From NCBI GenBank assembly GCA_002083825.1, contig DAZV01000036.1:103934-167933 (forward strand): a stretch of DNA of 64,000 nucleotides, in the 5' to 3' direction. Below, piece by piece: positions 1-64,000 of this stretch. The DNA is from Candidatus Sericytochromatia bacterium S15B-MN24 CBMW_12. Lineage in GTDB: Bacteria; Cyanobacteriota; Sericytochromatia; S15B-MN24; UBA4093. The translations under genes were made by a program, and so were the position numbers. How positions within the stretch are numbered: position 1 is the first letter of the stretch; the number at the start of each line of letters is the position of its first letter. A model generated the notes under the pieces. The model had not been told where the DNA came from, ran no database searches, and worked only from the letters and a program-made list of their open reading frames with translations.

Positions 1-269
1 ACCATGGGTTCTCCCACGAACTGCGCGACCATCTCGTGGGTGAGATCATCCGCCGTCGGTCCTAGGCCACCCGTGCAGATCACCAGATCCGCGCGCTCCC
101 ATGCCAGCGTCAGCGCCTGCTGGATGCGTTCGGGGTTGTCACCGACCGTCGTGATGAAGTAGAGGTCGATTCCCCGCATGGCGAGTTCGCGCGCGAGGTA
201 GGTGGCGTTGGTGTTGACTACTTGGCCGATGAGCAGTTCGGTTCCGATGTTCAGGATCTCGGCCCGCAT
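1..269 (-). CDS. cinA: CinA-like competence/damage-inducible protein, N-terminal MoCF-type domain (5' part only; gene runs off the window edge)
   Basis: Hand translation of the minus strand from ATG 269-267 gives [79 protein letters not shown]..., a typical CinA N-terminus. It is absent from the ORF track because the window edge truncates it. Confidence 0.7.
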
Positions 270-270
270 G

Positions 271-918
271 TCAACGGGTTCCGAAGGTGCGATCGCCCGC
301 GTCCCCGAGCCCGGGAACGATGTAGCCCTTTTCGTTGAGGTGATCGTCGACGCTCACCGTCAGGACGGGGACATCCGGATGCATGTCGTGGACGTGCTGG
401 ACGCCCTCGGGTGAGGCAATCAGGCAGAGGAATTTGATCCGCGAGACTCCGCGACGCTTGAAAAGCTCGATGGTCGCGACGGCGGATCCACCGGTCGCCA
501 GCATCGGGTCGATGATGAGGACGGTCGTCTCGGGGGGATAGCTCTCGGGAAGGTTGACGTAGTACTCGACGGGCGTCAGGGACGACTCGTTGCGATAGAG
601 CCCGATGTGACGGACCTCGGCTTCGGGTAGCAACTCCATCGCCGACTCCACCATGGCCAGGCCCGCGCGGAGAATCGGCGCGACGACGATGGGACGGTTA
701 CCCAGGGTCTTGCCCTTGGCGATGCCGAGGACCGTCTCGATATCGACCGGATCGGTCTCGAGGTCGCGGGTGGCTTCGAGGATCAGGAACTTGGCGAGTT
801 CTCTGGCGCGCTGTCGAAAGCGGCTGGTCGGAGTGTTGCGGTCCCGCAGGTCGGCGAGGGCATGATGCACGAGCGGATGGTCGAGAATCACGGTCATGGG
901 GTTGATTACTTGCGACAT
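271..918 (-). CDS. upp: uracil phosphoribosyltransferase
   Basis: 215-aa ORF with the PRPP-binding loop [13 protein letters not shown] and the C-terminal [12 protein letters not shown] motif. Length is typical of Upp. Confidence 0.92.
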
Positions 919-943
919 GGGGTACTCCTTGTAGCCGCGGGAG

Positions 944-1474
944 CTAGGCGGTGGGGGTTTTCCAGAGGGTGCGGGTCTGCCAGAGGTACTCGACCCCGGA
1001 CCCGATGGTGAAGAGCATGGCGGCCCACCAGATGCCCTGGGCCACGGCGTTCAGGTTTGGAAAGCTGCCGACGGCCAGCAAGAGGATGATCGCCAGCATC
1101 TGGGTGACGGTCTTGAGCTTGCCCCACCAGCTGGCGGAAAGCAAGATGCCGGCGCTGATCGCGGCGGTCCTCAGGCCGGTGATCAGAAACTCGCGGCTCA
1201 GAACCAGCGTGACGGTCCAGGCGGGGATCACGCCCTGGTAGGTGAGTCCGGCCAAGGCGGCCGTGATCAGGATCTTGTCGACGAGGGGATCCAGCAACGC
1301 GCCTAGCGGGGTGACCTGATTGAGCTTGCGGGCGAGGTAGCCGTCGACCCAGTCGGTTCCCGAGGCGAAGGCGAAGATGGCCAAGGCCCAGACGTTGTGA
1401 CCCCCCTCGAGCGCGATCGCCAGCGGGATGATCAGGACGAAACGCGCGAGGGTGATCCAGTTGGGAAGGGTCAT
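944..1474 (-). CDS. pgsA: CDP-diacylglycerol--glycerol-3-phosphate 3-phosphatidyltransferase
   Basis: CDP-alcohol phosphatidyltransferase signature DWVDGYLAR-x8-G-x3-D-x3-D. ORF 944..1558 was trimmed to ATG 1474 (MTLPNWITLARF), which forms an ATGA overlap with the rimO stop. Confidence 0.85.
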   Translation of the reverse strand: MTLPNWITLARFVLIIPLAIALEGGHNVWALAIFAFASGTDWVDGYLARKLNQVTPLGALLDPLVDKILITAALAGLTYQGVIPAWTVTLVLSREFLITGLRTAAISAGILLSASWWGKLKTVTQMLAIILLLAVGSFPNLNAVAQGIWWAAMLFTIGSGVEYLWQTRTLWKTPTA

Positions 1475-2793
1475 GGGGTAACGACTTCTCCATGCAGGTC
1501 GTAGGCCTCGGCCCCGGTGATGCGAACCGGGACGATTTCGCCCGCGAAGACCGGCCAAAGCGAGGTCGCGAAGGTGGTTCCATCGATTTCCGGGGCGTCG
1601 CGATGGGTCCGTCCCACGAGGCGTCCGGTATCCGTTTCAACCCCTTCGACCAGCATGGGGAGGACTTTTCCGACGAGACTTTGATGAATGGCCAGCGACA
1701 CCGCTTGTTGCTCGCGCATGACGGCGTTACGGCGGCTGTCACGTTCTCGCTTGGGGACCGCGGGCTTCATCGTGGCGCCGGGAGTCCCCGTTTGGGGCGA
1801 GTAGGAGAAGGCGCCGACGTGATCCAGCTTGAGCGTTCGGACGCTTTCGAGCATGTGCGCGTGGTGTTCCTCGGTCTCGGTCGGGAAGCCCGTGATGAAG
1901 GTGGTGCGGATGACGAGGTTGGGATGGAGATCGCGCATCCGGTGGATGAGCTCGTCGACGGGTTCGTGACGCGGGCGGCGCATGGCCTTGAGGATGTCGG
2001 GATGCGTGTGCTGGAGGGGCATGTCGACATAGGGGACGACCTTGGGCAGGCGCGCCATGGTCGTGAGCAACTCATCGGACATGTAGTTGGGGTAAGCGTA
2101 AAGGACTCGGATCCACTCGGCGCCGGGCACTTCGTCCGAAAGGCGTTCGAGCAGCCGCGGGAATTGGAATCCGCCGCCCTTTTCCTGGCCGTAACGGGTG
2201 GTGTCCTCGGCGATCAGCACGATCTCCTTGACGCCGCCCTCGGTGAGCATCTTGGCCTCGTCGATGATGGTGTCCATCGGGCGCGAGGCGTAGCGGCCGC
2301 GCAACTGGGGAATGATGCAGAAGGTGCAGGCGTGGTCGCAGCCCTCGGAGATCTTGAGGTAGGCCGACGGTCCGATGGTGGTGAGCAGGCGCGGCAGGAT
2401 CACCGAGACCGGCGCCTGGGCCTTGTCCTGGACCATGGCGAAGCGCTCGCCGGACTGGACTCTTCCCACCACGTCGACGATCTTGTGGAACTCCGAGGTG
2501 CCTATCACGGCGTCGACTTCCGGCAGTTCCGCGAGCAGGTCTCCCTTGTGGCGCTGAACCAAGCAGCCCGTTACGATGAGCTTCTTGGAGAGCGTTCCGA
2601 GATCCAGGATGGTCCGGATGGATTCCCGCTGGGCCTCGTCGATGAAGGAGCACGTGTTGACCAGGAGGACATCGGCCTCGCGCTCATCGGAGACCATTTG
2701 GTAGCCTGACTGCGAGAGCAGGCCGAGCATGTTCTCGGTATCGACGGTGTTCTTCGAGCAGCCGAGACTGACGACTCCAACCTTGGTGGTCAC
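1471..2793 (-). CDS. rimO: ribosomal protein S12 methylthiotransferase (radical SAM MTTase)
   Basis: Contains VSLGCSKN and NTCSF MTTase N-domain motifs, radical-SAM CDHACTFC, and a C-terminal TRAM-like end. Start placed at GTG 2793 (VTTKVGVVSLGC) after GAAAGG. TTG 2832 is the ORF-track alternative. Confidence 0.85.
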   Translation of the reverse strand: MTTKVGVVSLGCSKNTVDTENMLGLLSQSGYQMVSDEREADVLLVNTCSFIDEAQRESIRTILDLGTLSKKLIVTGCLVQRHKGDLLAELPEVDAVIGTSEFHKIVDVVGRVQSGERFAMVQDKAQAPVSVILPRLLTTIGPSAYLKISEGCDHACTFCIIPQLRGRYASRPMDTIIDEAKMLTEGGVKEIVLIAEDTTRYGQEKGGGFQFPRLLERLSDEVPGAEWIRVLYAYPNYMSDELLTTMARLPKVVPYVDMPLQHTHPDILKAMRRPRHEPVDELIHRMRDLHPNLVIRTTFITGFPTETEEHHAHMLESVRTLKLDHVGAFSYSPQTGTPGATMKPAVPKRERDSRRNAVMREQQAVSLAIHQSLVGKVLPMLVEGVETDTGRLVGRTHRDAPEIDGTTFATSLWPVFAGEIVPVRITGAEAYDLHGEVVTP

Positions 2794-2812
2794 AGGATGC
2801 CTTTCTAGCGAG

Positions 2813-3937
2813 TTACTGGACTCCCCGACCAAGGACGATGTCCTCGGGGGCGCCGGCCTGTCCCTGAGTATAACTGTAATTCACCACGCGAGCGCCGATA
2901 TCCAAGGTGGTTCCCTTGACGCCGGGAATGACGACCAACTCGTTGGAGCCGAAGAGCGCCACCCAGAGTTCGGTGCCTTGACTGTTGAGCGCCAGCGCCT
3001 GAGGTTGCCGTACCTGCACGCCGGCATTATCGGGCTTGACCGATACCGCCTTACCGACGGCGCCGCTGCTGAGATCCACGGGCACGACGACCCCGGCATC
3101 CGGCACGGAGACGTAGGCTATCGGGTTTGTGAGGCTAGGGGAGATCACCACGTCCCAGGAGCCCGATACCCCCAAGTCATAACTCTGGCCCGCGGTTCCG
3201 GCCGCGAGGTCGATGCTCCAGAGTTTGCTCGAACCGCGATCGGTGACCAGCAACCGGTCGCCCTTCGGAGTGACCGCGGCCTTCCAGAGTTTGACCGCCC
3301 CGTTGAGGGTGATGGCGGAGCTCATCTGGGATCCCTTCAGGACGACGACCTGGCCCGCGGAGGCTCCGCCGGGGTTGCTGTTGCCCTCCGAGATCACGTA
3401 GGCGTCGCTCTTGTTGGCCGCCTCCGAGGTGGTGGGATGGGTGGCGATGCCGCGCGGCTGAAAGCCCGGATAGGTGGCCGCCGGAGCGAACTCGAAGGTG
3501 TGGATGCGGGAGCGGCTCTCGACGTCGATCTGGGCCACCGTCTTGTCGCCGGTGTTGGTGACGTAGAGGTAGCGGCCGTCAGGGGTGATGGCGACGTCCC
3601 AGGGGCGATCTCCCGAAGGCAGGGCCTTCTCGAGCTGGCGGGTACGGACGTTGAGCATGGAGATGGTGTTGGTGGAGTGGTTCGCGACGTAGAGGTACTC
3701 GCGATCCGAGCGCGGGTTGATCACCATGTTGGCCGGCGCGGATCCCGCCGGGATGGGATCGCCATCCGGGGCGCGCTGGATGAGGCTCACGACGTTGACT
3801 TGATCCATGGACTGCAGGCTGATGTAAGCCAGAAGCGTTGCAGGCTTACCATCGACCGCTCCTCCCAAGATGGAACAACCCGTCAAGCTCAACGCCAAAG
3901 GCAACGTCGCCCATTTTAGGGGGTTAAACACTCGCAT
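2813..3937 (-). CDS. YVTN-repeat beta-propeller lipoprotein
   Basis: Starts MRVFNPLKWATLPLALSLTGCS (signal peptide plus LTGC lipobox). Repeated YVANHSTNTISMLNV / YVTNTGDKTVAQIDV type YVTN propeller repeats follow. The longer ORF 2813..4765 overlaps the next gene and is rejected. Confidence 0.7.
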   Translation of the reverse strand: MRVFNPLKWATLPLALSLTGCSILGGAVDGKPATLLAYISLQSMDQVNVVSLIQRAPDGDPIPAGSAPANMVINPRSDREYLYVANHSTNTISMLNVRTRQLEKALPSGDRPWDVAITPDGRYLYVTNTGDKTVAQIDVESRSRIHTFEFAPAATYPGFQPRGIATHPTTSEAANKSDAYVISEGNSNPGGASAGQVVVLKGSQMSSAITLNGAVKLWKAAVTPKGDRLLVTDRGSSKLWSIDLAAGTAGQSYDLGVSGSWDVVISPSLTNPIAYVSVPDAGVVVPVDLSSGAVGKAVSVKPDNAGVQVRQPQALALNSQGTELWVALFGSNELVVIPGVKGTTLDIGARVVNYSYTQGQAGAPEDIVLGRGVQ

Positions 3938-4026
3938 CCGCTGCAATCCTCCTGTCTCGTCTCCGGCTATCATACCAGAGTCGCACCTTGACCGGTAGCC
4001 TGCTGTGATCCCGGCGGCGCGCAGCC

Positions 4027-7000
4027 TCAGGTCAGGGCGGAGAGAATGGCGCCGAGGGCGTCGAGCACCTCGGGATCGAAGTGATCGCTTTCCCGCATGG
4101 CCGTAAGGGTGGCGGCGGGGGCATGGGCTTCTCGATACGCCGTGATCGTGGTCATGCCGATGAAGGCCTCGGCCACCGCCAGGACCCGGGCGAGCAGCGG
4201 GATTTCCTGGCCGCTCAAGCCGTCGGGGTAACCCGTGCCGTTCCAGCGCTCGTGATGGTGGCGGACCACCGGGACCACGTCCCGCAGCGAACTGGTGGTG
4301 CCTATCAGGCGCGCGCCGACGGTCGCGTGGGTCTCCACCACCCGGCGTTCCTGGTCCGTGAGCAGGGCGGGCTTGCGCAGGATGGCATCGGGAATCGCCA
4401 CCTCTCCGATGTCGTGAAGGAGAGAGGCTTGCTGCAAGACGGCCAGCTGATCCGAATCGAGCGCCATCTGCCGGCCGATGGCATGCACCGTCTCGGCGAT
4501 GCGTTGGTTGTGCTCGCGGTTTTCGGCGTCGTTGGCCTCGAGCGCCCAGACCATGGTCATGAGGGCGTCGAGGTAGCCTTCCTGCTTGCGGGCATCCTGC
4601 TGGAGGCGATCGATCGCGACCGCTGCCTGTCCCGCGAGGCGACGCCCCAGGCGCTCGGCGGTCGCGCCGAAGTGCTCGCTTTGGCGGCTGACGAGCAGTA
4701 AGAGCCCCAAGCTGCGAGACTGATGGGTCAGCGGGAAGCAAGCGAGCGAGCGACCCTCGGTCCATTCCTTCAGGCGGGCGAGACCCGGCGCGGAGTCATC
4801 GAGCGGCATGATCCGGGGGGTTCCGGAGGCGCTCGACTCGCCGAGCGGTCCCTCGTTAGGCGGGATGATCCACCCCAGTCGCTGGGTCATGGGCAGGCCA
4901 TGGCTCGCGCGAAGCCTCAGCCCCCCCTGGGTATCGGTCAGGAGCAGCATGGCGAAATCGGCGGTCATCCCCTCGGAGGCGATTTCCATCAGCGCCTCCA
5001 GGGCGTCGTCGAGGTCGTCGACTCGCATGACGCGCTCTTCGAGCCGGTTGGCGAGGGTCATTTCACGGTTGACGTCCTGATAGAAGGAGTGCCAGACCTG
5101 TGAGACCGCGAGCCGCAGGCTCTGGGTGAAGCCCTCGACCACCTCCATGACCTGGAGGCGGTCCTGAGGGGAGAACGGGGCCTTCTGGACGTGGTGGCGA
5201 ATGTTGTCGCAAAGCGAAAGAATCAGCGATTCGCTCTGGGTGAGCGAGATGCCGCGGGAGATGAGCTGGCTGATTCCCAGGCGGACGAGTCGATACAGGT
5301 GAGCTTGTCCATCGGGGGCTTCGTCGGAAGCGAGGCGATCCCCCAGACGCCGAAGCAGCGCTTCGAGCGCATCGCGCCAGCGATCGAGCTGTGCGCCCAT
5401 GAGCGGGACATCCAGCTCGCCGAGTCGGCGCTGTAGTTCGGTGGTGTGAGCCGCGAGCCCGCTGAGGATGTAACCCTGCCAGGCCGCGACATCGAAGGCC
5501 TCGCCCGAACGGGCCGGAGCACGCCGTGGGAGCTCCGCGGTTCCCCGCGGCGGCGTGTCGACGAGGACCGCGAGCGATCCCGGAGCGTTGGCGATGCAGA
5601 CGCGGTCGCGCCCCCCATGCTTGGCCTCGTAGAGTGCCGCATCCGACAAATCGATCAGTTCCTCGGGCTTGATCTCGGTCGCGGGGCGCGCGGCGATCCC
5701 GATGGACGCCGTCACCCGCACCGGGGTCTGGCCCCGTCCCCAGAAGGGATGCCGCGCCAGGTTCTTGCGGATTCGCTTGGCGACCTCTAGGGCCTGCTCG
5801 CATGTGGTCTCCGGAAGAATCACCGCGAACTCCTCGCCGCCGTAGCGGGCGACGACATCGGTCTCGCGGGTCGAGTCTCGCAGGATCTGCCCGAAGGAGC
5901 GAAGCACCTGGTCGCCTAGCAAGTGACCATGCGTATCGTTGAAGCGCTTGAAGTGATCCAGATCGATGATCATCAAGGCGACGGAGTAGCCGAAACGCGG
6001 AGCCCGCCGGAACTCGGCCTCCAGCTGACGCTGGAAGTACCGCCGGTTGTAAACGCCTGTCAGCCCATCGGTGATGGCCAATTGCTGAGAAGCCTGATAC
6101 AGCTGGGCGTTCCGGATGGCGACGGCGGCATGGCTCGCGATGACGGTGAGCATGCGTTCGGTGACCGTGGAGAATAGCCCGGTAGCGTGCTTTGCGATGG
6201 CGATGACGCCGAGGGTGTCGCCCTCGGCGGAGATGGGAACGGCCAGCAGAGCCCGATGGCCGAGCAGCGCGGCGTAGGCGTCGGGGTCGAGCGCGGGGAT
6301 GTGGACGCACTCCGAGTTTTCGGCGGCTTTGCCGATGGGACCCTCTCCGATCGGGATTGGGGGGATGCGGCGATTGGGTGGGTCGGCGGACATGGGTTGG
6401 GCCAAGAGCATTTGACCCGCGTCATCCTTGAGGAAGATCAGGCATTCGTCGCAGGCGAGGACCTGCCGGACCTCCGTGCCGATCATGACCATGGTTTGAC
6501 GCAGGTCGATCTGGGCGCTGATTCGCTGGGCGATTTCGTGAAGGACGGAGAGCTCCTGGTGAGCTTGCTGGAGTTCGCTTTGTTGCTGGCGCGTCTTGAG
6601 GTAGAGGATGAAGACGCCCGCGGACAAGAGCAAGGGTACCAGGAGCAGGGCCGCCCCCATGAGGCCATGAAGGTGGTACAGCAGGACCATCAGCGCGGAA
6701 AGGGGGCCCAGCATCAGGGTGCTTAGGAGTTCCCAGCGATCGTCTTCCCAGAGGAGGCGGAATACCGGGGCATCTTTGGCGAGGGCGAGGAAGCCGTTGA
6801 CGAGGGTGACGTTGACCGTGAGGTAGGCGAGGGTCGCCAGGAAGAAGAAGGGCACGTCGCTGAAGGAAAGGTTTTCGGCGGGGGTGATGCCGGCCCAGGT
6901 GAAGACCGCAAAGCTTGCGGCGCACGAGAAGGTGTACTGGGCGAAGTTGAAGGCGGCGAGCGACCAGTGGCGACGCTGCACCAGCATGTGCGCGGCGAGC

Positions 7001-7281
7001 GAGACTCCCAGGAGCAGCAGGACCGTCGCGGAGAGCCCCTGGATCAGCAGGGACGCGAAGAAGATGGCGAAGCTCGCGGTCAGTTGACCGCCACGGCGCA
7101 AGGGAACACCCAGGAGTTCGGTGGCGATGCCCAGCAGCAGCATGACCCAGAAGAGCCAGCCGTCGAGCAGGAGCGGCGAGGTGGGACGCACCCAGAGCCA
7201 CGCCGCCATGAGGGTGCCGGCGAGCGTCACGGCCCGGAAGTAATGGCTGGATAGGACGGCGCGGTCGATCACGGGCCCCAC
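4027..7281 (-). CDS. multi-pass membrane signalling protein: GAF - GGDEF (diguanylate cyclase) - helical linker - GAF - HD-GYP (c-di-GMP phosphodiesterase)
   Basis: The first ~230 aa are hydrophobic. The GGEEF active site has an RETD I-site 5 aa upstream. The C-terminus carries HDIGE ... HHERWNGTGYPDGL (HD-GYP). Start is GTG at 7281. Confidence 0.85.
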   Translation of the reverse strand: MGPVIDRAVLSSHYFRAVTLAGTLMAAWLWVRPTSPLLLDGWLFWVMLLLGIATELLGVPLRRGGQLTASFAIFFASLLIQGLSATVLLLLGVSLAAHMLVQRRHWSLAAFNFAQYTFSCAASFAVFTWAGITPAENLSFSDVPFFFLATLAYLTVNVTLVNGFLALAKDAPVFRLLWEDDRWELLSTLMLGPLSALMVLLYHLHGLMGAALLLVPLLLSAGVFILYLKTRQQQSELQQAHQELSVLHEIAQRISAQIDLRQTMVMIGTEVRQVLACDECLIFLKDDAGQMLLAQPMSADPPNRRIPPIPIGEGPIGKAAENSECVHIPALDPDAYAALLGHRALLAVPISAEGDTLGVIAIAKHATGLFSTVTERMLTVIASHAAVAIRNAQLYQASQQLAITDGLTGVYNRRYFQRQLEAEFRRAPRFGYSVALMIIDLDHFKRFNDTHGHLLGDQVLRSFGQILRDSTRETDVVARYGGEEFAVILPETTCEQALEVAKRIRKNLARHPFWGRGQTPVRVTASIGIAARPATEIKPEELIDLSDAALYEAKHGGRDRVCIANAPGSLAVLVDTPPRGTAELPRRAPARSGEAFDVAAWQGYILSGLAAHTTELQRRLGELDVPLMGAQLDRWRDALEALLRRLGDRLASDEAPDGQAHLYRLVRLGISQLISRGISLTQSESLILSLCDNIRHHVQKAPFSPQDRLQVMEVVEGFTQSLRLAVSQVWHSFYQDVNREMTLANRLEERVMRVDDLDDALEALMEIASEGMTADFAMLLLTDTQGGLRLRASHGLPMTQRLGWIIPPNEGPLGESSASGTPRIMPLDDSAPGLARLKEWTEGRSLACFPLTHQSRSLGLLLLVSRQSEHFGATAERLGRRLAGQAAVAIDRLQQDARKQEGYLDALMTMVWALEANDAENREHNQRIAETVHAIGRQMALDSDQLAVLQQASLLHDIGEVAIPDAILRKPALLTDQERRVVETHATVGARLIGTTSSLRDVVPVVRHHHERWNGTGYPDGLSGQEIPLLARVLAVAEAFIGMTTITAYREAHAPAATLTAMRESDHFDPEVLDALGAILSALT

Positions 7282-7389
7282 TGTCTTTTTAGATGCGATC
7301 CGCGCCCGTCGAGGCGAGGGACCAAGCTGACGTAAGAGCTTCAGTATACCATCTCCGGGGCTCTGCTCGATGCTTTCCCGCGATTTCCT

Positions 7390-7418
7390 TTGACGAATCG
7401 GCTTATAGTCAGTAACAT
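7390..7418 (+). promoter_or_regulatory. putative sigma70-type promoter of typA (TTGACG-17-TAACAT)
   Basis: TTGACG at 7390-7395, a 17-nt spacer, and TAACAT at 7413-7418, about 50 nt upstream of the TTG start. Confidence 0.35.
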
Positions 7419-7470
7419 GGTAGATCGCGAATCAACATAACCTAATCAATCACCATTCCGAGGAGAGAGC

Positions 7471-9255
7471 TTGAACGAGAATATCCGAAACGTCGCCATC
7501 ATCGCCCACGTCGATCATGGCAAAACCACCCTGGTAGACGGCCTGCTGCGGCAGTCGGGCGTCTTCCGTGCCAACGAAGTCATGATCGAGTGCGTCATGG
7601 ACTCCGGGGACATCGAGCGCGAGCGGGGCATCACCATCCTCGCCAAGAACACCGCCGTCGCGTACAACGGCCACAAGATCAACATCGTCGACACCCCCGG
7701 CCACGCCGACTTCGGCGGGGAGGTCGAACGCGTCCTCGGGATGGTCGACGGCTGCCTGCTCATCGTCGACGCCTTCGACGGCCCGATGCCGCAGACCCGC
7801 TTCGTCCTCCGCAAGGCGCTCGAAAAAGGCCTCAAGCCGATCGTCGTCATCAACAAGATCGACCGCCCCGGCGCCCGCCCCGAGGAAGTCGTCGACCTCG
7901 TACTCGACCTCTTCATCGACCTCGGCGCCGACGACTCGCAGATCGAGTTCCCGGTTATCTATGCTTCGGGCATCTCGGGCTTCGCCAAGGACAACCTCGA
8001 AGACGAATCGATCGATCTTCGCCCCCTCTTCGACGCCATCCTCCAGCATGTCCCGGCGCCGCTGGGTGATTCCACCAAGCCCCTGCAGCTTCAGGTCACC
8101 ACCCTGGACTACTCGGAGTATCTGGGTCGCATCGTAATCGGTCGCATCCATAACGGCACCATCCGGGCCAATGAACCCTGCGTGCTGATTCGGACCGACG
8201 GCAGCATCACCAAGGGCAAGATTGCGAAGCTCTTCACCTTCAGCGGCCTGAAGCGGATCGAGGTCGAGGAGGCTCTGGCCGGCGACCTCGTCGCGGTCGC
8301 CGGATTCCCGGATGCCAACATCGGCGAGACCCTCGCCAGCGCAGCCGACCCCAATCCCCTGCCGCTCATCCGCGTCGACGAGCCCACGCTGCAGATGACC
8401 TTCTCGGTCAACGACAGCCCCTTCGCCGGCCGTGAAGGCAAGTACGTCACCAGCCGCCAGATCCGTCAGCGGCTCATGCGTGAACTCGAAAGCAACGTCT
8501 CGCTGCGCGTCGACGACACCGACACCACGGATGCCTTCCTCGTGAGCGGTCGCGGCGAGCTTCACCTCGGCATCCTCGTCGAGACCATGCGCCGGGAAGG
8601 CTACGAGTTCCAGATCTCCAAGCCCAAGGTCATCTTCCGCGAGGTGAACGGCAAGACCTACGAGCCGTTCGAGATGCTGGTGGTGGACGTCCCCGATTGG
8701 GCCGCCGGTACCTGCATCGAGCGTCTGGGTCAGCGTCGTTCGGAAATGCAGAAGATGGATGCCACCGGTGTGCGCACCGTTCTCGAGTTCCTGATGCCTT
8801 CCCGGGGACTGATCGGGTTCCGGAGCGAATTCATCCGCGCCACCAAGGGCGAGGGGATCATGACCCACTCCTTCTTCGATTATCAGCCGCACGTCGGCGA
8901 GATCGGCAACCTGCGAAACGGTGTGTTGATCGCCCACGAGGACGGAGATTCCACGGCCTACGCCATCCAGAACCTGGAAGACCGGGGAATGTTCTTCATC
9001 GCGCCCGGCGTCAAGGTCTATGCCGGCATGATCGTGGGCGAGCATAACCGCTCTCAGGACATCGTGATCAACGTCTGCCGCACGAAGAAGCTCACCAACA
9101 TGCGGGCAGCGGGAGGCGAGGAGCTGGTTCGGCTCACCCCTCCGGTGGACATGAACCTCGAGCGCGCCATGGAGTACATCAACGAGGATGAACTCGTCGA
9201 GATCACTCCGCAATCGGTGCGTCTGCGCAAGCAGAAGCTCACCGGCCTGAAGTAA
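7471..9255 (+). CDS. typA: translational GTPase TypA/BipA
   Basis: Starts [26 protein letters not shown], with DTPGHADF and NKID G-motifs; 594 aa. TTG start at 7471 is preceded by GAGGAGAG. Confidence 0.95.
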
Positions 9256-9262
9256 GACCCAA

Positions 9263-9286
9263 GAGGCCCGGCGAAAGCCGGGCCTC
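9263..9286 (+). terminator. GC-rich hairpin after typA (10-bp perfect stem, GAAA loop)
   Basis: GAGGCCCGGC-gaaa-GCCGGGCCTC begins 8 nt after the typA stop. There is no clear U-tract. Confidence 0.45.
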
Positions 9287-9334
9287 GGTCATGGTATGAT
9301 ATTTGGGTCCAATCAACCTCAATGGGGCTCGACC

Positions 9335-9847
9335 ATGTCGCTTGCCATCTACCCGGGGTCCTTCGACCCCATCACCAACGGCCACCTCGATATCCTGGTT
9401 CGCGCCAGCCAGATTTTCGACGAGGTGATCGTCGCGGTGCTTCAGAACACCTCGAAGCACTGCATGCTCGACTTCCAGGAACGCGTCGAGCTGATTCAGG
9501 CCGTCACGGCGCACATGCCGAGAGTCTCGGTGGATTCGTTCTTCGGGTTGACGGCCGACTACGCGCAGCTCAAGGGGGCGAAGAACCTGATTCGAGGCCT
9601 GAGAGCCGTTTCGGATTTCGACGCCGAGCTGCGCATCGCCTTGGCGAACAAGAAGCTCAACCCGGAACTCGAGACGGTCTTTCTGATGACCTCGTCGGAG
9701 TACCTCTTCTTGTCGTCGAGCACGGTTCGCGAGATCGCCTCCCTGGGGGGTCCGACAGCCGGCATGGTCCCCGAGATCGTCGAGCGCCGCCTGAGCGATA
9801 AGTTCGCTGTCCAGGTCAACAGGAGGAATGCGCTATCACAAAGCTAG
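9335..9847 (+). CDS. coaD: phosphopantetheine adenylyltransferase
   Basis: Starts MSLAIYPGSFDPITNGHLDILVRA (TxGH nucleotidyltransferase motif); about 170 aa. ATG 9335 lies inside ORF 9296..9847. Confidence 0.92.
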   Translation: MSLAIYPGSFDPITNGHLDILVRASQIFDEVIVAVLQNTSKHCMLDFQERVELIQAVTAHMPRVSVDSFFGLTADYAQLKGAKNLIRGLRAVSDFDAELRIALANKKLNPELETVFLMTSSEYLFLSSSTVREIASLGGPTAGMVPEIVERRLSDKFAVQVNRRNALSQS

Positions 9848-9873
9848 AGCAAGCCCTCTTCGCCATCGAAGAG

Positions 9874-10287
9874 TTGGTCGTGAAATGTCCTCGGGTTCCC
9901 TTCACCAGCCGTGCGCTGGTGGACGAGGATCGGTTGCTCGACTTGATCGAGGAGCTGAGAGCCCTCATCCCTACCGAGCTTCAGCAAGCCCAGGACCTGG
10001 TTGCCCAGCGCGACCAGATCCTGGAAGATGCCAAGCGTCAAGCGGAGGCGCGCCTCTCCGAAGCCCGCCAGATGGCCCACGCCATGACGGCGGAACACGC
10101 CATCATGCGCGAGGCGATCGAGGAATCCGAAAAGGTTCGCAAGCAACTCGCGCAGGACACGCATGGCCAGCAAGTCAGTGCCGATCGTTACGCCGAGGAG
10201 CTCCTCACCGAGCTCGAAGCCAAGATCACCCGCGCCCTCACCATCATCCAGAACGGGCGCGGCATGTTGAACACCGAGAAGGTTTAG
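9874..10287 (+). CDS. hypothetical coiled-coil protein (start uncertain)
   Basis: 137-aa ORF, Glu/Ala/Gln/Arg-rich and predicted helical, with no family recognised by eye. The reading frame stays open upstream to 9835 with protein-like sequence. Confidence 0.5.
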   Translation: MVVKCPRVPFTSRALVDEDRLLDLIEELRALIPTELQQAQDLVAQRDQILEDAKRQAEARLSEARQMAHAMTAEHAIMREAIEESEKVRKQLAQDTHGQQVSADRYAEELLTELEAKITRALTIIQNGRGMLNTEKV

Positions 10288-10288
10288 C

Positions 10289-11137
10289 TTGTCCCGCGTG
10301 GCCCTTGCCCAGATCGCGCCCGTTCTTGGCGATCTGGAAATCAATCTCAGGCTTCACCTTGAGCGCATTGAAGCGGCTCGCGCGCGAGGGGCTTCGCTAA
10401 TCGTCTTTCCTGAACTCTCGCTGACCGGGTATTTCCTGAAGGATCTCACCGGAGATGTCGCGATGCCCGAGGACCACCCGGTGCTCGCGGCAATCGCCGA
10501 GGCCAGCGCCAGTATCGACGTCGTCGCGGGCTACGTGGCGCTTGAAAACGATCTGGCCTACATCGCGGCGGGTTACTGGTCAAAAGGCCGGTTAATCCAT
10601 CGCCATCACAAGGCCTACCTCCCGACCTACGGCATGTTCGAGGAGGCCCGTTTCGTCACTCCCGGATCCCGCCTACGTGCCTTCGATGGCCCGCTTGGGC
10701 GCTCGGCCATGTTGATCTGCGAGGATCTCTGGCATCCCTCGACGGTCGGGATCGTCTCGGTGGACGGGGCCGACCTCTTGATAGCCATCGCGGCTTCCCC
10801 AGCCCGGGGTTTTCGGGGCGATCGCCCCGATAGCGCCCGAACCTACGAGCAAATGACCGAACTCTATGCCCGCCTTCACGGGCTCAACGTGATCTTCACC
10901 AACCGGGTAGGCTTCGAGGACGGCGTCGGCTTCTGGGGCGGCTCGCGCATCGTCGATCCCTTCGGATCCGAACTCGCCCGCGCGCCATACTTCGAGGAGG
11001 CCCTCGTCATCGCGGACCTCGACCTCACCGCCAGCCGTCGCGCCCACCAGCTCATGCCGCTGACGCGTGACGAGCGGCCAGACCTCACCCTCTCCGAGTT
11101 GCAAAGGATCCTCGCCAAGCGCGCCGAGCGCGACTGA
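10289..11137 (+). CDS. carbon-nitrogen hydrolase (nitrilase superfamily) protein
   Basis: Shows the Glu-Lys-Cys triad contexts FPELSLTGY, HHKAYLP and MLICEDLWHP. TTG start. Confidence 0.8.
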   Translation: MSRVALAQIAPVLGDLEINLRLHLERIEAARARGASLIVFPELSLTGYFLKDLTGDVAMPEDHPVLAAIAEASASIDVVAGYVALENDLAYIAAGYWSKGRLIHRHHKAYLPTYGMFEEARFVTPGSRLRAFDGPLGRSAMLICEDLWHPSTVGIVSVDGADLLIAIAASPARGFRGDRPDSARTYEQMTELYARLHGLNVIFTNRVGFEDGVGFWGGSRIVDPFGSELARAPYFEEALVIADLDLTASRRAHQLMPLTRDERPDLTLSELQRILAKRAERD

Positions 11138-11231
11138 TCATGTGCGTTCATCACATTATCTGACGCCGATCCGCTCTAAACTCGGTTTCACTGCATGTGC
11201 TGAGCACGGCTTTGCTGAAGGAGGTCCCTCG

Positions 11232-11651
11232 ATGGCATTCGACCCGGAGACTCCCGCGACGGCTCCGGCCTGGAATGGGCTGGAGAACGCCTACAAATCC
11301 AACGGACGGCTGAGCGAGGATAACCCCGAGATCGTCGCGATTTTCCAGCAACTCAAGAATCTCCGCGAGGCCGACCGAAGCCTGCGCTCCCTGCGCCGGA
11401 CCATGACCCTCGACAACATGCCCGTCCTCGAGCCGGTCATCGAGGAGGACGAGATGGAGGCCGTCGTCGAGGCTGCCGCCCCCGAAGCCCCGCGTAATGA
11501 CCTCGAGCAGCTCATCGAATCCTTCGTCGAGCTCAAGCACGAGAAGGCGACTCTCGAAGCCCGCTTCGCCAAGGTGCTGGACGCCGTCGACAACCTGCAG
11601 GAAACGGTCCAGAAGCAAGCCGCCGAGATCGAAAAGCTGCGAAACGCCTGA
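11232..11651 (+). CDS. hypothetical acidic coiled-coil protein
   Basis: ATG 11232 is preceded by GAAGGAGG. 139 aa starting MAFDPETPAT... and ending in a heptad-like stretch (LEARFAKVLDAVDNLQETVQKQAAEIEKLRNA). No family recognised. Confidence 0.5.
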   Translation: MAFDPETPATAPAWNGLENAYKSNGRLSEDNPEIVAIFQQLKNLREADRSLRSLRRTMTLDNMPVLEPVIEEDEMEAVVEAAAPEAPRNDLEQLIESFVELKHEKATLEARFAKVLDAVDNLQETVQKQAAEIEKLRNA

Positions 11652-11658
11652 GTCTTTC

Positions 11659-11688
11659 CGAAGCCCCCCGATGATTCGGGGGGCTTCG
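11659..11688 (+). terminator. GC-rich hairpin after the 11232..11651 gene
   Basis: CGAAGCCCCCCG / CGGGGGGCTTCG arms with a 6-nt loop (ATGATT), 8 nt after the stop. No U-tract. Confidence 0.4.
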
Positions 11689-11746
11689 CGCTGGACCGCC
11701 CCCCCGAGTTCCGTTACGATGACCCTCCAAGACGAAGGGAATACAC

Positions 11747-12733
11747 ATGGGCCGTCGCATCGATATTCACGTCCATCTCGCGGGAATCCACGGGGATGGT
11801 TCCGGCTGCTTCGTCTCCGAGCGCATGGGCCGGACCGTGACGTTTCGCGTCTTGATGCGCCTGATGGGGGCGGATGTGCGCAACCCCGTCGAGGCGAACA
11901 GCGCCTACATCCGACGCCTCGCCGGCTTGCTCGAGAGCTCCTCGGAACTCGACTACGCCTGCCTTTTTGCGATGGACGGCGTCTACGATTCCCACGGAGA
12001 GCTGATTCCGTGCGAGTCTCACCTCTTCGTACCGAACTCCTACGTCTTCGAGGTGAGCCGCCGAAGTCCCCAGTTCTTGCCAGTCATCTCGATCAACCCC
12101 CAGCGCCGCGATGCCGTGGCCGAGCTCGAACGCTGGGGAGATCTCGCGGTCGCCCTGAAGTGGCTGGCCCCGCTCCAGAAGTTCGATCCGTCCGAAGCCC
12201 GCTATGACGACTTTTACAAGAAACTCGGCGAGCTTGGGCTTCCCGTCATCGCCCACACCGGCTGCGAGCACACGTTTCCGGGCATGGAACAGAGCCTGGG
12301 CAATCCACTGCTCTACGAGCGCCTGGTGCGTCAAGGCGTGAGCGTCATCTTCAGTCACTGCGGCACGGGATCGTTTCTTCATCCCCGCCACGACTACTCC
12401 CGGGAGTTCGTTTCGATGCTGGAGAGGCATGAGAACGTCTACGGCGATACCTCCGCGTTCTGTTCGCTGGTCCGGTATCAACAAGTTAAGCGTTTTGCCG
12501 CGGATCGCTACGCTGGGAGGATCCTTCACGGTTCGGATTTCCCCATTCCGAGCAGCGCGCTCTACTTCCTGCCGGCGCTGGGATTCGGCAAGGTGCGCGA
12601 TCTGGAGCTTTCGCGTCATCCTCTGGACCGGGACGTCAGGATCAAAACGGCGATGGGAATGCCGGACTCGGTCTTCGAGGGGGCTTACAGCTTGCTCGAG
12701 AAACGAATCTTGCGCTGGGAAGCCTGTCGCTAG
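11747..12733 (+). CDS. amidohydrolase-family metal-dependent hydrolase (TIM barrel)
   Basis: N-terminal IDIHVHL (HxH), then VIAHTG and a late GSDFP Asp motif. Confidence 0.7.
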   Translation: MGRRIDIHVHLAGIHGDGSGCFVSERMGRTVTFRVLMRLMGADVRNPVEANSAYIRRLAGLLESSSELDYACLFAMDGVYDSHGELIPCESHLFVPNSYVFEVSRRSPQFLPVISINPQRRDAVAELERWGDLAVALKWLAPLQKFDPSEARYDDFYKKLGELGLPVIAHTGCEHTFPGMEQSLGNPLLYERLVRQGVSVIFSHCGTGSFLHPRHDYSREFVSMLERHENVYGDTSAFCSLVRYQQVKRFAADRYAGRILHGSDFPIPSSALYFLPALGFGKVRDLELSRHPLDRDVRIKTAMGMPDSVFEGAYSLLEKRILRWEACR

Positions 12734-12785
12734 AGCAAAGCTCGTTACGGCGTTCTCTCGCCTCCTTCCCAAACAGCCGCTGGCG

Positions 12786-14810
12786 CTAGTTGAGGGTGTC
12801 GAGAAGGTCGACGGCGGAGTCGAGCGGGGAGCTGCCGGGTGAAGGAGTGCCACCGCCTTCGGGCGGCACGCTGAGCAGGGGTACGTTCGCGGAGCCGCTG
12901 GCGGGCAAGGCTGAAGGTGGATGAGGAATTTCGGGCGGGGTGAAAGTCGAGGGCTTCGTATCCTTGAGGGCCACGCGCATGATCTTGTTCCAGATTGGCG
13001 CGCAAATGCCCCCGCCGGTGGTACCGCCGCGCATCTGGGAATTGTCGTCGTTGCCGACCCAAACCACGGCTACCAGGTCCGGCGTGTAGCCCACGAACCA
13101 GGCATCCCGGTGGTCGGACGTGGTTCCGGTCTTGCCGGCGGCCGGCCGGCCGATGTTTGCCGCAGCCCCCGTGCCCCAGCGAACCACGCCTTGAAGGACG
13201 TCGTTGAGGATTCGGACCGCGTTCTCGTCGTAGACCTTCTGGAGCTTGGCGGAGCGTTGCTCGACCAGGACACCGGAGCGATCCTCGACCCGGTGATAGG
13301 CCAGAGGCTCGGTGCGCCAGCCTTCGGTCGCGAAGACGCCGAACGCCGAGGCCATTTCGAGGGGAGTCACCTCGGACGTCCCGAGCGCCAGCGAGAGGTT
13401 GGGGCGGAGTTCGCTCTGTAGTCCAACCTCGTGAGCGGTCTCGATGACCTTCTCGATTCCGACGCGCTGCGCCAGTTTGACGGTGATGACGTTGTTCGAG
13501 CGCTCGAGCGCCTTTCGCAGTGGCATGGCGCCGGAATGCTTGCCGTCGTAGTTCTTTGGCGTCCAGGTCTGCCCGGCGCCGGCGTCAAACGAGACGGGCT
13601 CGTCGACCATGGTGGTCCAGGGCCAGATGCCGGCGTTGAAGGCCGTGAGGAAGACGAAGGGCTTGAAAGCGGATCCTGGCTGGCGATACGCCTGGACCAC
13701 CCGGTTGAACTTCGAGGTCTTGAAATCGGCGCCGCCGACCATGGCACGAATGTAGCCCGTCTTGGGGTCGAGCACCACGATGGCGCCCTGGCTGAAGTTT
13801 AGGCGCTTGCCGTGTTTCTGGATGCTTTCCTTGAGGAGCTTCTCGGCTTCTTGCTGGAGCGTGAGGTCCAAGGTGGAGTGAACCCTCAGGCCACCCTTCA
13901 TGACCGTGTCCTCGCCGTAGCGGTTGATGAGTTGCTGGATCAGGTAAGTGCTGAAGTAGGGGGCTCGGTAGGCGTAGCTGGTTTTTCCCGTCAGCTGGAT
14001 TTTCTGTTCCTTGGCGGCTTTGGCCTGGCGATCGGTGATGAAGCCTGCCTTGACCATGCGCTGAAGCGCTACGTTCTTGCCGTGTTCGGCGAGGTCCATG
14101 TTTCGGTAAGGCGAGTAGCGCTCGGGGCCACGCAGCAAGTAGGCGAGCATGGCGCTTTCGGCGAGACTGAGATCCTGGGTGTGCTTGCCGAAGTAGTTGA
14201 GGCCGGCGGCCTCGATCCCGTAGGTATTATGCCCCCAGTAGACCTGATTGAGGTAGAGTTCCAGGATCTGGTCCTTGGAGTAGCGCTGCTCGATCTGGAT
14301 GGCGAGCCATGCTTCGGCGAGCTTGCGGGTCACGTTCTTGGAACGGTCGAGGAAGAGGTTTTTTGCGAGCTGCTGGGTGAGGGTGCTGCCCCCTTGAACC
14401 GAGCCGCCTTCGGCGATGTCGGTGAGAAGGGCGCGCATCATGCCGCGCGGGCTGATCCCGCGATGCTGGTAGAAGCGGTCGTCCTCGACCGCGATGATCG
14501 CCTGCTGGAGATGCTTGGGGATGTATCCTAGGGGAACGACGACCCGGTTTTCCTCGCCGTGAAGGTTGGCGACGAGTTTGCCCTTGGCGTCGTAGATCTT
14601 GGAGGTTTCAAAGGGGACGTAGCCTTCCAGGGAGCTCACGTCCGGCAATCCCGAAAGGGCCAAGGCCAGACCTATCGCGGCGCCCAGGCCGGCAATACCG
14701 GCCTGGGCGAGGGCGAAGGACGCGACCTCACGTCCCTTCTGAGCGGGCGTGAGTGCGGGGCGCACCTTGGGATCTTTCGGCCTGGCGGGCCGGGGCGGTG
14801 GGGTTGACAC
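12786..14810 (-). CDS. class A penicillin-binding protein (glycosyltransferase GT51 + transpeptidase)
   Basis: GT51 motifs EDDRFYQHRGI and GGSTLTQQLAKN. Transpeptidase motifs SAFK, SNN and KTGTT. N-terminal TM anchor. GTG start. Confidence 0.9.
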   Translation of the reverse strand: MSTPPPRPARPKDPKVRPALTPAQKGREVASFALAQAGIAGLGAAIGLALALSGLPDVSSLEGYVPFETSKIYDAKGKLVANLHGEENRVVVPLGYIPKHLQQAIIAVEDDRFYQHRGISPRGMMRALLTDIAEGGSVQGGSTLTQQLAKNLFLDRSKNVTRKLAEAWLAIQIEQRYSKDQILELYLNQVYWGHNTYGIEAAGLNYFGKHTQDLSLAESAMLAYLLRGPERYSPYRNMDLAEHGKNVALQRMVKAGFITDRQAKAAKEQKIQLTGKTSYAYRAPYFSTYLIQQLINRYGEDTVMKGGLRVHSTLDLTLQQEAEKLLKESIQKHGKRLNFSQGAIVVLDPKTGYIRAMVGGADFKTSKFNRVVQAYRQPGSAFKPFVFLTAFNAGIWPWTTMVDEPVSFDAGAGQTWTPKNYDGKHSGAMPLRKALERSNNVITVKLAQRVGIEKVIETAHEVGLQSELRPNLSLALGTSEVTPLEMASAFGVFATEGWRTEPLAYHRVEDRSGVLVEQRSAKLQKVYDENAVRILNDVLQGVVRWGTGAAANIGRPAAGKTGTTSDHRDAWFVGYTPDLVAVVWVGNDDNSQMRGGTTGGGICAPIWNKIMRVALKDTKPSTFTPPEIPHPPSALPASGSANVPLLSVPPEGGGTPSPGSSPLDSAVDLLDTLN

Positions 14811-14817
14811 GGAAGGC

Positions 14818-15591
14818 TTAGGCGAGCGCGGCTCGTAGGAGCTGGTCCATGGCCCGAGACGCCTTCGCCGCGACGTCCACGACTTCCATGTGGGAGGTGG
14901 TGGCTTGGGTCTCCGCGGTGGTGGCGATGTTGGTGATGCAGGAGATGGCGATCACCGAGAGGCCCTTCGACGCCGCGTAAGCAGCCTCGGGAACCGTTGA
15001 CATGCCCACGGCGTCTGCGCCGATCCGCTGCAGCCACGTGATCTCCGCGGGGGTTTCGTAGGAAGGCCCCAGCAGGCCGACGTAGGTGCCCCGGCGCAAG
15101 GTGAAGGAAGCATTGTCCCGAGCCCAGGCCGCCAGGCGCTCGCGCCAGGCCGGATCATAAATTTCGGCGGGCGTGAGCGCCTGCTCGGCTTCGGCGCCTT
15201 GGACTCCCATGAGGTTGAGGTGATCGTCGATCAGCATCAGGTCGCCGGCGACCCAGTCGCGCAGGCCTCCGGCCGCGTTGGTGAGAATGATCCGGCGAAT
15301 GCCAATCTGCTCGAAGAGTCGCATGATGGCGGTCGCCGATTCGAGAGGATGGCCTTCATAGAGGTGGAAACGGCCGCGGGCAATCGCGATAACCGGGCCA
15401 CCGGGAACCCTCCCGACCGTCAAGACGCCGGCATGGCCTGCGACGGTCGTCTCCGGAAGCCCAGGAATCTCGCTGTAAGGGATGTCCAGGCGATCTTCGA
15501 GGTCTTCGAGCACCACGATGCCGGATCCCAGGACGATTCCCACTTCGGGAACAACCGGCAGGGAGGGCAGGAGGGAGGTGTTTGCGGTCAC
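14818..15591 (-). CDS. purine nucleoside phosphorylase family protein (PunA/MTAP type)
   Basis: Contains GIVLGSG...VAGHAGVL...GRFHLYEG...ILTNAAGGL...MSTVPE, the PNP/MTAP family pattern. GTG start overlaps the upstream stop (GTGA). Confidence 0.8.
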   Translation of the reverse strand: MTANTSLLPSLPVVPEVGIVLGSGIVVLEDLEDRLDIPYSEIPGLPETTVAGHAGVLTVGRVPGGPVIAIARGRFHLYEGHPLESATAIMRLFEQIGIRRIILTNAAGGLRDWVAGDLMLIDDHLNLMGVQGAEAEQALTPAEIYDPAWRERLAAWARDNASFTLRRGTYVGLLGPSYETPAEITWLQRIGADAVGMSTVPEAAYAASKGLSVIAISCITNIATTAETQATTSHMEVVDVAAKASRAMDQLLRAALA

Positions 15592-16169
15592 GGGGCGGAT
15601 CTCCTCTCGGGGTCATCGTCGCGAATCGGGCGGGAAGTCCAGATCGCTTCGGCGGCGGTCAGGTTTTTCAGGTGTTCGTACTGGTGGATGAACATTCCCT
15701 CGATCTGGCGCATGGCCCGACGCAGGGGAATCGATTCCGGTGAGATGGGGGTCACCAGGATGGGATGCGCTCCGAGGCGGTTCCCTCCCAGCACATCGGT
15801 GAAGAGTTGATCGCCCACGATGGCCACCTCGCTCGCTGCGAGGTTCATCGCGACGAGCGCCTGGCGAAAGCCCTTGCGGCGAGGTTTGAAGGCCTGGTAA
15901 AGAAAGGGAAGGTCCAGGTCCTCGGCTACGCGCTTCACGCGCTCCGCGGAGTTGTTGTTGGAGACGATGTAGAGATCGAACTCGGCGCGGATCGCCCCGA
16001 TCCATTGCCGGATCTGGTCGGGGGCGGTATGGGAGATGGCCGTCACCAGGGTTTCGTCGAGATCGAGGATCAGGCCTCGGATTCCGTGGGATCTCAGGTA
16101 CTCCGGCGAGATCTCGGTTACCGAGCCCACCCAGGCCCTCGGGACCAGGAATGAAAATGGATTGGTCAT
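15588..16169 (-). CDS. YqeG-family HAD phosphatase
   Basis: HAD motif I LDLDETLV, then VSNN, then GDQLFTDVLGGN. Size and order are typical of the YqeG subfamily. Confidence 0.8.
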   Translation of the reverse strand: MTNPFSFLVPRAWVGSVTEISPEYLRSHGIRGLILDLDETLVTAISHTAPDQIRQWIGAIRAEFDLYIVSNNNSAERVKRVAEDLDLPFLYQAFKPRRKGFRQALVAMNLAASEVAIVGDQLFTDVLGGNRLGAHPILVTPISPESIPLRRAMRQIEGMFIHQYEHLKNLTAAEAIWTSRPIRDDDPERRSAP

Positions 16170-16229
16170 AGTCTCATCTTACCACTGATCCTGCGACGGG
16201 AATTGCTCAACGTGCCGCCAACACCGGCG

Positions 16230-17252
16230 CTACCGCCGACGAATCCGCCGTTGGGCCGCGAGGTGGTCGGCATAGCTCTTCGTGAAAACATGGGTGCCGT
16301 CCCCACGGGCCACGAAATAGAGCATGGACGTCTCCTGGGGGCTCATGGTCGCCCGCAGACTCGCCAAGCCGGGGTTGGCGATGGGACCCGGCGGAAGCCC
16401 CGCGTTGCGATACGTGTTGTAGGGCGAATTCACCTTCACGTCCTTGAAACTCAGCCCTCTGGATCCCTGCTTCCAGCCGAGCGCGTACTCGACGGTGGGA
16501 TCCGATCCCAGTGGCATGCGAAGTTCGAGGCGATTGTGGAAGACCCCCGCGATGAGTGGCCGCTCGCTCGGCGCCTGCGCCTCCAGCTCCACGATGGAGG
16601 CCAAGGTGACCGTCCGGAACAGATCCATCGAAGGATTCGAGGCTGACTTCCAGGCCTTGAGCCCCACCTGCTCGAAGCGGGAAAGCATCAGGGCGATCAG
16701 GGCCTCCTCGGGAATCTGCTTCCCCCCGTACTCGTAAGTATCCGGGAATAGAAAACCTTCCAGCGTGGCCTCTGCGGGAAGCGTCGAAAGCCAGGTGAAG
16801 CGCTCGGCGAAGCGAGACGGATCGGCGGCCAGCTCCAGGAAACGATCGGCCGAACCGATGCCCTGCTCCTCGATTACCTTGGCCATCTGGCGGACGGAGT
16901 AGCCCTCGGGGAAGGTCAGCTGCCTCTGTTCGGCCTTGCCCTGCACCATCCAGCGGAGAATTTCACGGGTACTCATGGCGGGGGTCAGCGCGTAGAAGCC
17001 CGCCTTGATTCGGCTCTCGCTGCCCGTGAGCTTGGCCAACAGCCGAAACGACCATGCGCTACGGATGAGGCGCTGGGACTGCAAGCTCTGAGCGACGCTT
17101 CTGACGCTGCTCCCGCTTTCGACCGTGAACAAGCGCGTCGGCGAATCGGCACTCCCCACCGGCAACATGCCGATGACCGACGCGCCGAGGAGCATGCTGA
17201 CGGCGAGTCCGGCAGCGATCAAGATTTTGCGACGCGAGTCGAGCCAGGCCAC
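16230..17252 (-). CDS. mltG: endolytic murein transglycosylase MltG (YceG-like)
   Basis: N-terminal TM helix followed by a YceG-like body (AGFYAL..., LASIVELEA, SPYNTYRNAGLPPGPI). GTG start after GGAGG. Confidence 0.88.
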   Translation of the reverse strand: MAWLDSRRKILIAAGLAVSMLLGASVIGMLPVGSADSPTRLFTVESGSSVRSVAQSLQSQRLIRSAWSFRLLAKLTGSESRIKAGFYALTPAMSTREILRWMVQGKAEQRQLTFPEGYSVRQMAKVIEEQGIGSADRFLELAADPSRFAERFTWLSTLPAEATLEGFLFPDTYEYGGKQIPEEALIALMLSRFEQVGLKAWKSASNPSMDLFRTVTLASIVELEAQAPSERPLIAGVFHNRLELRMPLGSDPTVEYALGWKQGSRGLSFKDVKVNSPYNTYRNAGLPPGPIANPGLASLRATMSPQETSMLYFVARGDGTHVFTKSYADHLAAQRRIRRR

Positions 17253-17264
17253 GAGCGGAGCCTC

Positions 17265-19283
17265 CTAGCCCAAGGGGTCGATAATGCGGCCGCTAAAGAT
17301 CTCGGCGGCCTTGCCGATCACGTCGTCCGTGACGCGAAGGGGCGAGCGATCCGCGATCCCGGAGGCGAGGGGTACGCCGAGCGAAAGATCGTCTGCTGAG
17401 CTGGAGGTGGTCTCCGGCCAAGCGTCGGCGTCGTCGGGCTCGCGGACCGGGGCCTCGAACTCCGTGGGGCCGGCAGACGGGGCGGGAACCTGATCGATGG
17501 CTAGAGGGCGGACCGCCTCGGCAGGGATGGGTTCAGCGGCAAGAGTCGCCTGGGGCACGGCCGGTGGGACGGCGCGCTGGGCGGATGCTTGGATACCGGA
17601 CGAAGGACCGTTCGAGACGGGCGGGGCGGCCGGAACGGGTGTTGGGACTTCAGTTGTCGGCGCGGGGACGGCGCCGTCGAAGGTGAGCTGGAAGCGCACG
17701 TCGGCCCCGAAGGTCGCTCGGACAGCCTTGTCGATGTAGGCTCGCCGGTCCTGCTTTTCGAAAAACATCTTGAAGTTGGGCTTGATCCCGACCGTCACGA
17801 CCTCGGCCTCGAACCGCGCGAAGACTCCGTGCTGGGCCAGCAGGCTTCCCGTGCTGCGATGAACGCGGTTGACCCCGTCGATCACCTTTCCGAGGACATC
17901 CGCGGCACCGGCGGGCAACAGTGCCGCCATCGGCAAGAGGGTCGCAGCGACCGGATCTTCCCGGGAAGGGAGGTCGCGGGCGGGCTCCACGCGCGGCGCG
18001 GGAGCGGGAAGACTGGCAGGTGCGCTGGAGGGAGGCGCGGGGGCGGGACGTGCGGGAGCGGCCTCGCGGAGGGGGGGCCGAGAGTTACCATGCGAGAGCG
18101 CGGCGATTCGTTCTTCGAGTTCGTTGACCCGGTCGGTGAGGGCCTTGATCGAGGGGACGTCGTCGCGGCTGGCAAGCCTGATGGCCGCGATTTCCAGCCA
18201 GATGGTCATCTGGTGAGAGCCCTTGAGCAGGCCTTCGGTCTCCCTCAGGACCTCGAGCGAGTAAAGGACCTCGCTCGCGCTGAAGCGTGCCGTGAGGGGC
18301 CGGAGGCCGTCAAGCAGCCAGGAGGGGACTTCCAGCGCGGCCGCGCGGTCGCCTGCCATCTGGAGGAGCATGAGATGGCGGTAGAGCTCCATCCATTCGC
18401 GAAGAACGGCATGATGGTCGTATCCGCGGGCCAGCAGGGACTGGATCACCGCGATGGCCTCCGCCGGCAGCCTATCGGCCAGAGCCTTGCCGAGTCCGAG
18501 GACGGCCTCGGCGGACATCAAGCCGAGTGCATCGAAGATGTCCTCGGTGGTGATCGTCCGCGAACCGGTCGAGATCACCTGATCCAGCAGGGATAGGGCA
18601 TCGCGCAGGCCACCGTCGGCGCGCTTGGCGAGCGCCTCGATTCCGGCGCGTTCTACCGAGACGTTCTCCTGCTGGGCGATCGCTTCGACATGAGCCACCA
18701 TGGCGCCGAAGGGAATCCGCTGGAAATCGAAGCGCTGGCAGCGAGAGATGACGGTGGGAAGAACCTTGTGGATGTCCGTCGTGGCCAGGATGAAGACCAG
18801 GTTCGGCGGCGGTTCCTCGATGGTCTTGAGCAAGGCGTTGAATGCCGCGTTGCTCAGCATGTGGACCTCGTCGATGATGTAGACCTTGTAGCGACCCAGC
18901 ACCGGAGCGAAGCGAACCTTCTCGCGGAGGTCGCGGGCATCGTCGACGCCATTATTCGACGCCGCGTCGATCTCGATCACATCGACGAACGACCCTTCGG
19001 TGATACTCTTGCACGCATGACAGGCCGCAGCCATGCTCTCCGGATCGTCGCGGCGCACCACGCAGGGGTTCGGAGTGGGCCCATGGGCGCAGTTCAGGGC
19101 CTTGGCCAGGATCCTCGCGCTCGACGTCTTACCGGTGCCCCGGGGTCCCGTGAAGAGGTAAGCATGGGCAATTTTCCCGCCGAGAATGGCGTTGCCAAGG
19201 GTGCTGGAAATATGCTCCTGACCCACGAGGTCGGAGAAGGTCTGGGGACGGTGCTTGCGGTAGAGTGCCTGACGTTCGGTCAT
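17265..19283 (-). CDS. dnaX: DNA polymerase III subunit gamma/tau
   Basis: Walker A GPRGTGKTS, Cys-rich zinc module, VISRCQRF sensor motif, and a long Pro/Ala-rich tau-type C-terminal region. Confidence 0.92.
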   Translation of the reverse strand: MTERQALYRKHRPQTFSDLVGQEHISSTLGNAILGGKIAHAYLFTGPRGTGKTSSARILAKALNCAHGPTPNPCVVRRDDPESMAAACHACKSITEGSFVDVIEIDAASNNGVDDARDLREKVRFAPVLGRYKVYIIDEVHMLSNAAFNALLKTIEEPPPNLVFILATTDIHKVLPTVISRCQRFDFQRIPFGAMVAHVEAIAQQENVSVERAGIEALAKRADGGLRDALSLLDQVISTGSRTITTEDIFDALGLMSAEAVLGLGKALADRLPAEAIAVIQSLLARGYDHHAVLREWMELYRHLMLLQMAGDRAAALEVPSWLLDGLRPLTARFSASEVLYSLEVLRETEGLLKGSHQMTIWLEIAAIRLASRDDVPSIKALTDRVNELEERIAALSHGNSRPPLREAAPARPAPAPPSSAPASLPAPAPRVEPARDLPSREDPVAATLLPMAALLPAGAADVLGKVIDGVNRVHRSTGSLLAQHGVFARFEAEVVTVGIKPNFKMFFEKQDRRAYIDKAVRATFGADVRFQLTFDGAVPAPTTEVPTPVPAAPPVSNGPSSGIQASAQRAVPPAVPQATLAAEPIPAEAVRPLAIDQVPAPSAGPTEFEAPVREPDDADAWPETTSSSADDLSLGVPLASGIADRSPLRVTDDVIGKAAEIFSGRIIDPLG

Positions 19284-19352
19284 GCTGCGAATTATACCAC
19301 GCGGCGTTTGACCCGGTCGCCTTGAAGTTTTGTCTCACGAGGGCCTAACGGG

Positions 19353-20636
19353 TTGATTATCCCCCAACTGTCTGCCACCATGATGGCCGAGGAAGTACCA
19401 TTGCCGCCGAGCGCCGCCGAAATCGTTCCAGCCCCCCCGCTGCCGCTGGCGGATCAGCCGTCGCCGCAGGCGGTCGTGATGCTGCTCTTCACGGCCTACG
19501 TCCTCCTGCCCCTCTCCTCGGCTCTCAGCGCCGTCCTCGTCCTCATCGCCTCGGGCTGGCTCTTTGCCTGGCGCCGGAAACGCAGCCTTCCCGCCGTTCC
19601 CGTCGCCTCGCGACTCTGGCTTTTTCTGCTAGCCGCGGTCGGCCTCTCGGCACTCTTCGCCGTCAACAAGCCTGATAGCTGGATCGGTCTCGTGATCACC
19701 GGGGCCTACCTGATCGTCATCTGGGTGACCGTCGCCGCCCTCGATACCCCCGAACGCTACTGGCAAGGCATGCGCTTGATCTTCTGGGGATCCGTGGCCT
19801 GGGCCGCCGTCGGGATCGTCATCTCGCTCGCACGCTTCCAGTGGAACTTCAACTCCGCGGGCATCATCATCACGATCGGCACCTGGGATCACCGGGCCAA
19901 TTCCATCTTCATGCACCCCAACATGCTCGCCGGCTACTTGCTCCTGACCGTGGGCATCGGCATCGCCCTCCGAACCCGGGAGGGCTTCGCCCGCCGCTGG
20001 CGCTACAACTCGGGACTCGCCATCGTCCTCCTCTGCCAGCTCCTCACCCAATCCCGCTCGGGCTGGATCGGCACCTTCGTCGCCATCCTGCTCGCAGGCT
20101 TGCTCGTCGATCGCCGACTCCTGATCAAGTCCGCCCTCGCCTTCGGTGTCGGACTCCTCTTCTTCTATCAGATGGTCTGGAACCGCCTGCTCACGCTGGG
20201 CGCTTCCGAGTTCGGCAGCAACCTCAACCGGATAAGGGTCTGGAACAGCGCGTGGCAAATGATCCTGGACCGCCCCTTCTTCGGCTTCGGGCCCGGCTCA
20301 TGGCGCCAGGTCTATCCGGCGTTTCGCGATCCGCTCGAATGGGAGAACTTGCCGCATGCCCATTCCTTCTTCCTTCACCTGGGAGCCGAATACGGGCTGT
20401 CGATGCTCACCGCCTTGCTGCTGCTCATCGGGATCTACAGCGTCCGAAGCATCCGAGACTCCTGGAACACGCCCTGGAGAGACGCCTCGCTCGCACTGTC
20501 CTTCGGCGTCATCGGCTACCTGATGCTGGGAGCCTTCGAGTTCATCTTCTCGGAAGGCAGGAACAGCATCCTCTTCTTCACCCTGCTGGGCTTCCTGGCA
20601 GCGACGAGACGCTTCGCCAACGCTCCGTCGTCCTGA
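19353..20636 (+). CDS. O-antigen ligase / Wzy_C-family polytopic membrane protein
   Basis: About 10 hydrophobic segments and a central loop RANSIFMHPNMLAGYL ... QSRSGWIG typical of Wzy_C/O-antigen ligase proteins. TTG start; ATG 19380 is the alternative. Confidence 0.75.
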   Translation: MIIPQLSATMMAEEVPLPPSAAEIVPAPPLPLADQPSPQAVVMLLFTAYVLLPLSSALSAVLVLIASGWLFAWRRKRSLPAVPVASRLWLFLLAAVGLSALFAVNKPDSWIGLVITGAYLIVIWVTVAALDTPERYWQGMRLIFWGSVAWAAVGIVISLARFQWNFNSAGIIITIGTWDHRANSIFMHPNMLAGYLLLTVGIGIALRTREGFARRWRYNSGLAIVLLCQLLTQSRSGWIGTFVAILLAGLLVDRRLLIKSALAFGVGLLFFYQMVWNRLLTLGASEFGSNLNRIRVWNSAWQMILDRPFFGFGPGSWRQVYPAFRDPLEWENLPHAHSFFLHLGAEYGLSMLTALLLLIGIYSVRSIRDSWNTPWRDASLALSFGVIGYLMLGAFEFIFSEGRNSILFFTLLGFLAATRRFANAPSS

Positions 20637-21687
20637 GCAGCTCGCTATAGAGCCCCAGCGTCTCGTCTCCCATGCGTTCCGTGGAAAAGTCCAAACTCCG
20701 TTCGCGCGCCGCGTGGCCCATGGCTGCGCGGCGCGCCGGATCCCCATGGAGGCCGTCCCAGGCCTGCGCCCAGTCCCGAGCCTGACGAATCGGGAGGGAG
20801 ATGGCCCATCGGGGGTCGACGAGATCCTCGAACTCCGCGATGGTCGTGACGGTTAGAGGCAGTCCGCTCGCCATGGCCTCCAGGGCAGCCAAGCTCAGCC
20901 CTTCGCGTTCGCTGGCCGTGGCGAAGACGTCGAGCCCCCCCAGTATCTGCGCGACGTCAGTTCGACGCCCCAGCCAGTGGACTCTAGAGGAGACGCCGAG
21001 GTGCTTGGCGAGGTTTTCCAGGGCTCCGCGGCGATCGCCGTCCCCCGCGATGACGAGGTGGACGGGGTTTTGGCAGCGGGCGATCGCCCGGATCAAGACA
21101 TCCACCCGCTTCATGCGCGATAGCCGGCCGATCGTGCCGACCAGCAGGACCTCACCAGACAAGCCCAGCTCCGCCCGCAAGTCGGAAGGGGGGGCTGCCA
21201 GAAAGGGCGCGAGGTCGATGCCGTTGAGGATGGTGCGATGGCGTTCCGGGTCCAGGCCGCCCGCGAGCAGTCTGGTGCGTTCGGCGCTCGAGACCGAGAT
21301 CGTGGCGGAGCACGAGGGGTTGAGGAAGAGACCGGCCTTGGCGTAGTCGAGGGCCGTATGGTAGCAGTGGGCCGTGAAGACCAGGGGGAAAGGGCGACGC
21401 CACCCGAGGGTCAGCGCCAGCTCCATGGCGGCATGAACGTGAGCGAGGTCATGGGCCTGCATGGTACGGGCCAGGATGCGCCGGACTTCGGGGAAGGTGC
21501 CCAGGCGAATGGGCGGCAAGTCGACGACGGGAATGCCCTCGTCGCGCAGGACCTGCCGCATCGGCCCCGGAGGAAGGGCCACGGTCGTTTCCCAGCCGCG
21601 AGACCTGGCATGCGTGGCCAGCAGGTGGACATGACGCTCGGTGCCGTTCATGTCGGCATAGGGAAGGACCTGCAAGATGCTAGGCAT
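20578..21687 (-). CDS. glycosyltransferase family 4 (GT-B fold)
   Basis: N-terminal MPSILQVLPYADMNGTERHV, and C-terminal ASEREGLSLAALEAMASGLP (E-x7-E type motif). Confidence 0.8.
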   Translation of the reverse strand: MPSILQVLPYADMNGTERHVHLLATHARSRGWETTVALPPGPMRQVLRDEGIPVVDLPPIRLGTFPEVRRILARTMQAHDLAHVHAAMELALTLGWRRPFPLVFTAHCYHTALDYAKAGLFLNPSCSATISVSSAERTRLLAGGLDPERHRTILNGIDLAPFLAAPPSDLRAELGLSGEVLLVGTIGRLSRMKRVDVLIRAIARCQNPVHLVIAGDGDRRGALENLAKHLGVSSRVHWLGRRTDVAQILGGLDVFATASEREGLSLAALEAMASGLPLTVTTIAEFEDLVDPRWAISLPIRQARDWAQAWDGLHGDPARRAAMGHAARERSLDFSTERMGDETLGLYSELLRTTERWRSVSSLPGSPAG

Positions 21688-22483
21688 GGCGTTTTATCAA
21701 CGGTAACAGGCCGATGAGTAGAACAGCTCCCAGTAGACCGGAGGATGGCCCGCGTCCTCCGGTCAACCAAAGCGCCTGGGGGGCGTACTCCCAGAGTCTC
21801 AGCTGGTCGGACAGCGAAATGAACATGATCCAGCCGGCGTGGATGCCGATGGGCAGCCAGAGCGAGCCCGATTTCCAGGCGGCGTATGCGAGCACGATGC
21901 CGGCGACGACGAGTCCGAGGAAGGGGATGAGGTCGGTCCATCCGAGCGCGGGGCGGAGAAAGTGCAGCGCGGCGAAGAGCACGCTGGAAAGCAGGATGGC
22001 GCGCATCGGGGGCTGGTCGAGAAGCAGGGTGCGAAGAAAGAGGCCTCGGAAGAGCAGTTCCTCGCTGACGGCGAAGGCCATCGCCGTCGCGATGCTGCCG
22101 GCCAGGATGCCGAGCGGCCAACTTGCCGGAGTGCGGAAATGAGCGAGTCCGACGAGGACTTCGGCCGCCATCAGCAGGATCACTCCGCCCAAACCCAGTC
22201 CCCAGCCGAGGATCAGCTTGCGAGTATTGAAGTGAAAGCCGAAGTTGAGGGCGTTCTGGCCACCCATGGGGCGCTTCATGAGGACGACCAGGGCCATGAG
22301 GCCTAGGTACAGTCCGATGGTGTAGGTGAGGACGACGTTTTGAGGGATCCGCTCGGGGGTGGCGAGCAGGGCGAGGTCGAGTCGGAACGCGACCATCAGG
22401 AGAAGCACCCAGGTGACGACCCAGGCCAGGGTGGCGCCGAAGAAGAGTCCCAGGCGCTGCGGGCTCGACAGAGGCTTAGTCAT
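21680..22483 (-). CDS. CPBP-family intramembrane glutamic endopeptidase (CAAX protease-like)
   Basis: Motifs EELLFRGLF and FAALHF in a polytopic protein. ATG 22483 (MTKPLSS) was chosen; it overlaps the upstream stop. Confidence 0.75.
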   Translation of the reverse strand: MTKPLSSPQRLGLFFGATLAWVVTWVLLLMVAFRLDLALLATPERIPQNVVLTYTIGLYLGLMALVVLMKRPMGGQNALNFGFHFNTRKLILGWGLGLGGVILLMAAEVLVGLAHFRTPASWPLGILAGSIATAMAFAVSEELLFRGLFLRTLLLDQPPMRAILLSSVLFAALHFLRPALGWTDLIPFLGLVVAGIVLAYAAWKSGSLWLPIGIHAGWIMFISLSDQLRLWEYAPQALWLTGGRGPSSGLLGAVLLIGLLPLIKRHA

Positions 22484-23351
22484 GACGGGGTAACGGGTCA
22501 ATCGAGAGCTGGGACACCGGCTGGAAGGACCAGCAACGGCCGAGCAGGTCGCGCGTGAAGGCGGCATCGGCTCGCCTTTTCAGAAGTTCGCCCGTCAGTT
22601 CGACGGTCGAGTGCATGCGCGCGTAGAAGAGGCCAATTTGGCCGTAATGCTTGGAGAAATAGTGCTGGCGGCCCAGTTGTATCGCCTCGACGGCACGCTG
22701 GGGCAGGTCCCGGCGGGTGGCTCCGCCGATGTGCATGACGACGGCGCGAGGGGTTGCCAGGACCTTCCAGCCGGCACGGCGGGCTCTCAGGCCCCAGTCA
22801 CAGTCCTCGCCGGTGTAGAAGAACCGCGAGTCCAGGAGCCCGATTTCGCGAAGGGTAACGGCTCGGACCATCACTGCGGCGCCGGAGGCCCAGCGTAGGG
22901 TCGTTTCCCGAGTAACGGGCGAGAAGGCCCAGGGGAAGCGGGCGGGGACGACGGAGGGTTGGGGGGTGCCGTCGGGATTGACGAGGGCGGCGGCGGCCAT
23001 GCCGTTGCGAGGGTGCTCCATGAGGAGATCCCTGAGCGCCTGGAGGGCGCCGGGTCGGATCTCGGTATCGGTGTTGAGGAGGAAGTAGCACTCGGCCTGG
23101 GCGGCCCGCATGATCTGGTTGTTTGCTTCGGCGAAACCGAGGTTCTCGGTGTTGGCGATGACGTGGACCCGGGGAAAGCGTTGGGCGAGCATCGCGATCG
23201 AGTCGTCCGAGGAGGCGTTATCGGCGACCCAGACGTCGAAGGGGACGGAGACCACCTGGGCGTAGAGGGCGTCGAGACAGCGGGCGAGGAGGTCACGGGT
23301 ATTGTAGTTGACGATGGCAACGGCGATGGAAGGAATCACGACAATCTCCAC
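22476..23351 (-). CDS. glycosyltransferase family 2
   Basis: Contains [16 protein letters not shown] ... ADNASSDDS ... GFAEANN, the GT-A/GT2 pattern. GTG start. Confidence 0.8.
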
Positions 23352-25063
23352 TGTTCGTAGAGGGAGCGATATGCTCCCTCATCCCGGAGCAGGTCTTCGG
23401 GCTTGCCGGTTTCGATGGCTTTTCCGGCCTCGACGACGACGACGCGGTCGGCGCGGGTGGCGCTTTTGAGGCGGTGAGTGATGAGGATGGTGGTTCGACC
23501 GACCATGAGGCGCTCGAGGGCTTCCTGGACGAGAGTCTCGGATTCGGCGTCCAGGGCGCTGGTGGCCTCGTCGAGAAGCAGGATGCGGGGGTTCTTGAGG
23601 ATGGCTCGGGCGATGGCGATGCGCTGGCGCTGGCCTCCCGAGAGCGTGGATCCGCGCTCGCCGACGTGGGTCTGGTATTGGTCGGCCAGCTGAGAGATGA
23701 AGCCATGCGCGTTGGCATGGATGGCAGCCTCGACGACCTGGTCGTCGGTGGCGTCCAGGCGGCCGTAGCGGATGTTGTCGAGCAAGGTTCCCGCGAAGAG
23801 CGGGGTTTCCTGGGGGACGTAGGCGATTTGCTCGCGGAGCCATGCGACGGGCAGGTCTCGAAGATCGTGGCCGTCGAGAAGGATCCTGCCGGAGGTCGGG
23901 TCGTAGAAGCGCAGCAGGAGCTTGCCCAGCGTGCTTTTTCCCGAGCCGGAGGCTCCGACGACGGCGAGCGCTTCGCCCGGGCGAACATGCACGTCGAGGC
24001 CCATGAGACCGGTTTGACCGTTGGGGTAGGCGAAGTGAACGCCTTCGAACCGGACTTCTCCCGCGCAGGAATCGAGGGGGCGAGCTGTGGGCCGGTCGAT
24101 GATGGCAGGCGCCTCGTCGAGCATGGTGAAGACGCGCTCGGCTGCGCCGATCGCGCGCTGAATTCGACCCACGCCGCTGGAGAGGGACTGCACGGGTTCA
24201 ACGCAGATGCCGACGGCCGCGGCGAAGGCCAGCAAGTCGGGCATGGCCAGGCGCCCCTGGATCATCTCCCAGCCGCCGACCCAGAGCACCCCGGCGATCG
24301 CCACCACTTGCAGCAGGGCGACCGTGGGCATTTGCATGGCCCAGACCTGCTCTCCGCGGAAGGTGGCGAGAAAGTGCGAGTCGTTGACCGTCTCGAAGCG
24401 ATTCCTCTCGAAGGCTTCGCGGTTGAAGCTCTTGATGGAAGCGGTGGCGGAGAGGTTCTCGTTGAGGTAGGCGAGGATGTCCGCGGACTTTCCTTGGGCC
24501 AAGAGGGACCATCCCCTCAGTCTTCCGGCGAAGAGGCTGATTGCCCAGCCGATGATCGGCATTCCGATGACGGTCAAGAGGGCGAGTCGCCAGTTCAGGG
24601 CGAAGAGGTAGACCAAGGCGGCGAGCAGAATGAGCGAGCTGGGGATGAGTTCGGCCGCTCCCTGGGCGAGGGCATCTCGGACGGCATTGACGTCGGTGAC
24701 CATGCGCGACGCGGTGTCACCCGACTTGTGGCGGTCGTGGAAATCGAGGGATTGGCGCTGCAGGTGAGCGAAGAGGTCGGCTCGCAGGTCGGCCACGGCC
24801 CGGATCGAGACGAAGCCCATCATGAGGGTCGAGAGCCAGGTGAGGAGACTCTTCAGGGCGTAGGCGGCGATCAAGGCGAGGATCATGCGGTTCAAGCCAA
24901 CGAGCGTCAGGTTGTTGAAGACTTCGCCGGCATAGCGGGCCACCGGAATCATGACCAGAGCCGCGCTCGCGTTGGCGAGGAGCAGAACGGTCAGCCCGAC
25001 GATGTGGAGGGAGTAGGGGCGCAGGAAGGGAAGGAGGCGCCGCCAGGTACGAAACGGGCTCAT
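23336..25063 (-). CDS. ABC exporter, fused permease/ATPase (MsbA-like)
   Basis: Six-TM exporter domain, then Walker A GASGSGKST, signature LSGGQRQR and Walker B ILLLDEATSALD. ATG 25063 forms ATGA with the upstream stop. Confidence 0.88.
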   Translation of the reverse strand: MSPFRTWRRLLPFLRPYSLHIVGLTVLLLANASAALVMIPVARYAGEVFNNLTLVGLNRMILALIAAYALKSLLTWLSTLMMGFVSIRAVADLRADLFAHLQRQSLDFHDRHKSGDTASRMVTDVNAVRDALAQGAAELIPSSLILLAALVYLFALNWRLALLTVIGMPIIGWAISLFAGRLRGWSLLAQGKSADILAYLNENLSATASIKSFNREAFERNRFETVNDSHFLATFRGEQVWAMQMPTVALLQVVAIAGVLWVGGWEMIQGRLAMPDLLAFAAAVGICVEPVQSLSSGVGRIQRAIGAAERVFTMLDEAPAIIDRPTARPLDSCAGEVRFEGVHFAYPNGQTGLMGLDVHVRPGEALAVVGASGSGKSTLGKLLLRFYDPTSGRILLDGHDLRDLPVAWLREQIAYVPQETPLFAGTLLDNIRYGRLDATDDQVVEAAIHANAHGFISQLADQYQTHVGERGSTLSGGQRQRIAIARAILKNPRILLLDEATSALDAESETLVQEALERLMVGRTTILITHRLKSATRADRVVVVEAGKAIETGKPEDLLRDEGAYRSLYEQWRLS

Positions 25064-25914
25064 CCGGGGTTTTTCCGGGAAAGCGCGCCGGGAATCCAGC
25101 GCTCCCACCAGGCGAGTTTCGGTTCTTCGGTAGGCTGTCCTTCGAACGGGAGGTAAATGGGTCCGTGCTTGCGGTCGCGTGCGGCGATGCCGGCGTTGCG
25201 GCGGACGGACCGTCGGGCTTCTTCCTGCGTCACGCTGGACTGGAAGCCCTGGGGTCTGATCATGTCGGGGAAGGGACCGTCCTCGGGCCGGTAGTCGAGT
25301 GCCAAGAAGTAGTCATCGGCGTCGAGGAGACTCAGGTTGCGCCCGAAGCCCGCGTGAAGGCCCGCGCGGTAGCAGCGGGTGGTGTAGGTGTCGTGCCAGA
25401 AACCGTAGAGGCCGTAGCGCTCGCTGAACGCCCCGACCTTCGCGATGACCTCGGCCGTCAGGACCATGAAAACACCGCCCGGCGGCTCGAACTCTCCGAT
25501 GGTGAAGGCTCCTTTGGGTATGCGCTTCAGGAGGCGGTGCCGGCGGGTATCGTTGAAGTTGAAGTGCTGAATCCCGGTTCCGGCGATCGCCTCGGCGTAC
25601 AAGGTGGCCCAGCCGCTGCGCAAGGGATAGCAATCGTCATCGAAGAGAAAGAAGATGTCGCAGCCGGCGAGGGCCTGGAGGCCCAGATTCTTGGCCTTGG
25701 GAGCGCCCAGGCGCTCCGAGCTGCTGATGACGGTCAGGGAGGGATACTGCGCGGCGGCTTCCTCGAGAACGCGGGCCGTGTCGTCTTCGCTCGCATCGTT
25801 CACGACCACCAATCGGTAGGGTTCGAGCGTGTGAGCGTGAATTTGCTTCAGCGTGTGGGCCAGGACAGCCGCTCGATTACGCGTCGTGACGGCGATTCCG
25901 AAACGGGGGTTCAT
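25060..25914 (-). CDS. glycosyltransferase family 2-like
   Basis: Contains GIAVTTRNRAAVL ... VVVNDASEDDT ... FLFDDDCYP (DxD), the GT-A pattern. Confidence 0.7.
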   Translation of the reverse strand: MNPRFGIAVTTRNRAAVLAHTLKQIHAHTLEPYRLVVVNDASEDDTARVLEEAAAQYPSLTVISSSERLGAPKAKNLGLQALAGCDIFFLFDDDCYPLRSGWATLYAEAIAGTGIQHFNFNDTRRHRLLKRIPKGAFTIGEFEPPGGVFMVLTAEVIAKVGAFSERYGLYGFWHDTYTTRCYRAGLHAGFGRNLSLLDADDYFLALDYRPEDGPFPDMIRPQGFQSSVTQEEARRSVRRNAGIAARDRKHGPIYLPFEGQPTEEPKLAWWERWIPGALSRKNPG

Positions 25915-27200
25915 GCGGGGGAGCCTCCTTCGTGGGCTGGCGATTCCGGCATGGTGGCGAGCGGCGAGATGCCGAGGGCTGCCGCGATCTGGGTGACGAC
26001 GGCCTCAGCGGCGCCCGCGGGGCCCATGACCTGGCTGATGGCCAGCTTGATTTCTCGGCGGCGCGAGGGGCTCGCCAGAAGGTCGAGAGCGGTTTGGGCC
26101 ACATCCTCGGGCGAGAAGACTCCCTTCAGCTCGGGGGTGACCATGCGTCCGGCCCGGACGTTGGGAAGGGCGGTGAGGGCGGTGCGGCGGGCGACGGCCA
26201 GAACGAGTTTCCGCTTGAGCCATTTGCCGATCAGAGGAATGCCGCCGACCTGGCCGGGAAGACCGTCGAGCGGAATCTCCTCGGGTCTGTTGAGGGGAAG
26301 GAGGACGAGCATCGGAACGCCCAGGATGGCGAGTTCGGCGGTATTGGTGCCGGGAACGGTCATGGCGAGGTCGGCGATGGCCATGCCCGCCAGGTGGTGT
26401 TCGGGAGGCAGGATGCGGATCCGAGCCCCCTCGGGAGTGACGAGAACGGCCCGATCCTCGTTCATGACGAGGCGCGCGGTCGTGCCACCCGTGACCAGGG
26501 CAAGGCGTTCGCTGGCAGCGGCCTCGGCGATCTGCTCCAGGGGGGTCCAGGGAGATTGATGCATGACGAACTGCAGACCGGGATTCGCGCGATGAAGAAG
26601 CTCCGCGACCCGGAGCAGGAGCGGCGTGATGAACTTGACCTTGAAGGGTTTGCTTCCCGGCAGCAAGCCGATGATCATCTCGTCGGGGACGAGCCCGAGA
26701 GCCTGGCGGGTCTGATTCGGGTCGAGGTCGCGTCTCACGGCGTCGACCATGAGGTTGCCGACCATGGCGACCTTATCGGCAGGAATGCGGCGATTCTGGA
26801 GGCGGGCGGAAGCGTCAGGGTCGCTGGTCAGGAAGCGGGTGACGAAGGGCGCCCATCGGCCGGTCGTCTCGGTGTAGACGAGCAGAGGCTGGCGGAGTCG
26901 CTTGGCGAGAATGACGCCGTAGGCCTGGTCTCCTCCCATGAAGAGGACCGCGCCGGGGTCCGAATCGGGCAAAGGTCCCAGGAAGAGGCGTCGGATGGTC
27001 TCGTCGGGTCGCCAGACCTCGATGTCTCCGCCCCAGACCGCGATGGTCTCGGCTTCGTGTCCGCTGGCATAGGGGCATGGGACGAGGGCGATGCGGAGCT
27101 TGACGCCGGGAATGGCGGCCCGGATGACGCGAACCACGGGTCGCACCCAGGTGGCGAGCTCGCCGGGACCGTTTGAGATGATGGTGATGGTTGCCTTCAT
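25911..27200 (-). CDS. lipid-A-disaccharide synthase-related glycosyltransferase
   Basis: N-terminal ITIISNGPGELATW plus overall size resemble the LpxB-related family common in cyanobacteria-like genomes. Recognised by eye only. Confidence 0.55.
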   Translation of the reverse strand: MKATITIISNGPGELATWVRPVVRVIRAAIPGVKLRIALVPCPYASGHEAETIAVWGGDIEVWRPDETIRRLFLGPLPDSDPGAVLFMGGDQAYGVILAKRLRQPLLVYTETTGRWAPFVTRFLTSDPDASARLQNRRIPADKVAMVGNLMVDAVRRDLDPNQTRQALGLVPDEMIIGLLPGSKPFKVKFITPLLLRVAELLHRANPGLQFVMHQSPWTPLEQIAEAAASERLALVTGGTTARLVMNEDRAVLVTPEGARIRILPPEHHLAGMAIADLAMTVPGTNTAELAILGVPMLVLLPLNRPEEIPLDGLPGQVGGIPLIGKWLKRKLVLAVARRTALTALPNVRAGRMVTPELKGVFSPEDVAQTALDLLASPSRRREIKLAISQVMGPAGAAEAVVTQIAAALGISPLATMPESPAHEGGSPA

Positions 27201-27274
27201 GTCGTTCCCAAGCGGCCCCAGGGGCCAAGCGTCGCGTCAAGACCATTCTAGCCCTTGCCGGAAGGCACGTAAAG

Positions 27275-27310
27275 CCGCTGAGGCCCGCCCCATGGGGCGG
27301 GCCTCAGCGG
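27275..27310 (-). terminator. 36-bp perfect palindrome downstream of the mrp-marR operon
   Basis: CCGCTGAGGCCCGCCCC-AT-GGGGCGGGCCTCAGCGG begins 8 nt after the marR stop. It is followed on the minus strand by CTTTAC (weak U-tract). Confidence 0.5.
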
Positions 27311-27317
27311 AAAGGGG

Positions 27318-27872
27318 CTAGATGCGGTCGATTTCGCGGCCCACGAGGGCCAGATGCGACTGGTTGACGATGCATTCGGTGTAGCAGTCGCAGCCGCAGC
27401 GTTGGCAGAGGGTGGCAATCAGGCCCCGATCTCCCATAAAGGCGGCGCTGACGAAGCTCCTCAGGCCGCGGTGCATGGCCTTGGTATCGTCCGGACTCAT
27501 CTTGGCCAGGATGCTCTCGAGGCGATCGCGCCGTTCCTTGCGCACGCGTTCGAGCATGGCGAGGCCCGGCTCGGTGACGGTGAGCTCGGACTGGCGGCGA
27601 TCGCGGGCATTTTCCTGGCGGGTGACGAGCTCCTTGGCCACCAGGCGGTCAACCGCCTTGGTGGCTGCTGGGTAACTGATCCCCAGTCCGTCCGCGAGGT
27701 CCCCCACGTAGTTGGGGGTGTGCCTCGCCAGGAAGAGCAGGGCCTGAACCTGGGCGGGCGTGATGTCCAGGTCCTCGAGTTCCTTCAGGGGCTCGTTGCA
27801 GAGGACCTTTCCGAAGAGATCCACGAAAAGTTCGAAGAGGGTCTCCGTGTCGCGCAGGAGCAGGTCCTTCAT
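27318..27872 (-). CDS. MarR-family transcriptional regulator with Cys-rich C-terminal tail
   Basis: Winged-helix core (ITPAQVQALLFLARHTPNYVGDLADGLGISYPAATKAVDRLVAKELV) plus a C-terminal CQRCGCDCYTEC cluster. Confidence 0.8.
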   Translation of the reverse strand: MKDLLLRDTETLFELFVDLFGKVLCNEPLKELEDLDITPAQVQALLFLARHTPNYVGDLADGLGISYPAATKAVDRLVAKELVTRQENARDRRQSELTVTEPGLAMLERVRKERRDRLESILAKMSPDDTKAMHRGLRSFVSAAFMGDRGLIATLCQRCGCDCYTECIVNQSHLALVGREIDRI

Positions 27873-27875
27873 GAC

Positions 27876-28952
27876 CTACCTCAGGACCGGCAGCTCGATC
27901 CGCTTGATCGAATTGACCGAGATCTTGGCGGCGATGTTCTGGGCGATCCGGCGGAAGGCCTCGGCTTGAGTGGACTGGGGCTCGGCCGCGAAGACCGGTT
28001 CGCCCGTGTCGCCACCGGAACGGATCTTCGGGTCCAGGGGAATGTCGCCGAGGTAGGGGACATCGGTGTAGGTGCTGGTCTTCTCGCCGCCGCCGTGGTC
28101 GAAGATGGCGGTGGATTCGTTGCAATGCGGGCAGACGAAGGCGCTCATGTTCTCGATCAGGCCGAGGATGGGCACGTTGACCTGCTTGAACATGTTCAGG
28201 GTCTTGATGCCGATCTGGGCGGCCACGGGCTGCGGGGTGATGACGATGACCGCGCCGGAGAGCGGGAGCAACTGGGTGAGGCTCAGGGGAACGTCGCCGG
28301 TGCCGGGCGGCAGGTCGACCAGCAAGTAGTCGATCTCTCCCCATTCCACGTCGCGAACGAACTGCTGGAGCACTCCGGTGAGCATGGGACCGCGCCAGAT
28401 GACGGGATCGTCGCCGTTGGGCAGCATGAAGCCGATGGACATCATCTTGACGCCATGGCGCTCGACGGGGATGATCCGGCCGTCGCGGGTGCCGGGGCGG
28501 GTCTTGGCTCCCATCATCAGGGGGATGGAAGGGCCGTAGATGTCGGCATCGAGCAGGCCCACCTTGGCGCCCGACTCGGCGAGGGCGAGGGCGAGGTTGA
28601 CCGCGACGGTCGACTTGCCGACGCCGCCCTTGCCGGATCCGACGGCGATCACGTGCTTGATGCCGGCGGGCCGGTTGGCGTTGAGGGCCGCGGAGGTGGC
28701 GACGTTGGATCCGAAGGTGACGGTGACCTCGGTGACGCCGGGAATCGCCTTGACGGCGGCGCTGGCCTCGTTGCGAATCTGATCCTTGAGAGGGCAGGCG
28801 GGGGTCGTCAGAACGACCTTGAAGGAAACATGACCGCCCTCGACCTTCACGTCCTGGATCATTCCCAGGGTGACCAGGTCCCGGTGGATCTCGGGATCGT
28901 TGACGGTCGACAGCGCTTTGATGACATCATCGTTCGTGGGCATGGTGGACAT
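27876..28952 (-). CDS. Mrp/NBP35/ApbC-family Fe-S cluster carrier ATPase
   Basis: N-terminal DUF59-like VIKALSTVNDPEIHRDLVTLGMI, deviant Walker A GKGGVGKST, and CPHC. ATG 28952 after GAGGAG. Confidence 0.9.
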   Translation of the reverse strand: MSTMPTNDDVIKALSTVNDPEIHRDLVTLGMIQDVKVEGGHVSFKVVLTTPACPLKDQIRNEASAAVKAIPGVTEVTVTFGSNVATSAALNANRPAGIKHVIAVGSGKGGVGKSTVAVNLALALAESGAKVGLLDADIYGPSIPLMMGAKTRPGTRDGRIIPVERHGVKMMSIGFMLPNGDDPVIWRGPMLTGVLQQFVRDVEWGEIDYLLVDLPPGTGDVPLSLTQLLPLSGAVIVITPQPVAAQIGIKTLNMFKQVNVPILGLIENMSAFVCPHCNESTAIFDHGGGEKTSTYTDVPYLGDIPLDPKIRSGGDTGEPVFAAEPQSTQAEAFRRIAQNIAAKISVNSIKRIELPVLR

Positions 28953-29003
28953 TCGAATCTCCTCAACATGGAAAGGATCCCCGAGGATCCTATGACTCTC
29001 TAG

Positions 29004-29033
29004 AATCTTAACGCGGTTAACCAAAAACGACAA
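29004..29033 (-). promoter_or_regulatory. putative mrp-marR promoter (TTGTCG-18-TAAGAT) with a GGTTAACC palindrome in the spacer
   Basis: On the minus strand, TTGTCG lies at 29033-29028 and TAAGAT at 29009-29004. The palindrome GGTTAACC (29015-29022) sits between them, the classic repressor-operator position. Confidence 0.35.
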
Positions 29034-29080
29034 GACCGGATGCTGGGATCCCGCCTGAGCGCGACTCCCTGATCGGAGAA

Positions 29081-29122
29081 CGCGCGAGCGCACCTCCAGA
29101 AATCTGGAAGCGCGCTCGCGCG
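29081..29122 (-). terminator. long imperfect hairpin downstream of secF
   Basis: CGCGCGAGCGCACCTCCAGA-aa-TCTGGAAGCGCGCTCGCGCG has 20-nt arms with 2 mismatches and begins 31 nt after the secF stop. No U-tract. Confidence 0.4.
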
Positions 29123-29153
29123 AAACGGGTAAGAACCGTGAGGAGGGCCTGGT

Positions 29154-30119
29154 CTAGGCCGCCGCGGTGGAAGTGGACTTCTTTCGGCTCCACTCGCGCA
29201 TGACGACGACCAACGGCGCCGCGTTGAAGATGCTGGAGTAGGTTCCGGAAATGACTCCGAGCAGCATGACGAGGGTGGAGTAGAAGATCGTGGCTCCGCC
29301 CATCAACACCAGGGGCAAGAGCGTCAGGACCAAGGTGAGCGAGATATTGATCGAGCGCGCCAGGGTCTGATTGATGCTGCGGTTGGCGACGTCGTCGAAG
29401 GTATCGCCCTTCTTGGCGAGCTTGAGGTTCTCGCGAATCCGGTCGTAGATGACGATCTTGTCGTGAATCGAGAATCCCATGATGGTCAACAAGGCCACCA
29501 CCAGCATGCCGTCCGCCTCGGCGCCCACGGTGAGGCTGAGGATGGAGAAGGTGCCGAGCATGACGACACCGTCGTGGAGCATGGCGATGATCGACGAGAT
29601 GGCGAAGTCCAACTGGTACCGGAGGGTGATGTAGAGAAGCAGGCCAAGGGTGCCGAAGCCCATCGCCATGCCGGCATTCTTGAGGAGCTCGGCTCCGATG
29701 GTGGGACCTACCGATTCGAGGCGGAAGGACTTCTCGTCGATGGTGCCGAGCGTGCCGAGTGCGGCCTTGACTTCGGTGGACTTGTTCTTGTCGAGGTACT
29801 GGCTGCGGATCATGAGGGTCTTGTTATCGGTCGAGGTCTGGAGGTGGGGGTGAACTCCCTTGTCTTCCAGGATGCTGCGAACCTTTTCGATGGCAAGCGG
29901 TTCGGAGAAGGAGGCCTGCATGAGGGTGCCGCCGGTGAAGTCGAGGCCGAGTTTGACCGGGGCTCCGAACTGCTGGAAGCTCATGATGATGGCGATGGTG
30001 AAGGGTACCATGTAGGCGACCGAGAGCCAGAGCCAGAAGGCTTTCTTGCCCATGACGTCCATGTGAAACTGTTCCTCGGGATCTTTGATTGTTGTGTTGG
30101 AAATCGATTCGTTGGCCAT
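29154..30119 (-). CDS. secF: protein translocase subunit SecF
   Basis: 321 aa with the SecF pattern (GLDFTGGT..., six TM segments), immediately downstream of secD. Confidence 0.92.
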   Translation of the reverse strand: MANESISNTTIKDPEEQFHMDVMGKKAFWLWLSVAYMVPFTIAIIMSFQQFGAPVKLGLDFTGGTLMQASFSEPLAIEKVRSILEDKGVHPHLQTSTDNKTLMIRSQYLDKNKSTEVKAALGTLGTIDEKSFRLESVGPTIGAELLKNAGMAMGFGTLGLLLYITLRYQLDFAISSIIAMLHDGVVMLGTFSILSLTVGAEADGMLVVALLTIMGFSIHDKIVIYDRIRENLKLAKKGDTFDDVANRSINQTLARSINISLTLVLTLLPLVLMGGATIFYSTLVMLLGVISGTYSSIFNAAPLVVVMREWSRKKSTSTAAA

Positions 30120-30132
30120 GAAGATCTCCCCT

Positions 30133-31428
30133 CTAGCTCGCCTTATTAGGCTCGGGGGACTTGACCCCGAAGTACGACGTTTGGTTGATGGCCTTGTTGC
30201 TCAGGATCTGGAAGAGCAAGACGCGGGTGACCGTGATGGCGGTGAACATCGAAATGATGACGCCGAGCGCCAAGGTCAGGGCGAATCCTCTAACGAGGCC
30301 GGTACCGAAGATGTAAAGGATGACGCAGGTGAGTACGGTGGTCGAGTTCGAGTCGAAGATGGCCGTGAAGGCCCGCTTGAAGCCGATTTCGATGGCGGAG
30401 TAGAGGCTGCGTCCGCGCCGGAGTTCTTCCTTGGTCCGCTCGAAGATCAGGACGTTGGCGTCGACCGCCATGCCGATCGAGAGGATGAAGCCCGCGATAC
30501 CGGGAACGGTGAGGGTGACCGGGATCAGGTGGAAGATGGCGAGGAGGAGGACGGTGTAGATGCCGAGCGCGATGCTGGCCACCAGGCCCGGGAGGCGGTA
30601 GTAGCCGATCATGTAGAGGACGACGAGGGCGAAGCCGACGATGCCCGCGCGAACCGCGCCCTGAACGGTGTCGGAACCCAAGGTGGGGCCGACGGTACGA
30701 TTCTCGATCTCTTCGAGGGGGACGGGAAGCGCGCCGGCATTGAGCTGAACGGCGACGTCCTGGGCTTCTTTTGCCGCGAAGTTCCCCGAGATGACGGCAT
30801 CGCCGCTGAGAATGGGTTCGTTGACGTTGGGGGCCGAGATGACCTTGTCGTCGAGGACCATCGCGACGGGCTTGCCGACGTTCCGGGAGGTGATCTCACC
30901 GAAGAGCTTGGCTCCTTGAGGATCGAACTGGAGGGTGACGACCCATCCGCCCCCCATGCCGGGATTGGGCTCGGCCTTGGCAGATTTCAGCATGGAACCG
31001 TCGAGACCGGTGTCGACCCAGGTGGGCATTGCCGGCGCGCCGGCCTGAGCTGCCTGTGGGGCTTGCGGGGCCGCAGTACCCTGCTCCTGGAACTTGAGGT
31101 GGGCGGTCTTGCCGATCATGGCGCGGGCACGGTCGGGATCGGCGATGCCGGGGAGCTCGACGACGATCTGGCGATCGCCCTTCTTCTGAATAACCGGCTC
31201 GGCCACGCCGAGACCGTCGACGCGGTTGCGGACCACCGAAATGATGCTCTGCATCACCTCGGGGGTCACCATGACCTTCTCGGTATCCTTGGCTTCAAGC
31301 ACGACTTGCATGCCGCCGCTGATGTCCAGGCCCAGCTTCGTGGGGAAGCGCTTTTGATCCTGGAGCACATAAAGAGAACCGAGCGTCAGGAGGACCACGA
31401 CGAGGAGCATGATTTTCCTAGGGGTCAA
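30133..31428 (-). CDS. secD: protein translocase subunit SecD
   Basis: Contains LGLDISGG..., a large periplasmic domain and a C-terminal 6-TM SecD/F domain. Start placed at TTG 31428, 7 nt after AGGAGG (MTPRKIMLLVVV). Confidence 0.9.
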   Translation of the reverse strand: MTPRKIMLLVVVLLTLGSLYVLQDQKRFPTKLGLDISGGMQVVLEAKDTEKVMVTPEVMQSIISVVRNRVDGLGVAEPVIQKKGDRQIVVELPGIADPDRARAMIGKTAHLKFQEQGTAAPQAPQAAQAGAPAMPTWVDTGLDGSMLKSAKAEPNPGMGGGWVVTLQFDPQGAKLFGEITSRNVGKPVAMVLDDKVISAPNVNEPILSGDAVISGNFAAKEAQDVAVQLNAGALPVPLEEIENRTVGPTLGSDTVQGAVRAGIVGFALVVLYMIGYYRLPGLVASIALGIYTVLLLAIFHLIPVTLTVPGIAGFILSIGMAVDANVLIFERTKEELRRGRSLYSAIEIGFKRAFTAIFDSNSTTVLTCVILYIFGTGLVRGFALTLALGVIISMFTAITVTRVLLFQILSNKAINQTSYFGVKSPEPNKAS

Positions 31429-31587
31429 GAGATCGCCTCCTACTGCGTGTTGCCCCGTTGACCGTGGGCGGGAGTTCACGCCCGGAGAGCGCCAGAGGGG
31501 CCTCAAATCCGGGCTCGAGATGTGGCCCTCCTCAGCACGCCATCCGGGGGTTAAGCCCCGGATAACATTGCTTTTTGGGCCTTCGAC

Positions 31588-31616
31588 AGTATAGGGAGTG
31601 GCTTGGGTGATGTCAA
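31588..31616 (-). promoter_or_regulatory. putative secDF promoter (TTGACA-17-TATACT)
   Basis: On the minus strand, consensus TTGACA lies at 31616-31611, followed by a 17-nt spacer and TATACT at 31593-31588, about 160 nt upstream of the secD start. Confidence 0.5.
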
Positions 31617-31784
31617 ATACGACCCCGCCCGCGCTCCAGGCCTATCTTCGGCCCGCCATGCCGGTTTCCATCAGCATCGCGACAGCCGAAGCTCGTAGCC
31701 ACCCACGTAACGGCTAGCCAAGCCTTTCCGGTTTCGCTACAATGACCCGGTCCCCCTTCGGCCGCCGCGTACAGGAACCTTCCG

Positions 31785-32549
31785 TTGCTCAAGCTCCTCC
31801 GGATACTCTTGGTTACCAGCCTTACGGCCTTCGGCGCCTTCATCGTGCTGCCGCTACCATTCGTGGTCTGGGGCCACGTCGCGCTGCCGGGAGCCTCTGA
31901 AATCGCCTCCTGGAAAGGCCTATCGGCGGGATTGTTCCATCCTTCGGCCCAACTGCTGGGAGTATGGCTTGCTGGATGCTGGCTGGGTACGCGAGCAGGC
32001 GTTTTCAGCATGGTGCTTTACCTCGCATTGGGAGCCTTCGGCCTGCCCGTCTTCATCGACGGCGGCGGAATCGATTACGGTCAGCACGGCGCGGTGATCC
32101 CGCTCCTCGCATTTCCCGCGGCCGCCTGGATAATCGCCCGCATCCGCGGGCTGGGGAGCGCCAGGCGAACCTTCTGGGGCCTGCTTTCCGCAACCACCAT
32201 GATTTCCCTGGGAGCCGTCCTCAATCGCATGGCGGGAACCGGAAACTGGACTGACGGACGACAGTGGCTCAGCTTCGCCATCCCGCAGAGCCAGGCGCTA
32301 TTCGGCTGGCTCGCCATGATGGTCCTGTTCTCGGCCTTGGCGTCCCTGGCGACCCGGGTTCATCGTGCCTGGTACCCGCCTGCGCCGCCCACCATGCCGG
32401 CGATCGAAACCGAAGAGGACGCCGAGGAACTCCCCCCGCTGGCGCTTCCGTCGGGACGGCCGCGCGACCAGCGCGCCCTGCCGCCGTCGCTCGCGCCCGA
32501 TGCCAAGCAACTGCCGGCACCACCCCATCCGCGCCATCCCGATCGATAA
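31785..32549 (+). CDS. BioY-like membrane protein with Pro-rich C-terminal extension
   Basis: QLLGVWLAGCWLGTRAGVFSMVLYLALGAFGLPVF resembles the BioY core. TTG start after AGGAA. The C-terminal ~70 aa are Pro/Ala-rich. Confidence 0.5.
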   Translation: MLKLLRILLVTSLTAFGAFIVLPLPFVVWGHVALPGASEIASWKGLSAGLFHPSAQLLGVWLAGCWLGTRAGVFSMVLYLALGAFGLPVFIDGGGIDYGQHGAVIPLLAFPAAAWIIARIRGLGSARRTFWGLLSATTMISLGAVLNRMAGTGNWTDGRQWLSFAIPQSQALFGWLAMMVLFSALASLATRVHRAWYPPAPPTMPAIETEEDAEELPPLALPSGRPRDQRALPPSLAPDAKQLPAPPHPRHPDR

Positions 32550-32680
32550 TCAAGGCCTACCGATGCCGCCCCGCTCCGGACCCTGCGCGCGGCGCAAGCC
32601 AGCCCTGAAAGCGTTGCGGGGTCCCAGGGCAATACGTCGCATCAAGACAGCGAGAGAGGTAAATACAGAAACAGCGGGCG

Positions 32681-33565
32681 CTAGCTCAGGGTGTTGGCCA
32701 GGGTGGCGAATTCCGCGATACTGAGGGTTTCCCCGCGCCGCGTCATGCTGATGCCGGTAGCGGCCTCGGCCTCGTGAAGCCGATCTTTTTCGAAGGACAT
32801 CGAGAGGGCGTTCAGCAACGTCTTGCGGCGCTGGTTGAAAGCCGCGCGGACCACCCGGAAGAAGACGCGAGGGTCCTGGACATCGACGAGAGGCACCTGG
32901 CGCGGGCGAATGCGGATCACCTTGGAATCCACCTTGGGAGCCGGTTTGAACGCGGTGCGCGGCACCTTGACGACGGTTTCCACGGTGGCGGCGTACTGGA
33001 CCAGGACGGTGATGGAGCCGTAATCCTTGGTGCCGGGCCTGGCGTTGAGGCGATTGGCCACTTCGGCCTGGACCATGATCAGGATGTCCGAGACGCGGCC
33101 CGTGAGCTCCGCGAAGGGCTTGCTGCTGAGCTCCTGCTCGTGGAGCAGCTTCAGCAAGATGGGGGTGGTGATGTAGTAGGGAATGTTGGCGACCACCTTG
33201 GTGCCGGTTTCGGGAAGACCGAGGTCCTCCCATGAGACCTTGAGGAAGTCGCCCCAGACGAGCTGAAGCTGTGGAAACTCGCGGGCGAGAGGTTCCAGGA
33301 CGGGGACGAGGTCCCGGTCGAGTTCGACGGCAACGACCTGGCCGGCACGGCGCACGAGTTCGCGGGTGAGGACGCCCTGGCCGGGGCCGATTTCGAGGAC
33401 GCGGTCCTCCGGCTCGAGATCGGCGGCTTCCAGGATGGCCTGCAGAATCAGGCGATCCTCGAGGAAGTTCTGTCCGAGGCGCTTCTTGGTGCGAAACTTG
33501 TTCGTGGAGCTCTTGGCACCGGAGGGCCTCGTGGTGGGGCCCTTGGGCCCAGGGAACTGGCTCAT
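32681..33565 (-). CDS. rsmA: 16S rRNA (adenine1518/1519-N6)-dimethyltransferase
   Basis: Contains LGQNFL, SAM-binding VLEIGPGQGVLT and NIPYYITTPIL. Confidence 0.9.
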   Translation of the reverse strand: MSQFPGPKGPTTRPSGAKSSTNKFRTKKRLGQNFLEDRLILQAILEAADLEPEDRVLEIGPGQGVLTRELVRRAGQVVAVELDRDLVPVLEPLAREFPQLQLVWGDFLKVSWEDLGLPETGTKVVANIPYYITTPILLKLLHEQELSSKPFAELTGRVSDILIMVQAEVANRLNARPGTKDYGSITVLVQYAATVETVVKVPRTAFKPAPKVDSKVIRIRPRQVPLVDVQDPRVFFRVVRAAFNQRRKTLLNALSMSFEKDRLHEAEAATGISMTRRGETLSIAEFATLANTLS

Positions 33566-34197
33566 TTACGCTCCATGCGGGGTTCAGTGCCTTCGCGCAG
33601 GCGCCGGATGTTCTCCCGGTGGCGCGCGACGACGTAAAGGGAAACGACCAACGAAAAGGCCACGACTTCCAGCGATTGCCGCGTGAGCAGCATCAAGACG
33701 GGAAGGGCGAGGGCGGCGGCGATTGAGGCCAAGGAAACGAGGCGGCTGAGCAGAAAGACGGCCGCCCAGACGGCCAACGCCCCCAGGCCCGCCAAGGGAG
33801 CCAACGCGACGAGGGCACCCGCCCCGGTCGCGACGGACTTACCCCCTTTGAATCCAAGGAACAAGGACTTGCTGTGGCCGAGAATGGCGGCCGCGGCGGC
33901 GAGCAGGACTCCCCAGAGCGGTAGCGCGAGCAAAAGCGACGCCACCACGGGCAATACCCCCTTGAAAAAGTCCAAAACAAAGCACCCAAGGCCCGGTCCT
34001 CGCCCCAGCACCCGGACGACGTTGGTGGCTCCGACGTTTCCGCTGCCATGCTGCCGGATGTCGAGGCCGTGGAGCTTCCCGATGAGGAGGGCGAAGGGCA
34101 CCGATCCCAGCAGGTAGGCTGCGGCCGCGAGACCCAGGACCTCCAAAAGGAGGGCCAAGGGTCCGAGCGACGGGGCAATGGATTGGACGGAGCCCAT
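33562..34197 (-). CDS. plsY: glycerol-3-phosphate acyltransferase PlsY
   Basis: Contains GSGNVGATNV and FKGGKSVATG motifs and is polytopic. ATGA overlap with rsmA. Confidence 0.88.
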   Translation of the reverse strand: MGSVQSIAPSLGPLALLLEVLGLAAAAYLLGSVPFALLIGKLHGLDIRQHGSGNVGATNVVRVLGRGPGLGCFVLDFFKGVLPVVASLLLALPLWGVLLAAAAAILGHSKSLFLGFKGGKSVATGAGALVALAPLAGLGALAVWAAVFLLSRLVSLASIAAALALPVLMLLTRQSLEVVAFSLVVSLYVVARHRENIRRLREGTEPRMERK

Positions 34198-34200
34198 GAA

Positions 34201-35526
34201 CTAGCCGCGTTCCCGGCGGGGGCGGAAGAGCAGGCGGATGGGGGTGCCTTCGAAGCCGAAGGCCTCGCGGATCTTGTTTTCGAGGTAGCGGCGATAGTGG
34301 TCGCTGACGAGTTCGGGTTCGTTGCAGGACATGGCGATGGTCGGGGGGTTGGTGCGAATCTGGGCGGAGTAGTAGATTCGCAGGCGGCGACCCTTGACCG
34401 AAGGGGGCGGGGTGAGGGCGAGAGCCTCGGTGATCACCTCGTTGAGGACGCCGGTGGTGACGCGGCGGGCGTTGGACTCAGCGGCCTGGACGGCGGATTC
34501 GAGGACCTGGGTGATTCGCTGGCCGGTCTTGGCCGAGACGAAGATGACGGGTGCCCAGCGGACGTAGTAGAGGTCGTCGAGGACCTGTTTGCGGTAGGTG
34601 GCCATGGTGTGGGTATCCTTGGGCAGGAGGTCCCACTTGTTGACGGCGATCACGACCGCCTTACCCGAGTCCTCGGCCATGCCGGCGATGCGCTGATCCT
34701 GTTCGGTGACGCCGTCGACGGCATCGATCAGGATGACGGCGACGTCTGCGCGGTCCAGGGCCTTGAGCGAGCGGACGACCGAAAAGCCCTCGACCCCGAA
34801 GCCCACCTTGCTCTTGCGCCGGATGCCGGCGGTATCGACGAGCAAGAATTCTCGGCCTTCCCAGGTGAGGTGGGTATCGATGGCGTCGCGGGTGGTTCCG
34901 GAGACCTCCGAGACGATCATGCGTTCCTCGCCGAGCAGGGCGTTGGTGAGGGAGGATTTGCCGACGTTGGGACGGCCGACGAAGGCTATCTTCAGCTCGG
35001 TTTCCGTGCCCTCGTCCTCGGTCTTGGGGGGGAAGGTCTTGACGATGACGTCGAGGAGGTCGCCCACGCCGTGACCGTGCATGGAGGAGATAGGATGGGG
35101 TTCGCCGATGCCGAGTTCATAGAACTCGAAGGCCTTGGGGTCGTCCTCGACCTTGTCGAGTTTGTTGACGGCGATGAGCACGGGCTTCTTGGTGGTGCGG
35201 AGGCGGTTGGCGATATCCTCGTCCACGGGGGTGACTCCCACGGAGCCGTCGGTGACGAAGATAATGAGATCGGCTTCCTCCATGGCGGCGAGGGCCTGTT
35301 TCTCGACGGACTTGAGAAGCTCCTCGTCGGACCCGGGCACGATGCCCCCGGTGTCGATGACGATGAAGTCTCGACCGTTCCAGTCGGAACGGAGGTAGAG
35401 ACGGTCCCGGGTGACTCCGGGTTGATCGAAGACGATGGCCTCGCGGGATCCCACCAGGCGGTTGATGAAGGTCGATTTGCCGACGTTGGGACGCCCAACG
35501 ATAGCGACGACCGGAAGGTTCTTCAT
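34201..35526 (-). CDS. der: ribosome biogenesis GTPase Der (EngA)
   Basis: Two tandem G-domains, each with GRPNVGKS, DTGG/DTAG and NKxD, plus a KH-like C-terminus. Confidence 0.93.
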   Translation of the reverse strand: MKNLPVVAIVGRPNVGKSTFINRLVGSREAIVFDQPGVTRDRLYLRSDWNGRDFIVIDTGGIVPGSDEELLKSVEKQALAAMEEADLIIFVTDGSVGVTPVDEDIANRLRTTKKPVLIAVNKLDKVEDDPKAFEFYELGIGEPHPISSMHGHGVGDLLDVIVKTFPPKTEDEGTETELKIAFVGRPNVGKSSLTNALLGEERMIVSEVSGTTRDAIDTHLTWEGREFLLVDTAGIRRKSKVGFGVEGFSVVRSLKALDRADVAVILIDAVDGVTEQDQRIAGMAEDSGKAVVIAVNKWDLLPKDTHTMATYRKQVLDDLYYVRWAPVIFVSAKTGQRITQVLESAVQAAESNARRVTTGVLNEVITEALALTPPPSVKGRRLRIYYSAQIRTNPPTIAMSCNEPELVSDHYRRYLENKIREAFGFEGTPIRLLFRPRRERG

Positions 35527-36314
35527 TGGATGACCTCAAAGGGTTCGAGCTCGGAAAAGCCCGAGATTGGGATGGATGCGGGAAGATGGGGCCGAAGGGC
35601 TTCGACGAGGAAGTCGACGACGGGTTGCTCGGTTGCCTGGTGCCCTGCCTCGATGACGGCCAGGCCGCGATCCAGGCAGTCGAGGGCCGTATGATAGCGC
35701 AGCTCTCCGGTGATGAAACACTCGACCCCCTGGGCCAGTGCGTCATCGACGAGGTCGCCGCCCGAGCCGGAGCAGATGGCAATCCGACGAACCCTACGCG
35801 CGGAGTCGCCGACCAGCCTCAGGCTTCGAGGGGAAATAGCCTGCTTGACGCGGTCGAGGATTTCGGAAACCGCCATGCTTTCAGGCAGCTCCCCCCAGAG
35901 GCCGATGCCGAACGGCGTGCCTGCCGGATCATGGCCCATCACCGAGAGGGGGCGATCCAGGGGGAACCCGAGGAGCCGAGAGAGGTGGTGGTTGCAGGCC
36001 ACGACGTCCAGGTTGGTATGCGCCGCGTAGACGGTAATGCCGTTCTTAATGGCGAGGGCGGCGCTACGACCGGGATCGGTCCGGGTGTCGAGAACCTTGA
36101 CGGCCTTGAACAGCAGGGGATGATGGGTCACGAGCAGATTGGCACCGCGGGCGATCGCTGTCTGCAGGGCCAGACGCGAAGGATTGACGGCGACCAGGAC
36201 GCCCGTGAGCGTCTCGTCGGGCGATCCCACTTGGAGACCGCAGTTGTCCCAGTTGGCGGCGCGCGTCAAGGGCGCAAGGGCCTCGATAGGGGCCAAGAGG
36301 TCGTGAATGTACAT
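35523..36314 (-). CDS. Nif3-like dinuclear metal centre protein
   Basis: Starts MYIHDLLAPIEALAPLTRAANWDNCGLQVG ... LLVTHHPLLFK, the typical Nif3/YbgI family pattern. Confidence 0.85.
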   Translation of the reverse strand: MYIHDLLAPIEALAPLTRAANWDNCGLQVGSPDETLTGVLVAVNPSRLALQTAIARGANLLVTHHPLLFKAVKVLDTRTDPGRSAALAIKNGITVYAAHTNLDVVACNHHLSRLLGFPLDRPLSVMGHDPAGTPFGIGLWGELPESMAVSEILDRVKQAISPRSLRLVGDSARRVRRIAICSGSGGDLVDDALAQGVECFITGELRYHTALDCLDRGLAVIEAGHQATEQPVVDFLVEALRPHLPASIPISGFSELEPFEVIQ

Positions 36315-36438
36315 GCAATGAGGGTCCGAGCTAGGCGGGGATACTCACGCATGATAGCACATGCCCCCAGACCCGATCGAACGCGCCGAAACGACCCCGG
36401 TTCCAGCGCCATACAAGGGCTGAATTCCCGGAGAGTCG

Positions 36439-36447
36439 TGTTATAAT
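36439..36447 (+). promoter_or_regulatory. extended -10 element TGtTATAAT upstream of lysA
   Basis: gTGtTATAAT reads directly at 36438-36447, about 115 nt upstream of the lysA ATG. Confidence 0.45.
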
Positions 36448-36562
36448 GAGATAACGTTTCGCCGCTCAGCGTTTCAGCCGTCGTCCGTCGCGAACCCCTT
36501 GCGCTGGGCCGGATTGCTGATGGGGCGGGTTCCCGTCGCTTCGCCCCGCCTGAGGTCTCCGG

Positions 36563-37909
36563 ATGCCCCTTTCCAAAACCGCCCTGAACCAGGTGATTCG
36601 CCCGGTGACCGCCCGCGTCAACCCGCTGGGGAACTGGGACATCGGTTCATGCGACCTCGCGGAGCTCGTGAAAACTTATGGATCGCCGCTCTACGTCCTT
36701 GACGAAGCCAGCATCCAGTCAGCATGCCGGGCCTACCTCCAGGCCCTCCGGGAACACTACCCCGGCCCCTCCGAGGTCCTGTATGCCAGTAAGGCACTCT
36801 GCAACCTTGCCGTGAACCGTCTGATCCACGAAGAAGGCCTCACTACCGAGGTGGTCTCCGGCGGTGAACTCTTCACCGTCCTCAAGGCCGGCATCCCCGC
36901 CGAGTCCGTCACCTTCCAGGGCAACAACAAGAGCTTCGAAGAACTGCGCTACGCTCTGAAAGAAGGCGTCGGCCGCTTCGTCGTCGATAACCTCGACGAA
37001 CTCGACTTGCTCTCCACCCTCGCCGAGGAAATCGGCATCAGCCCCAACGTCATGCTGAGGGTCGCCCCCGGCATCGAGGCGCACACCCACGCCTTCATCC
37101 GAACCGGCGAAATCGACTCCAAGTTCGGCCTCGACCTTCCCAGCCAACTCGACGAGGCCATCCGGCGGATTAGCCGACGCCCGCTCCTGCGCTTCCTCGG
37201 CCTCCATGCCCACGTCGGCTCCCAGATCTTCGACGTCGAACCCTTCGTCGCCACCGTCGAGGTCCTCCTGGACCTCTGTGCCAAGCTCGAACGCGATTAC
37301 GGCCTCCCGGTCGCGGAACTCGACGTCGGCGGTGGACTCGGTATCGCCTACGAAGCCGGCGACGATCCTCCCAGCATCGACGCGGCCATCGAGGCCATCT
37401 CCCTCGCGATGATCCGCGGAACCTCTCAGCGCGGCCTTTCGCTCCCCAAGCTCATCGTCGAACCGGGGCGCTCCATCGTGGGGACCGCCGGAGCCACCGT
37501 CTACACGGTCGGTTCCCGCAAGGCCATCCCGGAGGTTCGTACCTACGTCGCCGTCGACGGCGGCATGCCCGACAATCCCCGGGTCGTCACCTACGGAGCC
37601 CGCTATTCCGTCGATCGCGTCGCCGCCGGCGATAACGAGGAACTCGTCACCCTAGCCGGCAAGTGCTGCGAATCCGGCGACATCCTGATCAAGGATATTC
37701 AGCTTCCCAAGCTGAAGGCCGGCGACCACCTGGTGGTTTGGGATACCGGCGCCTATTGCTTCTCGATGGCCTCCAACTACAACCGTCTCCCTCGTCCCGC
37801 CATGGTCCTGGTCGCCGAAGGCCACTCCGAGGTGATTCGCGAGCGCGAGACCTTCGCCGACATGGTGTCGCGCGATCGTCTCCCTAGCCGACTCGGAGGA
37901 CAGCGGTGA
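36563..37909 (+). CDS. lysA: diaminopimelate decarboxylase
   Basis: Fold-III PLP decarboxylase pattern: YASKALCN (PLP Lys), HAHVGSQ, GGGLGI, CESGD. Confidence 0.92.
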   Translation: MPLSKTALNQVIRPVTARVNPLGNWDIGSCDLAELVKTYGSPLYVLDEASIQSACRAYLQALREHYPGPSEVLYASKALCNLAVNRLIHEEGLTTEVVSGGELFTVLKAGIPAESVTFQGNNKSFEELRYALKEGVGRFVVDNLDELDLLSTLAEEIGISPNVMLRVAPGIEAHTHAFIRTGEIDSKFGLDLPSQLDEAIRRISRRPLLRFLGLHAHVGSQIFDVEPFVATVEVLLDLCAKLERDYGLPVAELDVGGGLGIAYEAGDDPPSIDAAIEAISLAMIRGTSQRGLSLPKLIVEPGRSIVGTAGATVYTVGSRKAIPEVRTYVAVDGGMPDNPRVVTYGARYSVDRVAAGDNEELVTLAGKCCESGDILIKDIQLPKLKAGDHLVVWDTGAYCFSMASNYNRLPRPAMVLVAEGHSEVIRERETFADMVSRDRLPSRLGGQR

Positions 37910-38754
37910 ACTACTGGCTGGAAGTCCTCCGTCAATTCGTCGAAAACCTCCGCTGGCAGGATCTTCTCGATATCCTGCTTGTTAGCTTCATCCTGTACCG
38001 CCTCTTCCTGCTGATCAAAGGAACGCGTGCCGTTCAGCTCCTACGCGGCATGCTGATGCTCCTCGTCGCCTACCTCGTGAGCCGAGCCCTGGGCCTCAAT
38101 ACCATTACATGGCTCGTTCAGAGCGCCGCCACCATGATCCTGGTCGCCATCCCGGTCGTCTTCCAACCCGAACTTCGGCGGGCGCTTTCCTTGCTCGGCC
38201 AGGGCGAGCTTTTCCGCGGCGAACTCTTCAACGGCAAGGCCCACGATCCGGCCAAGGTCATCGATGAGATCATTCTCGCCGCCCGCCAGCTGAGTTCCCG
38301 CAAGATCGGCGCCCTCATCATCCTGGAGCGGCAGACCGGCCTCCAGGAGTTCATCGAAACGGGAACCCCGCTCATGGCCCTGGTCAGCTCGGATCTTCTC
38401 ACCAGCATCTTCAACACCCAATCTCCCCTTCACGACGGAGCCATCATCATCCGAGGCGACCGAATCGCCGCCGCCGGCGCCCTCTTGCCCCTTTCCGAGA
38501 GCTTTCGTCGGACCCAGAAGCGTCCCATCGGGACGCGCCACCGCGCGGCCCTGGGCCTCACGGAAACCACCGACGCCATCGCCGTCGTCGTTTCCGAGGA
38601 GACCGGCATCATCTCCGTCGCCCACATGGGCCAGTTGCAGCGCCACCTCACCGAGGACGACCTCCGCGTCGTCCTGTCGGGCATGGTGCAGGCTCCCAAG
38701 TCCGGGACCATGAACCTCAACCTCAACAACCTCTTCATGTTCCGCAAATCGTGA
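37906..38754 (+). CDS. cdaA: diadenylate cyclase CdaA
   Basis: Three N-terminal TM helices plus a DAC domain (HDGAIIIRG, GTRHRAALG, VVSEETG). GTG start overlaps the lysA stop (GTGA). Confidence 0.9.
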   Translation: MNYWLEVLRQFVENLRWQDLLDILLVSFILYRLFLLIKGTRAVQLLRGMLMLLVAYLVSRALGLNTITWLVQSAATMILVAIPVVFQPELRRALSLLGQGELFRGELFNGKAHDPAKVIDEIILAARQLSSRKIGALIILERQTGLQEFIETGTPLMALVSSDLLTSIFNTQSPLHDGAIIIRGDRIAAAGALLPLSESFRRTQKRPIGTRHRAALGLTETTDAIAVVVSEETGIISVAHMGQLQRHLTEDDLRVVLSGMVQAPKSGTMNLNLNNLFMFRKS

Positions 38755-38758
38755 TTCC

Positions 38759-39136
38759 GTGATGACCAGGCCGTTGGCGATACGAGACGATAGTAACTCC
38801 GGCCTGCGCGTGATCGCCGTTCTCATGGCGATCGCCCTTTGGCTCTTCGTCGGCCCCTGGCAACGCATCGAAACCGGCGTGCGAAAGATCTCCCTCCCCA
38901 TCGAAGTCAAGAACCTGCGCGCCGACGATAGGGTCAAGCTCAATCCCGCCCGCGTCGAAGTCACCATCGAAGGCCCCCGAACGGCCATCGAACACCTGGA
39001 AGAAGGCCAACTCGAGGCGTTCGTCGACCTACGCCAGCAGACCGAAAACGAAACCCTGTTTCCGGTTCACGTCTCGGTCCCGCCCGGAGTCCGTTACCAG
39101 GTCATTCCTTCCGAAGTTCACGTCATCACCCCGTAG
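38759..39136 (+). CDS. YbbR-domain protein (short CdaR-like)
   Basis: N-terminal TM helix plus a single YbbR-like repeat (VEVTIEGPRTAIEHLEEGQLEAFVDL...). Only 125 aa. Confidence 0.55.
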   Translation: MMTRPLAIRDDSNSGLRVIAVLMAIALWLFVGPWQRIETGVRKISLPIEVKNLRADDRVKLNPARVEVTIEGPRTAIEHLEEGQLEAFVDLRQQTENETLFPVHVSVPPGVRYQVIPSEVHVITP

Positions 39137-39160
39137 CCGCCCCACCCTGTTGGAGTCGAG

Positions 39161-39928
39161 ATGTCATCTAAACTTAGTAAACTAGAGGAACTGCGCCGCT
39201 GGGACGGGCTCGATCGAACCCGCCTTCCCCGTCACGTGGCCGTGATCATGGACGGGAATCGCCGCTGGGCACTCGACCGACTCCTCCCCGGCAAACTCGG
39301 CCACAAGGCCGGAGTGGAAACCCTCCGCGAAACCGTTCGCTATTGCCTCGAATTGCCCATCCCCTACCTCACCGTCTACGCCTTCTCCACCGAGAATTGG
39401 TCGCGCTCCGACGAGGAAGTCACCTTCCTCTGGGACCTTTTCAGCGACGCCCTGACCAAGGAAGTAGACTCCCTCCATGCCAACGGCGTCCGCATGCGCT
39501 TCATCGGCCAGATCGACGAACTGGAACCCCGCCTTCAAGCGGCCATCGCCCGAGCCGAGGCCATCACCGCCGCCAACACGAAGCTCGTTCTCAACATCGC
39601 CCTCAACTACGGAGGCCGCCGCGAAATTCTCGAGATGGTCCGCCAGATCGCCGTCGAAGCCAAAGAGGGCTCGGTCGACCCCGCCACCCTCACCGAGGAC
39701 GACCTCACCCGCTACTTCTACACGGCCGGCCAGCCCGATCCCGATCTGCTGATCCGCACCAGCGGCGAAAACCGGATCAGCAACTACCTGCTCTGGCAAC
39801 TCGCCTACACCGAGATCTACGTCACCCCCACCTTCTGGCCCGACTTCCGTCGCGGCGACTTCCACGCCGCCATCCTGGACTACCAGGGCCGCCAGCGGCG
39901 CTACGGGGGACGCCCCGACAAAGCATGA
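39161..39928 (+). CDS. uppS: isoprenyl transferase (undecaprenyl diphosphate synthase)
   Basis: Contains HVAVIMDGNRRWA and IRTSGENRISNYLLWQ motifs. Confidence 0.92.
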   Translation: MSSKLSKLEELRRWDGLDRTRLPRHVAVIMDGNRRWALDRLLPGKLGHKAGVETLRETVRYCLELPIPYLTVYAFSTENWSRSDEEVTFLWDLFSDALTKEVDSLHANGVRMRFIGQIDELEPRLQAAIARAEAITAANTKLVLNIALNYGGRREILEMVRQIAVEAKEGSVDPATLTEDDLTRYFYTAGQPDPDLLIRTSGENRISNYLLWQLAYTEIYVTPTFWPDFRRGDFHAAILDYQGRQRRYGGRPDKA

Positions 39929-40929
39929 TAGCCCCCTTCACCCTCGTCTGGGGGGACGATACCCACAAGCAGCGCCAGTTCGAAGAGGCCTTTGCCGCCA
40001 AGGTCGTCGATCCCGGCTTCGCCGCGATGAACCAGCAGGTCCTCGACGGTGACGCCGATGCCAGCATGGTCGCCGCCGCCGCCGCCACGCCCCCATTCGG
40101 GCCTGGCGGCCGCTTGGTCATCGTCCGCGGATGCCGCTACTTCTCTGGGCGGAAGAAGGAAGAGGACGAGGCCGAATCAACCGAAGAAGCCGACAGCGGC
40201 CCTCTCTCGGCCCTCTTCGAGAAGGGCCTTCCATCCGGCTGTCACCTGCTTCTCATCGTCGAAGGCAAGCTCGACAAGCGCAAGGCCCTCACAAAGGTCG
40301 CCGTCGCCAAGGCCACCGTTCGGGAGTTCTCGCTCACCGATACCCCATGGGACACCTCCGGCTCCGCCGCCTGGATCTCCGATCAGGTCCAGCGCCTGGG
40401 CGTGGGCATCCACCCCGATGCCATCAAGGCCTTGATTGCCGTAACCTCCGGCGATCGCTGGCGACTGGAGAGCGAACTCGCGAAGCTCGCCCTCTACACC
40501 GACGGCAAGCCCATCACCCTGGAGGCCGTCCTGACCATGTCCCCGCCAAGCGAGGCCGACGTCTTCGCGGTGCTCAAAACGCTCGCGCAGCGCGACGCGC
40601 TCGGAACGCTCAGAGGCTTTCAGCGGCTGCTGACGCTCGACAAGCCGGAACGGGTACTCGCGACGCTTTCGACGATGATGCGAGGTTGGCACAAGGCCAA
40701 GCATCTGTCGGAACGCGGTCTGGACCCCATGGCGATAGCTCAGGAACTGGGCTGGAAACCCGCTCGCGTGTCGAATCAACTGGCGGAGCTCAAGCGCTGG
40801 AACTCCTTGCAATTGCAAAAGGCCCTGGTCGCCCTCCTGGAGGCCGAGATCGCCATCAAGACGGGTCGCGGCCGCGACCACCTCACGCTCACCTTCGAAG
40901 CCATGGTCGCGCGCATGCTGGCGGCCTGA
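39925..40929 (+). CDS. holA: DNA polymerase III delta subunit
   Basis: ATG 39925 (ATGA overlap with uppS). MIAPFTLVWGDD...LVIVRG... and a helical C-terminus are typical of HolA. The longer ORF from 39343 is a frame artefact over uppS. Confidence 0.75.
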   Translation: MIAPFTLVWGDDTHKQRQFEEAFAAKVVDPGFAAMNQQVLDGDADASMVAAAAATPPFGPGGRLVIVRGCRYFSGRKKEEDEAESTEEADSGPLSALFEKGLPSGCHLLLIVEGKLDKRKALTKVAVAKATVREFSLTDTPWDTSGSAAWISDQVQRLGVGIHPDAIKALIAVTSGDRWRLESELAKLALYTDGKPITLEAVLTMSPPSEADVFAVLKTLAQRDALGTLRGFQRLLTLDKPERVLATLSTMMRGWHKAKHLSERGLDPMAIAQELGWKPARVSNQLAELKRWNSLQLQKALVALLEAEIAIKTGRGRDHLTLTFEAMVARMLAA

Positions 40930-40935
40930 AGCCCG

Positions 40936-40977
40936 ATACGTCGAACCCCCCGGATTATTCCGGGGGGTTCGACGTAT
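40936..40977. terminator. bidirectional terminator hairpin between convergent holA and the lipoprotein gene
   Basis: ATACGTCGAACCCCCCGGA-ttat-TCCGGGGGGTTCGACGTAT is a 19-bp perfect stem placed between the two stop codons (40929 and 41011). Confidence 0.6.
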
Positions 40978-41010
40978 CCATGAGAGGTGGGGGACTCGCC
41001 TGACGGGGGC

Positions 41011-41823
41011 CTAGAGGGAAACCTCAGGAGTCAGGCCGAGGTTGGAGTGGCTGGCCTTGCGCTTCTGAACCGTGAGCTTGGCGATGCCGTTCGGGGCGTA
41101 GCCGGGAAGGGCGACGTCGAGCACATAGTCGCCAGGCGGCAAGCGCCGAACGCTGAAGGTGCCGGTACGGCCGGAGGTAACTCGGTAGATGCGGCCGTTG
41201 ACCAGCGAACGCGCCGTGACGTTGGCTTCGTCCAGGGTCTGCATGGTCCGGGCATCGTAGACCTTGCCCTTGATCTTGCCGGTATTGAGAAGATCCGAGA
41301 TCAACGTGAGCGAGGGAATCTGGAAGGCGCGGGTGAGGGTGATGGTTTCCTTGTCGACGGACTTGCCACGAACGATCACGCGCTTGTTAAGGAGCTTGGC
41401 AAGCTTCATGGAGATTTTCTCGCTGGAGGCGACCAGGGGAAAAGAGAGTTCCTTTTTCTTGAAGAAGCCCTTTTTCACCTGGAGGAAGAACTTGCCGTCT
41501 TCAATCGAGCGCACATAACCGATCTTGGTGGTGGACTTGCCGGCAATGGCGGCCGTCGACGCGTCGAGAATCCCTTCCGACTCGTTCTCGTCCAGCTCGC
41601 TCTCGCCGCCGAAGTCGGCGTCGTCGAGGTCGTCGAGGGGGAGCAGGTCCAGAAGGTCCCCGCTATTGAAGGACTTGATCTGCAGGGATTCCTGCTCGGA
41701 CATGTCCTTGAGCCCGGTGCCGCTCGTGGAGTAGGATGCCGTGCTCGGTGCCCCGCAGCCGACCAATCCCCCGGTGAGCGCCAACGCCACCACGAGGTGC
41801 AAGGCGCCTTTGAATGATTTCAT
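41011..41823 (-). CDS. lipoprotein with C-terminal carboxypeptidase-regulatory-like (Ig-like) domain
   Basis: Starts MKSFKGALHLVVALALTGGLVGCG (lipobox), followed by an acidic linker. The C-terminus reads GKIKGKVYDARTMQTLDEANVTA...PPGDYVLDVALPGY. ATG 41823 after GAAGGAGG. Confidence 0.6.
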   Translation of the reverse strand: MKSFKGALHLVVALALTGGLVGCGAPSTASYSTSGTGLKDMSEQESLQIKSFNSGDLLDLLPLDDLDDADFGGESELDENESEGILDASTAAIAGKSTTKIGYVRSIEDGKFFLQVKKGFFKKKELSFPLVASSEKISMKLAKLLNKRVIVRGKSVDKETITLTRAFQIPSLTLISDLLNTGKIKGKVYDARTMQTLDEANVTARSLVNGRIYRVTSGRTGTFSVRRLPPGDYVLDVALPGYAPNGIAKLTVQKRKASHSNLGLTPEVSL

Positions 41824-42001
41824 CCCGTCCTCCTTCTGGAACAACCAAAACGTGTTAATCGTGTTAACCGGGTTATCGAGGACGGGGAGCGGAATACGGT
41901 AAAGGTGAAGCTAACATGATTTTAAGGTGAGTTTAAAGTTGGCGACCGATTTTCAGTCCAAACCGTGATTCGGGGAAAGAGGGGGTTCGGTGAAAAAGGG
42001 G

Positions 42002-42042
42002 TAAAAAGCACCAAGGACCTGCCTGAGAGGTCGCAGGTCCTT
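42002..42042 (-). terminator. rho-independent terminator of rpsT
   Basis: AAGGACCTGC / GCAGGTCCTT form a 10-bp perfect stem at 42013-42042. It is followed on the minus strand by GGTGCTTTTTAC and starts 28 nt after the rpsT stop. Confidence 0.6.
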
Positions 42043-42070
42043 GCGCAGATTCTATTGGAACGGAAAGGGC

Positions 42071-42346
42071 TTAGGCGTTGGCCGTTGCCGCGTTCACCGC
42101 CTTCACCAACCGCGACTTGCGGCGAGCTGCAGTGTTCGCGTGAACGATGCCCTTGCGGACCGCGCGATCGATAGTGCTGATCGCCTTGCGGAGGTTCTCC
42201 ACGGTCTGAGCCTGATCGTCGTTCTTCATCGTCTCGTGCACGCGCTTGAAGCGGGTCTTGATCTCCGACTTCACGGCAACGTTGCGCAGACGGTTACGCT
42301 CAGCAACCTGAACGCGTTTGATACCGGATTTAATACGATTCGCCAT
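42071..42346 (-). CDS. rpsT: 30S ribosomal protein S20
   Basis: Starts MANRIKSGIKRVQVAERNRLRNVAVKSEIKT...; 91 aa. ATG 42346 is 8 nt after GGAGGTG. Confidence 0.92.
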   Translation of the reverse strand: MANRIKSGIKRVQVAERNRLRNVAVKSEIKTRFKRVHETMKNDDQAQTVENLRKAISTIDRAVRKGIVHANTAARRKSRLVKAVNAATANA

Positions 42347-42385
42347 GTGATTTTCACCTCCTCTCAGGTGGCATTGCAAGGCGCC

Positions 42386-42394
42386 ATTGTAACA
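42386..42394 (-). promoter_or_regulatory. extended -10 element TGtTACAAT upstream of rpsT
   Basis: The minus strand reads GTGTTACAAT (plus-strand attgtaacac at 42386-42395), about 40 nt upstream of the rpsT ATG. Confidence 0.45.
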
Positions 42395-42454
42395 CAAGCC
42401 AGACGAGGAAGAAAGCCCTGTCGCGCCAGATTTTAATCAAACGTTTCCCAGCGA

Positions 42455-44380
42455 TTAGTTGCCAAGCCGATCGAGCCGATCCTGGACGTCGGCCGAATGC
42501 TCTCCGCCGGGCGAGCGCAGGCCGTAGGTGCCGTACCACTTGGCGGCCAGTTCGGCATCTCCGCGCTGCTCGGCGATTCGGCCCAGGTAGTAGTGAGGCG
42601 GGGAAAGGGTCGGATCGAGGGCGATGGCCGAAAGGAACTCCTCGCGCGCGGAGGCCAGATCGTTTCGTTCGAAGAGAGACCGTCCCAGGCGTAGCCTGAA
42701 TATCGCGGTATCTCGCCGCACCTGGATGGTCTCGGGGGGAGCCCCGTCGATGCTCTGGTGCAGGCTGATGGGGGCCTGGAGCTTGCCGTCGGCATGTTCG
42801 GCCGCCCGCATGCTTCCACCCTCTCGGACGGCTGGTGCCCCTGCTGGGAGACGCTCGGCCTGAACGGGAAGGCTTATCGCGTTCAGCGTCTGCAACTCGC
42901 TCTGGCGGCTCGTCGCGCGCTGCGCGAGAGGGGATGAGCCCAGCTTGTCGTAGGCTACGGAATCCTTGATACCGGAAGATCCGACGGGCTTGCCGTCGCT
43001 GAAGCGGCTGACGGGCTCGGCGCCGAGGCGATCGCCCATCGGTACTCCGTTACGTTCGACTGCCGTTTCCTCGCCCACGAAGCCCTCGTCCAGCCGCTTC
43101 CCGATAAAGCCTTCCCCCGTCGTTTCGCCCCAGTTCGTGCTTCCTTGCACCTCGGTCATCGGCTGGCCAGACAACTCCGAATCCGGCAAGTTCAGCGGGT
43201 CGAACGCCGTGCCGCGTTCCCGTCGCGGTCCGCTGGATTGGGTTCCTCCCAGCAGCTCGGCCATGCCTCGTACGGCGAGGGGCGACGCCTCGGGGTCTTT
43301 GACGAAGCTGCCGAGCCAGGCGAAGTCCCCCCGGGTGTAGCGGTTGGCCATGACCAGCGCGCCGAGCAGGGACAGGCCGGCCAGGCCGACGAGCGCAAAT
43401 TTCCGGCGGGAAGGGGGACGATTGGCTGCGGGGATTTCCGGTGGCGCGGGAGGGGGTCTCTCCACGGGAGGCAAGAGGCTCTCGGCCGTCTCGTCGTAGC
43501 GGCGCGCCTGGGCCAATAGCCCATCCAGAACTTGCTCCACGCTGGCGAGTCGGTGGCGGATCAGCAACTCACCGAGACGAGAGGGCTGGTCGACTTGCCA
43601 CGCAAGGGCCTTGGCCAGGATTTCGCGGTCGATGACGGCGCTGGCGACGAGGCTCTCCCCTAGCCGGAACCGGCCTTCGCGCATGAGTTTTTGCTTGGTC
43701 ATTCGGAAAGCTTCGGCCCGGCGGACGTTGGCGGCGAGCACCTGCTGACGGGCGACCAGAGTCTCGAATGCGCGGTTTCCTTGGGCCTTGACAGCCTCCC
43801 AGTGCTCACGGCGCAGGGCTCCCCAGCGGATGAGGAGGATTGCAGGGTCGTCAGCGGGGCCTAGTGGGGGCTGCAAGGCGGACTGAGCGCCGAGAGCGGC
43901 CTGCATGGCGGCGGGGGCTAGCCCGAAGTCCTCGATCAGGAGGGTTCCGAGGGGGCGATGGGTGGCGGCTTGTTTTCCAAGGGCTTGTTTCAGGTCCCCC
44001 TGCGTGATCTTTCGTTCACTCAACAGCCGCATGCCCAGGCGATCCTGCGGCGGCCGAGCCGGAGGAATCGCGTGTCCGGCGAGGACGATTTCCGCCAGCC
44101 GGTCGAAGGAGATGGCGTCTTGCCGGAAGAGCCAGGACAGCGCCGTTTCTCCGTCGCGGGCTTCGATCCGGGCGCGGGCCAGGTCGAGCGGGTCCACGGC
44201 GCCCGCGGCGAGGAACTGGAGATCGAGACCGGGTGGGGGACGTCCGACGGCGTCCTTTCCTTGCTTGGCGAGGTCACGGGTGGTGGCGTCCGTTGCTGCC
44301 GTGGCGGCTTTTTCGAAGAAGGTCCACGCGAGGTCCGCCCAGCCGAGTCGCTCGCAGGCGCGCGCCAGCATCAGCTTCAA
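42455..44380 (-). CDS. TPR-flanked single-pass membrane protein with two tandem MshEN-type (T2SSE_N-like) c-di-GMP-binding motifs
   Basis: ORF-track coordinates (TTG 44380). Two 24+5+24-residue RLGxxLL...LxxxLxxQ units, a TM helix (FALVGLAGLSLLGALVMAN) and C-terminal TPR repeats. A CTG start at 44482 is likely; see findings. Confidence 0.7.
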   Translation of the reverse strand: MKLMLARACERLGWADLAWTFFEKAATAATDATTRDLAKQGKDAVGRPPPGLDLQFLAAGAVDPLDLARARIEARDGETALSWLFRQDAISFDRLAEIVLAGHAIPPARPPQDRLGMRLLSERKITQGDLKQALGKQAATHRPLGTLLIEDFGLAPAAMQAALGAQSALQPPLGPADDPAILLIRWGALRREHWEAVKAQGNRAFETLVARQQVLAANVRRAEAFRMTKQKLMREGRFRLGESLVASAVIDREILAKALAWQVDQPSRLGELLIRHRLASVEQVLDGLLAQARRYDETAESLLPPVERPPPAPPEIPAANRPPSRRKFALVGLAGLSLLGALVMANRYTRGDFAWLGSFVKDPEASPLAVRGMAELLGGTQSSGPRRERGTAFDPLNLPDSELSGQPMTEVQGSTNWGETTGEGFIGKRLDEGFVGEETAVERNGVPMGDRLGAEPVSRFSDGKPVGSSGIKDSVAYDKLGSSPLAQRATSRQSELQTLNAISLPVQAERLPAGAPAVREGGSMRAAEHADGKLQAPISLHQSIDGAPPETIQVRRDTAIFRLRLGRSLFERNDLASAREEFLSAIALDPTLSPPHYYLGRIAEQRGDAELAAKWYGTYGLRSPGGEHSADVQDRLDRLGN

Positions 44381-44586
44381 GGACGGATCGGCAGGCGCAG
44401 CCTGGGCCGCTGCCGAAAGGTGGCGTACCGCGTCGGAGAACCGACCGTCTTTGTAGGCGCGTTGACCCTCGCTGATGTTCAGGACTCGGCCCTCCTCTGT
44501 CGGTATTATGCCCTGAGGACGTACTTTCCGGCACGCGGGCGGGGTAGAATGTCCAGGATGAAGACGAAACCCGAGCGGGTTACTTG

Positions 44587-44617
44587 ATTAACCAGGGCAA
44601 TCATTAACCTGGTTAAT
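44587..44617 (+). promoter_or_regulatory. candidate operator upstream of czcD: ATTAACCAGG + 15-bp palindrome ATTAACCtGGTTAAT
   Basis: Read directly. TTAACCAGG (44588-44596) is the inverted repeat of CCTGGTTAA (44608-44616). The site lies in the divergent intergenic region 70 nt upstream of the czcD ATG. Confidence 0.4.
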
Positions 44618-44687
44618 ATTGTTCCTAGTTGTTGTTTTTTCTTCATCACCGCGATTGACAGCCGATACTAGAAAGAGGACCTCGACG

Positions 44688-45650
44688 ATGGCAGGGGCCC
44701 CCATCCATAACCACGACCACGAGTCTCCTCAGTCCCATGGTCATCATGACCATTCCCATCATGACCACTCCCATCTCCATCATCGGGAGGGTTCCAAGAA
44801 GGCCCTGCTGGTCGTCTTGGTGCTCACGAGCCTCTACATGGTCACCGAGGGTATCGGTGGCTGGATGACGAACAGCTTGGCCCTGCTGGCGGATGCGGGC
44901 CACATGTTCACTGACGCGGGCGCTCTGGGGTTGAGCTTCGCGGCGATTTGGTTCGCGTCGCGTCCGCCGACGCCCGCGAAGTCCTTCGGCTACTATCGCT
45001 TCGAGATTCTGGCCACGCTGATCAATGGCGCTTCGCTGATCGTGGTGGCGGGGGGCATCTTCCTGGAAGCGTTCAAGCGCCTCGGATCCGCGCCGGAAGT
45101 CGACAGCGTCCCGATGCTCTTCATCGCGGCTGGAGGCCTCTGCGTCAACCTGCTAGGCGCCTACATTCTCTCGCGAGCCGATCATGACAGCATCAACGTC
45201 CAGGGAGCCCTCGCTCACGTCATTGGCGACGCACTGGGATCCGTGGCGGCCATCGTGGCGGGCTTGCTCATGTGGCGTTTCGGCTGGTATCTCGCCGATC
45301 CGATCGTCTCGGCTCTGGTCGGCGTGCTGATCCTGAAATCAGCCTGGGGACTGGTGACCATGTCGGTCGACATTCTCTTGCAAGCGACTCCGCTTCACAT
45401 CGACCCGCAGAAGGTTTCGGCCGTCATCCTCGACGTACCCGGCGTGATATCCGTGCATGACCTGCACATCTGGACCGTGACCTCCGGCATGTTCTCCATG
45501 ACCTGCCACGTGGTCGTGGAGGATCTCGAGGCCAGTCAGGCCGTGCTCTGTCGCATGCGCGACGGCATGCGCGAGGCGTTCAGAATCGATCATGCGACCA
45601 TCCAGGTCGAGACCGCCGACCTCGAGGCTTGCCACCGCCTCGACTGGTAG
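44688..45650 (+). CDS. czcD: cation diffusion facilitator (CzcD/ZitB-type Zn/Co/Cd efflux) with His-rich N-terminus
   Basis: His-rich N-terminus MAGAPIHNHDHESPQSHGHHDHSHHDHSHLHH, then CDF TM motifs (LLADAGHMFTD, LAHVIGD) and a C-terminal cytoplasmic domain. Confidence 0.88.
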   Translation: MAGAPIHNHDHESPQSHGHHDHSHHDHSHLHHREGSKKALLVVLVLTSLYMVTEGIGGWMTNSLALLADAGHMFTDAGALGLSFAAIWFASRPPTPAKSFGYYRFEILATLINGASLIVVAGGIFLEAFKRLGSAPEVDSVPMLFIAAGGLCVNLLGAYILSRADHDSINVQGALAHVIGDALGSVAAIVAGLLMWRFGWYLADPIVSALVGVLILKSAWGLVTMSVDILLQATPLHIDPQKVSAVILDVPGVISVHDLHIWTVTSGMFSMTCHVVVEDLEASQAVLCRMRDGMREAFRIDHATIQVETADLEACHRLDW

Positions 45651-45694
45651 GGCTCGGATCGTTTCAGCCACCGCCCGAGAAGCCCCCAGGGCTG

Positions 45695-45703
45695 TGTTAA
45701 GAT
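45695..45703 (+). promoter_or_regulatory. extended -10 element TGtTAAGAT upstream of dnaE
   Basis: cTGTGTTAAGAT at 45692-45703 overlaps the ORF-track ATG (45702) and lies about 40 nt upstream of TTG 45744. Confidence 0.35.
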
Positions 45704-45743
45704 GAGAGCGAATGCCCTCGACCCGTCGCCATGGGGGGAAGCC

Positions 45744-49208
<3,465 letters not shown>

Positions 49209-49219
49209 AAGGAGAAACC

Positions 49220-49672
49220 ATGTCGATTCGTGGATTGTTGCTCATGACGAGCTTGGCCTTGGTGACCGGTTGCGCCGCGATGAAGGCCTACTCGGAGGAC
49301 TTCTACTACCATGACCAGCGCTTCGCCCCGCGAAAGACGGCGGTTCAGATCCGTCTCTTCGAGGGGGAAAAGCCCGCCGCCAAGTACGTGGTCCTCGGGC
49401 GCATCGTTGCCAAGGAGGGTTTTTTCGGTAGTCGCCAGGACGTCCTGGAGGAACTACGGAACAAGGCGGCGACGCTGGGCGCCGACGCGGTGATCGATAT
49501 CGCCTACGGCAACGAGAAGGTCGAGTGGGGCGACAAGAAGGTCGAGACCGTCGAGAAGCAGCGTTACACTCCGTACGGAACGGTCACCAAGAGCGAGACC
49601 CGGGTGAAGGAGGCCTCGACTTCGGATCACATGACGTTGTCTGGGATAGCCATCCGGTTCACCGACGAGTAA
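49220..49672 (+). CDS. small lipoprotein (YbjQ/DUF4156-like)
   Basis: Starts MSIRGLLLMTSLALVTGC (lipobox) and contains LRNKAATLGADAVIDI. ATG after GAAGGAGA, 12 nt downstream of the dnaE stop. Confidence 0.65.
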   Translation: MSIRGLLLMTSLALVTGCAAMKAYSEDFYYHDQRFAPRKTAVQIRLFEGEKPAAKYVVLGRIVAKEGFFGSRQDVLEELRNKAATLGADAVIDIAYGNEKVEWGDKKVETVEKQRYTPYGTVTKSETRVKEASTSDHMTLSGIAIRFTDE

Positions 49673-49814
49673 GCCGCGCCTTCTCCGCCAGGTTGCGGCC
49701 AGCGCGTCAGGCGAGCTGCTGCGGCTCCCAGGGGTGGGTCTCTCGGAGATGGGCATGGTGAAAGTAGCCTTTCGAGAGGGTGCATGTCACGCGGACGGGA
49801 AACGTCTCGATTAC

Positions 49815-49855
49815 GGAGCGAGGGAAGAGCATGGCTCTTCCCTCGCTCCGTTTCT
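49815..49855 (+). terminator. rho-independent terminator downstream of the dnaE-lipoprotein unit
   Basis: GGAGCGAGGGAAGAGC-atg-GCTCTTCCCTCGCTCC is a 16-bp perfect stem followed by GTTTCT, 143 nt after the stop at 49672. Confidence 0.6.
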
Positions 49856-49929
49856 CCGGGGGCAGGCGGGTGGCGTGGGGCCTGGTGAACATAACCTATA
49901 TTATCGGACGCAAGAGAGGCGCCGGGCCG

Positions 49930-50043
49930 TGGGTGGGGATTTTGGCTGAAAGCCGGTGATGGTGAGGGTTTTGGGGGTTTGAAAGGGTTGGCTGGCTGGA
50001 GGGATGGGTTCGGGGAGGTTGGTCGCTCGGGGTGGGTTTGGGT
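49930..50043 (+). repeat. G-tract / GT-skewed low-complexity block
   Basis: At least 10 runs of GGG or longer in about 115 nt, with very few C on the plus strand (gggtgggg...gagggttttgggggtttgaaaggg...ggagggatggg...cgggg...cggggtgggtttggg). Confidence 0.7.
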
Positions 50044-50184
50044 TTGCGGTGTTATGTAATACCGGGGCTGGCATGGCGAGAGGAGCGCCCGCACGGGCAT
50101 GCCCATGAACGGCGGCTACAGGGCATCTCCGGGAATCGGGCGCTGTAATCCGCGTGGATAGGGGCTTTCAGGGGATTGTTGTTA

Positions 50185-50193
50185 TGTTATAAG
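50185..50193 (+). promoter_or_regulatory. extended -10 element TGtTATAAG immediately upstream of the first 26-nt repeat
   Basis: aTGtTATAAG at 50184-50193, with CTTTCA 17 nt upstream. A transcript would begin at about 50199, roughly 180 nt upstream of the 50377 ATG. Confidence 0.3.
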
Positions 50194-50197
50194 GAAC

Positions 50198-50223
50198 GCC
50201 ATGGCTTCGCCGGCGAACACCCC
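50198..50223 (+). repeat. 26-nt direct repeat, copy 1 (GCCATGGCTTCGCCGGCGAACACCCC)
   Basis: Identical 26-mer to 50268-50293. It is built from two 8-nt palindromes (GCCATGGC, CGCCGGCG) plus AACACCCC. Confidence 0.85.
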
Positions 50224-50267
50224 CCGTAGCCCCCCATCGAGGGGGGCAAGTTAACGGTAGATTAGAG

Positions 50268-50293
50268 GCCATGGCTTCGCCGGCGAACACCCC
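50268..50293 (+). repeat. 26-nt direct repeat, copy 2
   Basis: Identical to 50198-50223, with a 70-nt period. Confidence 0.85.
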
Positions 50294-50376
50294 TACCTCT
50301 CGGGGGAGCTGGACAAATTCTTTACCTTACCTTAAACTAGATCAATAACAGCGGGTGCTGCAACAGCGAGGTTGCG

Positions 50377-50754
50377 ATGAAGCGGATGCAATTTTTGGCG
50401 AGCGTGGTGATCCTGGCGATCTCCGCTTGCGGAACCCCCACGGTCACCCTGCCGGGCAAGGCCCCGGTCATTCAGTCCATGAGTGTCGAGAGCGGGGACG
50501 TTCGCGTCGGCGCCGGCATCAAGCTGATGGCTCAGGCGACCGCGGATTCAAAAGCCCTGAGCTACGCCTGGTCATCGAGCGGCGGCATGATCACCATGCC
50601 GAAGCAGGCCAAGTCCATCTGGCTGGCCCCCACGTCTGTCCCCTACACCCCGTATCCCGTGACCATCGTCCTGACCGTCACCGACGCGCACGGGCGAACC
50701 GACAAGCAAAGCGCTCAGGTCTTGGTCCGAAACCAGGGACTGGCCACTCTCTAG
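50377..50754 (+). CDS. small lipoprotein with PKD/Ig-like beta-sandwich domain
   Basis: Starts MKRMQFLASVVILAISACG (lipobox) and contains ...YAWSSSGG...VTIVLTVTDAHGRTD..., a PKD-like pattern. Confidence 0.6.
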   Translation: MKRMQFLASVVILAISACGTPTVTLPGKAPVIQSMSVESGDVRVGAGIKLMAQATADSKALSYAWSSSGGMITMPKQAKSIWLAPTSVPYTPYPVTIVLTVTDAHGRTDKQSAQVLVRNQGLATL

Positions 50755-50876
50755 CTGAGCCTTGCAGGCGGCCAAGGGTTGCCTAGGAGCACTCGTCGCG
50801 ACGGCCCGATACGGCCGCGGAGTTTTGCGATCCTCGCGGAAGCCGCCGACAACTCCCATGAACAGCTCAACAGCGA

Positions 50877-51133
50877 TTAACCAGGCTAACAATTAACCGC
50901 ATGAACAGTTCGCATGGTTAATCAGTCGCGCGCTTGATCACAGGTCAACCACGGCAATATATAACCTGCTTAACCAATAACCTTGTTAACAGGTATCCTG
51001 GTTAATTAATTAACCAGCTAACCAACGATCTGTTCGGCGAGCGACTTGCTGATTGAGCCACCTGTGAAGCCTGACTAACAGTTAATCTGGTTCATAGTTA
51101 ATTGAGTTAACCATTAACCAAGCTAATTGTTAG
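50877..51133. repeat. AT-rich array of TTAACC/GGTTAA boxes
   Basis: Perfect hexamers start at 50877, 50893, 50970, 51010, 51107 and 51114 (TTAACC) and at 50916 and 51000 (GGTTAA). One-mismatch variants include CTAAC, ATAACC, GTCAACC and GTTAAT. By hand count, 50941-51120 is about 41% G+C. Confidence 0.85.
50998..51017. repeat. 20-bp perfect palindrome CTGGTTAATTAATTAACCAG
   Basis: Read directly. It is the reverse complement of itself and forms the core of the TTAACC array. Confidence 0.9.
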
Positions 51134-51160
51134 TTAGGCTTCGCAACATGCGATCGATCC

Positions 51161-51526
51161 TCATCCGACGACGACGTCCTCCGCCGCTACCGAGAGGGTT
51201 CCGAACTCCTCGGTTCTCACCTTCACGACGATCCGATGCGCCCCTGGCTCCACGTGGGTGTCCTCGACGATCACCGTGACCAATGCTCCCTTGCCGAAGG
51301 CGATGGGGGCCGCTTCGCATACCGACGTCGCAGCGCGCGTGATGCCCGCCTGGGCGAACGCCAGTTCATGGGCTACATAAGTCCTGCCGTCCAGTTCGAC
51401 CTCGTGTACCTCGACGATCCTCGCCGGCATCACGGAATTGTAGAGCGCAAACTTGACGCCTTCCATGCCGTTTTCCAGGCTACCCATCCGATAGAACTGC
51501 TTGAGCATGAACGCTGGCAATTTCAT
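51161..51526 (-). CDS. hypothetical 121-aa protein (no recognisable family)
   Basis: GC3-rich ORF with a protein-like beta-rich sequence (MKLPAFMLKQFYRMGSLENG...). It is divergent from the GNAT operon. Confidence 0.55.
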   Translation of the reverse strand: MKLPAFMLKQFYRMGSLENGMEGVKFALYNSVMPARIVEVHEVELDGRTYVAHELAFAQAGITRAATSVCEAAPIAFGKGALVTVIVEDTHVEPGAHRIVVKVRTEEFGTLSVAAEDVVVG

Positions 51527-51704
51527 TTTGAACCCGTCCTCCTCGCATGACCGTCAACACGTCGTTCTACCTTCTTACAACCCATCGTTCGGCAAGGCAA
51601 GCCCTTGGTATTCCCGCGATCAATTGGGGTAGAATGAACCAAGACAGCGCGTTCCCTCGCGGCGCATCTCCGTGACTGCGGCCCCTAGCCAAAGGAAATC
51701 ACTC

Positions 51705-52880
51705 ATGAGTGGTCTTCTCCGTTCGATACAACTACCGGACGGCCGAGTCCTCGAACTGCGGCGTGCCGGACCCGACGATTCGGACCGCATCGTCGCCCTC
51801 TACGATCATATTTATCAAGGGTCTTACACCCTCGACATCGTCAACGAGCCTGCCGATCGCCTTCAGGCCCTAAAGGATGCCAACCACTACTGGCTCATCG
51901 TCGACGACGGCGAAGCCATCGTCGGCTCCGTCATCCTCGAACTCAATCCCGATCAGCGCCACGGCAAGGTCTTCGCCGCCGTCATGCGAGACGATTTCCG
52001 CCGCTACGACGTCATGAGCCGCCTCATCGGCATGGGCATCCAGAAGCTCATGTACGACGACCGCCTTTGCGACGCCATCTACGCCACCACCCGAACCGCC
52101 AGCATCGGACCCCGCCAGCTGATGAAGAAGCTCGGCTTCGTCAGCCTCGGCATCTTCCCCAACGTCCACCGCCTCGCCGAGTACGAAACCCACGGCCTCA
52201 GCGCCCTCTTCCACTCCGATGCATGGCAGAAGCGCCGCCGTCTTCCCAAGCTCATCCCTGAGGTCGAAGGCTTCTACCGCGTCATCCGGCAGACCTTCCA
52301 CCTGGAACCCGCCGAGATCATGCCCGCCAAGCACCAGCCCAAGCTCAAGATGATCCGCGGCGAGGCCGTCGGCCAAGAGCTCGAGCAAGAACGCAAATCC
52401 GGCGCTCTTCTCATGGACTTCTTTCCCTTCCACAAGGCCAACTTCCTCTTCGCCAACGACGACCGCAGCGTCAGCGCCTTCGTCAACTACGAGGGCAAGG
52501 ACGGCTACGGCACCCTCGTCGCCCTCAAGGCCCCCATCGAGGACCTTCGAGGCGTCCTCGAAGCGGTCTTCGAGATGGGACAGCGCATCGGGATCGTCTA
52601 CATGGAAATCCTCGTCGACGCCTACGAACCCCGCATGCAACGCGCGGCCCTCGCGGCCCAATTCCTGCCCTGCGCGTATTTCCCCAGCATGCAGCAGACC
52701 GATGACGACCGGAAGGACTTCCTTGTCTTCGCCCGCTCCATGCTGCCCCTCAACTTCTCCAACGTGCAGATGACCCCACGCGATCGCCAGTTCCTCGACC
52801 ACTACCTCCAGAACACCGAGTTCCGGAACCTGGTCGTCAAGATGCACTTCACCGGCCCCCTCGACGAGGGACGCCCGTGA
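51705..52880 (+). CDS. two-lobed GNAT-like acyltransferase
   Basis: N-terminal GNAT pattern (ELRRAGPDDSDRIVALY...WLIVDDGEAIVGSVILE...KLGFVSLGIF) plus a second GNAT-like half. ATG 51705 follows AAGGA. GTG 51672 is the ORF-track start. Confidence 0.7.
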   Translation: MSGLLRSIQLPDGRVLELRRAGPDDSDRIVALYDHIYQGSYTLDIVNEPADRLQALKDANHYWLIVDDGEAIVGSVILELNPDQRHGKVFAAVMRDDFRRYDVMSRLIGMGIQKLMYDDRLCDAIYATTRTASIGPRQLMKKLGFVSLGIFPNVHRLAEYETHGLSALFHSDAWQKRRRLPKLIPEVEGFYRVIRQTFHLEPAEIMPAKHQPKLKMIRGEAVGQELEQERKSGALLMDFFPFHKANFLFANDDRSVSAFVNYEGKDGYGTLVALKAPIEDLRGVLEAVFEMGQRIGIVYMEILVDAYEPRMQRAALAAQFLPCAYFPSMQQTDDDRKDFLVFARSMLPLNFSNVQMTPRDRQFLDHYLQNTEFRNLVVKMHFTGPLDEGRP

Positions 52881-54202
52881 ACGCCAACATAGAGGGCGAT
52901 CGCGCGGACCTGCTCGCCGCTCCCGAAATCGAAGCCCTTTCCCGCCTGAAGCTGCGCACCCTGCTCGAGATTGCCCGCGCGCGCTCCCCCTTCTACCGCG
53001 ATCGTCTCCAGGACCTTCCCCTTCACGACCCCGACGTCCTCTCCGCCATTCCCGTCCTGACCCAGGAAGACCTCGTGGCCAACAGCCCCCCCGAGAGCGA
53101 AGCCCTGCTCACCGGCCCCCTGACCGCGGCCTATCTCTTCCGAAGCGGCGGAACCACCGGCGCCCCCAAGTTCTCACCCTTCGCCGTCACCGAATTCCAG
53201 CGCTGGATCGCCATCTTCCAGCGCACCTACGGCGCAGCGGGCCTGGTCGCCAGCGATCGCGTCGCCAACCTCTTCGTCAGCGGCAGCCTCTATGCCTCCT
53301 TCATCTTCATCAACCGGATGATCGAGGAGATGGGCTGCCTCAACCTCCCCTTCACCTCCGCGGCTCCCCCCGACACCGTCAGTAGCCAGCTGGAGCGCTT
53401 CGACGTCAACGTGCTCATGGGCATCCCGTCCTGGCTGCTGGAAGTCGTCTCCGAACTCTCCCCCCTCGCCGCCAGCCGCGTCACCAAGGTCTTCTACGGC
53501 GGAGAGAACCTCTACCCCGAGGAACGCGAATGGCTCCATGAACGCCTTCCCAACCTCGACATCATCGCCTCGGGCGGCTACGCAGCCGTCGACTCCGGCA
53601 TGATAGGCTTCCAGTGCCAGGCGGCCCCCGCCTCGGTTCATCACGTCCACGCCGACCATGTCATCCTCGAACTCGTCGATCCCGAGACCCTGCAGCCCGT
53701 CGCCCCGGGCGAGGTCGGACTCATCCTGGTCACCACCCTCGATCGCCACCTGATGCCCCTCATCCGCTACCGCATCGGCGACGTCGGCCGCTGGGTTCCC
53801 GGAGACTGCCCATGCGGCCGAAGCATGCCCCGATTCGAGCTGCTCGGACGCGGGGACGACACCCTCCGCATCGGCATCGCCACCGTGGGCATCGACGAGA
53901 TCCTCCCCGCCATCGCCCAGATCCCCGGGCTCTCGACCCACGCCCAGATCGTCAAGGAGCGAATCGCGCGCAAGGACCAGCTGACCGTGCGCGTCGAGCG
54001 CCTCCCCGCCACTGAACTGCCCCCCGAGGCGCTTTCGGACGCCCTCGGCAAGCTGATCCGGCTCCAGAAGCCCGACCTCGCCAAGCTCGAGGCCAGCGGC
54101 TACGTCCATCCGCTGCGCATCGAGGTCCTGGAGCCCCGCTGCATCGGGCGCGTCACGGTGACCGGAAAGATTCGCCGCGTGGTCGATAGGTCCCGGGAGT
54201 AA
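52877..54202 (+). CDS. PaaK / coenzyme-F390-synthetase-type adenylate-forming enzyme
   Basis: P-loop FRSGGTTGAPK, then CPCGRSMPRFELLGRGDD (the PaaK-family C-terminal hinge region). GTGA overlap with the upstream gene. Confidence 0.85.
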   Translation: MNANIEGDRADLLAAPEIEALSRLKLRTLLEIARARSPFYRDRLQDLPLHDPDVLSAIPVLTQEDLVANSPPESEALLTGPLTAAYLFRSGGTTGAPKFSPFAVTEFQRWIAIFQRTYGAAGLVASDRVANLFVSGSLYASFIFINRMIEEMGCLNLPFTSAAPPDTVSSQLERFDVNVLMGIPSWLLEVVSELSPLAASRVTKVFYGGENLYPEEREWLHERLPNLDIIASGGYAAVDSGMIGFQCQAAPASVHHVHADHVILELVDPETLQPVAPGEVGLILVTTLDRHLMPLIRYRIGDVGRWVPGDCPCGRSMPRFELLGRGDDTLRIGIATVGIDEILPAIAQIPGLSTHAQIVKERIARKDQLTVRVERLPATELPPEALSDALGKLIRLQKPDLAKLEASGYVHPLRIEVLEPRCIGRVTVTGKIRRVVDRSRE

Positions 54203-54207
54203 CGCGC

Positions 54208-55326
54208 ATGTCCGCCATCGATCGCCTGGTAGAAATCGACGAACTCTACGACCTCACGCCCGCGCATGACGAGGCCTTCCTCGCGGCCATGCGCCAAGCC
54301 AGCTCCTGGCATGTCGAGCGCTCCCCCGTCTTTCGGAACCTTTCCCGCAAACACGGATTCAGACCCGACGATCTGCGGCGCATCTCGGACGTCTCGCGCT
54401 TGCCCTACGTCTTCGTGAACGCCTTCAAGCAGTACGAGATCCTCTCCGTCCCGCGCGAGGATATCGTTTTGACCCTCACCTCGTCCGGGACTTCCGGCCA
54501 GAAGAGCCAGATCATGTTCGACGCGCCGTCGCTCGACCGCGGCCTGCGCATGGTCGAGCGCGTTTTTGAAAGCATGGATCTCAAGCGCCCGGAGCAACTC
54601 GTCAACTACATCCTCTTCGCCTACGATCCCGAGGAAGCCCGCATGGTCGGCACGTCCTACACCGACGACAACCTGACCAACCTGACCCGCAAGGGCAAGC
54701 TCTACCATGCCCTCCGCTGGAACCCCGACAAGCTCGAGTTCGAGTTCCGCCCCGCCGAGTGCTATGCCAAGCTCCTCGAGTATGCCGCGGAAGGGCTGCC
54801 GGTTCGATTGCTCGGATTTCCCGCCTTCCTGCATCGGCTGGTCCGCTTCCACCAGGAATCCGGCGCCCCGCCGCTCGACCTCGGCCAGGACTCCTACGTC
54901 CTCACCGGCGGCGGCTGGAAGACCTCCGAGCAATCCGCCATCGACAAGGACTCCTTCATCGCCGACGTCTCCCGGACCCTCGGCATTCCCCCGGGAAACC
55001 TCCGAGACGGTTACGGTCTGGTCGAACATGGGATCGCCTACATCGAATGCGAGCATCATCGCTTCCACGTTCCCGCCTTCGCGCGCGCCTTCGCCCGCGA
55101 CGTCGCCACCCTCGACCTCCTGCCCGAGGGTGAGACCGGCTTTCTCCAGCTCGTCACCCCCTACATGCAATCCATGCCGACCCTCTCCCTCCTCACCAGC
55201 GATCTCGCCGAGGTGGGCGGAAACTGCCCGTGTGGCCGAAAGTCCGGAACCATCATGCTGCGAGGGCGTGCCGGAACCCGCAAGAACAAGGGTTGCGCCA
55301 TCACGGCCGCGCAGCTCTTGAAGTAG
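54208..55326 (+). CDS. LuxE-type acyl-protein synthetase
   Basis: Contains LTSSGTSGQKS, TGGGWK and CPCGRKSGTIMLRGR. Size (372 aa) and motif order match the LuxE family. Confidence 0.85.
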   Translation: MSAIDRLVEIDELYDLTPAHDEAFLAAMRQASSWHVERSPVFRNLSRKHGFRPDDLRRISDVSRLPYVFVNAFKQYEILSVPREDIVLTLTSSGTSGQKSQIMFDAPSLDRGLRMVERVFESMDLKRPEQLVNYILFAYDPEEARMVGTSYTDDNLTNLTRKGKLYHALRWNPDKLEFEFRPAECYAKLLEYAAEGLPVRLLGFPAFLHRLVRFHQESGAPPLDLGQDSYVLTGGGWKTSEQSAIDKDSFIADVSRTLGIPPGNLRDGYGLVEHGIAYIECEHHRFHVPAFARAFARDVATLDLLPEGETGFLQLVTPYMQSMPTLSLLTSDLAEVGGNCPCGRKSGTIMLRGRAGTRKNKGCAITAAQLLK

Positions 55327-55336
55327 GAGACCTCCC

Positions 55337-57979
55337 ATGCACTACCTCTTCGGCCGCTCCTTCGAGGGCCGGATCGACGATTCCCAGGCGCGGACGATTC
55401 TCTCCGAGGCCCGCTCGCGCCGCGCGGCGTTTCGGCGGGTCCCGCTGGAAACCATCGTCAGCGTTCTCGAACGCGCGGGGCGCCGATGGTCCGATCCGCA
55501 AGATCCCCTTTACAAGCAGATTCTGGCCGAAGCTCCCGCCCAGATAGGCTTCAGTCGCCCCATGGTCGAAGCGGAGCTAAGAAGCGTCGCCCTGGCCCTG
55601 AGTCGCCCCTACCTCGTCCCCAAGATCGCCAGGGAACTTGGAAGCCCCGGTGTCCTGGACGGCTGGACCGGCGGCTTCGCTCAGCCCTTCACCCGGGCGA
55701 TGCCCCGCGGAGTGGTCTTGCACGTCGCGAGCGGAAACGTGCTCAGCGCCGGAGCCCTCAGCATGGTGGAGGGAATGCTCACCAAGAATATCAACCTCCT
55801 CAAGGCCGCGAGCCGCGCCACGCTCTTCCCCTCGGCCTTCGCCCGGTCCATCCGGGAAGTCGACGAGGAGGGACTCGTCGCCGAATCCTTCGCCGTGCTA
55901 TCGTGGCCCGGATCCGGCAGCCAGGTCCACCGCATCTTCCAGCAAGACTGCGATGCCATCGTGGTCTGGGGTGGCGAGGACGTCGTCAGGACCTACCGGG
56001 AGGGTCTCGGACTCAAGTGCAAGCTCATCGAGTACGGCCCCAAGGTCAGCTTCGGGGCGATCGCCTCCGAGCGCCTCGACCACCCCGATACCGCCAGGGA
56101 TGCCGCCCTGGCCGTGGCCCTCTGGGATCAAAGCGCATGCTCCAGCCCCCAGGTCCTCTACGTCGAGGATGCCGGCCCCGACCACCAGGCCACCCTCGCC
56201 TTCGTCGATAGGCTCGCCTCCGCCCTCGCCGACGTTCAGCAAACGCTGCCCCAGGGGCCACTGGACCTTCAGGAGCGCGCCGAACTCACCAAAGAGCGGC
56301 TGGTCGCCGAGGTCACGGAAGCCCTGGATCGCGGCGTCCTGCGAACCCCGGGGCGCGAACCCGACTGGACCGTCATCGCGGAGTGGGATCCCGAGTTCAA
56401 GCTCTCGCCCCTCTTTCGCACGATCTTCGTCAAGCCGGTCGCCGACCTCGCGTCCGTCCCCGAACTCGTCGCGCCCTATGCCGACTATCTTCAAACCGCG
56501 GGCATCGCCGCCGCCCCCGAACGCGTGAGCCTCCTCGCCGAAAGCCTCTTCGACATGGGCTTGCTGAGGGTCACGACCCTCGCGGGCATGTCCGGTGGCG
56601 AACCCGGCGAACCTCATGATGGGGGCTACGCCCTGCATGCGCTCGTCAAGTGGGTCACCATGGGCTTCCGGGAAGAAACCGAGCGGTATGATGCCGCCGA
56701 GTGGCATTCCCCCGAAACGACCGAGGGCCTGACCTTCGCCAAGCTGAAGCACCTGCTCGAGGACGTCGCCCCCCAGGCCCCCCTCTACCGCGAGCGCCTC
56801 GCAGGCCTGCAATTACGCTCCATGGCCGACTGGACGGGGGTTCCCACCCTGAGCAAGGACGACCTTCGCGCGGGCACTCCCCCCCGCAGCGAGGACCTCT
56901 TCACCGGGGATCCCCTAGGAGCCCACTTCCTGCGGAGCGGCGGCTCGACCGGCGAACCGGCCCTCTCGGCCTTCGCCTACCCCGATTACGAGGCCGACAT
57001 GGCCCGCGCCGCCCGCGGTCTCTTCGCGCTGGGCCTGAGACCCGGAGACCGCGTCGCCAACCTCTTCATGGCGGGACACCTCTACGGCTCCTTCCTTTCC
57101 ATCAACCGCGCCCTCGAACTCGTCGGCTGCAACAGCTTCCCCTTCACCAGCGCCACCCCCGCCAAGGAGCTGCCGGCCTTGCTGAGGGCCTACGGCATCG
57201 AGGTCCTCGCGGGCCTGCCGTCCTGGCTCATGGAGGTCTTCGACGCCATTCGCCAGGATCCCATCGGCGTCACCATCCGCAAGGTCTTCTACACCGGTGA
57301 GCACTTCTACCCCCAAGACCGCGAGCGTCTCGCCCGCGAGTTCGGCATCCTGCAATTCGGAAGCCTCGGCTACGGCACCGTCGACGCGGGCCCCATCGGC
57401 TACCAGTGCGCCGAAAGCCACGGCGGCGTCCATCACCTCCACTCCGATCATCAGTTCATCGAGATCGTCGACTCCGAATCCCTCCAGGCCGTCCCCGCGG
57501 GAGAGCCCGGCGAACTGCTGATCACCAACCTCAACCGCCGGCTCATGCCGGTCGTTCGCTACCGGATTGGCGATCGCGCCCGCTGGATCCCCGAAAGCTG
57601 CCCTTGCGGCCGAAGCACCCCCCGCTTCGAACTTCTCGGACGCTGCGACGACATGATGGTCCTCGGCGGGATCAACCTCACCTACGCCGAACTGCACGAG
57701 GCCGCCCTCGCCGTCGACGGCGTGAACGCTCCGCTGCAACTCGTTCTCTCCCGCGCGGAGAATCGCGACCGCCTCACCCTGCGCATCGAGGCCTCCGAAC
57801 CGCGCCTCGCCGACGCCCTGGCCGAAGGCCTCCTCGCCCGCGTCGACATGCTCCGCCGGATCATCGACCGCGGCCAGCTGAACCCGCTCGCCGTCGAGGT
57901 CCTCCCGCCCGGCGGCATCGAGCGCTTGCCGCGAACGGGCAAGATCCGAAACGTGATCGACCGGAGAAACGATGCCTGA
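55337..57979 (+). CDS. fusion protein: LuxC-type acyl-CoA reductase (N) + PaaK/F390-synthetase-type adenylase (C)
   Basis: N-terminal part: HVASGNVLSAGALSMVEGMLTKNINLLKAAS and WDQSACSSPQVLYVE (LuxC catalytic Cys context). C-terminal part (from about aa 440): LRSGGSTGEP, CPCGRSTPRFELLGRCDDMMV, paralogous to 52877..54202. Confidence 0.85.
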   Translation: MHYLFGRSFEGRIDDSQARTILSEARSRRAAFRRVPLETIVSVLERAGRRWSDPQDPLYKQILAEAPAQIGFSRPMVEAELRSVALALSRPYLVPKIARELGSPGVLDGWTGGFAQPFTRAMPRGVVLHVASGNVLSAGALSMVEGMLTKNINLLKAASRATLFPSAFARSIREVDEEGLVAESFAVLSWPGSGSQVHRIFQQDCDAIVVWGGEDVVRTYREGLGLKCKLIEYGPKVSFGAIASERLDHPDTARDAALAVALWDQSACSSPQVLYVEDAGPDHQATLAFVDRLASALADVQQTLPQGPLDLQERAELTKERLVAEVTEALDRGVLRTPGREPDWTVIAEWDPEFKLSPLFRTIFVKPVADLASVPELVAPYADYLQTAGIAAAPERVSLLAESLFDMGLLRVTTLAGMSGGEPGEPHDGGYALHALVKWVTMGFREETERYDAAEWHSPETTEGLTFAKLKHLLEDVAPQAPLYRERLAGLQLRSMADWTGVPTLSKDDLRAGTPPRSEDLFTGDPLGAHFLRSGGSTGEPALSAFAYPDYEADMARAARGLFALGLRPGDRVANLFMAGHLYGSFLSINRALELVGCNSFPFTSATPAKELPALLRAYGIEVLAGLPSWLMEVFDAIRQDPIGVTIRKVFYTGEHFYPQDRERLAREFGILQFGSLGYGTVDAGPIGYQCAESHGGVHHLHSDHQFIEIVDSESLQAVPAGEPGELLITNLNRRLMPVVRYRIGDRARWIPESCPCGRSTPRFELLGRCDDMMVLGGINLTYAELHEAALAVDGVNAPLQLVLSRAENRDRLTLRIEASEPRLADALAEGLLARVDMLRRIIDRGQLNPLAVEVLPPGGIERLPRTGKIRNVIDRRNDA

Positions 57980-59240
57980 AACGCGCACCCTGGGAACCCG
58001 CCGCCGTCATCCGACGCTCGGGCGCAACCGGGACTTCCTCCTCCTCTGGTCCGGACAAGGCGTCTCCCAGATAGGCACCAAGGTCCTTCAACTCGCCCTC
58101 GTCTGGTGGGCCCTCGAAAACGGCGGCAGCCTGGCCGCCGTGAGCGGCGCGCTGGTGGCGACCTCCCTGCCCTTCGTGATCGTCGGCCTCTTCGCGGGAC
58201 TGCTCGCGGACAAGTTCGACCGCCGCACCCTGATGATCGCCTGCGAAGCCGGAAACGGCTTTTTCGTCGCCGCTCTCGCCTACCTGGCGTTCACCGACCA
58301 GCTCACCCTCCCCCTCCTGATGGCCGGCACCGCCCTGGTCTCCACCCTGGGCGCCGTCTTCAGCCCCGCGGCCATGGCGGCCATTCCCGACCTCGTCGAT
58401 GAACCCGACCTGCTCCGCGCCAACTCGCTGCAGGAAATGACGGCCCAGGGTGCCCTCGTCTTCGGCCCCGCCCTGGGCGGCGCCCTGCTCGCCACCATCG
58501 GAGCCCCCGCGGCCTTTCTCGCCACCGCCATCACCTACGGGCTGAGCAGCCTCTGCATGCTGGCGTTCCGCCTGGAACGCCGCGCCAGCGCTCCGAACGC
58601 CTCGGAAGCCCCCGCCGCCCCCCACCTCCTGCAGGAACTCGTCGGCGGCTTCGCCGTCCTCAGGGAAAACCGCACCATCGCAACCCTGCTCGGCCTCTTC
58701 GCCGTCGCGAACTTCCTGCTCGTTCCCATCACCGTGTTTCTACCGTACTACGCCAAGGAGGTCTTCGCGGTGGGCGCCGGCGGCCTCGGCATGCTCGAAG
58801 GCAGCATCGGCGTCGGCATGATCGTCGGAGCCGTCGCCCTCATCCGAAAAGGCGACGTCAAGAGGCGCCGCCGTGCCATCCAATGCGGCCTCGCGATTCC
58901 GGGCCTGGCGCTGGTCGGGATGGGCCTATGGGCCTATTTCCCCGGGTTTCTCGTGGCTCTCTTCATCCTGGGAGCCGCCTTGTCGGTCATGAATGTCGTC
59001 TCGATGACCTACTTCCAGGAAAACGTACCTCCCGAACGGCTCGGACGCTTCATGGGCCTCTTGATGACGATCATCATGGCCCTGATGCCCCTTTCCTACG
59101 CCGCGGCCGGACTCGCGACGCTCGGAATCCCCGCAGGAAGCCTCATGACGGCTGCGGGGGCGCTGCTCCTGCTGCTGGGACTCGGCTTGCCCCTGCTGGG
59201 ATCGTTGAAACCACTGGCGATCGGAGAGAAACATGGTTGA
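57972..59240 (+). CDS. MFS transporter
   Basis: About 12 TM segments, N-terminal RNRDFLLLWSGQGVSQIG and GLLADKFDRR (MFS loop 2-3 motif). Overlaps both neighbours by 8 nt. Confidence 0.85.
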   Translation: MPETRTLGTRRRHPTLGRNRDFLLLWSGQGVSQIGTKVLQLALVWWALENGGSLAAVSGALVATSLPFVIVGLFAGLLADKFDRRTLMIACEAGNGFFVAALAYLAFTDQLTLPLLMAGTALVSTLGAVFSPAAMAAIPDLVDEPDLLRANSLQEMTAQGALVFGPALGGALLATIGAPAAFLATAITYGLSSLCMLAFRLERRASAPNASEAPAAPHLLQELVGGFAVLRENRTIATLLGLFAVANFLLVPITVFLPYYAKEVFAVGAGGLGMLEGSIGVGMIVGAVALIRKGDVKRRRRAIQCGLAIPGLALVGMGLWAYFPGFLVALFILGAALSVMNVVSMTYFQENVPPERLGRFMGLLMTIIMALMPLSYAAAGLATLGIPAGSLMTAAGALLLLLGLGLPLLGSLKPLAIGEKHG

Positions 59241-60522
59241 TCGAATCAAGGGAAGTAAGCTGCTCATGAAGCGGGTGCTCAGGCATATCCTGCCCGAAAA
59301 TCCCCTGTCGGGCGATCGCCAGCTGGCCTACTACGCGCTTCTGCAGCGAATCACGGCCTCCCTCCACCGCTCCCTGGACTTCGATGACATCCTCGAAACC
59401 GTCGTTTCCGGCCTTCAACTCGAACTGCAGCTGACCCGCTGCTCCGTCTGGTTCCCCGACAGCGACGGCGAACTCATGATCCGGCGGGCTGCGGGCGAAT
59501 CCATCGAGGGGCCCGAGGCCGGCGCGGTTTGGCAGGTCGCTTGGGACGCCCTCGCGGACCGAAGCGTCGTGGCGGTCGATGACATGACGAAGTACGGCCG
59601 GCCTACCCCCGCCCCCCCTCGCCTGGGGTCGCTGGGGCAGGTCATGGCCGAAGCCGTCATCGCGGCCCCCATCCTTCTCGAGGCCGAACTGAAAGGCCTG
59701 CTGCTGCTCGAAGCCGCCCAGCCTCGCCGCTGGGCCCCCCTGAACATCCAGTTGATCGAGGCCATCGCCGAGCAACTCTCGGTGGCGCTCGTCCATGCGC
59801 GCATGATGACCTCCCTCAAGGAACTCGACGCCATGAAGACCGAATTCCTCTCCATCGCCTCCCACGAACTCCGGACCCCCATCACCGTGATCCGAGGCTA
59901 TGCCGCCGTGCTCATGCGCCACGGAGCCACGCTCTCCGAAGCCGAACGCGCCGAGTTCGTCGGCATGATCGACGACCGCGCCATCCATCTCGCCCGCCTC
60001 GCCGAGGACGTCCTCGATGTCTCCCGCATCGAGGGAGGACGACTCTCGCTGAACGAGGAACCCTTCGACTGGGAAGCCGTGGTCAAGAAAATCCTTCAAG
60101 GACTCGATCTCAAGTACCACCGCCCCTCGAACATCCATCTCGAAGCCATGACCCAACGACGCATCCTCTCGGGAGATCCCGCCCGCGTCGAACAGGTGCT
60201 CCTGAACCTGCTCGACAACGCGATCAAGTACTCCCCCCCCCAGGCCAGGATCGATCTTTTGGTCCAGGGCACCCCCAGGGGAATTCGCTTCACCGTGAGC
60301 AACCCGGGCGAGGTTCTGACCGCCGCCGAAGTAAAAAAAATGACCGGAAAATTCGTGAGACTCGATCGCCATCGCACGTCAGGTGGGACGGGACTTGGCC
60401 TATATATCTGCATGAGACTCGTGGACCTGATGGGGGGGACGCTAACCCTCGAAGCGATCTCTGAAGGTGGCCTGAAGGCCGGGTTTGAACTGGCCTGCGC
60501 AAACGACATGCAAACGACCTAG
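59233..60522 (+). CDS. soluble GAF-domain sensor histidine kinase
   Basis: GAF region, HisKA H-box FLSIASHELRTPIT, and HATPase_c N/G boxes (LLDNAIKYS, GGTGLGLYI). No TM segments. Confidence 0.88.
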   Translation: MVDRIKGSKLLMKRVLRHILPENPLSGDRQLAYYALLQRITASLHRSLDFDDILETVVSGLQLELQLTRCSVWFPDSDGELMIRRAAGESIEGPEAGAVWQVAWDALADRSVVAVDDMTKYGRPTPAPPRLGSLGQVMAEAVIAAPILLEAELKGLLLLEAAQPRRWAPLNIQLIEAIAEQLSVALVHARMMTSLKELDAMKTEFLSIASHELRTPITVIRGYAAVLMRHGATLSEAERAEFVGMIDDRAIHLARLAEDVLDVSRIEGGRLSLNEEPFDWEAVVKKILQGLDLKYHRPSNIHLEAMTQRRILSGDPARVEQVLLNLLDNAIKYSPPQARIDLLVQGTPRGIRFTVSNPGEVLTAAEVKKMTGKFVRLDRHRTSGGTGLGLYICMRLVDLMGGTLTLEAISEGGLKAGFELACANDMQTT

Positions 60523-60640
60523 CGTTTATTGACCCACTTGCCTTCCCGCTAACTTTATGGGAAGGTTAAGGAACTTAAGTTAGAGATAACCGCAAGTCGC
60601 TTTGTTTGGAACAGGCGCGCACGAGACAACGAGGTTTTGT

Positions 60641-61471
60641 ATGAAACGCCTAAACCTGGCTCTGACCGGACTCTTGATGGGAACGTTGCTCGTTGGCTGC
60701 GGAATGCCCTCCGCGCTCACGGCACCCCAGGGTACGAACTCGAGCTCCTTCTCCGTCCGAGCCAGCGCGCCTGCCGATTACTACCGCGACGCCCAGGGCA
60801 AGACCGGCATGGCCCTGCTTTCCACGCTGAAGAGCACCGTCTCCAAGCACAAGGACCTCGGGTACAGCGGCGCCCGCGACGTCATGTTCGGGGACCTCGA
60901 CGACGACCAGGACAACAACGTCGTCGACTGCGTCTACACCGGCATGGAAATCAAGAACGTGATCGACAGCAGCTCCGCCTACAAGAACGGGGCGGGCCTC
61001 AACACCGAGCACACCTGGCCCCAGAGCCTCGGCGCCACCGGTGCCGCCAAGGCCGACCTCCACCATCTCTTCCCCACCGACGTCGAGACCAACGGCGCGC
61101 GGAGCTCGCATCCCTTCGGAGACGTGGCCAAGTCGACCCATCTCTTCCCCGAGTTCGCCTTCATGACCTCCGGAAATCAGAGCGTCCTCGGCGTCGACGC
61201 ACAGGGAAGAACCGTCTTCGAACCCCGTGACGTCCACAAGGGCAACGTCGCCCGTGCCATCTTCTACTTCTACACCGTCTACGGCTTCCAGGGGAACGCC
61301 GACCTCTCCAACTTCCGCATGGAGCAAGAGGTCCTCAAGAAGTGGCACACGCTCGATCCCGTCGACGCCTCGGAGCGCAAGCGCAACGATGGCATCTACT
61401 CGGCTCAGGGCAACCGCAACCCCTTCATCGACAACCCGGCGTTCATCGAGGCCGTGGGCAAGTTCAACTAA
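60641..61471 (+). CDS. endonuclease I-family extracellular nuclease, lipoprotein
   Basis: Starts MKRLNLALTGLLMGTLLVGCG (lipobox). Contains NTEHTWPQS, DLHHLFPTD, N..RSSHPF and NRNPFIDNP, the endonuclease I pattern. ATG 60641 after GAGG. Confidence 0.85.
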   Translation: MKRLNLALTGLLMGTLLVGCGMPSALTAPQGTNSSSFSVRASAPADYYRDAQGKTGMALLSTLKSTVSKHKDLGYSGARDVMFGDLDDDQDNNVVDCVYTGMEIKNVIDSSSAYKNGAGLNTEHTWPQSLGATGAAKADLHHLFPTDVETNGARSSHPFGDVAKSTHLFPEFAFMTSGNQSVLGVDAQGRTVFEPRDVHKGNVARAIFYFYTVYGFQGNADLSNFRMEQEVLKKWHTLDPVDASERKRNDGIYSAQGNRNPFIDNPAFIEAVGKFN

Positions 61472-61498
61472 CTCCCTTCAACATCGAGGGGGCTCGGC

Positions 61499-62548
61499 TC
61501 AGGCCGGGCCCTCTTCGCTTGGGCGGGCCCACTCTTCCCAAAGCACCATCCAGACGGCCAGGATGGCGGGGCCGAGGAAGAGCCCCAGCAGGCCGAAGGC
61601 GGCGAGTCCGCCCAGGAAGGCGAAGAAGACCTGAAAGTAGGGAAGCCTCGTGGTCCCGCTGATGAAGAGCGGTCGAATCAAATTGTCGATCGTGCTGATG
61701 GCGATCGCACCCCAGAGTGCCATCCCGATGCCCTGCCAGAGCCCCCCTTGAAGCAGGAGCCAGACGGCCGCCGGCACCCAGATCATCGTCGCTCCGAAGG
61801 GCAGCAGCGCGAAGATGCCGGTCAGGAGGCCGAGAAGGACGGGTGAGGGGATGCCGAAGAGGGCGAAGCCGATTCCCGCGATGGCACCCTGAGAAACGGC
61901 CGCCAGGATGACCCCGAGGAAGACCGCCCGGGTCGTCTCTCGCACCGGATCGATCAACCGGTCCACGTCGTTGCCCAGGAAGCGCCGCAACACGGCCTTG
62001 GTCTTCGTCGCATAGCGATGCCCGTTGCGGTAGAAGAAGAAAAGCGTGAAGAACGCCAGCACGCCCTGGAAGAGATTGGTGCCGGCCCCGGCGATGGCCC
62101 GAAGCCACGGCATGACCTGCGAGGCCATCGTGCCGCCTAGGCGTCCGGAGTCGTGGAGCAGGGGACTCAGCGATTCCTCCCAGATCCTCGCCAGCGCCGG
62201 GAAGCGTTCGAGTAGATCCGGAATCGGGTCGGTGGCCATCCACGCCCGGCTGGCTTCCAGCATGGCCGCCCCCTCGATCGCTGCCGACCGAAAGAGCAGC
62301 GTCAGCGGAACGGCCACGATGCTCAGCACCAGGATCAGCATGAGGAGGGCGGCCAGGGTCTGCCGCCCCCTCACGGCCCGCAGGACCCGGCGGTACAAGG
62401 GCCACGTCACGAGAGAAATGACCAGGCCCCATGTGAGCGCCTCCCAGAACGGCCGGATGAGAACACCCGCCAAGAGCACCAATATCCCGTAAAACGCCAG
62501 CTGGGCCACGATTAGAAGGGGACTATCGGCGGATTTGCTGGTCATCAT
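61499..62548 (-). CDS. AI-2E family transporter (PerM/YhhT-like)
   Basis: Polytopic, 349 aa, with GIPSPVLLGLLTGIFALLPFGA and ISTIDNLIRP motifs typical of the family. Confidence 0.85.
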   Translation of the reverse strand: MMTSKSADSPLLIVAQLAFYGILVLLAGVLIRPFWEALTWGLVISLVTWPLYRRVLRAVRGRQTLAALLMLILVLSIVAVPLTLLFRSAAIEGAAMLEASRAWMATDPIPDLLERFPALARIWEESLSPLLHDSGRLGGTMASQVMPWLRAIAGAGTNLFQGVLAFFTLFFFYRNGHRYATKTKAVLRRFLGNDVDRLIDPVRETTRAVFLGVILAAVSQGAIAGIGFALFGIPSPVLLGLLTGIFALLPFGATMIWVPAAVWLLLQGGLWQGIGMALWGAIAISTIDNLIRPLFISGTTRLPYFQVFFAFLGGLAAFGLLGLFLGPAILAVWMVLWEEWARPSEEGPA

Positions 62549-62582
62549 GAGTCTCCTTCATAGGCCATGGCGGGGCGCGCCC

Positions 62583-63902
62583 CTATCGGACTCCTTCGGG
62601 AACGCTCAGCGAGAAGATCTTGGCCTCCTTGATCGACTCGCGAAGCTCGGCTCGGAAGTCCGGGTGGGCGATGGAGATCAAGGCGTCGGCGCGGGCGCGC
62701 AGGGAGAGGCCATGGAGGTTGACCGCACCGTACTCGGTGACGACCCAGTGGACATGCCCGCGGGTGGTGACCACACCGGCGCCCGGCTTGAGCATGGCGG
62801 CGATGCGGGAAACGGTTCCCTTGGCGGCCGTGGAGGGCAGGGCGATGATGGGCTTGCCGCCACGGGAGAGCGCCGCACCGCGGATGAAATCCATCTGGCC
62901 GCCGATGCCGGAGTAGATGCGCCAGCCGATGGAATCGGCGCAGACCTGGCCGGTGATGTCGATCTCGATGGCGCTGTTCATGGCGACCACGCGGTCGTTC
63001 TTGCGGATGACGGCGGTGTCGTTGGTGTAGTCGCAGGGATGGAACTCGATGATGGGGTTGTTGTCGATGAAGTCGAAGAGTTTCTGGGAACCGTTGACGA
63101 AGCTGGTGACGATCCGGCCCTTCTTGAAGTTCTTGCGGCGGTTGGTGATGACGCCTCCCTCGACGAGGGGGACGACGCCGTCGGAGAACATCTCGGTATG
63201 GATGCCGAGGTCGACCTTGTTGCCCAGCTGGGCGAGGACGGCGTCGGGGATGGCTCCGATGCCCATCTGGAGGGTGGAGCCGTCCTCGATGAGGTCGGCG
63301 ATGATACCGCCGATGCTCCGCTCGACGTCGGAGATGACGGAGGGCTCGTGGGCGATCAGGGGGCGGTCGGTGAGGATGTAGCGATCGATCTGGCTGATGT
63401 GGACCATGCTGTTGCCGAGCGTCCGGGGCATTTGCTTGTTGATCTCGGCAATCAGGATGGGGGCGGTATCGACGGCGGCTCGAGCGGTGTCGATGGAGGT
63501 GCCGAGGCTGCAGTAGCCGTGCTCGTCGGGGTAGGAGAGCTGGACGATGGCGACGTCGAGGGGAATCTGCCGGGAGGTGAAGAGCCAGGGGATATCCGAG
63601 AGGAAGATGGGGATGTAGTCGGCGCGGCCCTCGTTGACGGCCTGTCGGAGGTTGCCGCCGGTGAAGAGGGAGTTGGCGTGGAAGCGTCCGGCCATGTCGG
63701 GGTCGGCGTAGGGGGCAGGGCCGGACATGTGAATGTGGTAGACCTCTACGCCGTGGAGGTCGCTTCGGGCGGCCATGGCTGCTTCGAGGGGGATCGGTGA
63801 GGCGCAGGCTCCGTGGAGGAAGACGTGCATGCCGCTCTTGATGGGGAGAACGGCTTCTTCGGGGGAGAGGGCGCGCTGCTGCCAGGTCGGATTGAGCTGC
63901 AT
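62583..63902 (-). CDS. acetyl-CoA hydrolase/transferase family protein (4-hydroxybutyrate CoA-transferase-like)
   Basis: 439 aa. Contains ...GRADYIPIFLSDIP..., GIGAIPDAVL and EMFSDG motifs of the family. Confidence 0.88.
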   Translation of the reverse strand: MQLNPTWQQRALSPEEAVLPIKSGMHVFLHGACASPIPLEAAMAARSDLHGVEVYHIHMSGPAPYADPDMAGRFHANSLFTGGNLRQAVNEGRADYIPIFLSDIPWLFTSRQIPLDVAIVQLSYPDEHGYCSLGTSIDTARAAVDTAPILIAEINKQMPRTLGNSMVHISQIDRYILTDRPLIAHEPSVISDVERSIGGIIADLIEDGSTLQMGIGAIPDAVLAQLGNKVDLGIHTEMFSDGVVPLVEGGVITNRRKNFKKGRIVTSFVNGSQKLFDFIDNNPIIEFHPCDYTNDTAVIRKNDRVVAMNSAIEIDITGQVCADSIGWRIYSGIGGQMDFIRGAALSRGGKPIIALPSTAAKGTVSRIAAMLKPGAGVVTTRGHVHWVVTEYGAVNLHGLSLRARADALISIAHPDFRAELRESIKEAKIFSLSVPEGVR

Positions 63903-64000
63903 GGATCAGGTCTCCTCTGATGTGTTGGACGCGTTGGGGCCATCTTAGCGCAAAGGGGGAAATCGTGGCATCCGCATTCTTTGCGTAACGGTAAAAAGGG

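Follow-up and report, generated by a model that had tools for sequence, protein, structure and literature searches.

The closest described counterparts of the DNA sites analysed here are the operators of AdcR and ZitR, two MarR-family zinc repressors of streptococci and lactococci that bind TTAACYRGTTAA palindromes overlapping the -35 and -10 boxes, with one or two copies per promoter (PMC6372160). The sites of the window (the whole 64-kb stretch of DNA under analysis) are built from the same 5-bp inverted half-sites, TTAAC and GTTAA, and likewise include a palindrome placed over promoter hexamers, but a 3-bp spacer separates the half-sites in all copies instead of the 2 bp (YR) of TTAACYRGTTAA (PMC6372160). 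Binding by a MarR-family dimer would be a further likeness, presumed here, and the target set includes a zinc-type CDF transporter; this target is an exporter, whereas AdcR controls uptake genes. The MarR protein of the window is not an orthologue of AdcR (29.4 bits on NF038251, for a cut-off of 175) and carries a C-terminal Cys4 tail where AdcR has zinc sites. To our knowledge, none of the AdcR regulons has a ~280-bp cluster between gene ends. A second comparison can be made with SlyA/RovA-type MarR proteins, whose palindromic sites are many and degenerate (SlyA consensus TTAGCAAGCTAA) and spread over AT-rich regions; there, as here, an AT-rich island contrasts with a genome of higher G+C content. 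However, SlyA sites are located upstream of de-repressed genes and counter H-NS, whereas the island of the window is upstream of no gene, and we know of no H-NS-like silencer in this lineage. The island and its immediate surroundings comprise the following features.

50855..51140, no strand: AT-rich island with 8 exact and 16 one-mismatch TTAACC/GGTTAA boxes
50377..50754, plus strand: 125-aa lipoprotein gene, left convergent flank
51161..51526, minus strand: 121-aa gene with an HMG-CoA_red_N-like domain (PF25653), right convergent flank
50892..50922, no strand: nested inverted repeat ATTAACC-gcat-GAACaGTTC-gcat-GGTTAAT
50960..51023, no strand: four 15-bp units like ATTAACCWGGTTAAT in a 16-bp register
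50998..51017, no strand: 20-bp perfect palindrome CTGGTTAAT-TA-ATTAACCAG at the junction of two units, out-of-phase ('everted')
51063..51145, no strand: long imperfect hairpin with 39-nt arms, 79% complementary

The initial annotation had described a box-packed, AT-rich island lying between two convergent gene ends, and the description holds in nearly all its details. The island is the largest of the AT-rich stretches of the window, its G+C content falling to 0.43 (0.427 in 50855-51140 and 0.411 in 50941-51120) from 0.64 (0.639) in the window as a whole, and it is enclosed by the stop codons TAG at 50752-50754 (plus strand) and TGA at 51163-51161 (minus strand). The exact boxes start at 50877, 50893, 50916, 50970, 51000, 51010, 51107 and 51114, as annotated; the 'at least 6' one-mismatch variants amount to 16, and both the 20-bp palindrome and the nested inverted repeat were recovered at their reported positions. 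Only the claimed mirror pair had to be corrected, since TAATTGTTAG is indeed found at 51124 but CTAACAATTA starts at 50886 and not at 50887. When the island was shuffled 5000 times with its dinucleotide composition preserved, the hexamer count had a mean of 0.23 and a maximum of 4, compared with the 8 observed, and no hexamer of whatever kind attained 8 in 2000 shuffles. Since local dinucleotide shuffles yield far fewer boxes, the enrichment is no by-product of AT-richness.

The TTAACC/GGTTAA boxes are the half-sites of a 13-bp palindrome, TTAAC-N3-GTTAA, found in the island as four near-perfect copies at 50877, 50977, 51098 and 51114 (4 with at most one mismatch vs 0.02 in local shuffles). 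Half-site variants with GCTAA occur at 50877 (TTAACCAGGCTAA), at 51114 (TTAACCAAGCTAA) and in the related locus L085 (TTAGCTGGGCTAA). The four units of 50960..51023 read TATAACCTGCTTAAC, AATAACCTTGTTAAC, GGTATCCTGGTTAAT and ATTAACCAGCTAACC, and TTAA cores stand 16 bp apart five times in the island (P = 0.0008 for any spacing in the spacing test) and once in the CDF leader described below. The TTAA-core distance also differs between the promoter-type (inverted) and the 'everted' arrangements (7 vs 9 bp). A cyanobacterial Pho box, PyTTAAPyPy with an 11-bp phasing, was rejected because the spacings are 16, 9 and 7 bp and never 11. The AT-richness, the many short repeated boxes and the presence of dnaE at 1.6 kb from the island are reminiscent of a replication origin, a plasmid-type iteron array or a parS-like centromere, but we hold such a function to be extremely unlikely. 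TRF found no tandem array in the island, the whole window has no DnaA box (TTATCCACA-like, up to one mismatch), the 16-bp parS palindrome TGTTNCACGTGAAACA gave no match with up to three mismatches, and the cumulative GC skew shows no turning point at the island. Moreover, identical boxes occur in ordinary promoters, the island is missing from relatives at 65% GNAT identity, and dnaA, dnaN, parA and parB were not found nearby. With chromosomal housekeeping genes in the window and no partition genes in the vicinity, the centromere or iteron role suggested in the initial annotation is left without support.

Across the window, TTAAC-N3-GTTAA has 8 matches with at most one mismatch, where 0.08 are expected, and all of them are confined to four AT-rich intergenic spots. 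Two are perfect (29008 and 44604) and six have one mismatch, four of these being the island copies. The three spots outside the island involve the features below.

29008..29020, no strand: perfect palindrome TTAACGCGGTTAA in the promoter of the mrp/apbC-marR operon
27876..28952, minus strand: mrp/apbC, Fe-S cluster carrier, first gene of the operon
27318..27872, minus strand: MarR-family regulator of 184 aa, candidate box binder
44587..44617, no strand: second box cluster, ATTAACCAGG, 6 nt, then ATTAACCTGGTTAAT (perfect TTAAC-N3-GTTAA)
44557..44647, plus strand: imperfect hairpin of ~91 nt around the CDF boxes
44688..45650, plus strand: CDF cation-efflux gene, ZitB-like, with a His-rich N-terminus
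41855..41876, no strand: two overlapping near-perfect palindromes, TTAATCGTGTTAA and TTAACCGGGTTAT

On the minus strand, TTAACGCGGTTAA follows the -35 TTGTCG (29033-29028) and overlaps the -10 TAAGAT (29010-29005) of the mrp/apbC-marR promoter. An operator over the -10 of its own promoter is the classic arrangement of MarR self-repression. The palindrome is retained as TTAACTGCGTTAA in L271 and as GTAACCGGGTTAA in L274-276, where the MarR proteins are 65% and 58% identical, respectively, so that the palindrome in the regulator's own operon promoter and the regulator are conserved together, as for an autoregulated MarR operator. In the three lineages, the operator slot is constant (-35 TTGyCG / -10 TAArnT), the remainder of the spacer having diverged. 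This operator is the sole palindrome match in each 20-kb locus (L271 and L274-276) and the only kind of match in 127 kb of non-clade loci; the mrp-marR palindrome is older than the clade. The invariant operator is matched by an invariant winged-helix segment, SYPAATKAVDRL, in these MarR homologs, and the C-terminus displays a conserved C-x2-C-G-x-D-C-x3-C tail. A fold search returned MarR-like structures, with ZitR ranking only 50th. Two additional MarR loci were uninformative: L288 stops within mrp, and the marR gene of L289 comes after a WYL gene and is devoid of the palindrome. Since two distant Sericytochromatia lineages without the island retain the operator at the same position of the mrp-marR promoter, the probable binder of the boxes is the Cys-tailed MarR (27318-27872), an assignment made by association with its own promoter.

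The second cluster is positioned 71-101 bp 5' of the CDF start codon. The hairpin that surrounds it probably belongs to the transcribed CDF leader, because it is downstream of a putative -10 TAGAAT (44545-44550). The sequence GGGTAGAATG is common to the CDF leader region, the GNAT promoter and locus L087. The overlapping palindromes at 41855..41876 lie 30-55 bp 5' of a minus-strand lipoprotein gene (CarboxypepD_reg) starting at ~41823. The relation of the sites to promoters hence varies, from the overlap with the -10 TAAGAT at mrp-marR to the CDF copy placed 3' of its putative -10 and to the promoter-less island. The multi-site protein-binding platform proposed among the roles in the initial annotation is strengthened by these occurrences, as the palindrome is also present at three promoter or leader regions, of which one is a conserved marR-operon operator.

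The explanation that we favour, with middling confidence and from sequence comparison, is that the island is a multi-site binding platform for a MarR-type protein, grown into hairpin-capable palindromes. It would consist of closely packed sites recognised by a single dimeric, sequence-specific DNA-binding protein, with an RTTAAY core as the unit. Two cores would form the 13-bp TTAAC-N3-GTTAA, with ATTAACCWGGTTAAT as its extended form, and the 16-bp register of the units would also yield the out-of-phase palindrome GGTTAAT-N1-2-ATTAACC. The MarR would repress its own operon through the perfect palindrome over the -10, and would in addition act on the leader of the CDF metal exporter and on the lipoprotein gene. 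At the island, which has presumably little promoter potential of its own, many neighbouring dimers would coat ~280 bp between two converging transcription units and thereby constitute a protein-occupied barrier or a reservoir. Sites would subsequently have been lengthened to long inverted repeats, probably via template-switch correction of quasi-palindromes. These repeats could fold as hairpins in transcripts arriving from either side and help to stop read-through, by which means the hairpin-capable palindromes may block convergent transcription. That only cores of at most 25 nt are common to the loci is the expectation for binding sites with free flanks. Several observations nevertheless count against the platform. 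The island is 3' of both neighbours, with no obvious promoter on which a repressor could act, and the more distant relatives that share the MarR and its operator have neither the island nor boxes at the CDF gene. Besides, one rigid dimer should be unable to bind the inverted and 'everted' arrangements alike, because their cores are 7 vs 9 bp apart.

At the same junction, an AT island rich in boxes is also found in L083, L084 and L085, close relatives that have the same flanking genes. Together with the enrichment over local shuffles, this speaks against both refuting conditions set in the initial annotation. The island persists even though a ccp/MauG gene has been gained or lost beside the junction and the 121-aa gene has been lost in L085, and the small flanking proteins are only ~50% identical among the three lineages that share the orthologous island. 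Orthologous sites can be recognised, window 50971 (TAACCAATAACCT) corresponding to L085 4264 and window 50877 (TTAACCAGGCTA) to L083 1986. The island sequence is however not collinear among relatives, whereas true promoters nearby do align, such as TGGACA-17-TAAACT at 50310-50338, the promoter of the lipoprotein gene 50377..50754. A tblastn search of the GC-rich 100 bp at 50755-50855 for a ccp/MauG remnant gave no match, and a search for homologues of the 121-aa protein returned nothing beyond the protein itself. The nearest relatives by DnaE in a contig scan (60-68% identical) have neither synteny nor boxes in common with the window. In the close relatives, the island has been reorganised into long perfect palindromes, with symmetric changes in the two arms. 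The L083 island harbours three perfect 'everted' palindromes (GGTTAAT-N-ATTAACC) but only one near-match to the promoter-type palindrome, which also counts against the platform, and from L083 to L084 both arms are altered jointly, from GGTTAAT/ATTAACC to AGTTAAT/ATTAACT. This joint change suggests arm pairing, in a DNA or RNA hairpin, rather than protein contacts.

Symmetric arm changes are also reported for REPINs, and clusters between convergent genes, such as the present one, are typical of BIMEs. The island could accordingly be seen as a pile-up of short, hairpin-forming extragenic repeats, namely non-autonomous REP/REPIN or foldback-MITE palindromes, that spread in a narrow clade within dispensable intergenic DNA, their likeness to an operator being incidental or carried by the element. 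This is an unlikely reading in our view, albeit one with several points in its favour. Hairpins 43-91 nt long, their arms perfect or nearly so, were seen at 51063-51145 and 44557-44647 of the window, as well as in L083 (43 and 53 nt), L085 and L215 (67 nt each); the L215 hairpin stands in an unrelated context beside a weak terminase-small-subunit/HTH ORF. The family is limited to a narrow clade, being missing from relatives at 65% GNAT identity, and, compared with L087, the CDF copy resembles a ~90-bp insertion between the GGGTAGAATG -10 and the start codon, although this alignment of the TPR-CDF spacers is weak and too diverged to delimit an insertion. On the other hand, the arms or ends are the conserved part of REPs and MITEs, while the copies found here conserve the apex, share no consensus longer than 25 nt and differ in their hairpin ends from one copy to the next. 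Neither a GTAG-type head nor shared terminal inverted repeats or target-site duplications were detected, and the 64-kb window has no transposase, RAYT or integrase gene. Local density is also low (two clusters in 64 kb and one per relative locus, plus L215); REPs and REPINs are families of many dispersed copies with a conserved palindromic consensus of 20-40 nt. An island kept at an orthologous position between species whose flanking proteins are ~50% identical would be unusual for selfish repeats, and the perfect mrp-marR palindrome predates the clade. The relic of a mobile element end mentioned in the initial annotation is likewise weakened, as the copies lack a long shared consensus. An attC site, i.e. 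RYYYAAC ... GTTRRRY closing an imperfect hairpin of 57-141 nt, with a cassette-ORF array or an integrase, was considered for hairpin 51063-51145, which ends in GTTAGGC and pairs, with one mismatch, with GCCTGAC. R''/R' boxes of this type are absent from the homologous hairpins of L083 and L085, and the window is devoid of integrase genes.

The position of the island, exactly between convergent stop codons, is also compatible with palindromes acting as RNA hairpins that terminate or stabilise the converging transcripts (bidirectional terminators or 3'-UTR stem-loops), with a TTAAC apex shared because a single ancestral hairpin was duplicated. Compared with shuffled sequences, predicted folding is far stronger for both strands of the island (z = -7.6 and -8.8) and for the L083 island (z = -13.7), and hairpin 51063..51145 begins 16 bp past the stop codon of the minus-strand gene. 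Only the 43-nt palindrome of L083 stands between an A-run (AAAA) and a T-run (TTTT), which is the layout of a two-way intrinsic terminator, and a T-rich run comes after the hairpin of L085. The compensatory arm change between L083 and L084 goes in the same direction, and no other terminator-like site is present at 50300-51700, where a scan for G+C-rich stems directly followed by a T-run gave 0 sites. We nonetheless regard this function as improbable for the island as a whole. Its hairpins have AT-rich stems and no following T-run, a conserved apex is not needed for termination, and ~280 bp with five or more hairpins far exceed what termination needs. The word shared with the mrp-marR spacer, the CDF leader and the upstream region of the lipoprotein gene would be left unexplained, as would the 16-bp register.

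In GC-rich genomes, AT-rich islands between convergent genes often hold sRNA genes. The strong predicted structure would suit an unannotated small or antisense RNA whose promoter is controlled by the box-binding protein, in the manner of metal-responsive sRNAs, and in L085 the island precedes the GNAT-LuxE-LuxC operon within one intergenic region. Still, we judge such an RNA to be very unlikely. There is no convincing sigma-70-like promoter in the island, a relaxed scan giving a single weak match (TTAACC-18-TATCCT), a terminator with a U-tract is missing, and the island is non-collinear among relatives although genuine promoters nearby are alignable. In Rfam 15, neither the two islands (window and L083) nor the CDF leader reached the gathering score of a family, the only matches being generic long-hairpin (miRNA-precursor) models far below threshold.

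Beyond the clade, a metagenome scan for CTGGTTAAT-N1-2-ATTAACCAG retrieved 57 stretches, about the chance expectation and mostly unrelated hairpins in AT-rich organisms, with L215 as the only member of the same family. In viral contigs, a loose pattern gave chance matches among the matches listed, and a long hairpin pattern gave none. The viral 17-mer matches were dismissed as chance or as a eukaryotic-virus array (GTTAATGATTAAC plus TGACGTCA in L279), the latter being a coincidence because GTTAATNATTAAC is the vertebrate HNF1 consensus.

In a more speculative version, to which we give only tentative credence, the boxes could form a palindromic element that is specific to the lineage, extends itself and has the operator of a transcription factor at its heart. 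This operator, belonging to the ancient Cys-tailed MarR, would have been copied into hairpin-forming palindromes that grew via arm-to-arm correction and seeded the CDF leader, the lipoprotein gene, the island and the phage-like contig L215, the island then serving as a titrating reservoir that sets the concentration of free regulator.

Sericytochromatia are uncultured bacteria related to cyanobacteria but non-photosynthetic, and we know of no description of their gene regulation. The present analysis yields a concrete candidate operator, TTAAC-N3-GTTAA, together with a candidate regulator from a widespread, uncharacterised MarR subfamily (with a C-x2-C-G-x2-[C/H]-x3-C tail, encoded beside an Fe-S carrier gene) and a first candidate target set that includes a CDF metal exporter. 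Judging from its sequence, the island most likely serves one regulatory protein as a landing pad with many sites, rather than being random or junk DNA, and represents a natural large operator cluster distant from any promoter. Should it be occupied, it would usefully illustrate how clustered sites work as barriers or regulator sinks, and would show how palindromic sites can expand to long hairpins. In the case of a self-extending operator, the outcome would be a rewired metal or Fe-S regulon in one genus of Sericytochromatia.

The largest AT-rich stretch of the 64-kb window is the gap between two convergent gene ends at 50855-51140, where the G+C fraction falls to 0.43 (0.41 over 50941-51120) against 0.64 for the window, as the initial annotation had proposed. 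All eight exact TTAACC/GGTTAA hexamers (hereafter boxes) of this island start where they had been placed, one-mismatch variants number 16 where at least six had been claimed, and the perfect 20-bp palindrome was confirmed at 50998-51017, as was the nested repeat at 50892-50922; only CTAACAATTA starts one base earlier than reported, at 50886. The enrichment in boxes is independent of AT-richness, since 5000 dinucleotide-preserving shuffles of the island itself average 0.23 boxes with a maximum of 4. Besides, eight copies of any hexamer were reached in none of 2000 shuffles of the island. TTAA cores recur at a 16-bp spacing five times in the island (P = 0.0008 for any spacing), and the same recurrence is seen in the region of a ZitB-like cation-efflux metal exporter gene (CDF). 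A unit of 15 bp, ATTAACCWGGTTAAT, with one extra base matches this 16-bp register; it also accounts for the second, out-of-phase palindrome GGTTAAT-N-ATTAACC, seen here as the 20-bp palindrome, as the junction of two adjoining units.

The gene order in the vicinity is CDF, dnaE, two small lipoprotein genes, the island, a 121-aa gene and the GNAT operon, and the ORFs at 50377-50754 (plus strand) and 51161-51526 (minus strand) both point into the island, in line with the convergent flanks first described:

44688-45650, ZitB-like CDF exporter, first in the gene order around the island
51161-51526, minus strand, 121-aa gene with an HMG-CoA_red_N-like domain, right of the island
51672-59240, operon of GNAT, PaaK-like AMP-ligase, LuxE, LuxC-AMP-ligase fusion and MFS_3 (EntS-type exporter family)

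The operon probably encodes a pathway for an exported acylated metabolite. This GNAT-LuxE-LuxC-type operon is kept across Sericytochromatia, and GNAT homologues of 33-40% identity are found in Riflebacteria, Wallbacteria and Erysipelotrichia. The remaining genes of the window are ordinary chromosomal housekeeping genes, with no transposase, integrase, partition or replication-initiation gene among them, and the names of homologues together with the DnaE relatives put the window among Sericytochromatia-like, non-photosynthetic Cyanobacteriota. An origin, iteron array or centromere is highly improbable for a locus devoid of DnaA boxes, parS sites, a skew turning point and a tandem array; of the multi-site protein-binding platform suggested initially, the centromere and iteron versions find no support, while the platform itself gains support from a palindrome shared with promoters and with a conserved mrp-marR operator.

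The boxes make up the halves of a palindromic site also present in promoters. TTAAC-N3-GTTAA, with at most one mismatch, has eight matches in the window versus 0.08 expected, all confined to four AT-rich intergenic spots:

29008-29020, perfect copy in the mrp-marR promoter
41855 and 41864, overlapping pair of copies ahead of a lipoprotein gene
44604, perfect copy in the CDF upstream region
50877, 50977, 51098 and 51114, four copies in the island (versus 0.02 in local shuffles)

Beyond the island itself, where ATTAACCAGG occurs with at most one mismatch, it is found at 44587-44617, immediately ahead of the CDF gene, in the layout ATTAACCAGG-n6-ATTAACCTGGTTAAT; a further one-mismatch copy lies at 32125-32134. 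The CDF copy may be an insertion of ~90 bp, in a region too diverged for the alignment meant to prove it. Ahead of both the CDF gene (44541-44551) and the GNAT operon (51627-51637) stands GGGTAGAATG, in which a G-rich 5' extension precedes a -10 TAGAAT; for the GNAT operon, TTGGTA accompanies it at a distance of 18 bp upstream. GGGTAGAATG is found again in the GNAT promoter of the close-relative locus L085 (4694-4704) and ahead of the CDF gene of the more distant L087 (~20700), and resembles the standard strong promoter form of the lineage. The CDF boxes lie downstream of it and are therefore probably inside the transcribed leader.

The mrp-marR promoter points to a candidate binder:

27876-28952, Mrp/ApbC Fe-S carrier gene, in a two-gene operon with marR
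27318-27872, minus strand, MarR-family regulator of 184 aa, same operon

The palindrome at 29008-29020 occupies the spacer between -35 TTGTCG and -10 TAAGAT, overlapping the -10. Among distant Sericytochromatia, L271 (MarR 65% identical) has the promoter TTGCCG-17-TAAACT with TTAACTGCGTTAA in the matching slot, and L274-276 (58% identical) have TTGTCG-17-TAAAAT with GTAACCGGGTTAA; the other spacer bases differ among the window, L271 and L274-276. No other match lies in any of these 20-kb loci or, taken together, in the 127 kb of loci from beyond the close clade. The palindromes form the phylogenetic footprint of a putative operator, and an operator over the -10 of its own operon is the usual self-repression layout in the MarR family. 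The 3-bp spacer of these ancient operators is GCG, TGC or CGG, whereas in the clade-specific copies (window 44587-44617, 50876-50885 and 50997-51018; L083, L085 and the metagenome contig L215) it is always CWG inside CCWGG, a Dcm/EcoRII-type site.

The winged-helix segment SYPAATKAVDRL of this MarR is invariant among all close homologues, and its core is predicted to adopt the MarR fold (pLDDT 80-92), with S. aureus MarR, YusO, MepR and Rv1404 as best PDB matches. Its conserved C-terminal tail, C-x2-C-G-x-D-C-x3-C (C-x2-C-G-x2-H-x3-C in more distant full-length relatives), likely binds a metal or a cluster and is not represented in any solved structure or named family. The subfamily motif reads C-x2-C-G-x2-[C/H]-x3-C-[IV]-[VL]-N-Q-[AS]-H; 339 cluster representatives are found at E<=1e-10, many with full-length alignment, and in Sericytochromatia the Cys-tailed MarR is always encoded directly after the mrp/apbC gene. 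A parallel is offered by AdcR and ZitR, zinc repressors of the MarR family whose target palindromes, TTAACYRGTTAA, cover -35 and -10 boxes (PMC6372160). Their half-sites are identical to those found here, but their spacer is one base shorter, and since the window MarR is not an AdcR orthologue (29 bits versus a cut-off of 175), the comparison tells the mode of action rather than the identity.

The island itself is kept by close relatives, contrary to the absence or lack of conservation that would have spoken against it in the initial annotation. On the contigs L083/L084 and L085, whose GNAT is 85-88% identical to that of the window, an AT-rich, box-rich island lies at the matching junction, and promoters in the neighbouring spacer can be aligned with those of the window. 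The small flanking proteins are only ~50% identical, the 121-aa gene is missing from L085, and a di-haem MauG/MbnH/CCP-like gene separates lipoprotein gene and island (L083 976-1941, L085 3275-4273); this gene is absent from window 50755-50855, where tblastn found no remnant. Over their full length the islands cannot be aligned between genomes; short blocks are shared, individual sites among them: TAACCAATAACCT at window 50971 corresponds to L085 4264, TTAACCAGGCTA at 50877 to L083 1986, and AATCATTAACCTGG is common to the window CDF leader, L083 and L085. At ~65% GNAT identity (L087, L090, L092), neither an island nor boxes at the CDF gene were found, and a metagenome sample of such relatives also carries the MarR and its operator (L276). 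It follows that the operator is old and that the clusters arose by a recent expansion at the level of the genus.

In L083 and L085, long perfect inverted repeats are centred on the boxes, and hairpins are found in the window as well:

L083 2015-2057, perfect inverted repeat of 43 nt, flanked by AAAA and TTTT
L083 2082-2134, perfect inverted repeat of 53 nt
L085, inverted repeat of 67 nt
Window 51063-51145, imperfect hairpin of 83 nt, starting 16 bp beyond the stop codon of the minus-strand gene
Window 44557-44647, hairpin of ~91 nt with the CDF boxes inside

Both strands of the island fold far more stably than shuffles, with z = -7.6 and -8.8, and z is -13.7 for L083. Eight of 150 positions distinguish L083 from L084: two lie at palindrome centres, three in spacers and three in arms. 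The arm changes are 2101 G>A, mirrored by 2115 C>T, and a change at 2087 that mends a mismatch, so that no arm change breaks the symmetry. The arms must therefore pair at some stage, as RNA or DNA hairpins, or be homogenised by template switching. Template-switch correction of quasi-palindromes is a known mutational process, which would also account for the outward growth of a palindromic protein site with arbitrary flanks. Plain two-way terminators or 3'-UTR hairpins are an improbable reading of these structures: no T-run follows any hairpin of the window island, and a terminator scan of 50300-51700 returned zero sites. Still less probable is an unannotated sRNA or antisense gene, the island matching no Rfam family and only generic 'long hairpin' entries, far under threshold.

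Nearby, the 700-bp gene-free spacer 49673-50376, upstream of the 125-aa lipoprotein gene, is a possible site of an unannotated RNA or of a regulatory element. Within a strongly G-rich stretch, GC skew climbs to +0.52 at 49900-50100; a direct repeat of 26 bp, GCCATGGCTTCGCCGGCGAACACCCC, has its copies at ~50200 and ~50270, and several blocks are kept in L083 and L085 (CATAACCTATATTATCGGACG, GCGTTATGTAA, CTGAAACCCGC and the promoter CTGGACAA..CTTTACCTTAyCTTAAACTAGA); an Rfam search of this spacer gave no match.

A REP-like or foldback-type origin, with the boxes as REP/REPIN-like selfish palindromes, is the least improbable of the alternatives, though still unlikely: the defining long consensus is missing and no transposase is visible. 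When each island was compared by BLAST with all loci of the clade, shared sequence was limited to cores of at most 25 nt, and the window showed no further copy beyond the CDF region. The copies share neither terminal repeats nor target duplications. Searching metagenomes for the core palindrome gave 57 stretches, about the chance expectation and mainly unrelated hairpins. The exception is L215, a 2.2-kb contig (64% GC) with a 67-nt hairpin of the same family and a perfect TTAACCTGGTTAA, nested at 1973-2149 in a second, larger and unrelated inverted repeat (CTGTCCCCACCTGTCCCTACCTATTCC ... GGAATAGGTAGGGACAGGTGGGGACAG) and adjoining the only recognisable ORF, weakly like a phage small terminase or transposase HTH. 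In another metagenome contig, L225 (22% GC, not related to the lineage of the window), repeats of ~27-30 bp containing GATTAATTAACC form long tandem arrays at 5800-6600, and there are 49 boxes in 10.7 kb versus ~6 expected from composition. In viral scans, the matches listed were chance ones and one array of 21-bp period (viral contig L279, 8420-8640), which borders a large glycoprotein-like ORF and has TGACGTCA and ATGCATATGCAT motifs interspersed among its copies of GTTAATGATTAAC. With sites of HNF1, CRE and octamer type, it looks like the enhancer of a eukaryotic virus, a caution that GTTAATNATTAAC palindromes arise independently.

The analysis shows the box enrichment, the sharing of the palindrome between loci, the conservation of the operator and of the island's position, and the symmetric evolution of the arms. 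We give an even chance to the island being a multi-site platform for one dimeric protein, and infer the identity of this binder, its occupancy of the island and the effect of that occupancy as follows. The protein would recognise RTTAAY cores arranged as TTAAC-N3-GTTAA and would most probably be the Cys-tailed MarR, encoded 23 kb upstream, which would autorepress the mrp-marR operon at its -10 and may also act on the CDF exporter leader and a lipoprotein gene. Adjacent dimers in the 16-bp register would coat ~280 bp between the two converging transcription units, where bound protein and hairpin-capable palindromes could jointly halt read-through, and the array would hold a sizeable share of the regulator. 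Two points weaken this account: the island contains no promoter, and the L083 island is dominated by the out-of-phase palindrome, whose core spacing of 7 bp versus 9 bp means that a rigid dimer cannot bind both arrangements alike.

To conclude, operator clusters and MarR palindromes are already known kinds of feature. What is new is the specific operator TTAAC-N3-GTTAA, an uncharacterised Cys-tailed MarR subfamily tied to an Fe-S carrier gene, and a large promoter-remote cluster that has grown into long palindromes inside one genus.

Follow-up and report, generated by a model that had tools for sequence, protein, structure and literature searches.

A distant relative of the leupeptin operon with a different acyltransferase in a Sericytochromatia-like genome

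Within the window, the 64,000-nucleotide stretch of DNA that was analysed, six plus-strand genes form an operon that, judged by its sequence, is distantly related to the characterised leupeptin (leupABCD) pathway but has a different acyltransferase. The host is a relative of cyanobacteria that does not photosynthesise. The operon probably serves to make a small N-capped peptide aldehyde and export it, with no non-ribosomal peptide synthetase involved. The first-pass annotation had described the operon as an orphan that fits no characterised pathway. This view has to be given up: the operon has the same parts as leup, including the LuxC::PaaK fusion, and shows clear homology in its core proteins. 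As far as its five genes for biosynthesis and export go, the arrangement is largely that of this characterised pathway; the GAF kinase lies outside it. The general logic proposed earlier, in which three adenylating modules, a thioester reductase, an acyltransferase fold and an exporter yield an aldehyde and/or an N-acylated small molecule, is supported.

The operon itself is confirmed. It encodes a GNAT-like acyltransferase, here termed GNATL (51705..52880), a stand-alone PaaK-like ligase resembling LeupC (52877..54202), a LuxE-type acyl-protein synthetase resembling LeupA (54208..55326), an 880-aa LuxC::PaaK fusion resembling LeupB (55337..57979), an MFS exporter of the MFS_3/EntS/Mef-like type (57972..59240; Pfam, NCBIfam) and a soluble GAF-HisKA-HATPase sensor kinase (59233..60522; Pfam). 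ORF calls reproduce the genes and junctions exactly as first described: a 4-nt GTGA overlap at 52877-52880 joins the GNATL and stand-alone PaaK genes, gaps of 5 and 10 nt precede the LuxE and LuxC::PaaK genes, and 8-nt overlaps link the fusion to the MFS gene (57972-57979) and the MFS gene to the kinase gene (59233-59240). All motifs quoted at the time (SGGTTGAPK, CPCGRSMPRFELLGRGDD, TSSGTSGQ, GGGWK, CPCGRK and QSACSSPQ) are present in the translations, and the LuxC, LuxE, PaaK, GNAT-like, MFS and GAF-kinase family assignments stand up to a Pfam profile search. The GNATL frame can be read from 51672 or 51705; the ATG at 51705 is preferable, as AAGGA lies about 9 nt upstream, the resulting 391 aa correspond to the length of homologues, and the source-contig gene call uses the same start. 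This ATG is separated by 178 nt from a divergent 121-aa gene (51161-51526, minus strand). The divergent intergenic region (51527..51704) presumably holds the operon promoter and ribosome-binding site; a scan of it for the sigma-70 consensus returned no site. Plus-strand terminator-like sites within the operon do not exceed chance (3 on both strands versus 8.5 expected). The source-contig gene calls include no carrier protein, PKS/NRPS, luxAB/D or paa genes.

The leupABCD genes of Klebsiella michiganensis/oxytoca, Photorhabdus and Xenorhabdus make up the leupeptin pathway (Li et al. 2020, Angew Chem 59:17872, as cited in PMC8283571 and PMC11480411; cited again for the Klebsiella and Photorhabdus operon in bioRxiv 10.64898/2026.08.25.747093). 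The pathway yields small peptide aldehydes that inhibit proteases and needs no non-ribosomal peptide synthetase. antiSMASH has a 'Leupeptin' region type (PMC12542766). In the leup nomenclature, LeupA is the LuxE protein, LeupB the LuxC::PaaK fusion, LeupC the PaaK-like ligase and LeupD the GNAT. The Klebsiella locus used here (L090) comprises an MFS protein, LuxE (378 aa), LuxC::AMP-binding (803 aa), PaaK-like (446 aa) and GNAT (305 aa); both published leupAB primers (PMC8283571) match it exactly and span 1,235 bp, the size of the published amplicon, which confirms its identity as leup. The Photorhabdus laumondii locus (L097) comprises LuxE (376 aa), LuxC::AMP-binding (801 aa), a 423-aa protein and GNAT (307 aa).

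The LuxE-type synthetase (PF04443, 1.5e-32) is 39% identical to Klebsiella LeupA over 374 aa (E 1e-89) and 41% identical to Photorhabdus LeupA (E 1e-98). The fusion, whose N-terminal half is a LuxC-type thioester reductase domain (55337..56671; PF05893, 3.8e-83) and whose C-terminal half is a PaaK-like adenylating ligase domain (56672..57979; AMP-binding, AMP-binding_C_2), aligns as a whole with Klebsiella and Photorhabdus LeupB at 31% identity over 777-791 aa (E 2e-80 to 3e-82). Taken domain by domain, the matches of the core proteins to leup are reciprocal best hits. The residues known from luminous bacteria are retained in both proteins. The GGGWK lysine, Arg355 and the acyl-cysteine motif TRxxKGC of P. 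phosphoreum LuxE (PMC9157457) all have equivalents here, the last at the C terminus as TRKNKGCAIT. In the alignment to P. phosphoreum LuxC (7xc6_A), WDQSACSSPQ falls on the catalytic Cys296 motif YDQQACFSTQ, and the putative catalytic cysteine, C268, is invariant in 17 fusion homologues. With these residues kept, a lux-type relay from acyl-AMP to acyl-Cys(LuxE), acyl-Cys(LuxC) and finally the aldehyde would be expected to hold in this operon.

The luminescence fatty-acid reductase has these same catalytic motifs, which could point to an enzyme of that type. LuxE and LuxC would then convert fatty acids to fatty aldehydes or alcohols, or, via the GNAT-like protein, to N-acyl lipids, for membrane or wax lipids, with the PaaK-like modules acting as acyl-CoA ligases. 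The LuxC domain indeed scores much the same against the N-terminal half of LeupB (120 bits, BLASTP) and true LuxC (109 bits, phmmer), and in Aeromonas flagellin-glycosylation islands LuxC/LuxE homologues adjoin fatty-acid genes (PMC7874193). We nevertheless consider this very unlikely. LuxE scores far higher against LeupA (265-287 bits) than against P. phosphoreum LuxE (87 bits), the NCBIfam equivalog scores are far below their cut-offs (125 versus 750 for LuxC, 103 versus 550 for LuxE), and neither LuxD nor an acyl carrier protein nor a gene for fatty-acid synthesis is close by in the source-contig gene calls. Moreover, the LuxC::PaaK fusion and the second PaaK-like ligase characterise leup rather than lux.

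The two PaaK-like modules likewise lead back to leup. The stand-alone ligase (441 aa; AMP-binding at 4e-11, plus AMP-binding_C_2) is a reciprocal best match of LeupC from Klebsiella (33% identity over 432 aa, E 2.8e-54) and Photorhabdus (31%, E 3e-55), and the fused module is a reciprocal best match of the C-terminal half of Klebsiella LeupB (37%); the lysine of its TGK motif, K869, is invariant in the 17 fusion homologues. The two modules are 42% identical to each other and adjacent in a rough neighbour-joining tree, suggesting that the stand-alone ligase arose in this lineage by duplication of the fused module and is not an ancient orthologue of LeupC. By analogy with leup, both are probably amide-bond-forming ligases. 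Phenylacetate-CoA ligases are the best NCBIfam and PDB matches of both modules (4r1l and 2y4o at 1e-39 to 1e-41 for the fused one), as would suit an aryl-acid pathway making CoA thioesters of phenylacetate-like or other aromatic acids, which would then be reduced to aromatic aldehydes or transferred by the GNAT-like protein. However, the PaaK equivalog scores reach only 138-158 against cut-offs of 646-700, the source-contig gene calls hold no paa catabolic genes, and both the reciprocal best matches and the gene context are those of leup, making an aryl-acid pathway highly improbable.

Relatives of the LuxC::PaaK fusion occur in 341 species genomes from a dozen or more phylum-level groups. Among 34 well-flanked related loci, LuxE is always present (34/34), an acyltransferase, either GNATL or LeupD-like, is found in 31, a stand-alone PaaK in 22 and an MFS protein in 19. 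The conserved unit is an acyltransferase, LuxE and LuxC::PaaK, with or without the stand-alone PaaK and MFS proteins. The five-gene set recurs in another Sericytochromatia genome (L004) at 55-58% identity. Gene fusions tie the parts together, with a LuxE-LuxC-PaaK triple fusion in Armatimonadota and MFS::GNATL proteins in other genomes, and count in favour of a leupeptin-type operon.

GNATL is the part that differs most clearly. Its Acetyltransf_1 match is weak (1e-5) and limited to residues 61-156; the description as two-lobed and GNAT-like holds, because the AlphaFold2 model has two alpha/beta lobes (pLDDT 86), and Foldseek relates one lobe to single-domain GNATs (about 1e-9 to 1e-10). We rejected GNATL as a LeupD orthologue, since only the N-terminal GNAT lobe aligns with the LeupD family (hhalign probability 97.3%, E 2.8e-11) and BLASTP gives E 0.11. 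GNATL is a distinct two-lobed family of about 390 aa. This family is small and sharply delimited: among 1.84 billion representatives, 57 clusters reach E<=1e-30 and only 288 reach E<=1e-3. Its CoA-pyrophosphate motif A is degenerate (DFRRYDVM versus R-G-x-G-[IV]-A in LeupD), so its chemistry may differ from that of LeupD.

Does GNATL nevertheless fill the LeupD slot? GNATL occurs in 15 and LeupD-like proteins in 16 of the 34 loci, never together, which argues that it does. Given this mutual exclusion in otherwise equivalent clusters, a specific N-lobe motif common to both (LY..VY.G.Y.LP.V against LFR.VYGD.YVYPDVY, hhalign) and a similar order of secondary-structure elements in the predicted models, the simplest reading is that the two do the same job. 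The same enzyme family could instead perform other chemistry: GNATL would then not be an acetyl-CoA N-acetyltransferase but catalyse another step (e.g. condensation, a non-acetyl cap or an export-coupled modification), and instead of a leupeptin-like inhibitor the operon would make a new scaffold, for instance a dipeptide aldehyde or a pyrazinone signal. The degenerate motif, the narrow family, the MFS::GNATL fusions, the sensor kinase coupled to the operon in this lineage and the many GNATL loci with a single PaaK module (16 of 23 lack the stand-alone one) speak for this possibility, but in light of the shared slot, motif and structural order we consider it unlikely.

The MFS protein (MFS_1 at 4e-39, MFS_3 at 6e-25, TIGR00900 at 1e-68) is not orthologous to its counterpart in the Klebsiella leup locus (E 0.012). 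The last gene, encoding GAF, HisKA and HATPase_c domains, is restricted to the two closest relatives (L009 and L010; 73-75% identity), and hence in 2 of 34 loci, so that the six-gene unit proposed in the first-pass annotation is not conserved as such. The kinase is a lineage-specific, translationally coupled add-on, which may have a regulatory or sensing role; no response regulator adjoins it in the source-contig gene calls. The divergent 121-aa protein, previously assigned to no recognisable family, matches PF25653 (HMG-CoA_red_N) over its full length (E 6.7e-19). Its gene is conserved only in the same two relatives (52-53% identity) and absent from the other related loci among the 34, and is probably a neighbour, not a pathway member.

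How could these enzymes cooperate? The domain chemistry is family knowledge, whereas the assignment of steps to individual enzymes is inferred, as it is for leup. The stand-alone PaaK and the C-terminal half of the fusion would each activate a carboxylate by adenylation and make one amide bond, giving a tripeptide acid, and GNATL would install or handle the N-terminal cap, the role of LeupD in leup. LuxE would then adenylate the C-terminal carboxylate of the peptide and load it onto its own C-terminal cysteine (TRKNKGC), from which the acyl group would pass to Cys268 of the LuxC domain for reduction of the thioester to the aldehyde with NAD(P)H, before export by the MFS protein. With three adenylating modules, two amide bonds and one reduction are possible, a count that fits acetyl-Leu-Leu-argininal. 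The product is most likely an N-capped tripeptide aldehyde. Like the leup products, for which such roles are reported, it would likely act in protease inhibition and/or, after deacylation and cyclisation, as a pyrazinone signal.

Finally, we would like to place the operon in the context of known systems. Both PaaK-like modules share the fold of the PaaK/coenzyme F390 synthetase clade (COG1541; PDB 2Y4N, 4R1L) and its motifs (SGGTTG/SGGSTG, CPCGR, the C-terminal GK lysine), but fail the phenylacetate-CoA ligase equivalog level and lack paa context. With P. phosphoreum LuxC-LuxE (cryo-EM structure 7XC6, PMC9157457), the operon shares the two folds and the catalytic residues, including the LuxC cysteine in a QxACxSxQ motif. 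Unlike the lux systems of luminous bacteria, it lacks luxAB, luxD and luxG, its LuxC is fused to a PaaK-like ligase, it scores far under the LuxC and LuxE equivalog cut-offs, and its substrate is probably a peptide, not myristate. The closest parallel is leup: five functional parts are common to both (LuxE, LuxC::PaaK, a stand-alone PaaK-like ligase, a GNAT-fold protein and, in Klebsiella only, an MFS protein), LuxE precedes LuxC::PaaK in each, the three core proteins are homologous over their full length (31-41% identity), and both do without a carrier protein or NRPS. However, the gene order is MFS-A-B-C-D in leup and D-C-A-B-MFS here, the 305-aa LeupD with its canonical CoA motif is replaced by the 391-aa GNATL of another family, the MFS protein belongs to another subfamily than that of Klebsiella, the stand-alone ligase seems to have arisen by a separate duplication, and a GAF kinase is attached. 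While the leup hosts are gammaproteobacterial, the operon described here comes from a Sericytochromatia-like metagenome-assembled genome.

The operon at 51705-60522 on the plus strand is homologous to the characterised leupeptin (leup) operon of Klebsiella and Photorhabdus and, judged from its protein sequences, is predicted to work like it, which overturns the first-pass annotation of an orphan gene cluster. The Klebsiella leup operon was found through a full-text search on the family names, in a preprint that lists it; later works citing Li et al. 2020 supply gene names and locus without enzymology. The locus itself was retrieved by scanning metagenome contigs with the published PCR primer leupA_f (PMC8283571), which matches eight contigs exactly. 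At the Klebsiella locus L090, the primer leupB_r is exact as well, and the two primers enclose 1,235 bp, in agreement with the published amplicon size (PMC8283571). This locus encodes an MFS transporter (419 aa), LeupA (378 aa, LuxE family), LeupB (803 aa, LuxC plus AMP-binding), LeupC (446 aa, PaaK-like), and LeupD (305 aa, GNAT), and the Photorhabdus laumondii locus holds the same four leup genes. The LuxE of the window aligns over its full length with LeupA at 39% identity in Klebsiella (E 1e-89) and 41% in Photorhabdus (E 1e-98), and LeupA carries the same C-terminal tail, GRAGTRKNKGCAITAAQLLK in the window aligning with GRAGTSKSRSCAIAASELIKES. LeupB combines PF05893 and an AMP-binding domain in a single polypeptide in both Klebsiella and Photorhabdus (803 and 801 aa), and the 880-aa LuxC::PaaK fusion of the window is 31% identical to it over 791 aa (Klebsiella, E 2e-80) and 777 aa (Photorhabdus, E 3e-82). 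The stand-alone ligase, PaaK1, matches LeupC at 33% (Klebsiella, E 3e-54) and 31% (Photorhabdus, E 3e-55). With the domains separated, PaaK1 and LeupC are reciprocal best hits, as are the fused module, PaaK2, and the C-terminal half of LeupB.

The gene structure of the first-pass annotation was reproduced by ORF calling: six plus-strand ORFs and a divergent 121-aa ORF lie where it had placed them. The plus-strand ORFs are joined by the overlap GTGA (52877-52880), by intervals of 5 nt and 10 nt, and by two overlaps of 8 nt (57972-57979 and 59233-59240), as it had stated, and every peptide motif it quoted occurs in the translations. Pfam and NCBIfam profile searches likewise uphold its family placements. 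The first protein, GNATL (391 aa), has a weak Pfam GNAT match confined to its N-terminal part; it is followed by a PaaK-like adenylating enzyme, LuxE (PF04443, 1.5e-32), the fusion of LuxC (PF05893, 3.8e-83) with a second PaaK-like module, an MFS_3/EntS/Mef-like transporter, and a soluble GAF-HisKA-HATPase kinase. All of the adenylases, and the reductase too, stay below the NCBIfam equivalog cut-offs. The 121-aa protein, thought to lack a family, matches PF25653 (HMG-CoA_red_N, 6.7e-19). Inside the operon there are no terminator-like sites beyond chance. Its GC content of 0.65-0.67 is near that of the remaining window (0.60-0.65) and therefore gives no sign of recent transfer. The window has an identical counterpart in contig DFYB01000031.1 (assembly GCA_002382535.1), and the fusion proteins of the closest relatives, in genomes labelled Candidatus Sericytochromatia, are 81-82% identical.

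Compared with Photobacterium phosphoreum LuxE (7xc6_E), the LuxE of the window keeps the lysine of GGGWK (Lys238), the equivalent of Arg355, and the C-terminal acyl-cysteine motif TRxxKGCxLS (here TRKNKGCAIT; Cys364 in P. phosphoreum). Its LuxC domain places WDQSACSSPQ over the Cys296 motif of 7xc6_A, and the cysteine aligned with Cys296 is invariant in 17 fusion homologues. The roles of LuxE Lys238, Arg355, and Cys364 and of LuxC Cys296 in the catalytic relay have been described (PMC9157457). Because these residues are conserved, a relay from acyl-AMP through acyl-S-LuxE and acyl-S-LuxC to an aldehyde would be expected in the window operon. The same residues are common to the LuxE and LuxC of the lux fatty-acid reductase, yet a lux operon is ruled out by NCBIfam equivalog scores far below cut-off (LuxC 125 bits vs 750, LuxE 103 vs 550) and by the lack of luxA, luxB, and luxD among the neighbouring called genes. 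A paa locus with a phenylacetate-CoA ligase PaaK is ruled out on similar grounds, as the PaaK equivalogs TIGR02155 and NF041878, whose cut-offs are 646-700 bits, reach no more than 114-158 bits and no paa genes occur among the neighbouring called genes. luxC and luxE also occur together with an acyl carrier protein and a 3-oxoacyl-ACP reductase in the flagellin-glycosylation islands of Aeromonas and Enterobacteriaceae (PMC7874193). We rejected such an island since the window is without pse genes, glycosyltransferases, and a carrier protein, and further since the LuxC::PaaK fusion is absent from the description of these islands (PMC7874193).

How would a leup-like operon assemble its product, a candidate N-acyl peptide aldehyde of the leupeptin family? 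In the scheme we propose, two amide bonds would be made by the two PaaK-like ligases, the N-terminus would be capped or otherwise handled by GNATL, the C-terminal carboxylate would be activated and reduced to the aldehyde by LuxE and LuxC, and the product would be exported by the MFS transporter. Three adenylating modules would then correspond to two amide bonds and one reduction, which is the arithmetic of acetyl-Leu-Leu-argininal. Leupeptins are reportedly assembled by separately expressed ligases and accessory enzymes. The SGG[ST]TG loop is retained in both PaaK-like modules of the window, and so is their C-terminal GK lysine; both should therefore be able to adenylate.

The fusion has 73 homologues in a word-indexed protein search, which did not reach LeupB with the fusion as query. 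In a one-genome-per-species collection covering 185,579 species, a LuxC::PaaK relative is encoded at 341 loci, in Sericytochromatia, Armatimonadota, Elusimicrobiota, Riflebacteria, Wallbacteria, Vulcanimicrobiota, Xenobia, Chloroflexota, Acidobacteriota, Bacteroidota, Desulfobacterota/Geobacterales, and Pseudomonadota, the last including the cultured Rhodopseudomonas palustris JSC-3b and Marichromatium gracile DSM 203. The window proteins were mapped onto the best 80 of the 341 loci, and frequencies were counted in those 34 for which 20 kb of sequence or more is available. All 34 contain LuxE, 31 an acyltransferase, 22 a stand-alone PaaK, and 19 an MFS transporter. The conserved unit is thus an acyltransferase with LuxE and LuxC::PaaK, to which a stand-alone PaaK and an MFS may be added, and it falls short of the six genes first proposed. 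Only 2 of the 34 loci, those of the two closest relatives, have the GAF kinase and the 121-aa gene. A further Sericytochromatia locus, L004 (55-58% identity), shares exactly five genes: GNAT-like, PaaK, LuxE, LuxC::PaaK, and MFS. In place of the 121-aa protein, the gene divergent from its operon (5078-6136, minus strand) encodes a Peptidase_C39_2 family protein, a neighbour that may be relevant because a dedicated protease reportedly cleaves leupeptins in Photorhabdus. In Armatimonadota (loci L005/L019, 7180-11013), LuxE, LuxC, and PaaK form a single 1,277-aa protein, preceded by the GNATL gene.

The second ligase may have been gained more than once. PaaK1 scores 191 bits against LeupC and 160 bits against the C-terminal half of LeupB; with the fused module of the window it shares 42% identity. 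The stand-alone and fused modules of Sericytochromatia come out as adjacent clades in a rough neighbour-joining tree, where the stand-alone ligases of the Geobacter/Bacteroidales type are a clade apart and the Klebsiella proteins have long branches. Identity and tree placement together therefore suggest an independent duplication. Among the best 80 of the 341 loci, 16 of the 23 with GNATL are without a stand-alone PaaK; by the proposed amide-bond logic, their product would therefore be one residue shorter.

In its acyltransferase, GNATL, the operon departs from leup. The GNATL family is small and sharply bounded, with 57 clusters at E<=1e-30, rising to no more than 288 at E<=1e-3, among 1.84 billion representatives, and its members are mostly 370-400 aa long. 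The AlphaFold2 model (pLDDT 86) has two alpha/beta lobes, one of which matches many GNAT structures in Foldseek (E ~1e-9 to 1e-10, target TM-score 0.65-0.8). The 50 Foldseek matches listed for the whole model are single-domain GNATs, with no two-domain GNAT, such as MshD, Fem, NMT, or Eis, among them. The second lobe appears GNAT-like solely by the order of strands and helices in the model, and the first-pass description as two-lobed and GNAT-like is supported by the model to this extent. GNATL and LeupD barely meet in BLASTP (E 0.11). Against the LeupD family profile, the N-lobe alone aligns (97.3% probability, E 2.8e-11), with the common motif LY..VY.G.Y.LP.V / LFR.VYGD.YVYPDVY, and a LeupD HMM finds no match in the window's GNATL clade at E<=0.01. 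GNATs canonically bind the pyrophosphate of acetyl-CoA through a Q/R-x-x-G-x-G/A motif. LeupD has a canonical motif A, R-G-x-G-[IV]-A; GNATL departs from the canonical CoA motif, with the family consensus EFRG.D[LV]M, DFRR[YH][DE][VL]M in the window's clade, and DFRRYDVM in the window itself. In the LeupD model (pLDDT 91), a GNAT lobe is followed by a linker helix and a second, smaller lobe, and the strands and helices of the latter follow the order seen at the end of the GNATL C-lobe, as compared by secondary-structure strings rather than by superposition. Across the 34 loci of at least 20 kb, GNATL occurs in 15 and a LeupD-like protein in 16, and the two never occur together, which argues that both fill the same slot.

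Clusters of the Geobacter/Bacteroidales/Rhodopseudomonas/Marichromatium type carry an acyltransferase of 490-530 aa that matches the LeupD profile from residue ~160 onward (E 1e-13 to 5e-28), for example at L008 2134-3609, L023 12658-14151, L053 3388-4983, and some 30 other loci. The L008 protein, the single member with Pfam data on record, also matches PF13581 (HATPase_c_2). Between the MFS and PaaK genes of L008 lies a conserved ORF of ~450 aa (4817-6166) with no Pfam match. Two proteins join an N-terminal MFS to a C-terminal GNATL (P0301, 803 aa, L099 8001-10412; P0318, 799 aa), which links export with the acyltransferase step. The L099 contig ends 42 codons into the following gene, and the N-terminus encoded there (..QELCKLEDPY..) is similar to the N-terminus of LeupA (..DALCALDSPY..).

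The DNA to the left of the operon holds several repeats. A G-rich non-coding stretch of ~700 bp (49673-50376) contains an exact 26-nt direct repeat, GCCATGGCTTCGCCGGCGAACACCCC, at 50198-50223 and 50268-50293 (spacing 70 nt), each copy holding the palindrome TTCGCCGGCGAA, and a near-repeat, TGTTATGTAATA / TGTTATGTTATA, at 50050 and 50180. Downstream of dnaE and a 150-aa gene, a perfect 18-bp inverted repeat with a 3-nt loop (49813-49851) may be a terminator hairpin, albeit one without a T-tract. A called 125-aa ORF (50377-50754, plus strand) has a lipoprotein-type signal peptide (LAISAC) and no Pfam match on record. Between the 3' ends of this ORF and the 121-aa gene, in a convergent intergenic region, lies a GGTTAA/TTAACC cluster (50875-51132) with 8 of the window's 18 GGTTAA sites within 243 bp, the whole window being expected to hold 5.2. 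It includes several imperfect palindromes of the type ATTAACC...GGTTAAT and may represent an array of protein-binding sites or a repeat element. Three more sites lie at 44588-44616, and further copies are the palindrome GGTTAACC at 29015-29022 and a site at 60564, ~40 nt past the operon's last stop codon. Rfam returned nothing at gathering thresholds in the window; at 49.6-51.75 kb, it gave sub-threshold, hairpin-like matches to miRNA models only.

Leupeptin is a protease inhibitor in laboratory use worldwide. The leup products of Klebsiella also yield pyrazinones with signalling activity (PMC11480411). By analogy, protease inhibition and signalling are both plausible as putative roles of the operon, and the coupled GAF kinase would be compatible with the latter. 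GNATL-type clusters are found in Sericytochromatia, Riflebacteria, Elusimicrobiota, Armatimonadota, Vulcanimicrobiota, Chloroflexota, and other groups. It is tempting to speculate, even if we consider it rather unlikely in this full form, that they constitute a separate, widely spread branch of NRPS-independent peptide-aldehyde synthesis, in which GNATL would catalyse a reaction other than N-acetylation from acetyl-CoA (for instance adding another type of cap, a condensation, or a step coupled to export) and would lead to new scaffolds or to signals of the pyrazinone type, connected in this operon to a GAF sensor kinase.

Finally, we would like to place the operon next to the known leup system. 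It shares with leup a LuxE-family LeupA with its C-terminal cysteine tail and a LeupB with N-terminal LuxC and C-terminal PaaK-like domains in one polypeptide; it differs from leup in lacking LeupD, a GNAT of ~305 aa with the canonical CoA motif. Its stand-alone ligase pairs with LeupC by reciprocal best hit but may be an independent duplicate of the fused module rather than a LeupC orthologue. Descriptions of the NRPS-independent leupeptin pathway in the literature consulted are confined to a few gammaproteobacteria, and the leup operon has been termed narrowly distributed (PMC11480411). Here, the LeupA/LeupB core is present in a non-photosynthetic sister lineage of cyanobacteria, and the LuxC::PaaK fusion reaches across at least a dozen groups of phylum rank, where two or more types of acyltransferase stand in for one another. 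This points to a large unexplored set of pathways for small peptide aldehydes, or pyrazinones derived from them, which bears on protease-inhibitor discovery and chemical signalling and offers a testable function for many proteins annotated as 'hypothetical' or 'PaaK-like' in metagenome-assembled genomes. The type of system is already known from leup; its remaining interest lies in the breadth of the family outside the gammaproteobacteria and in the uncharacterised GNATL component.
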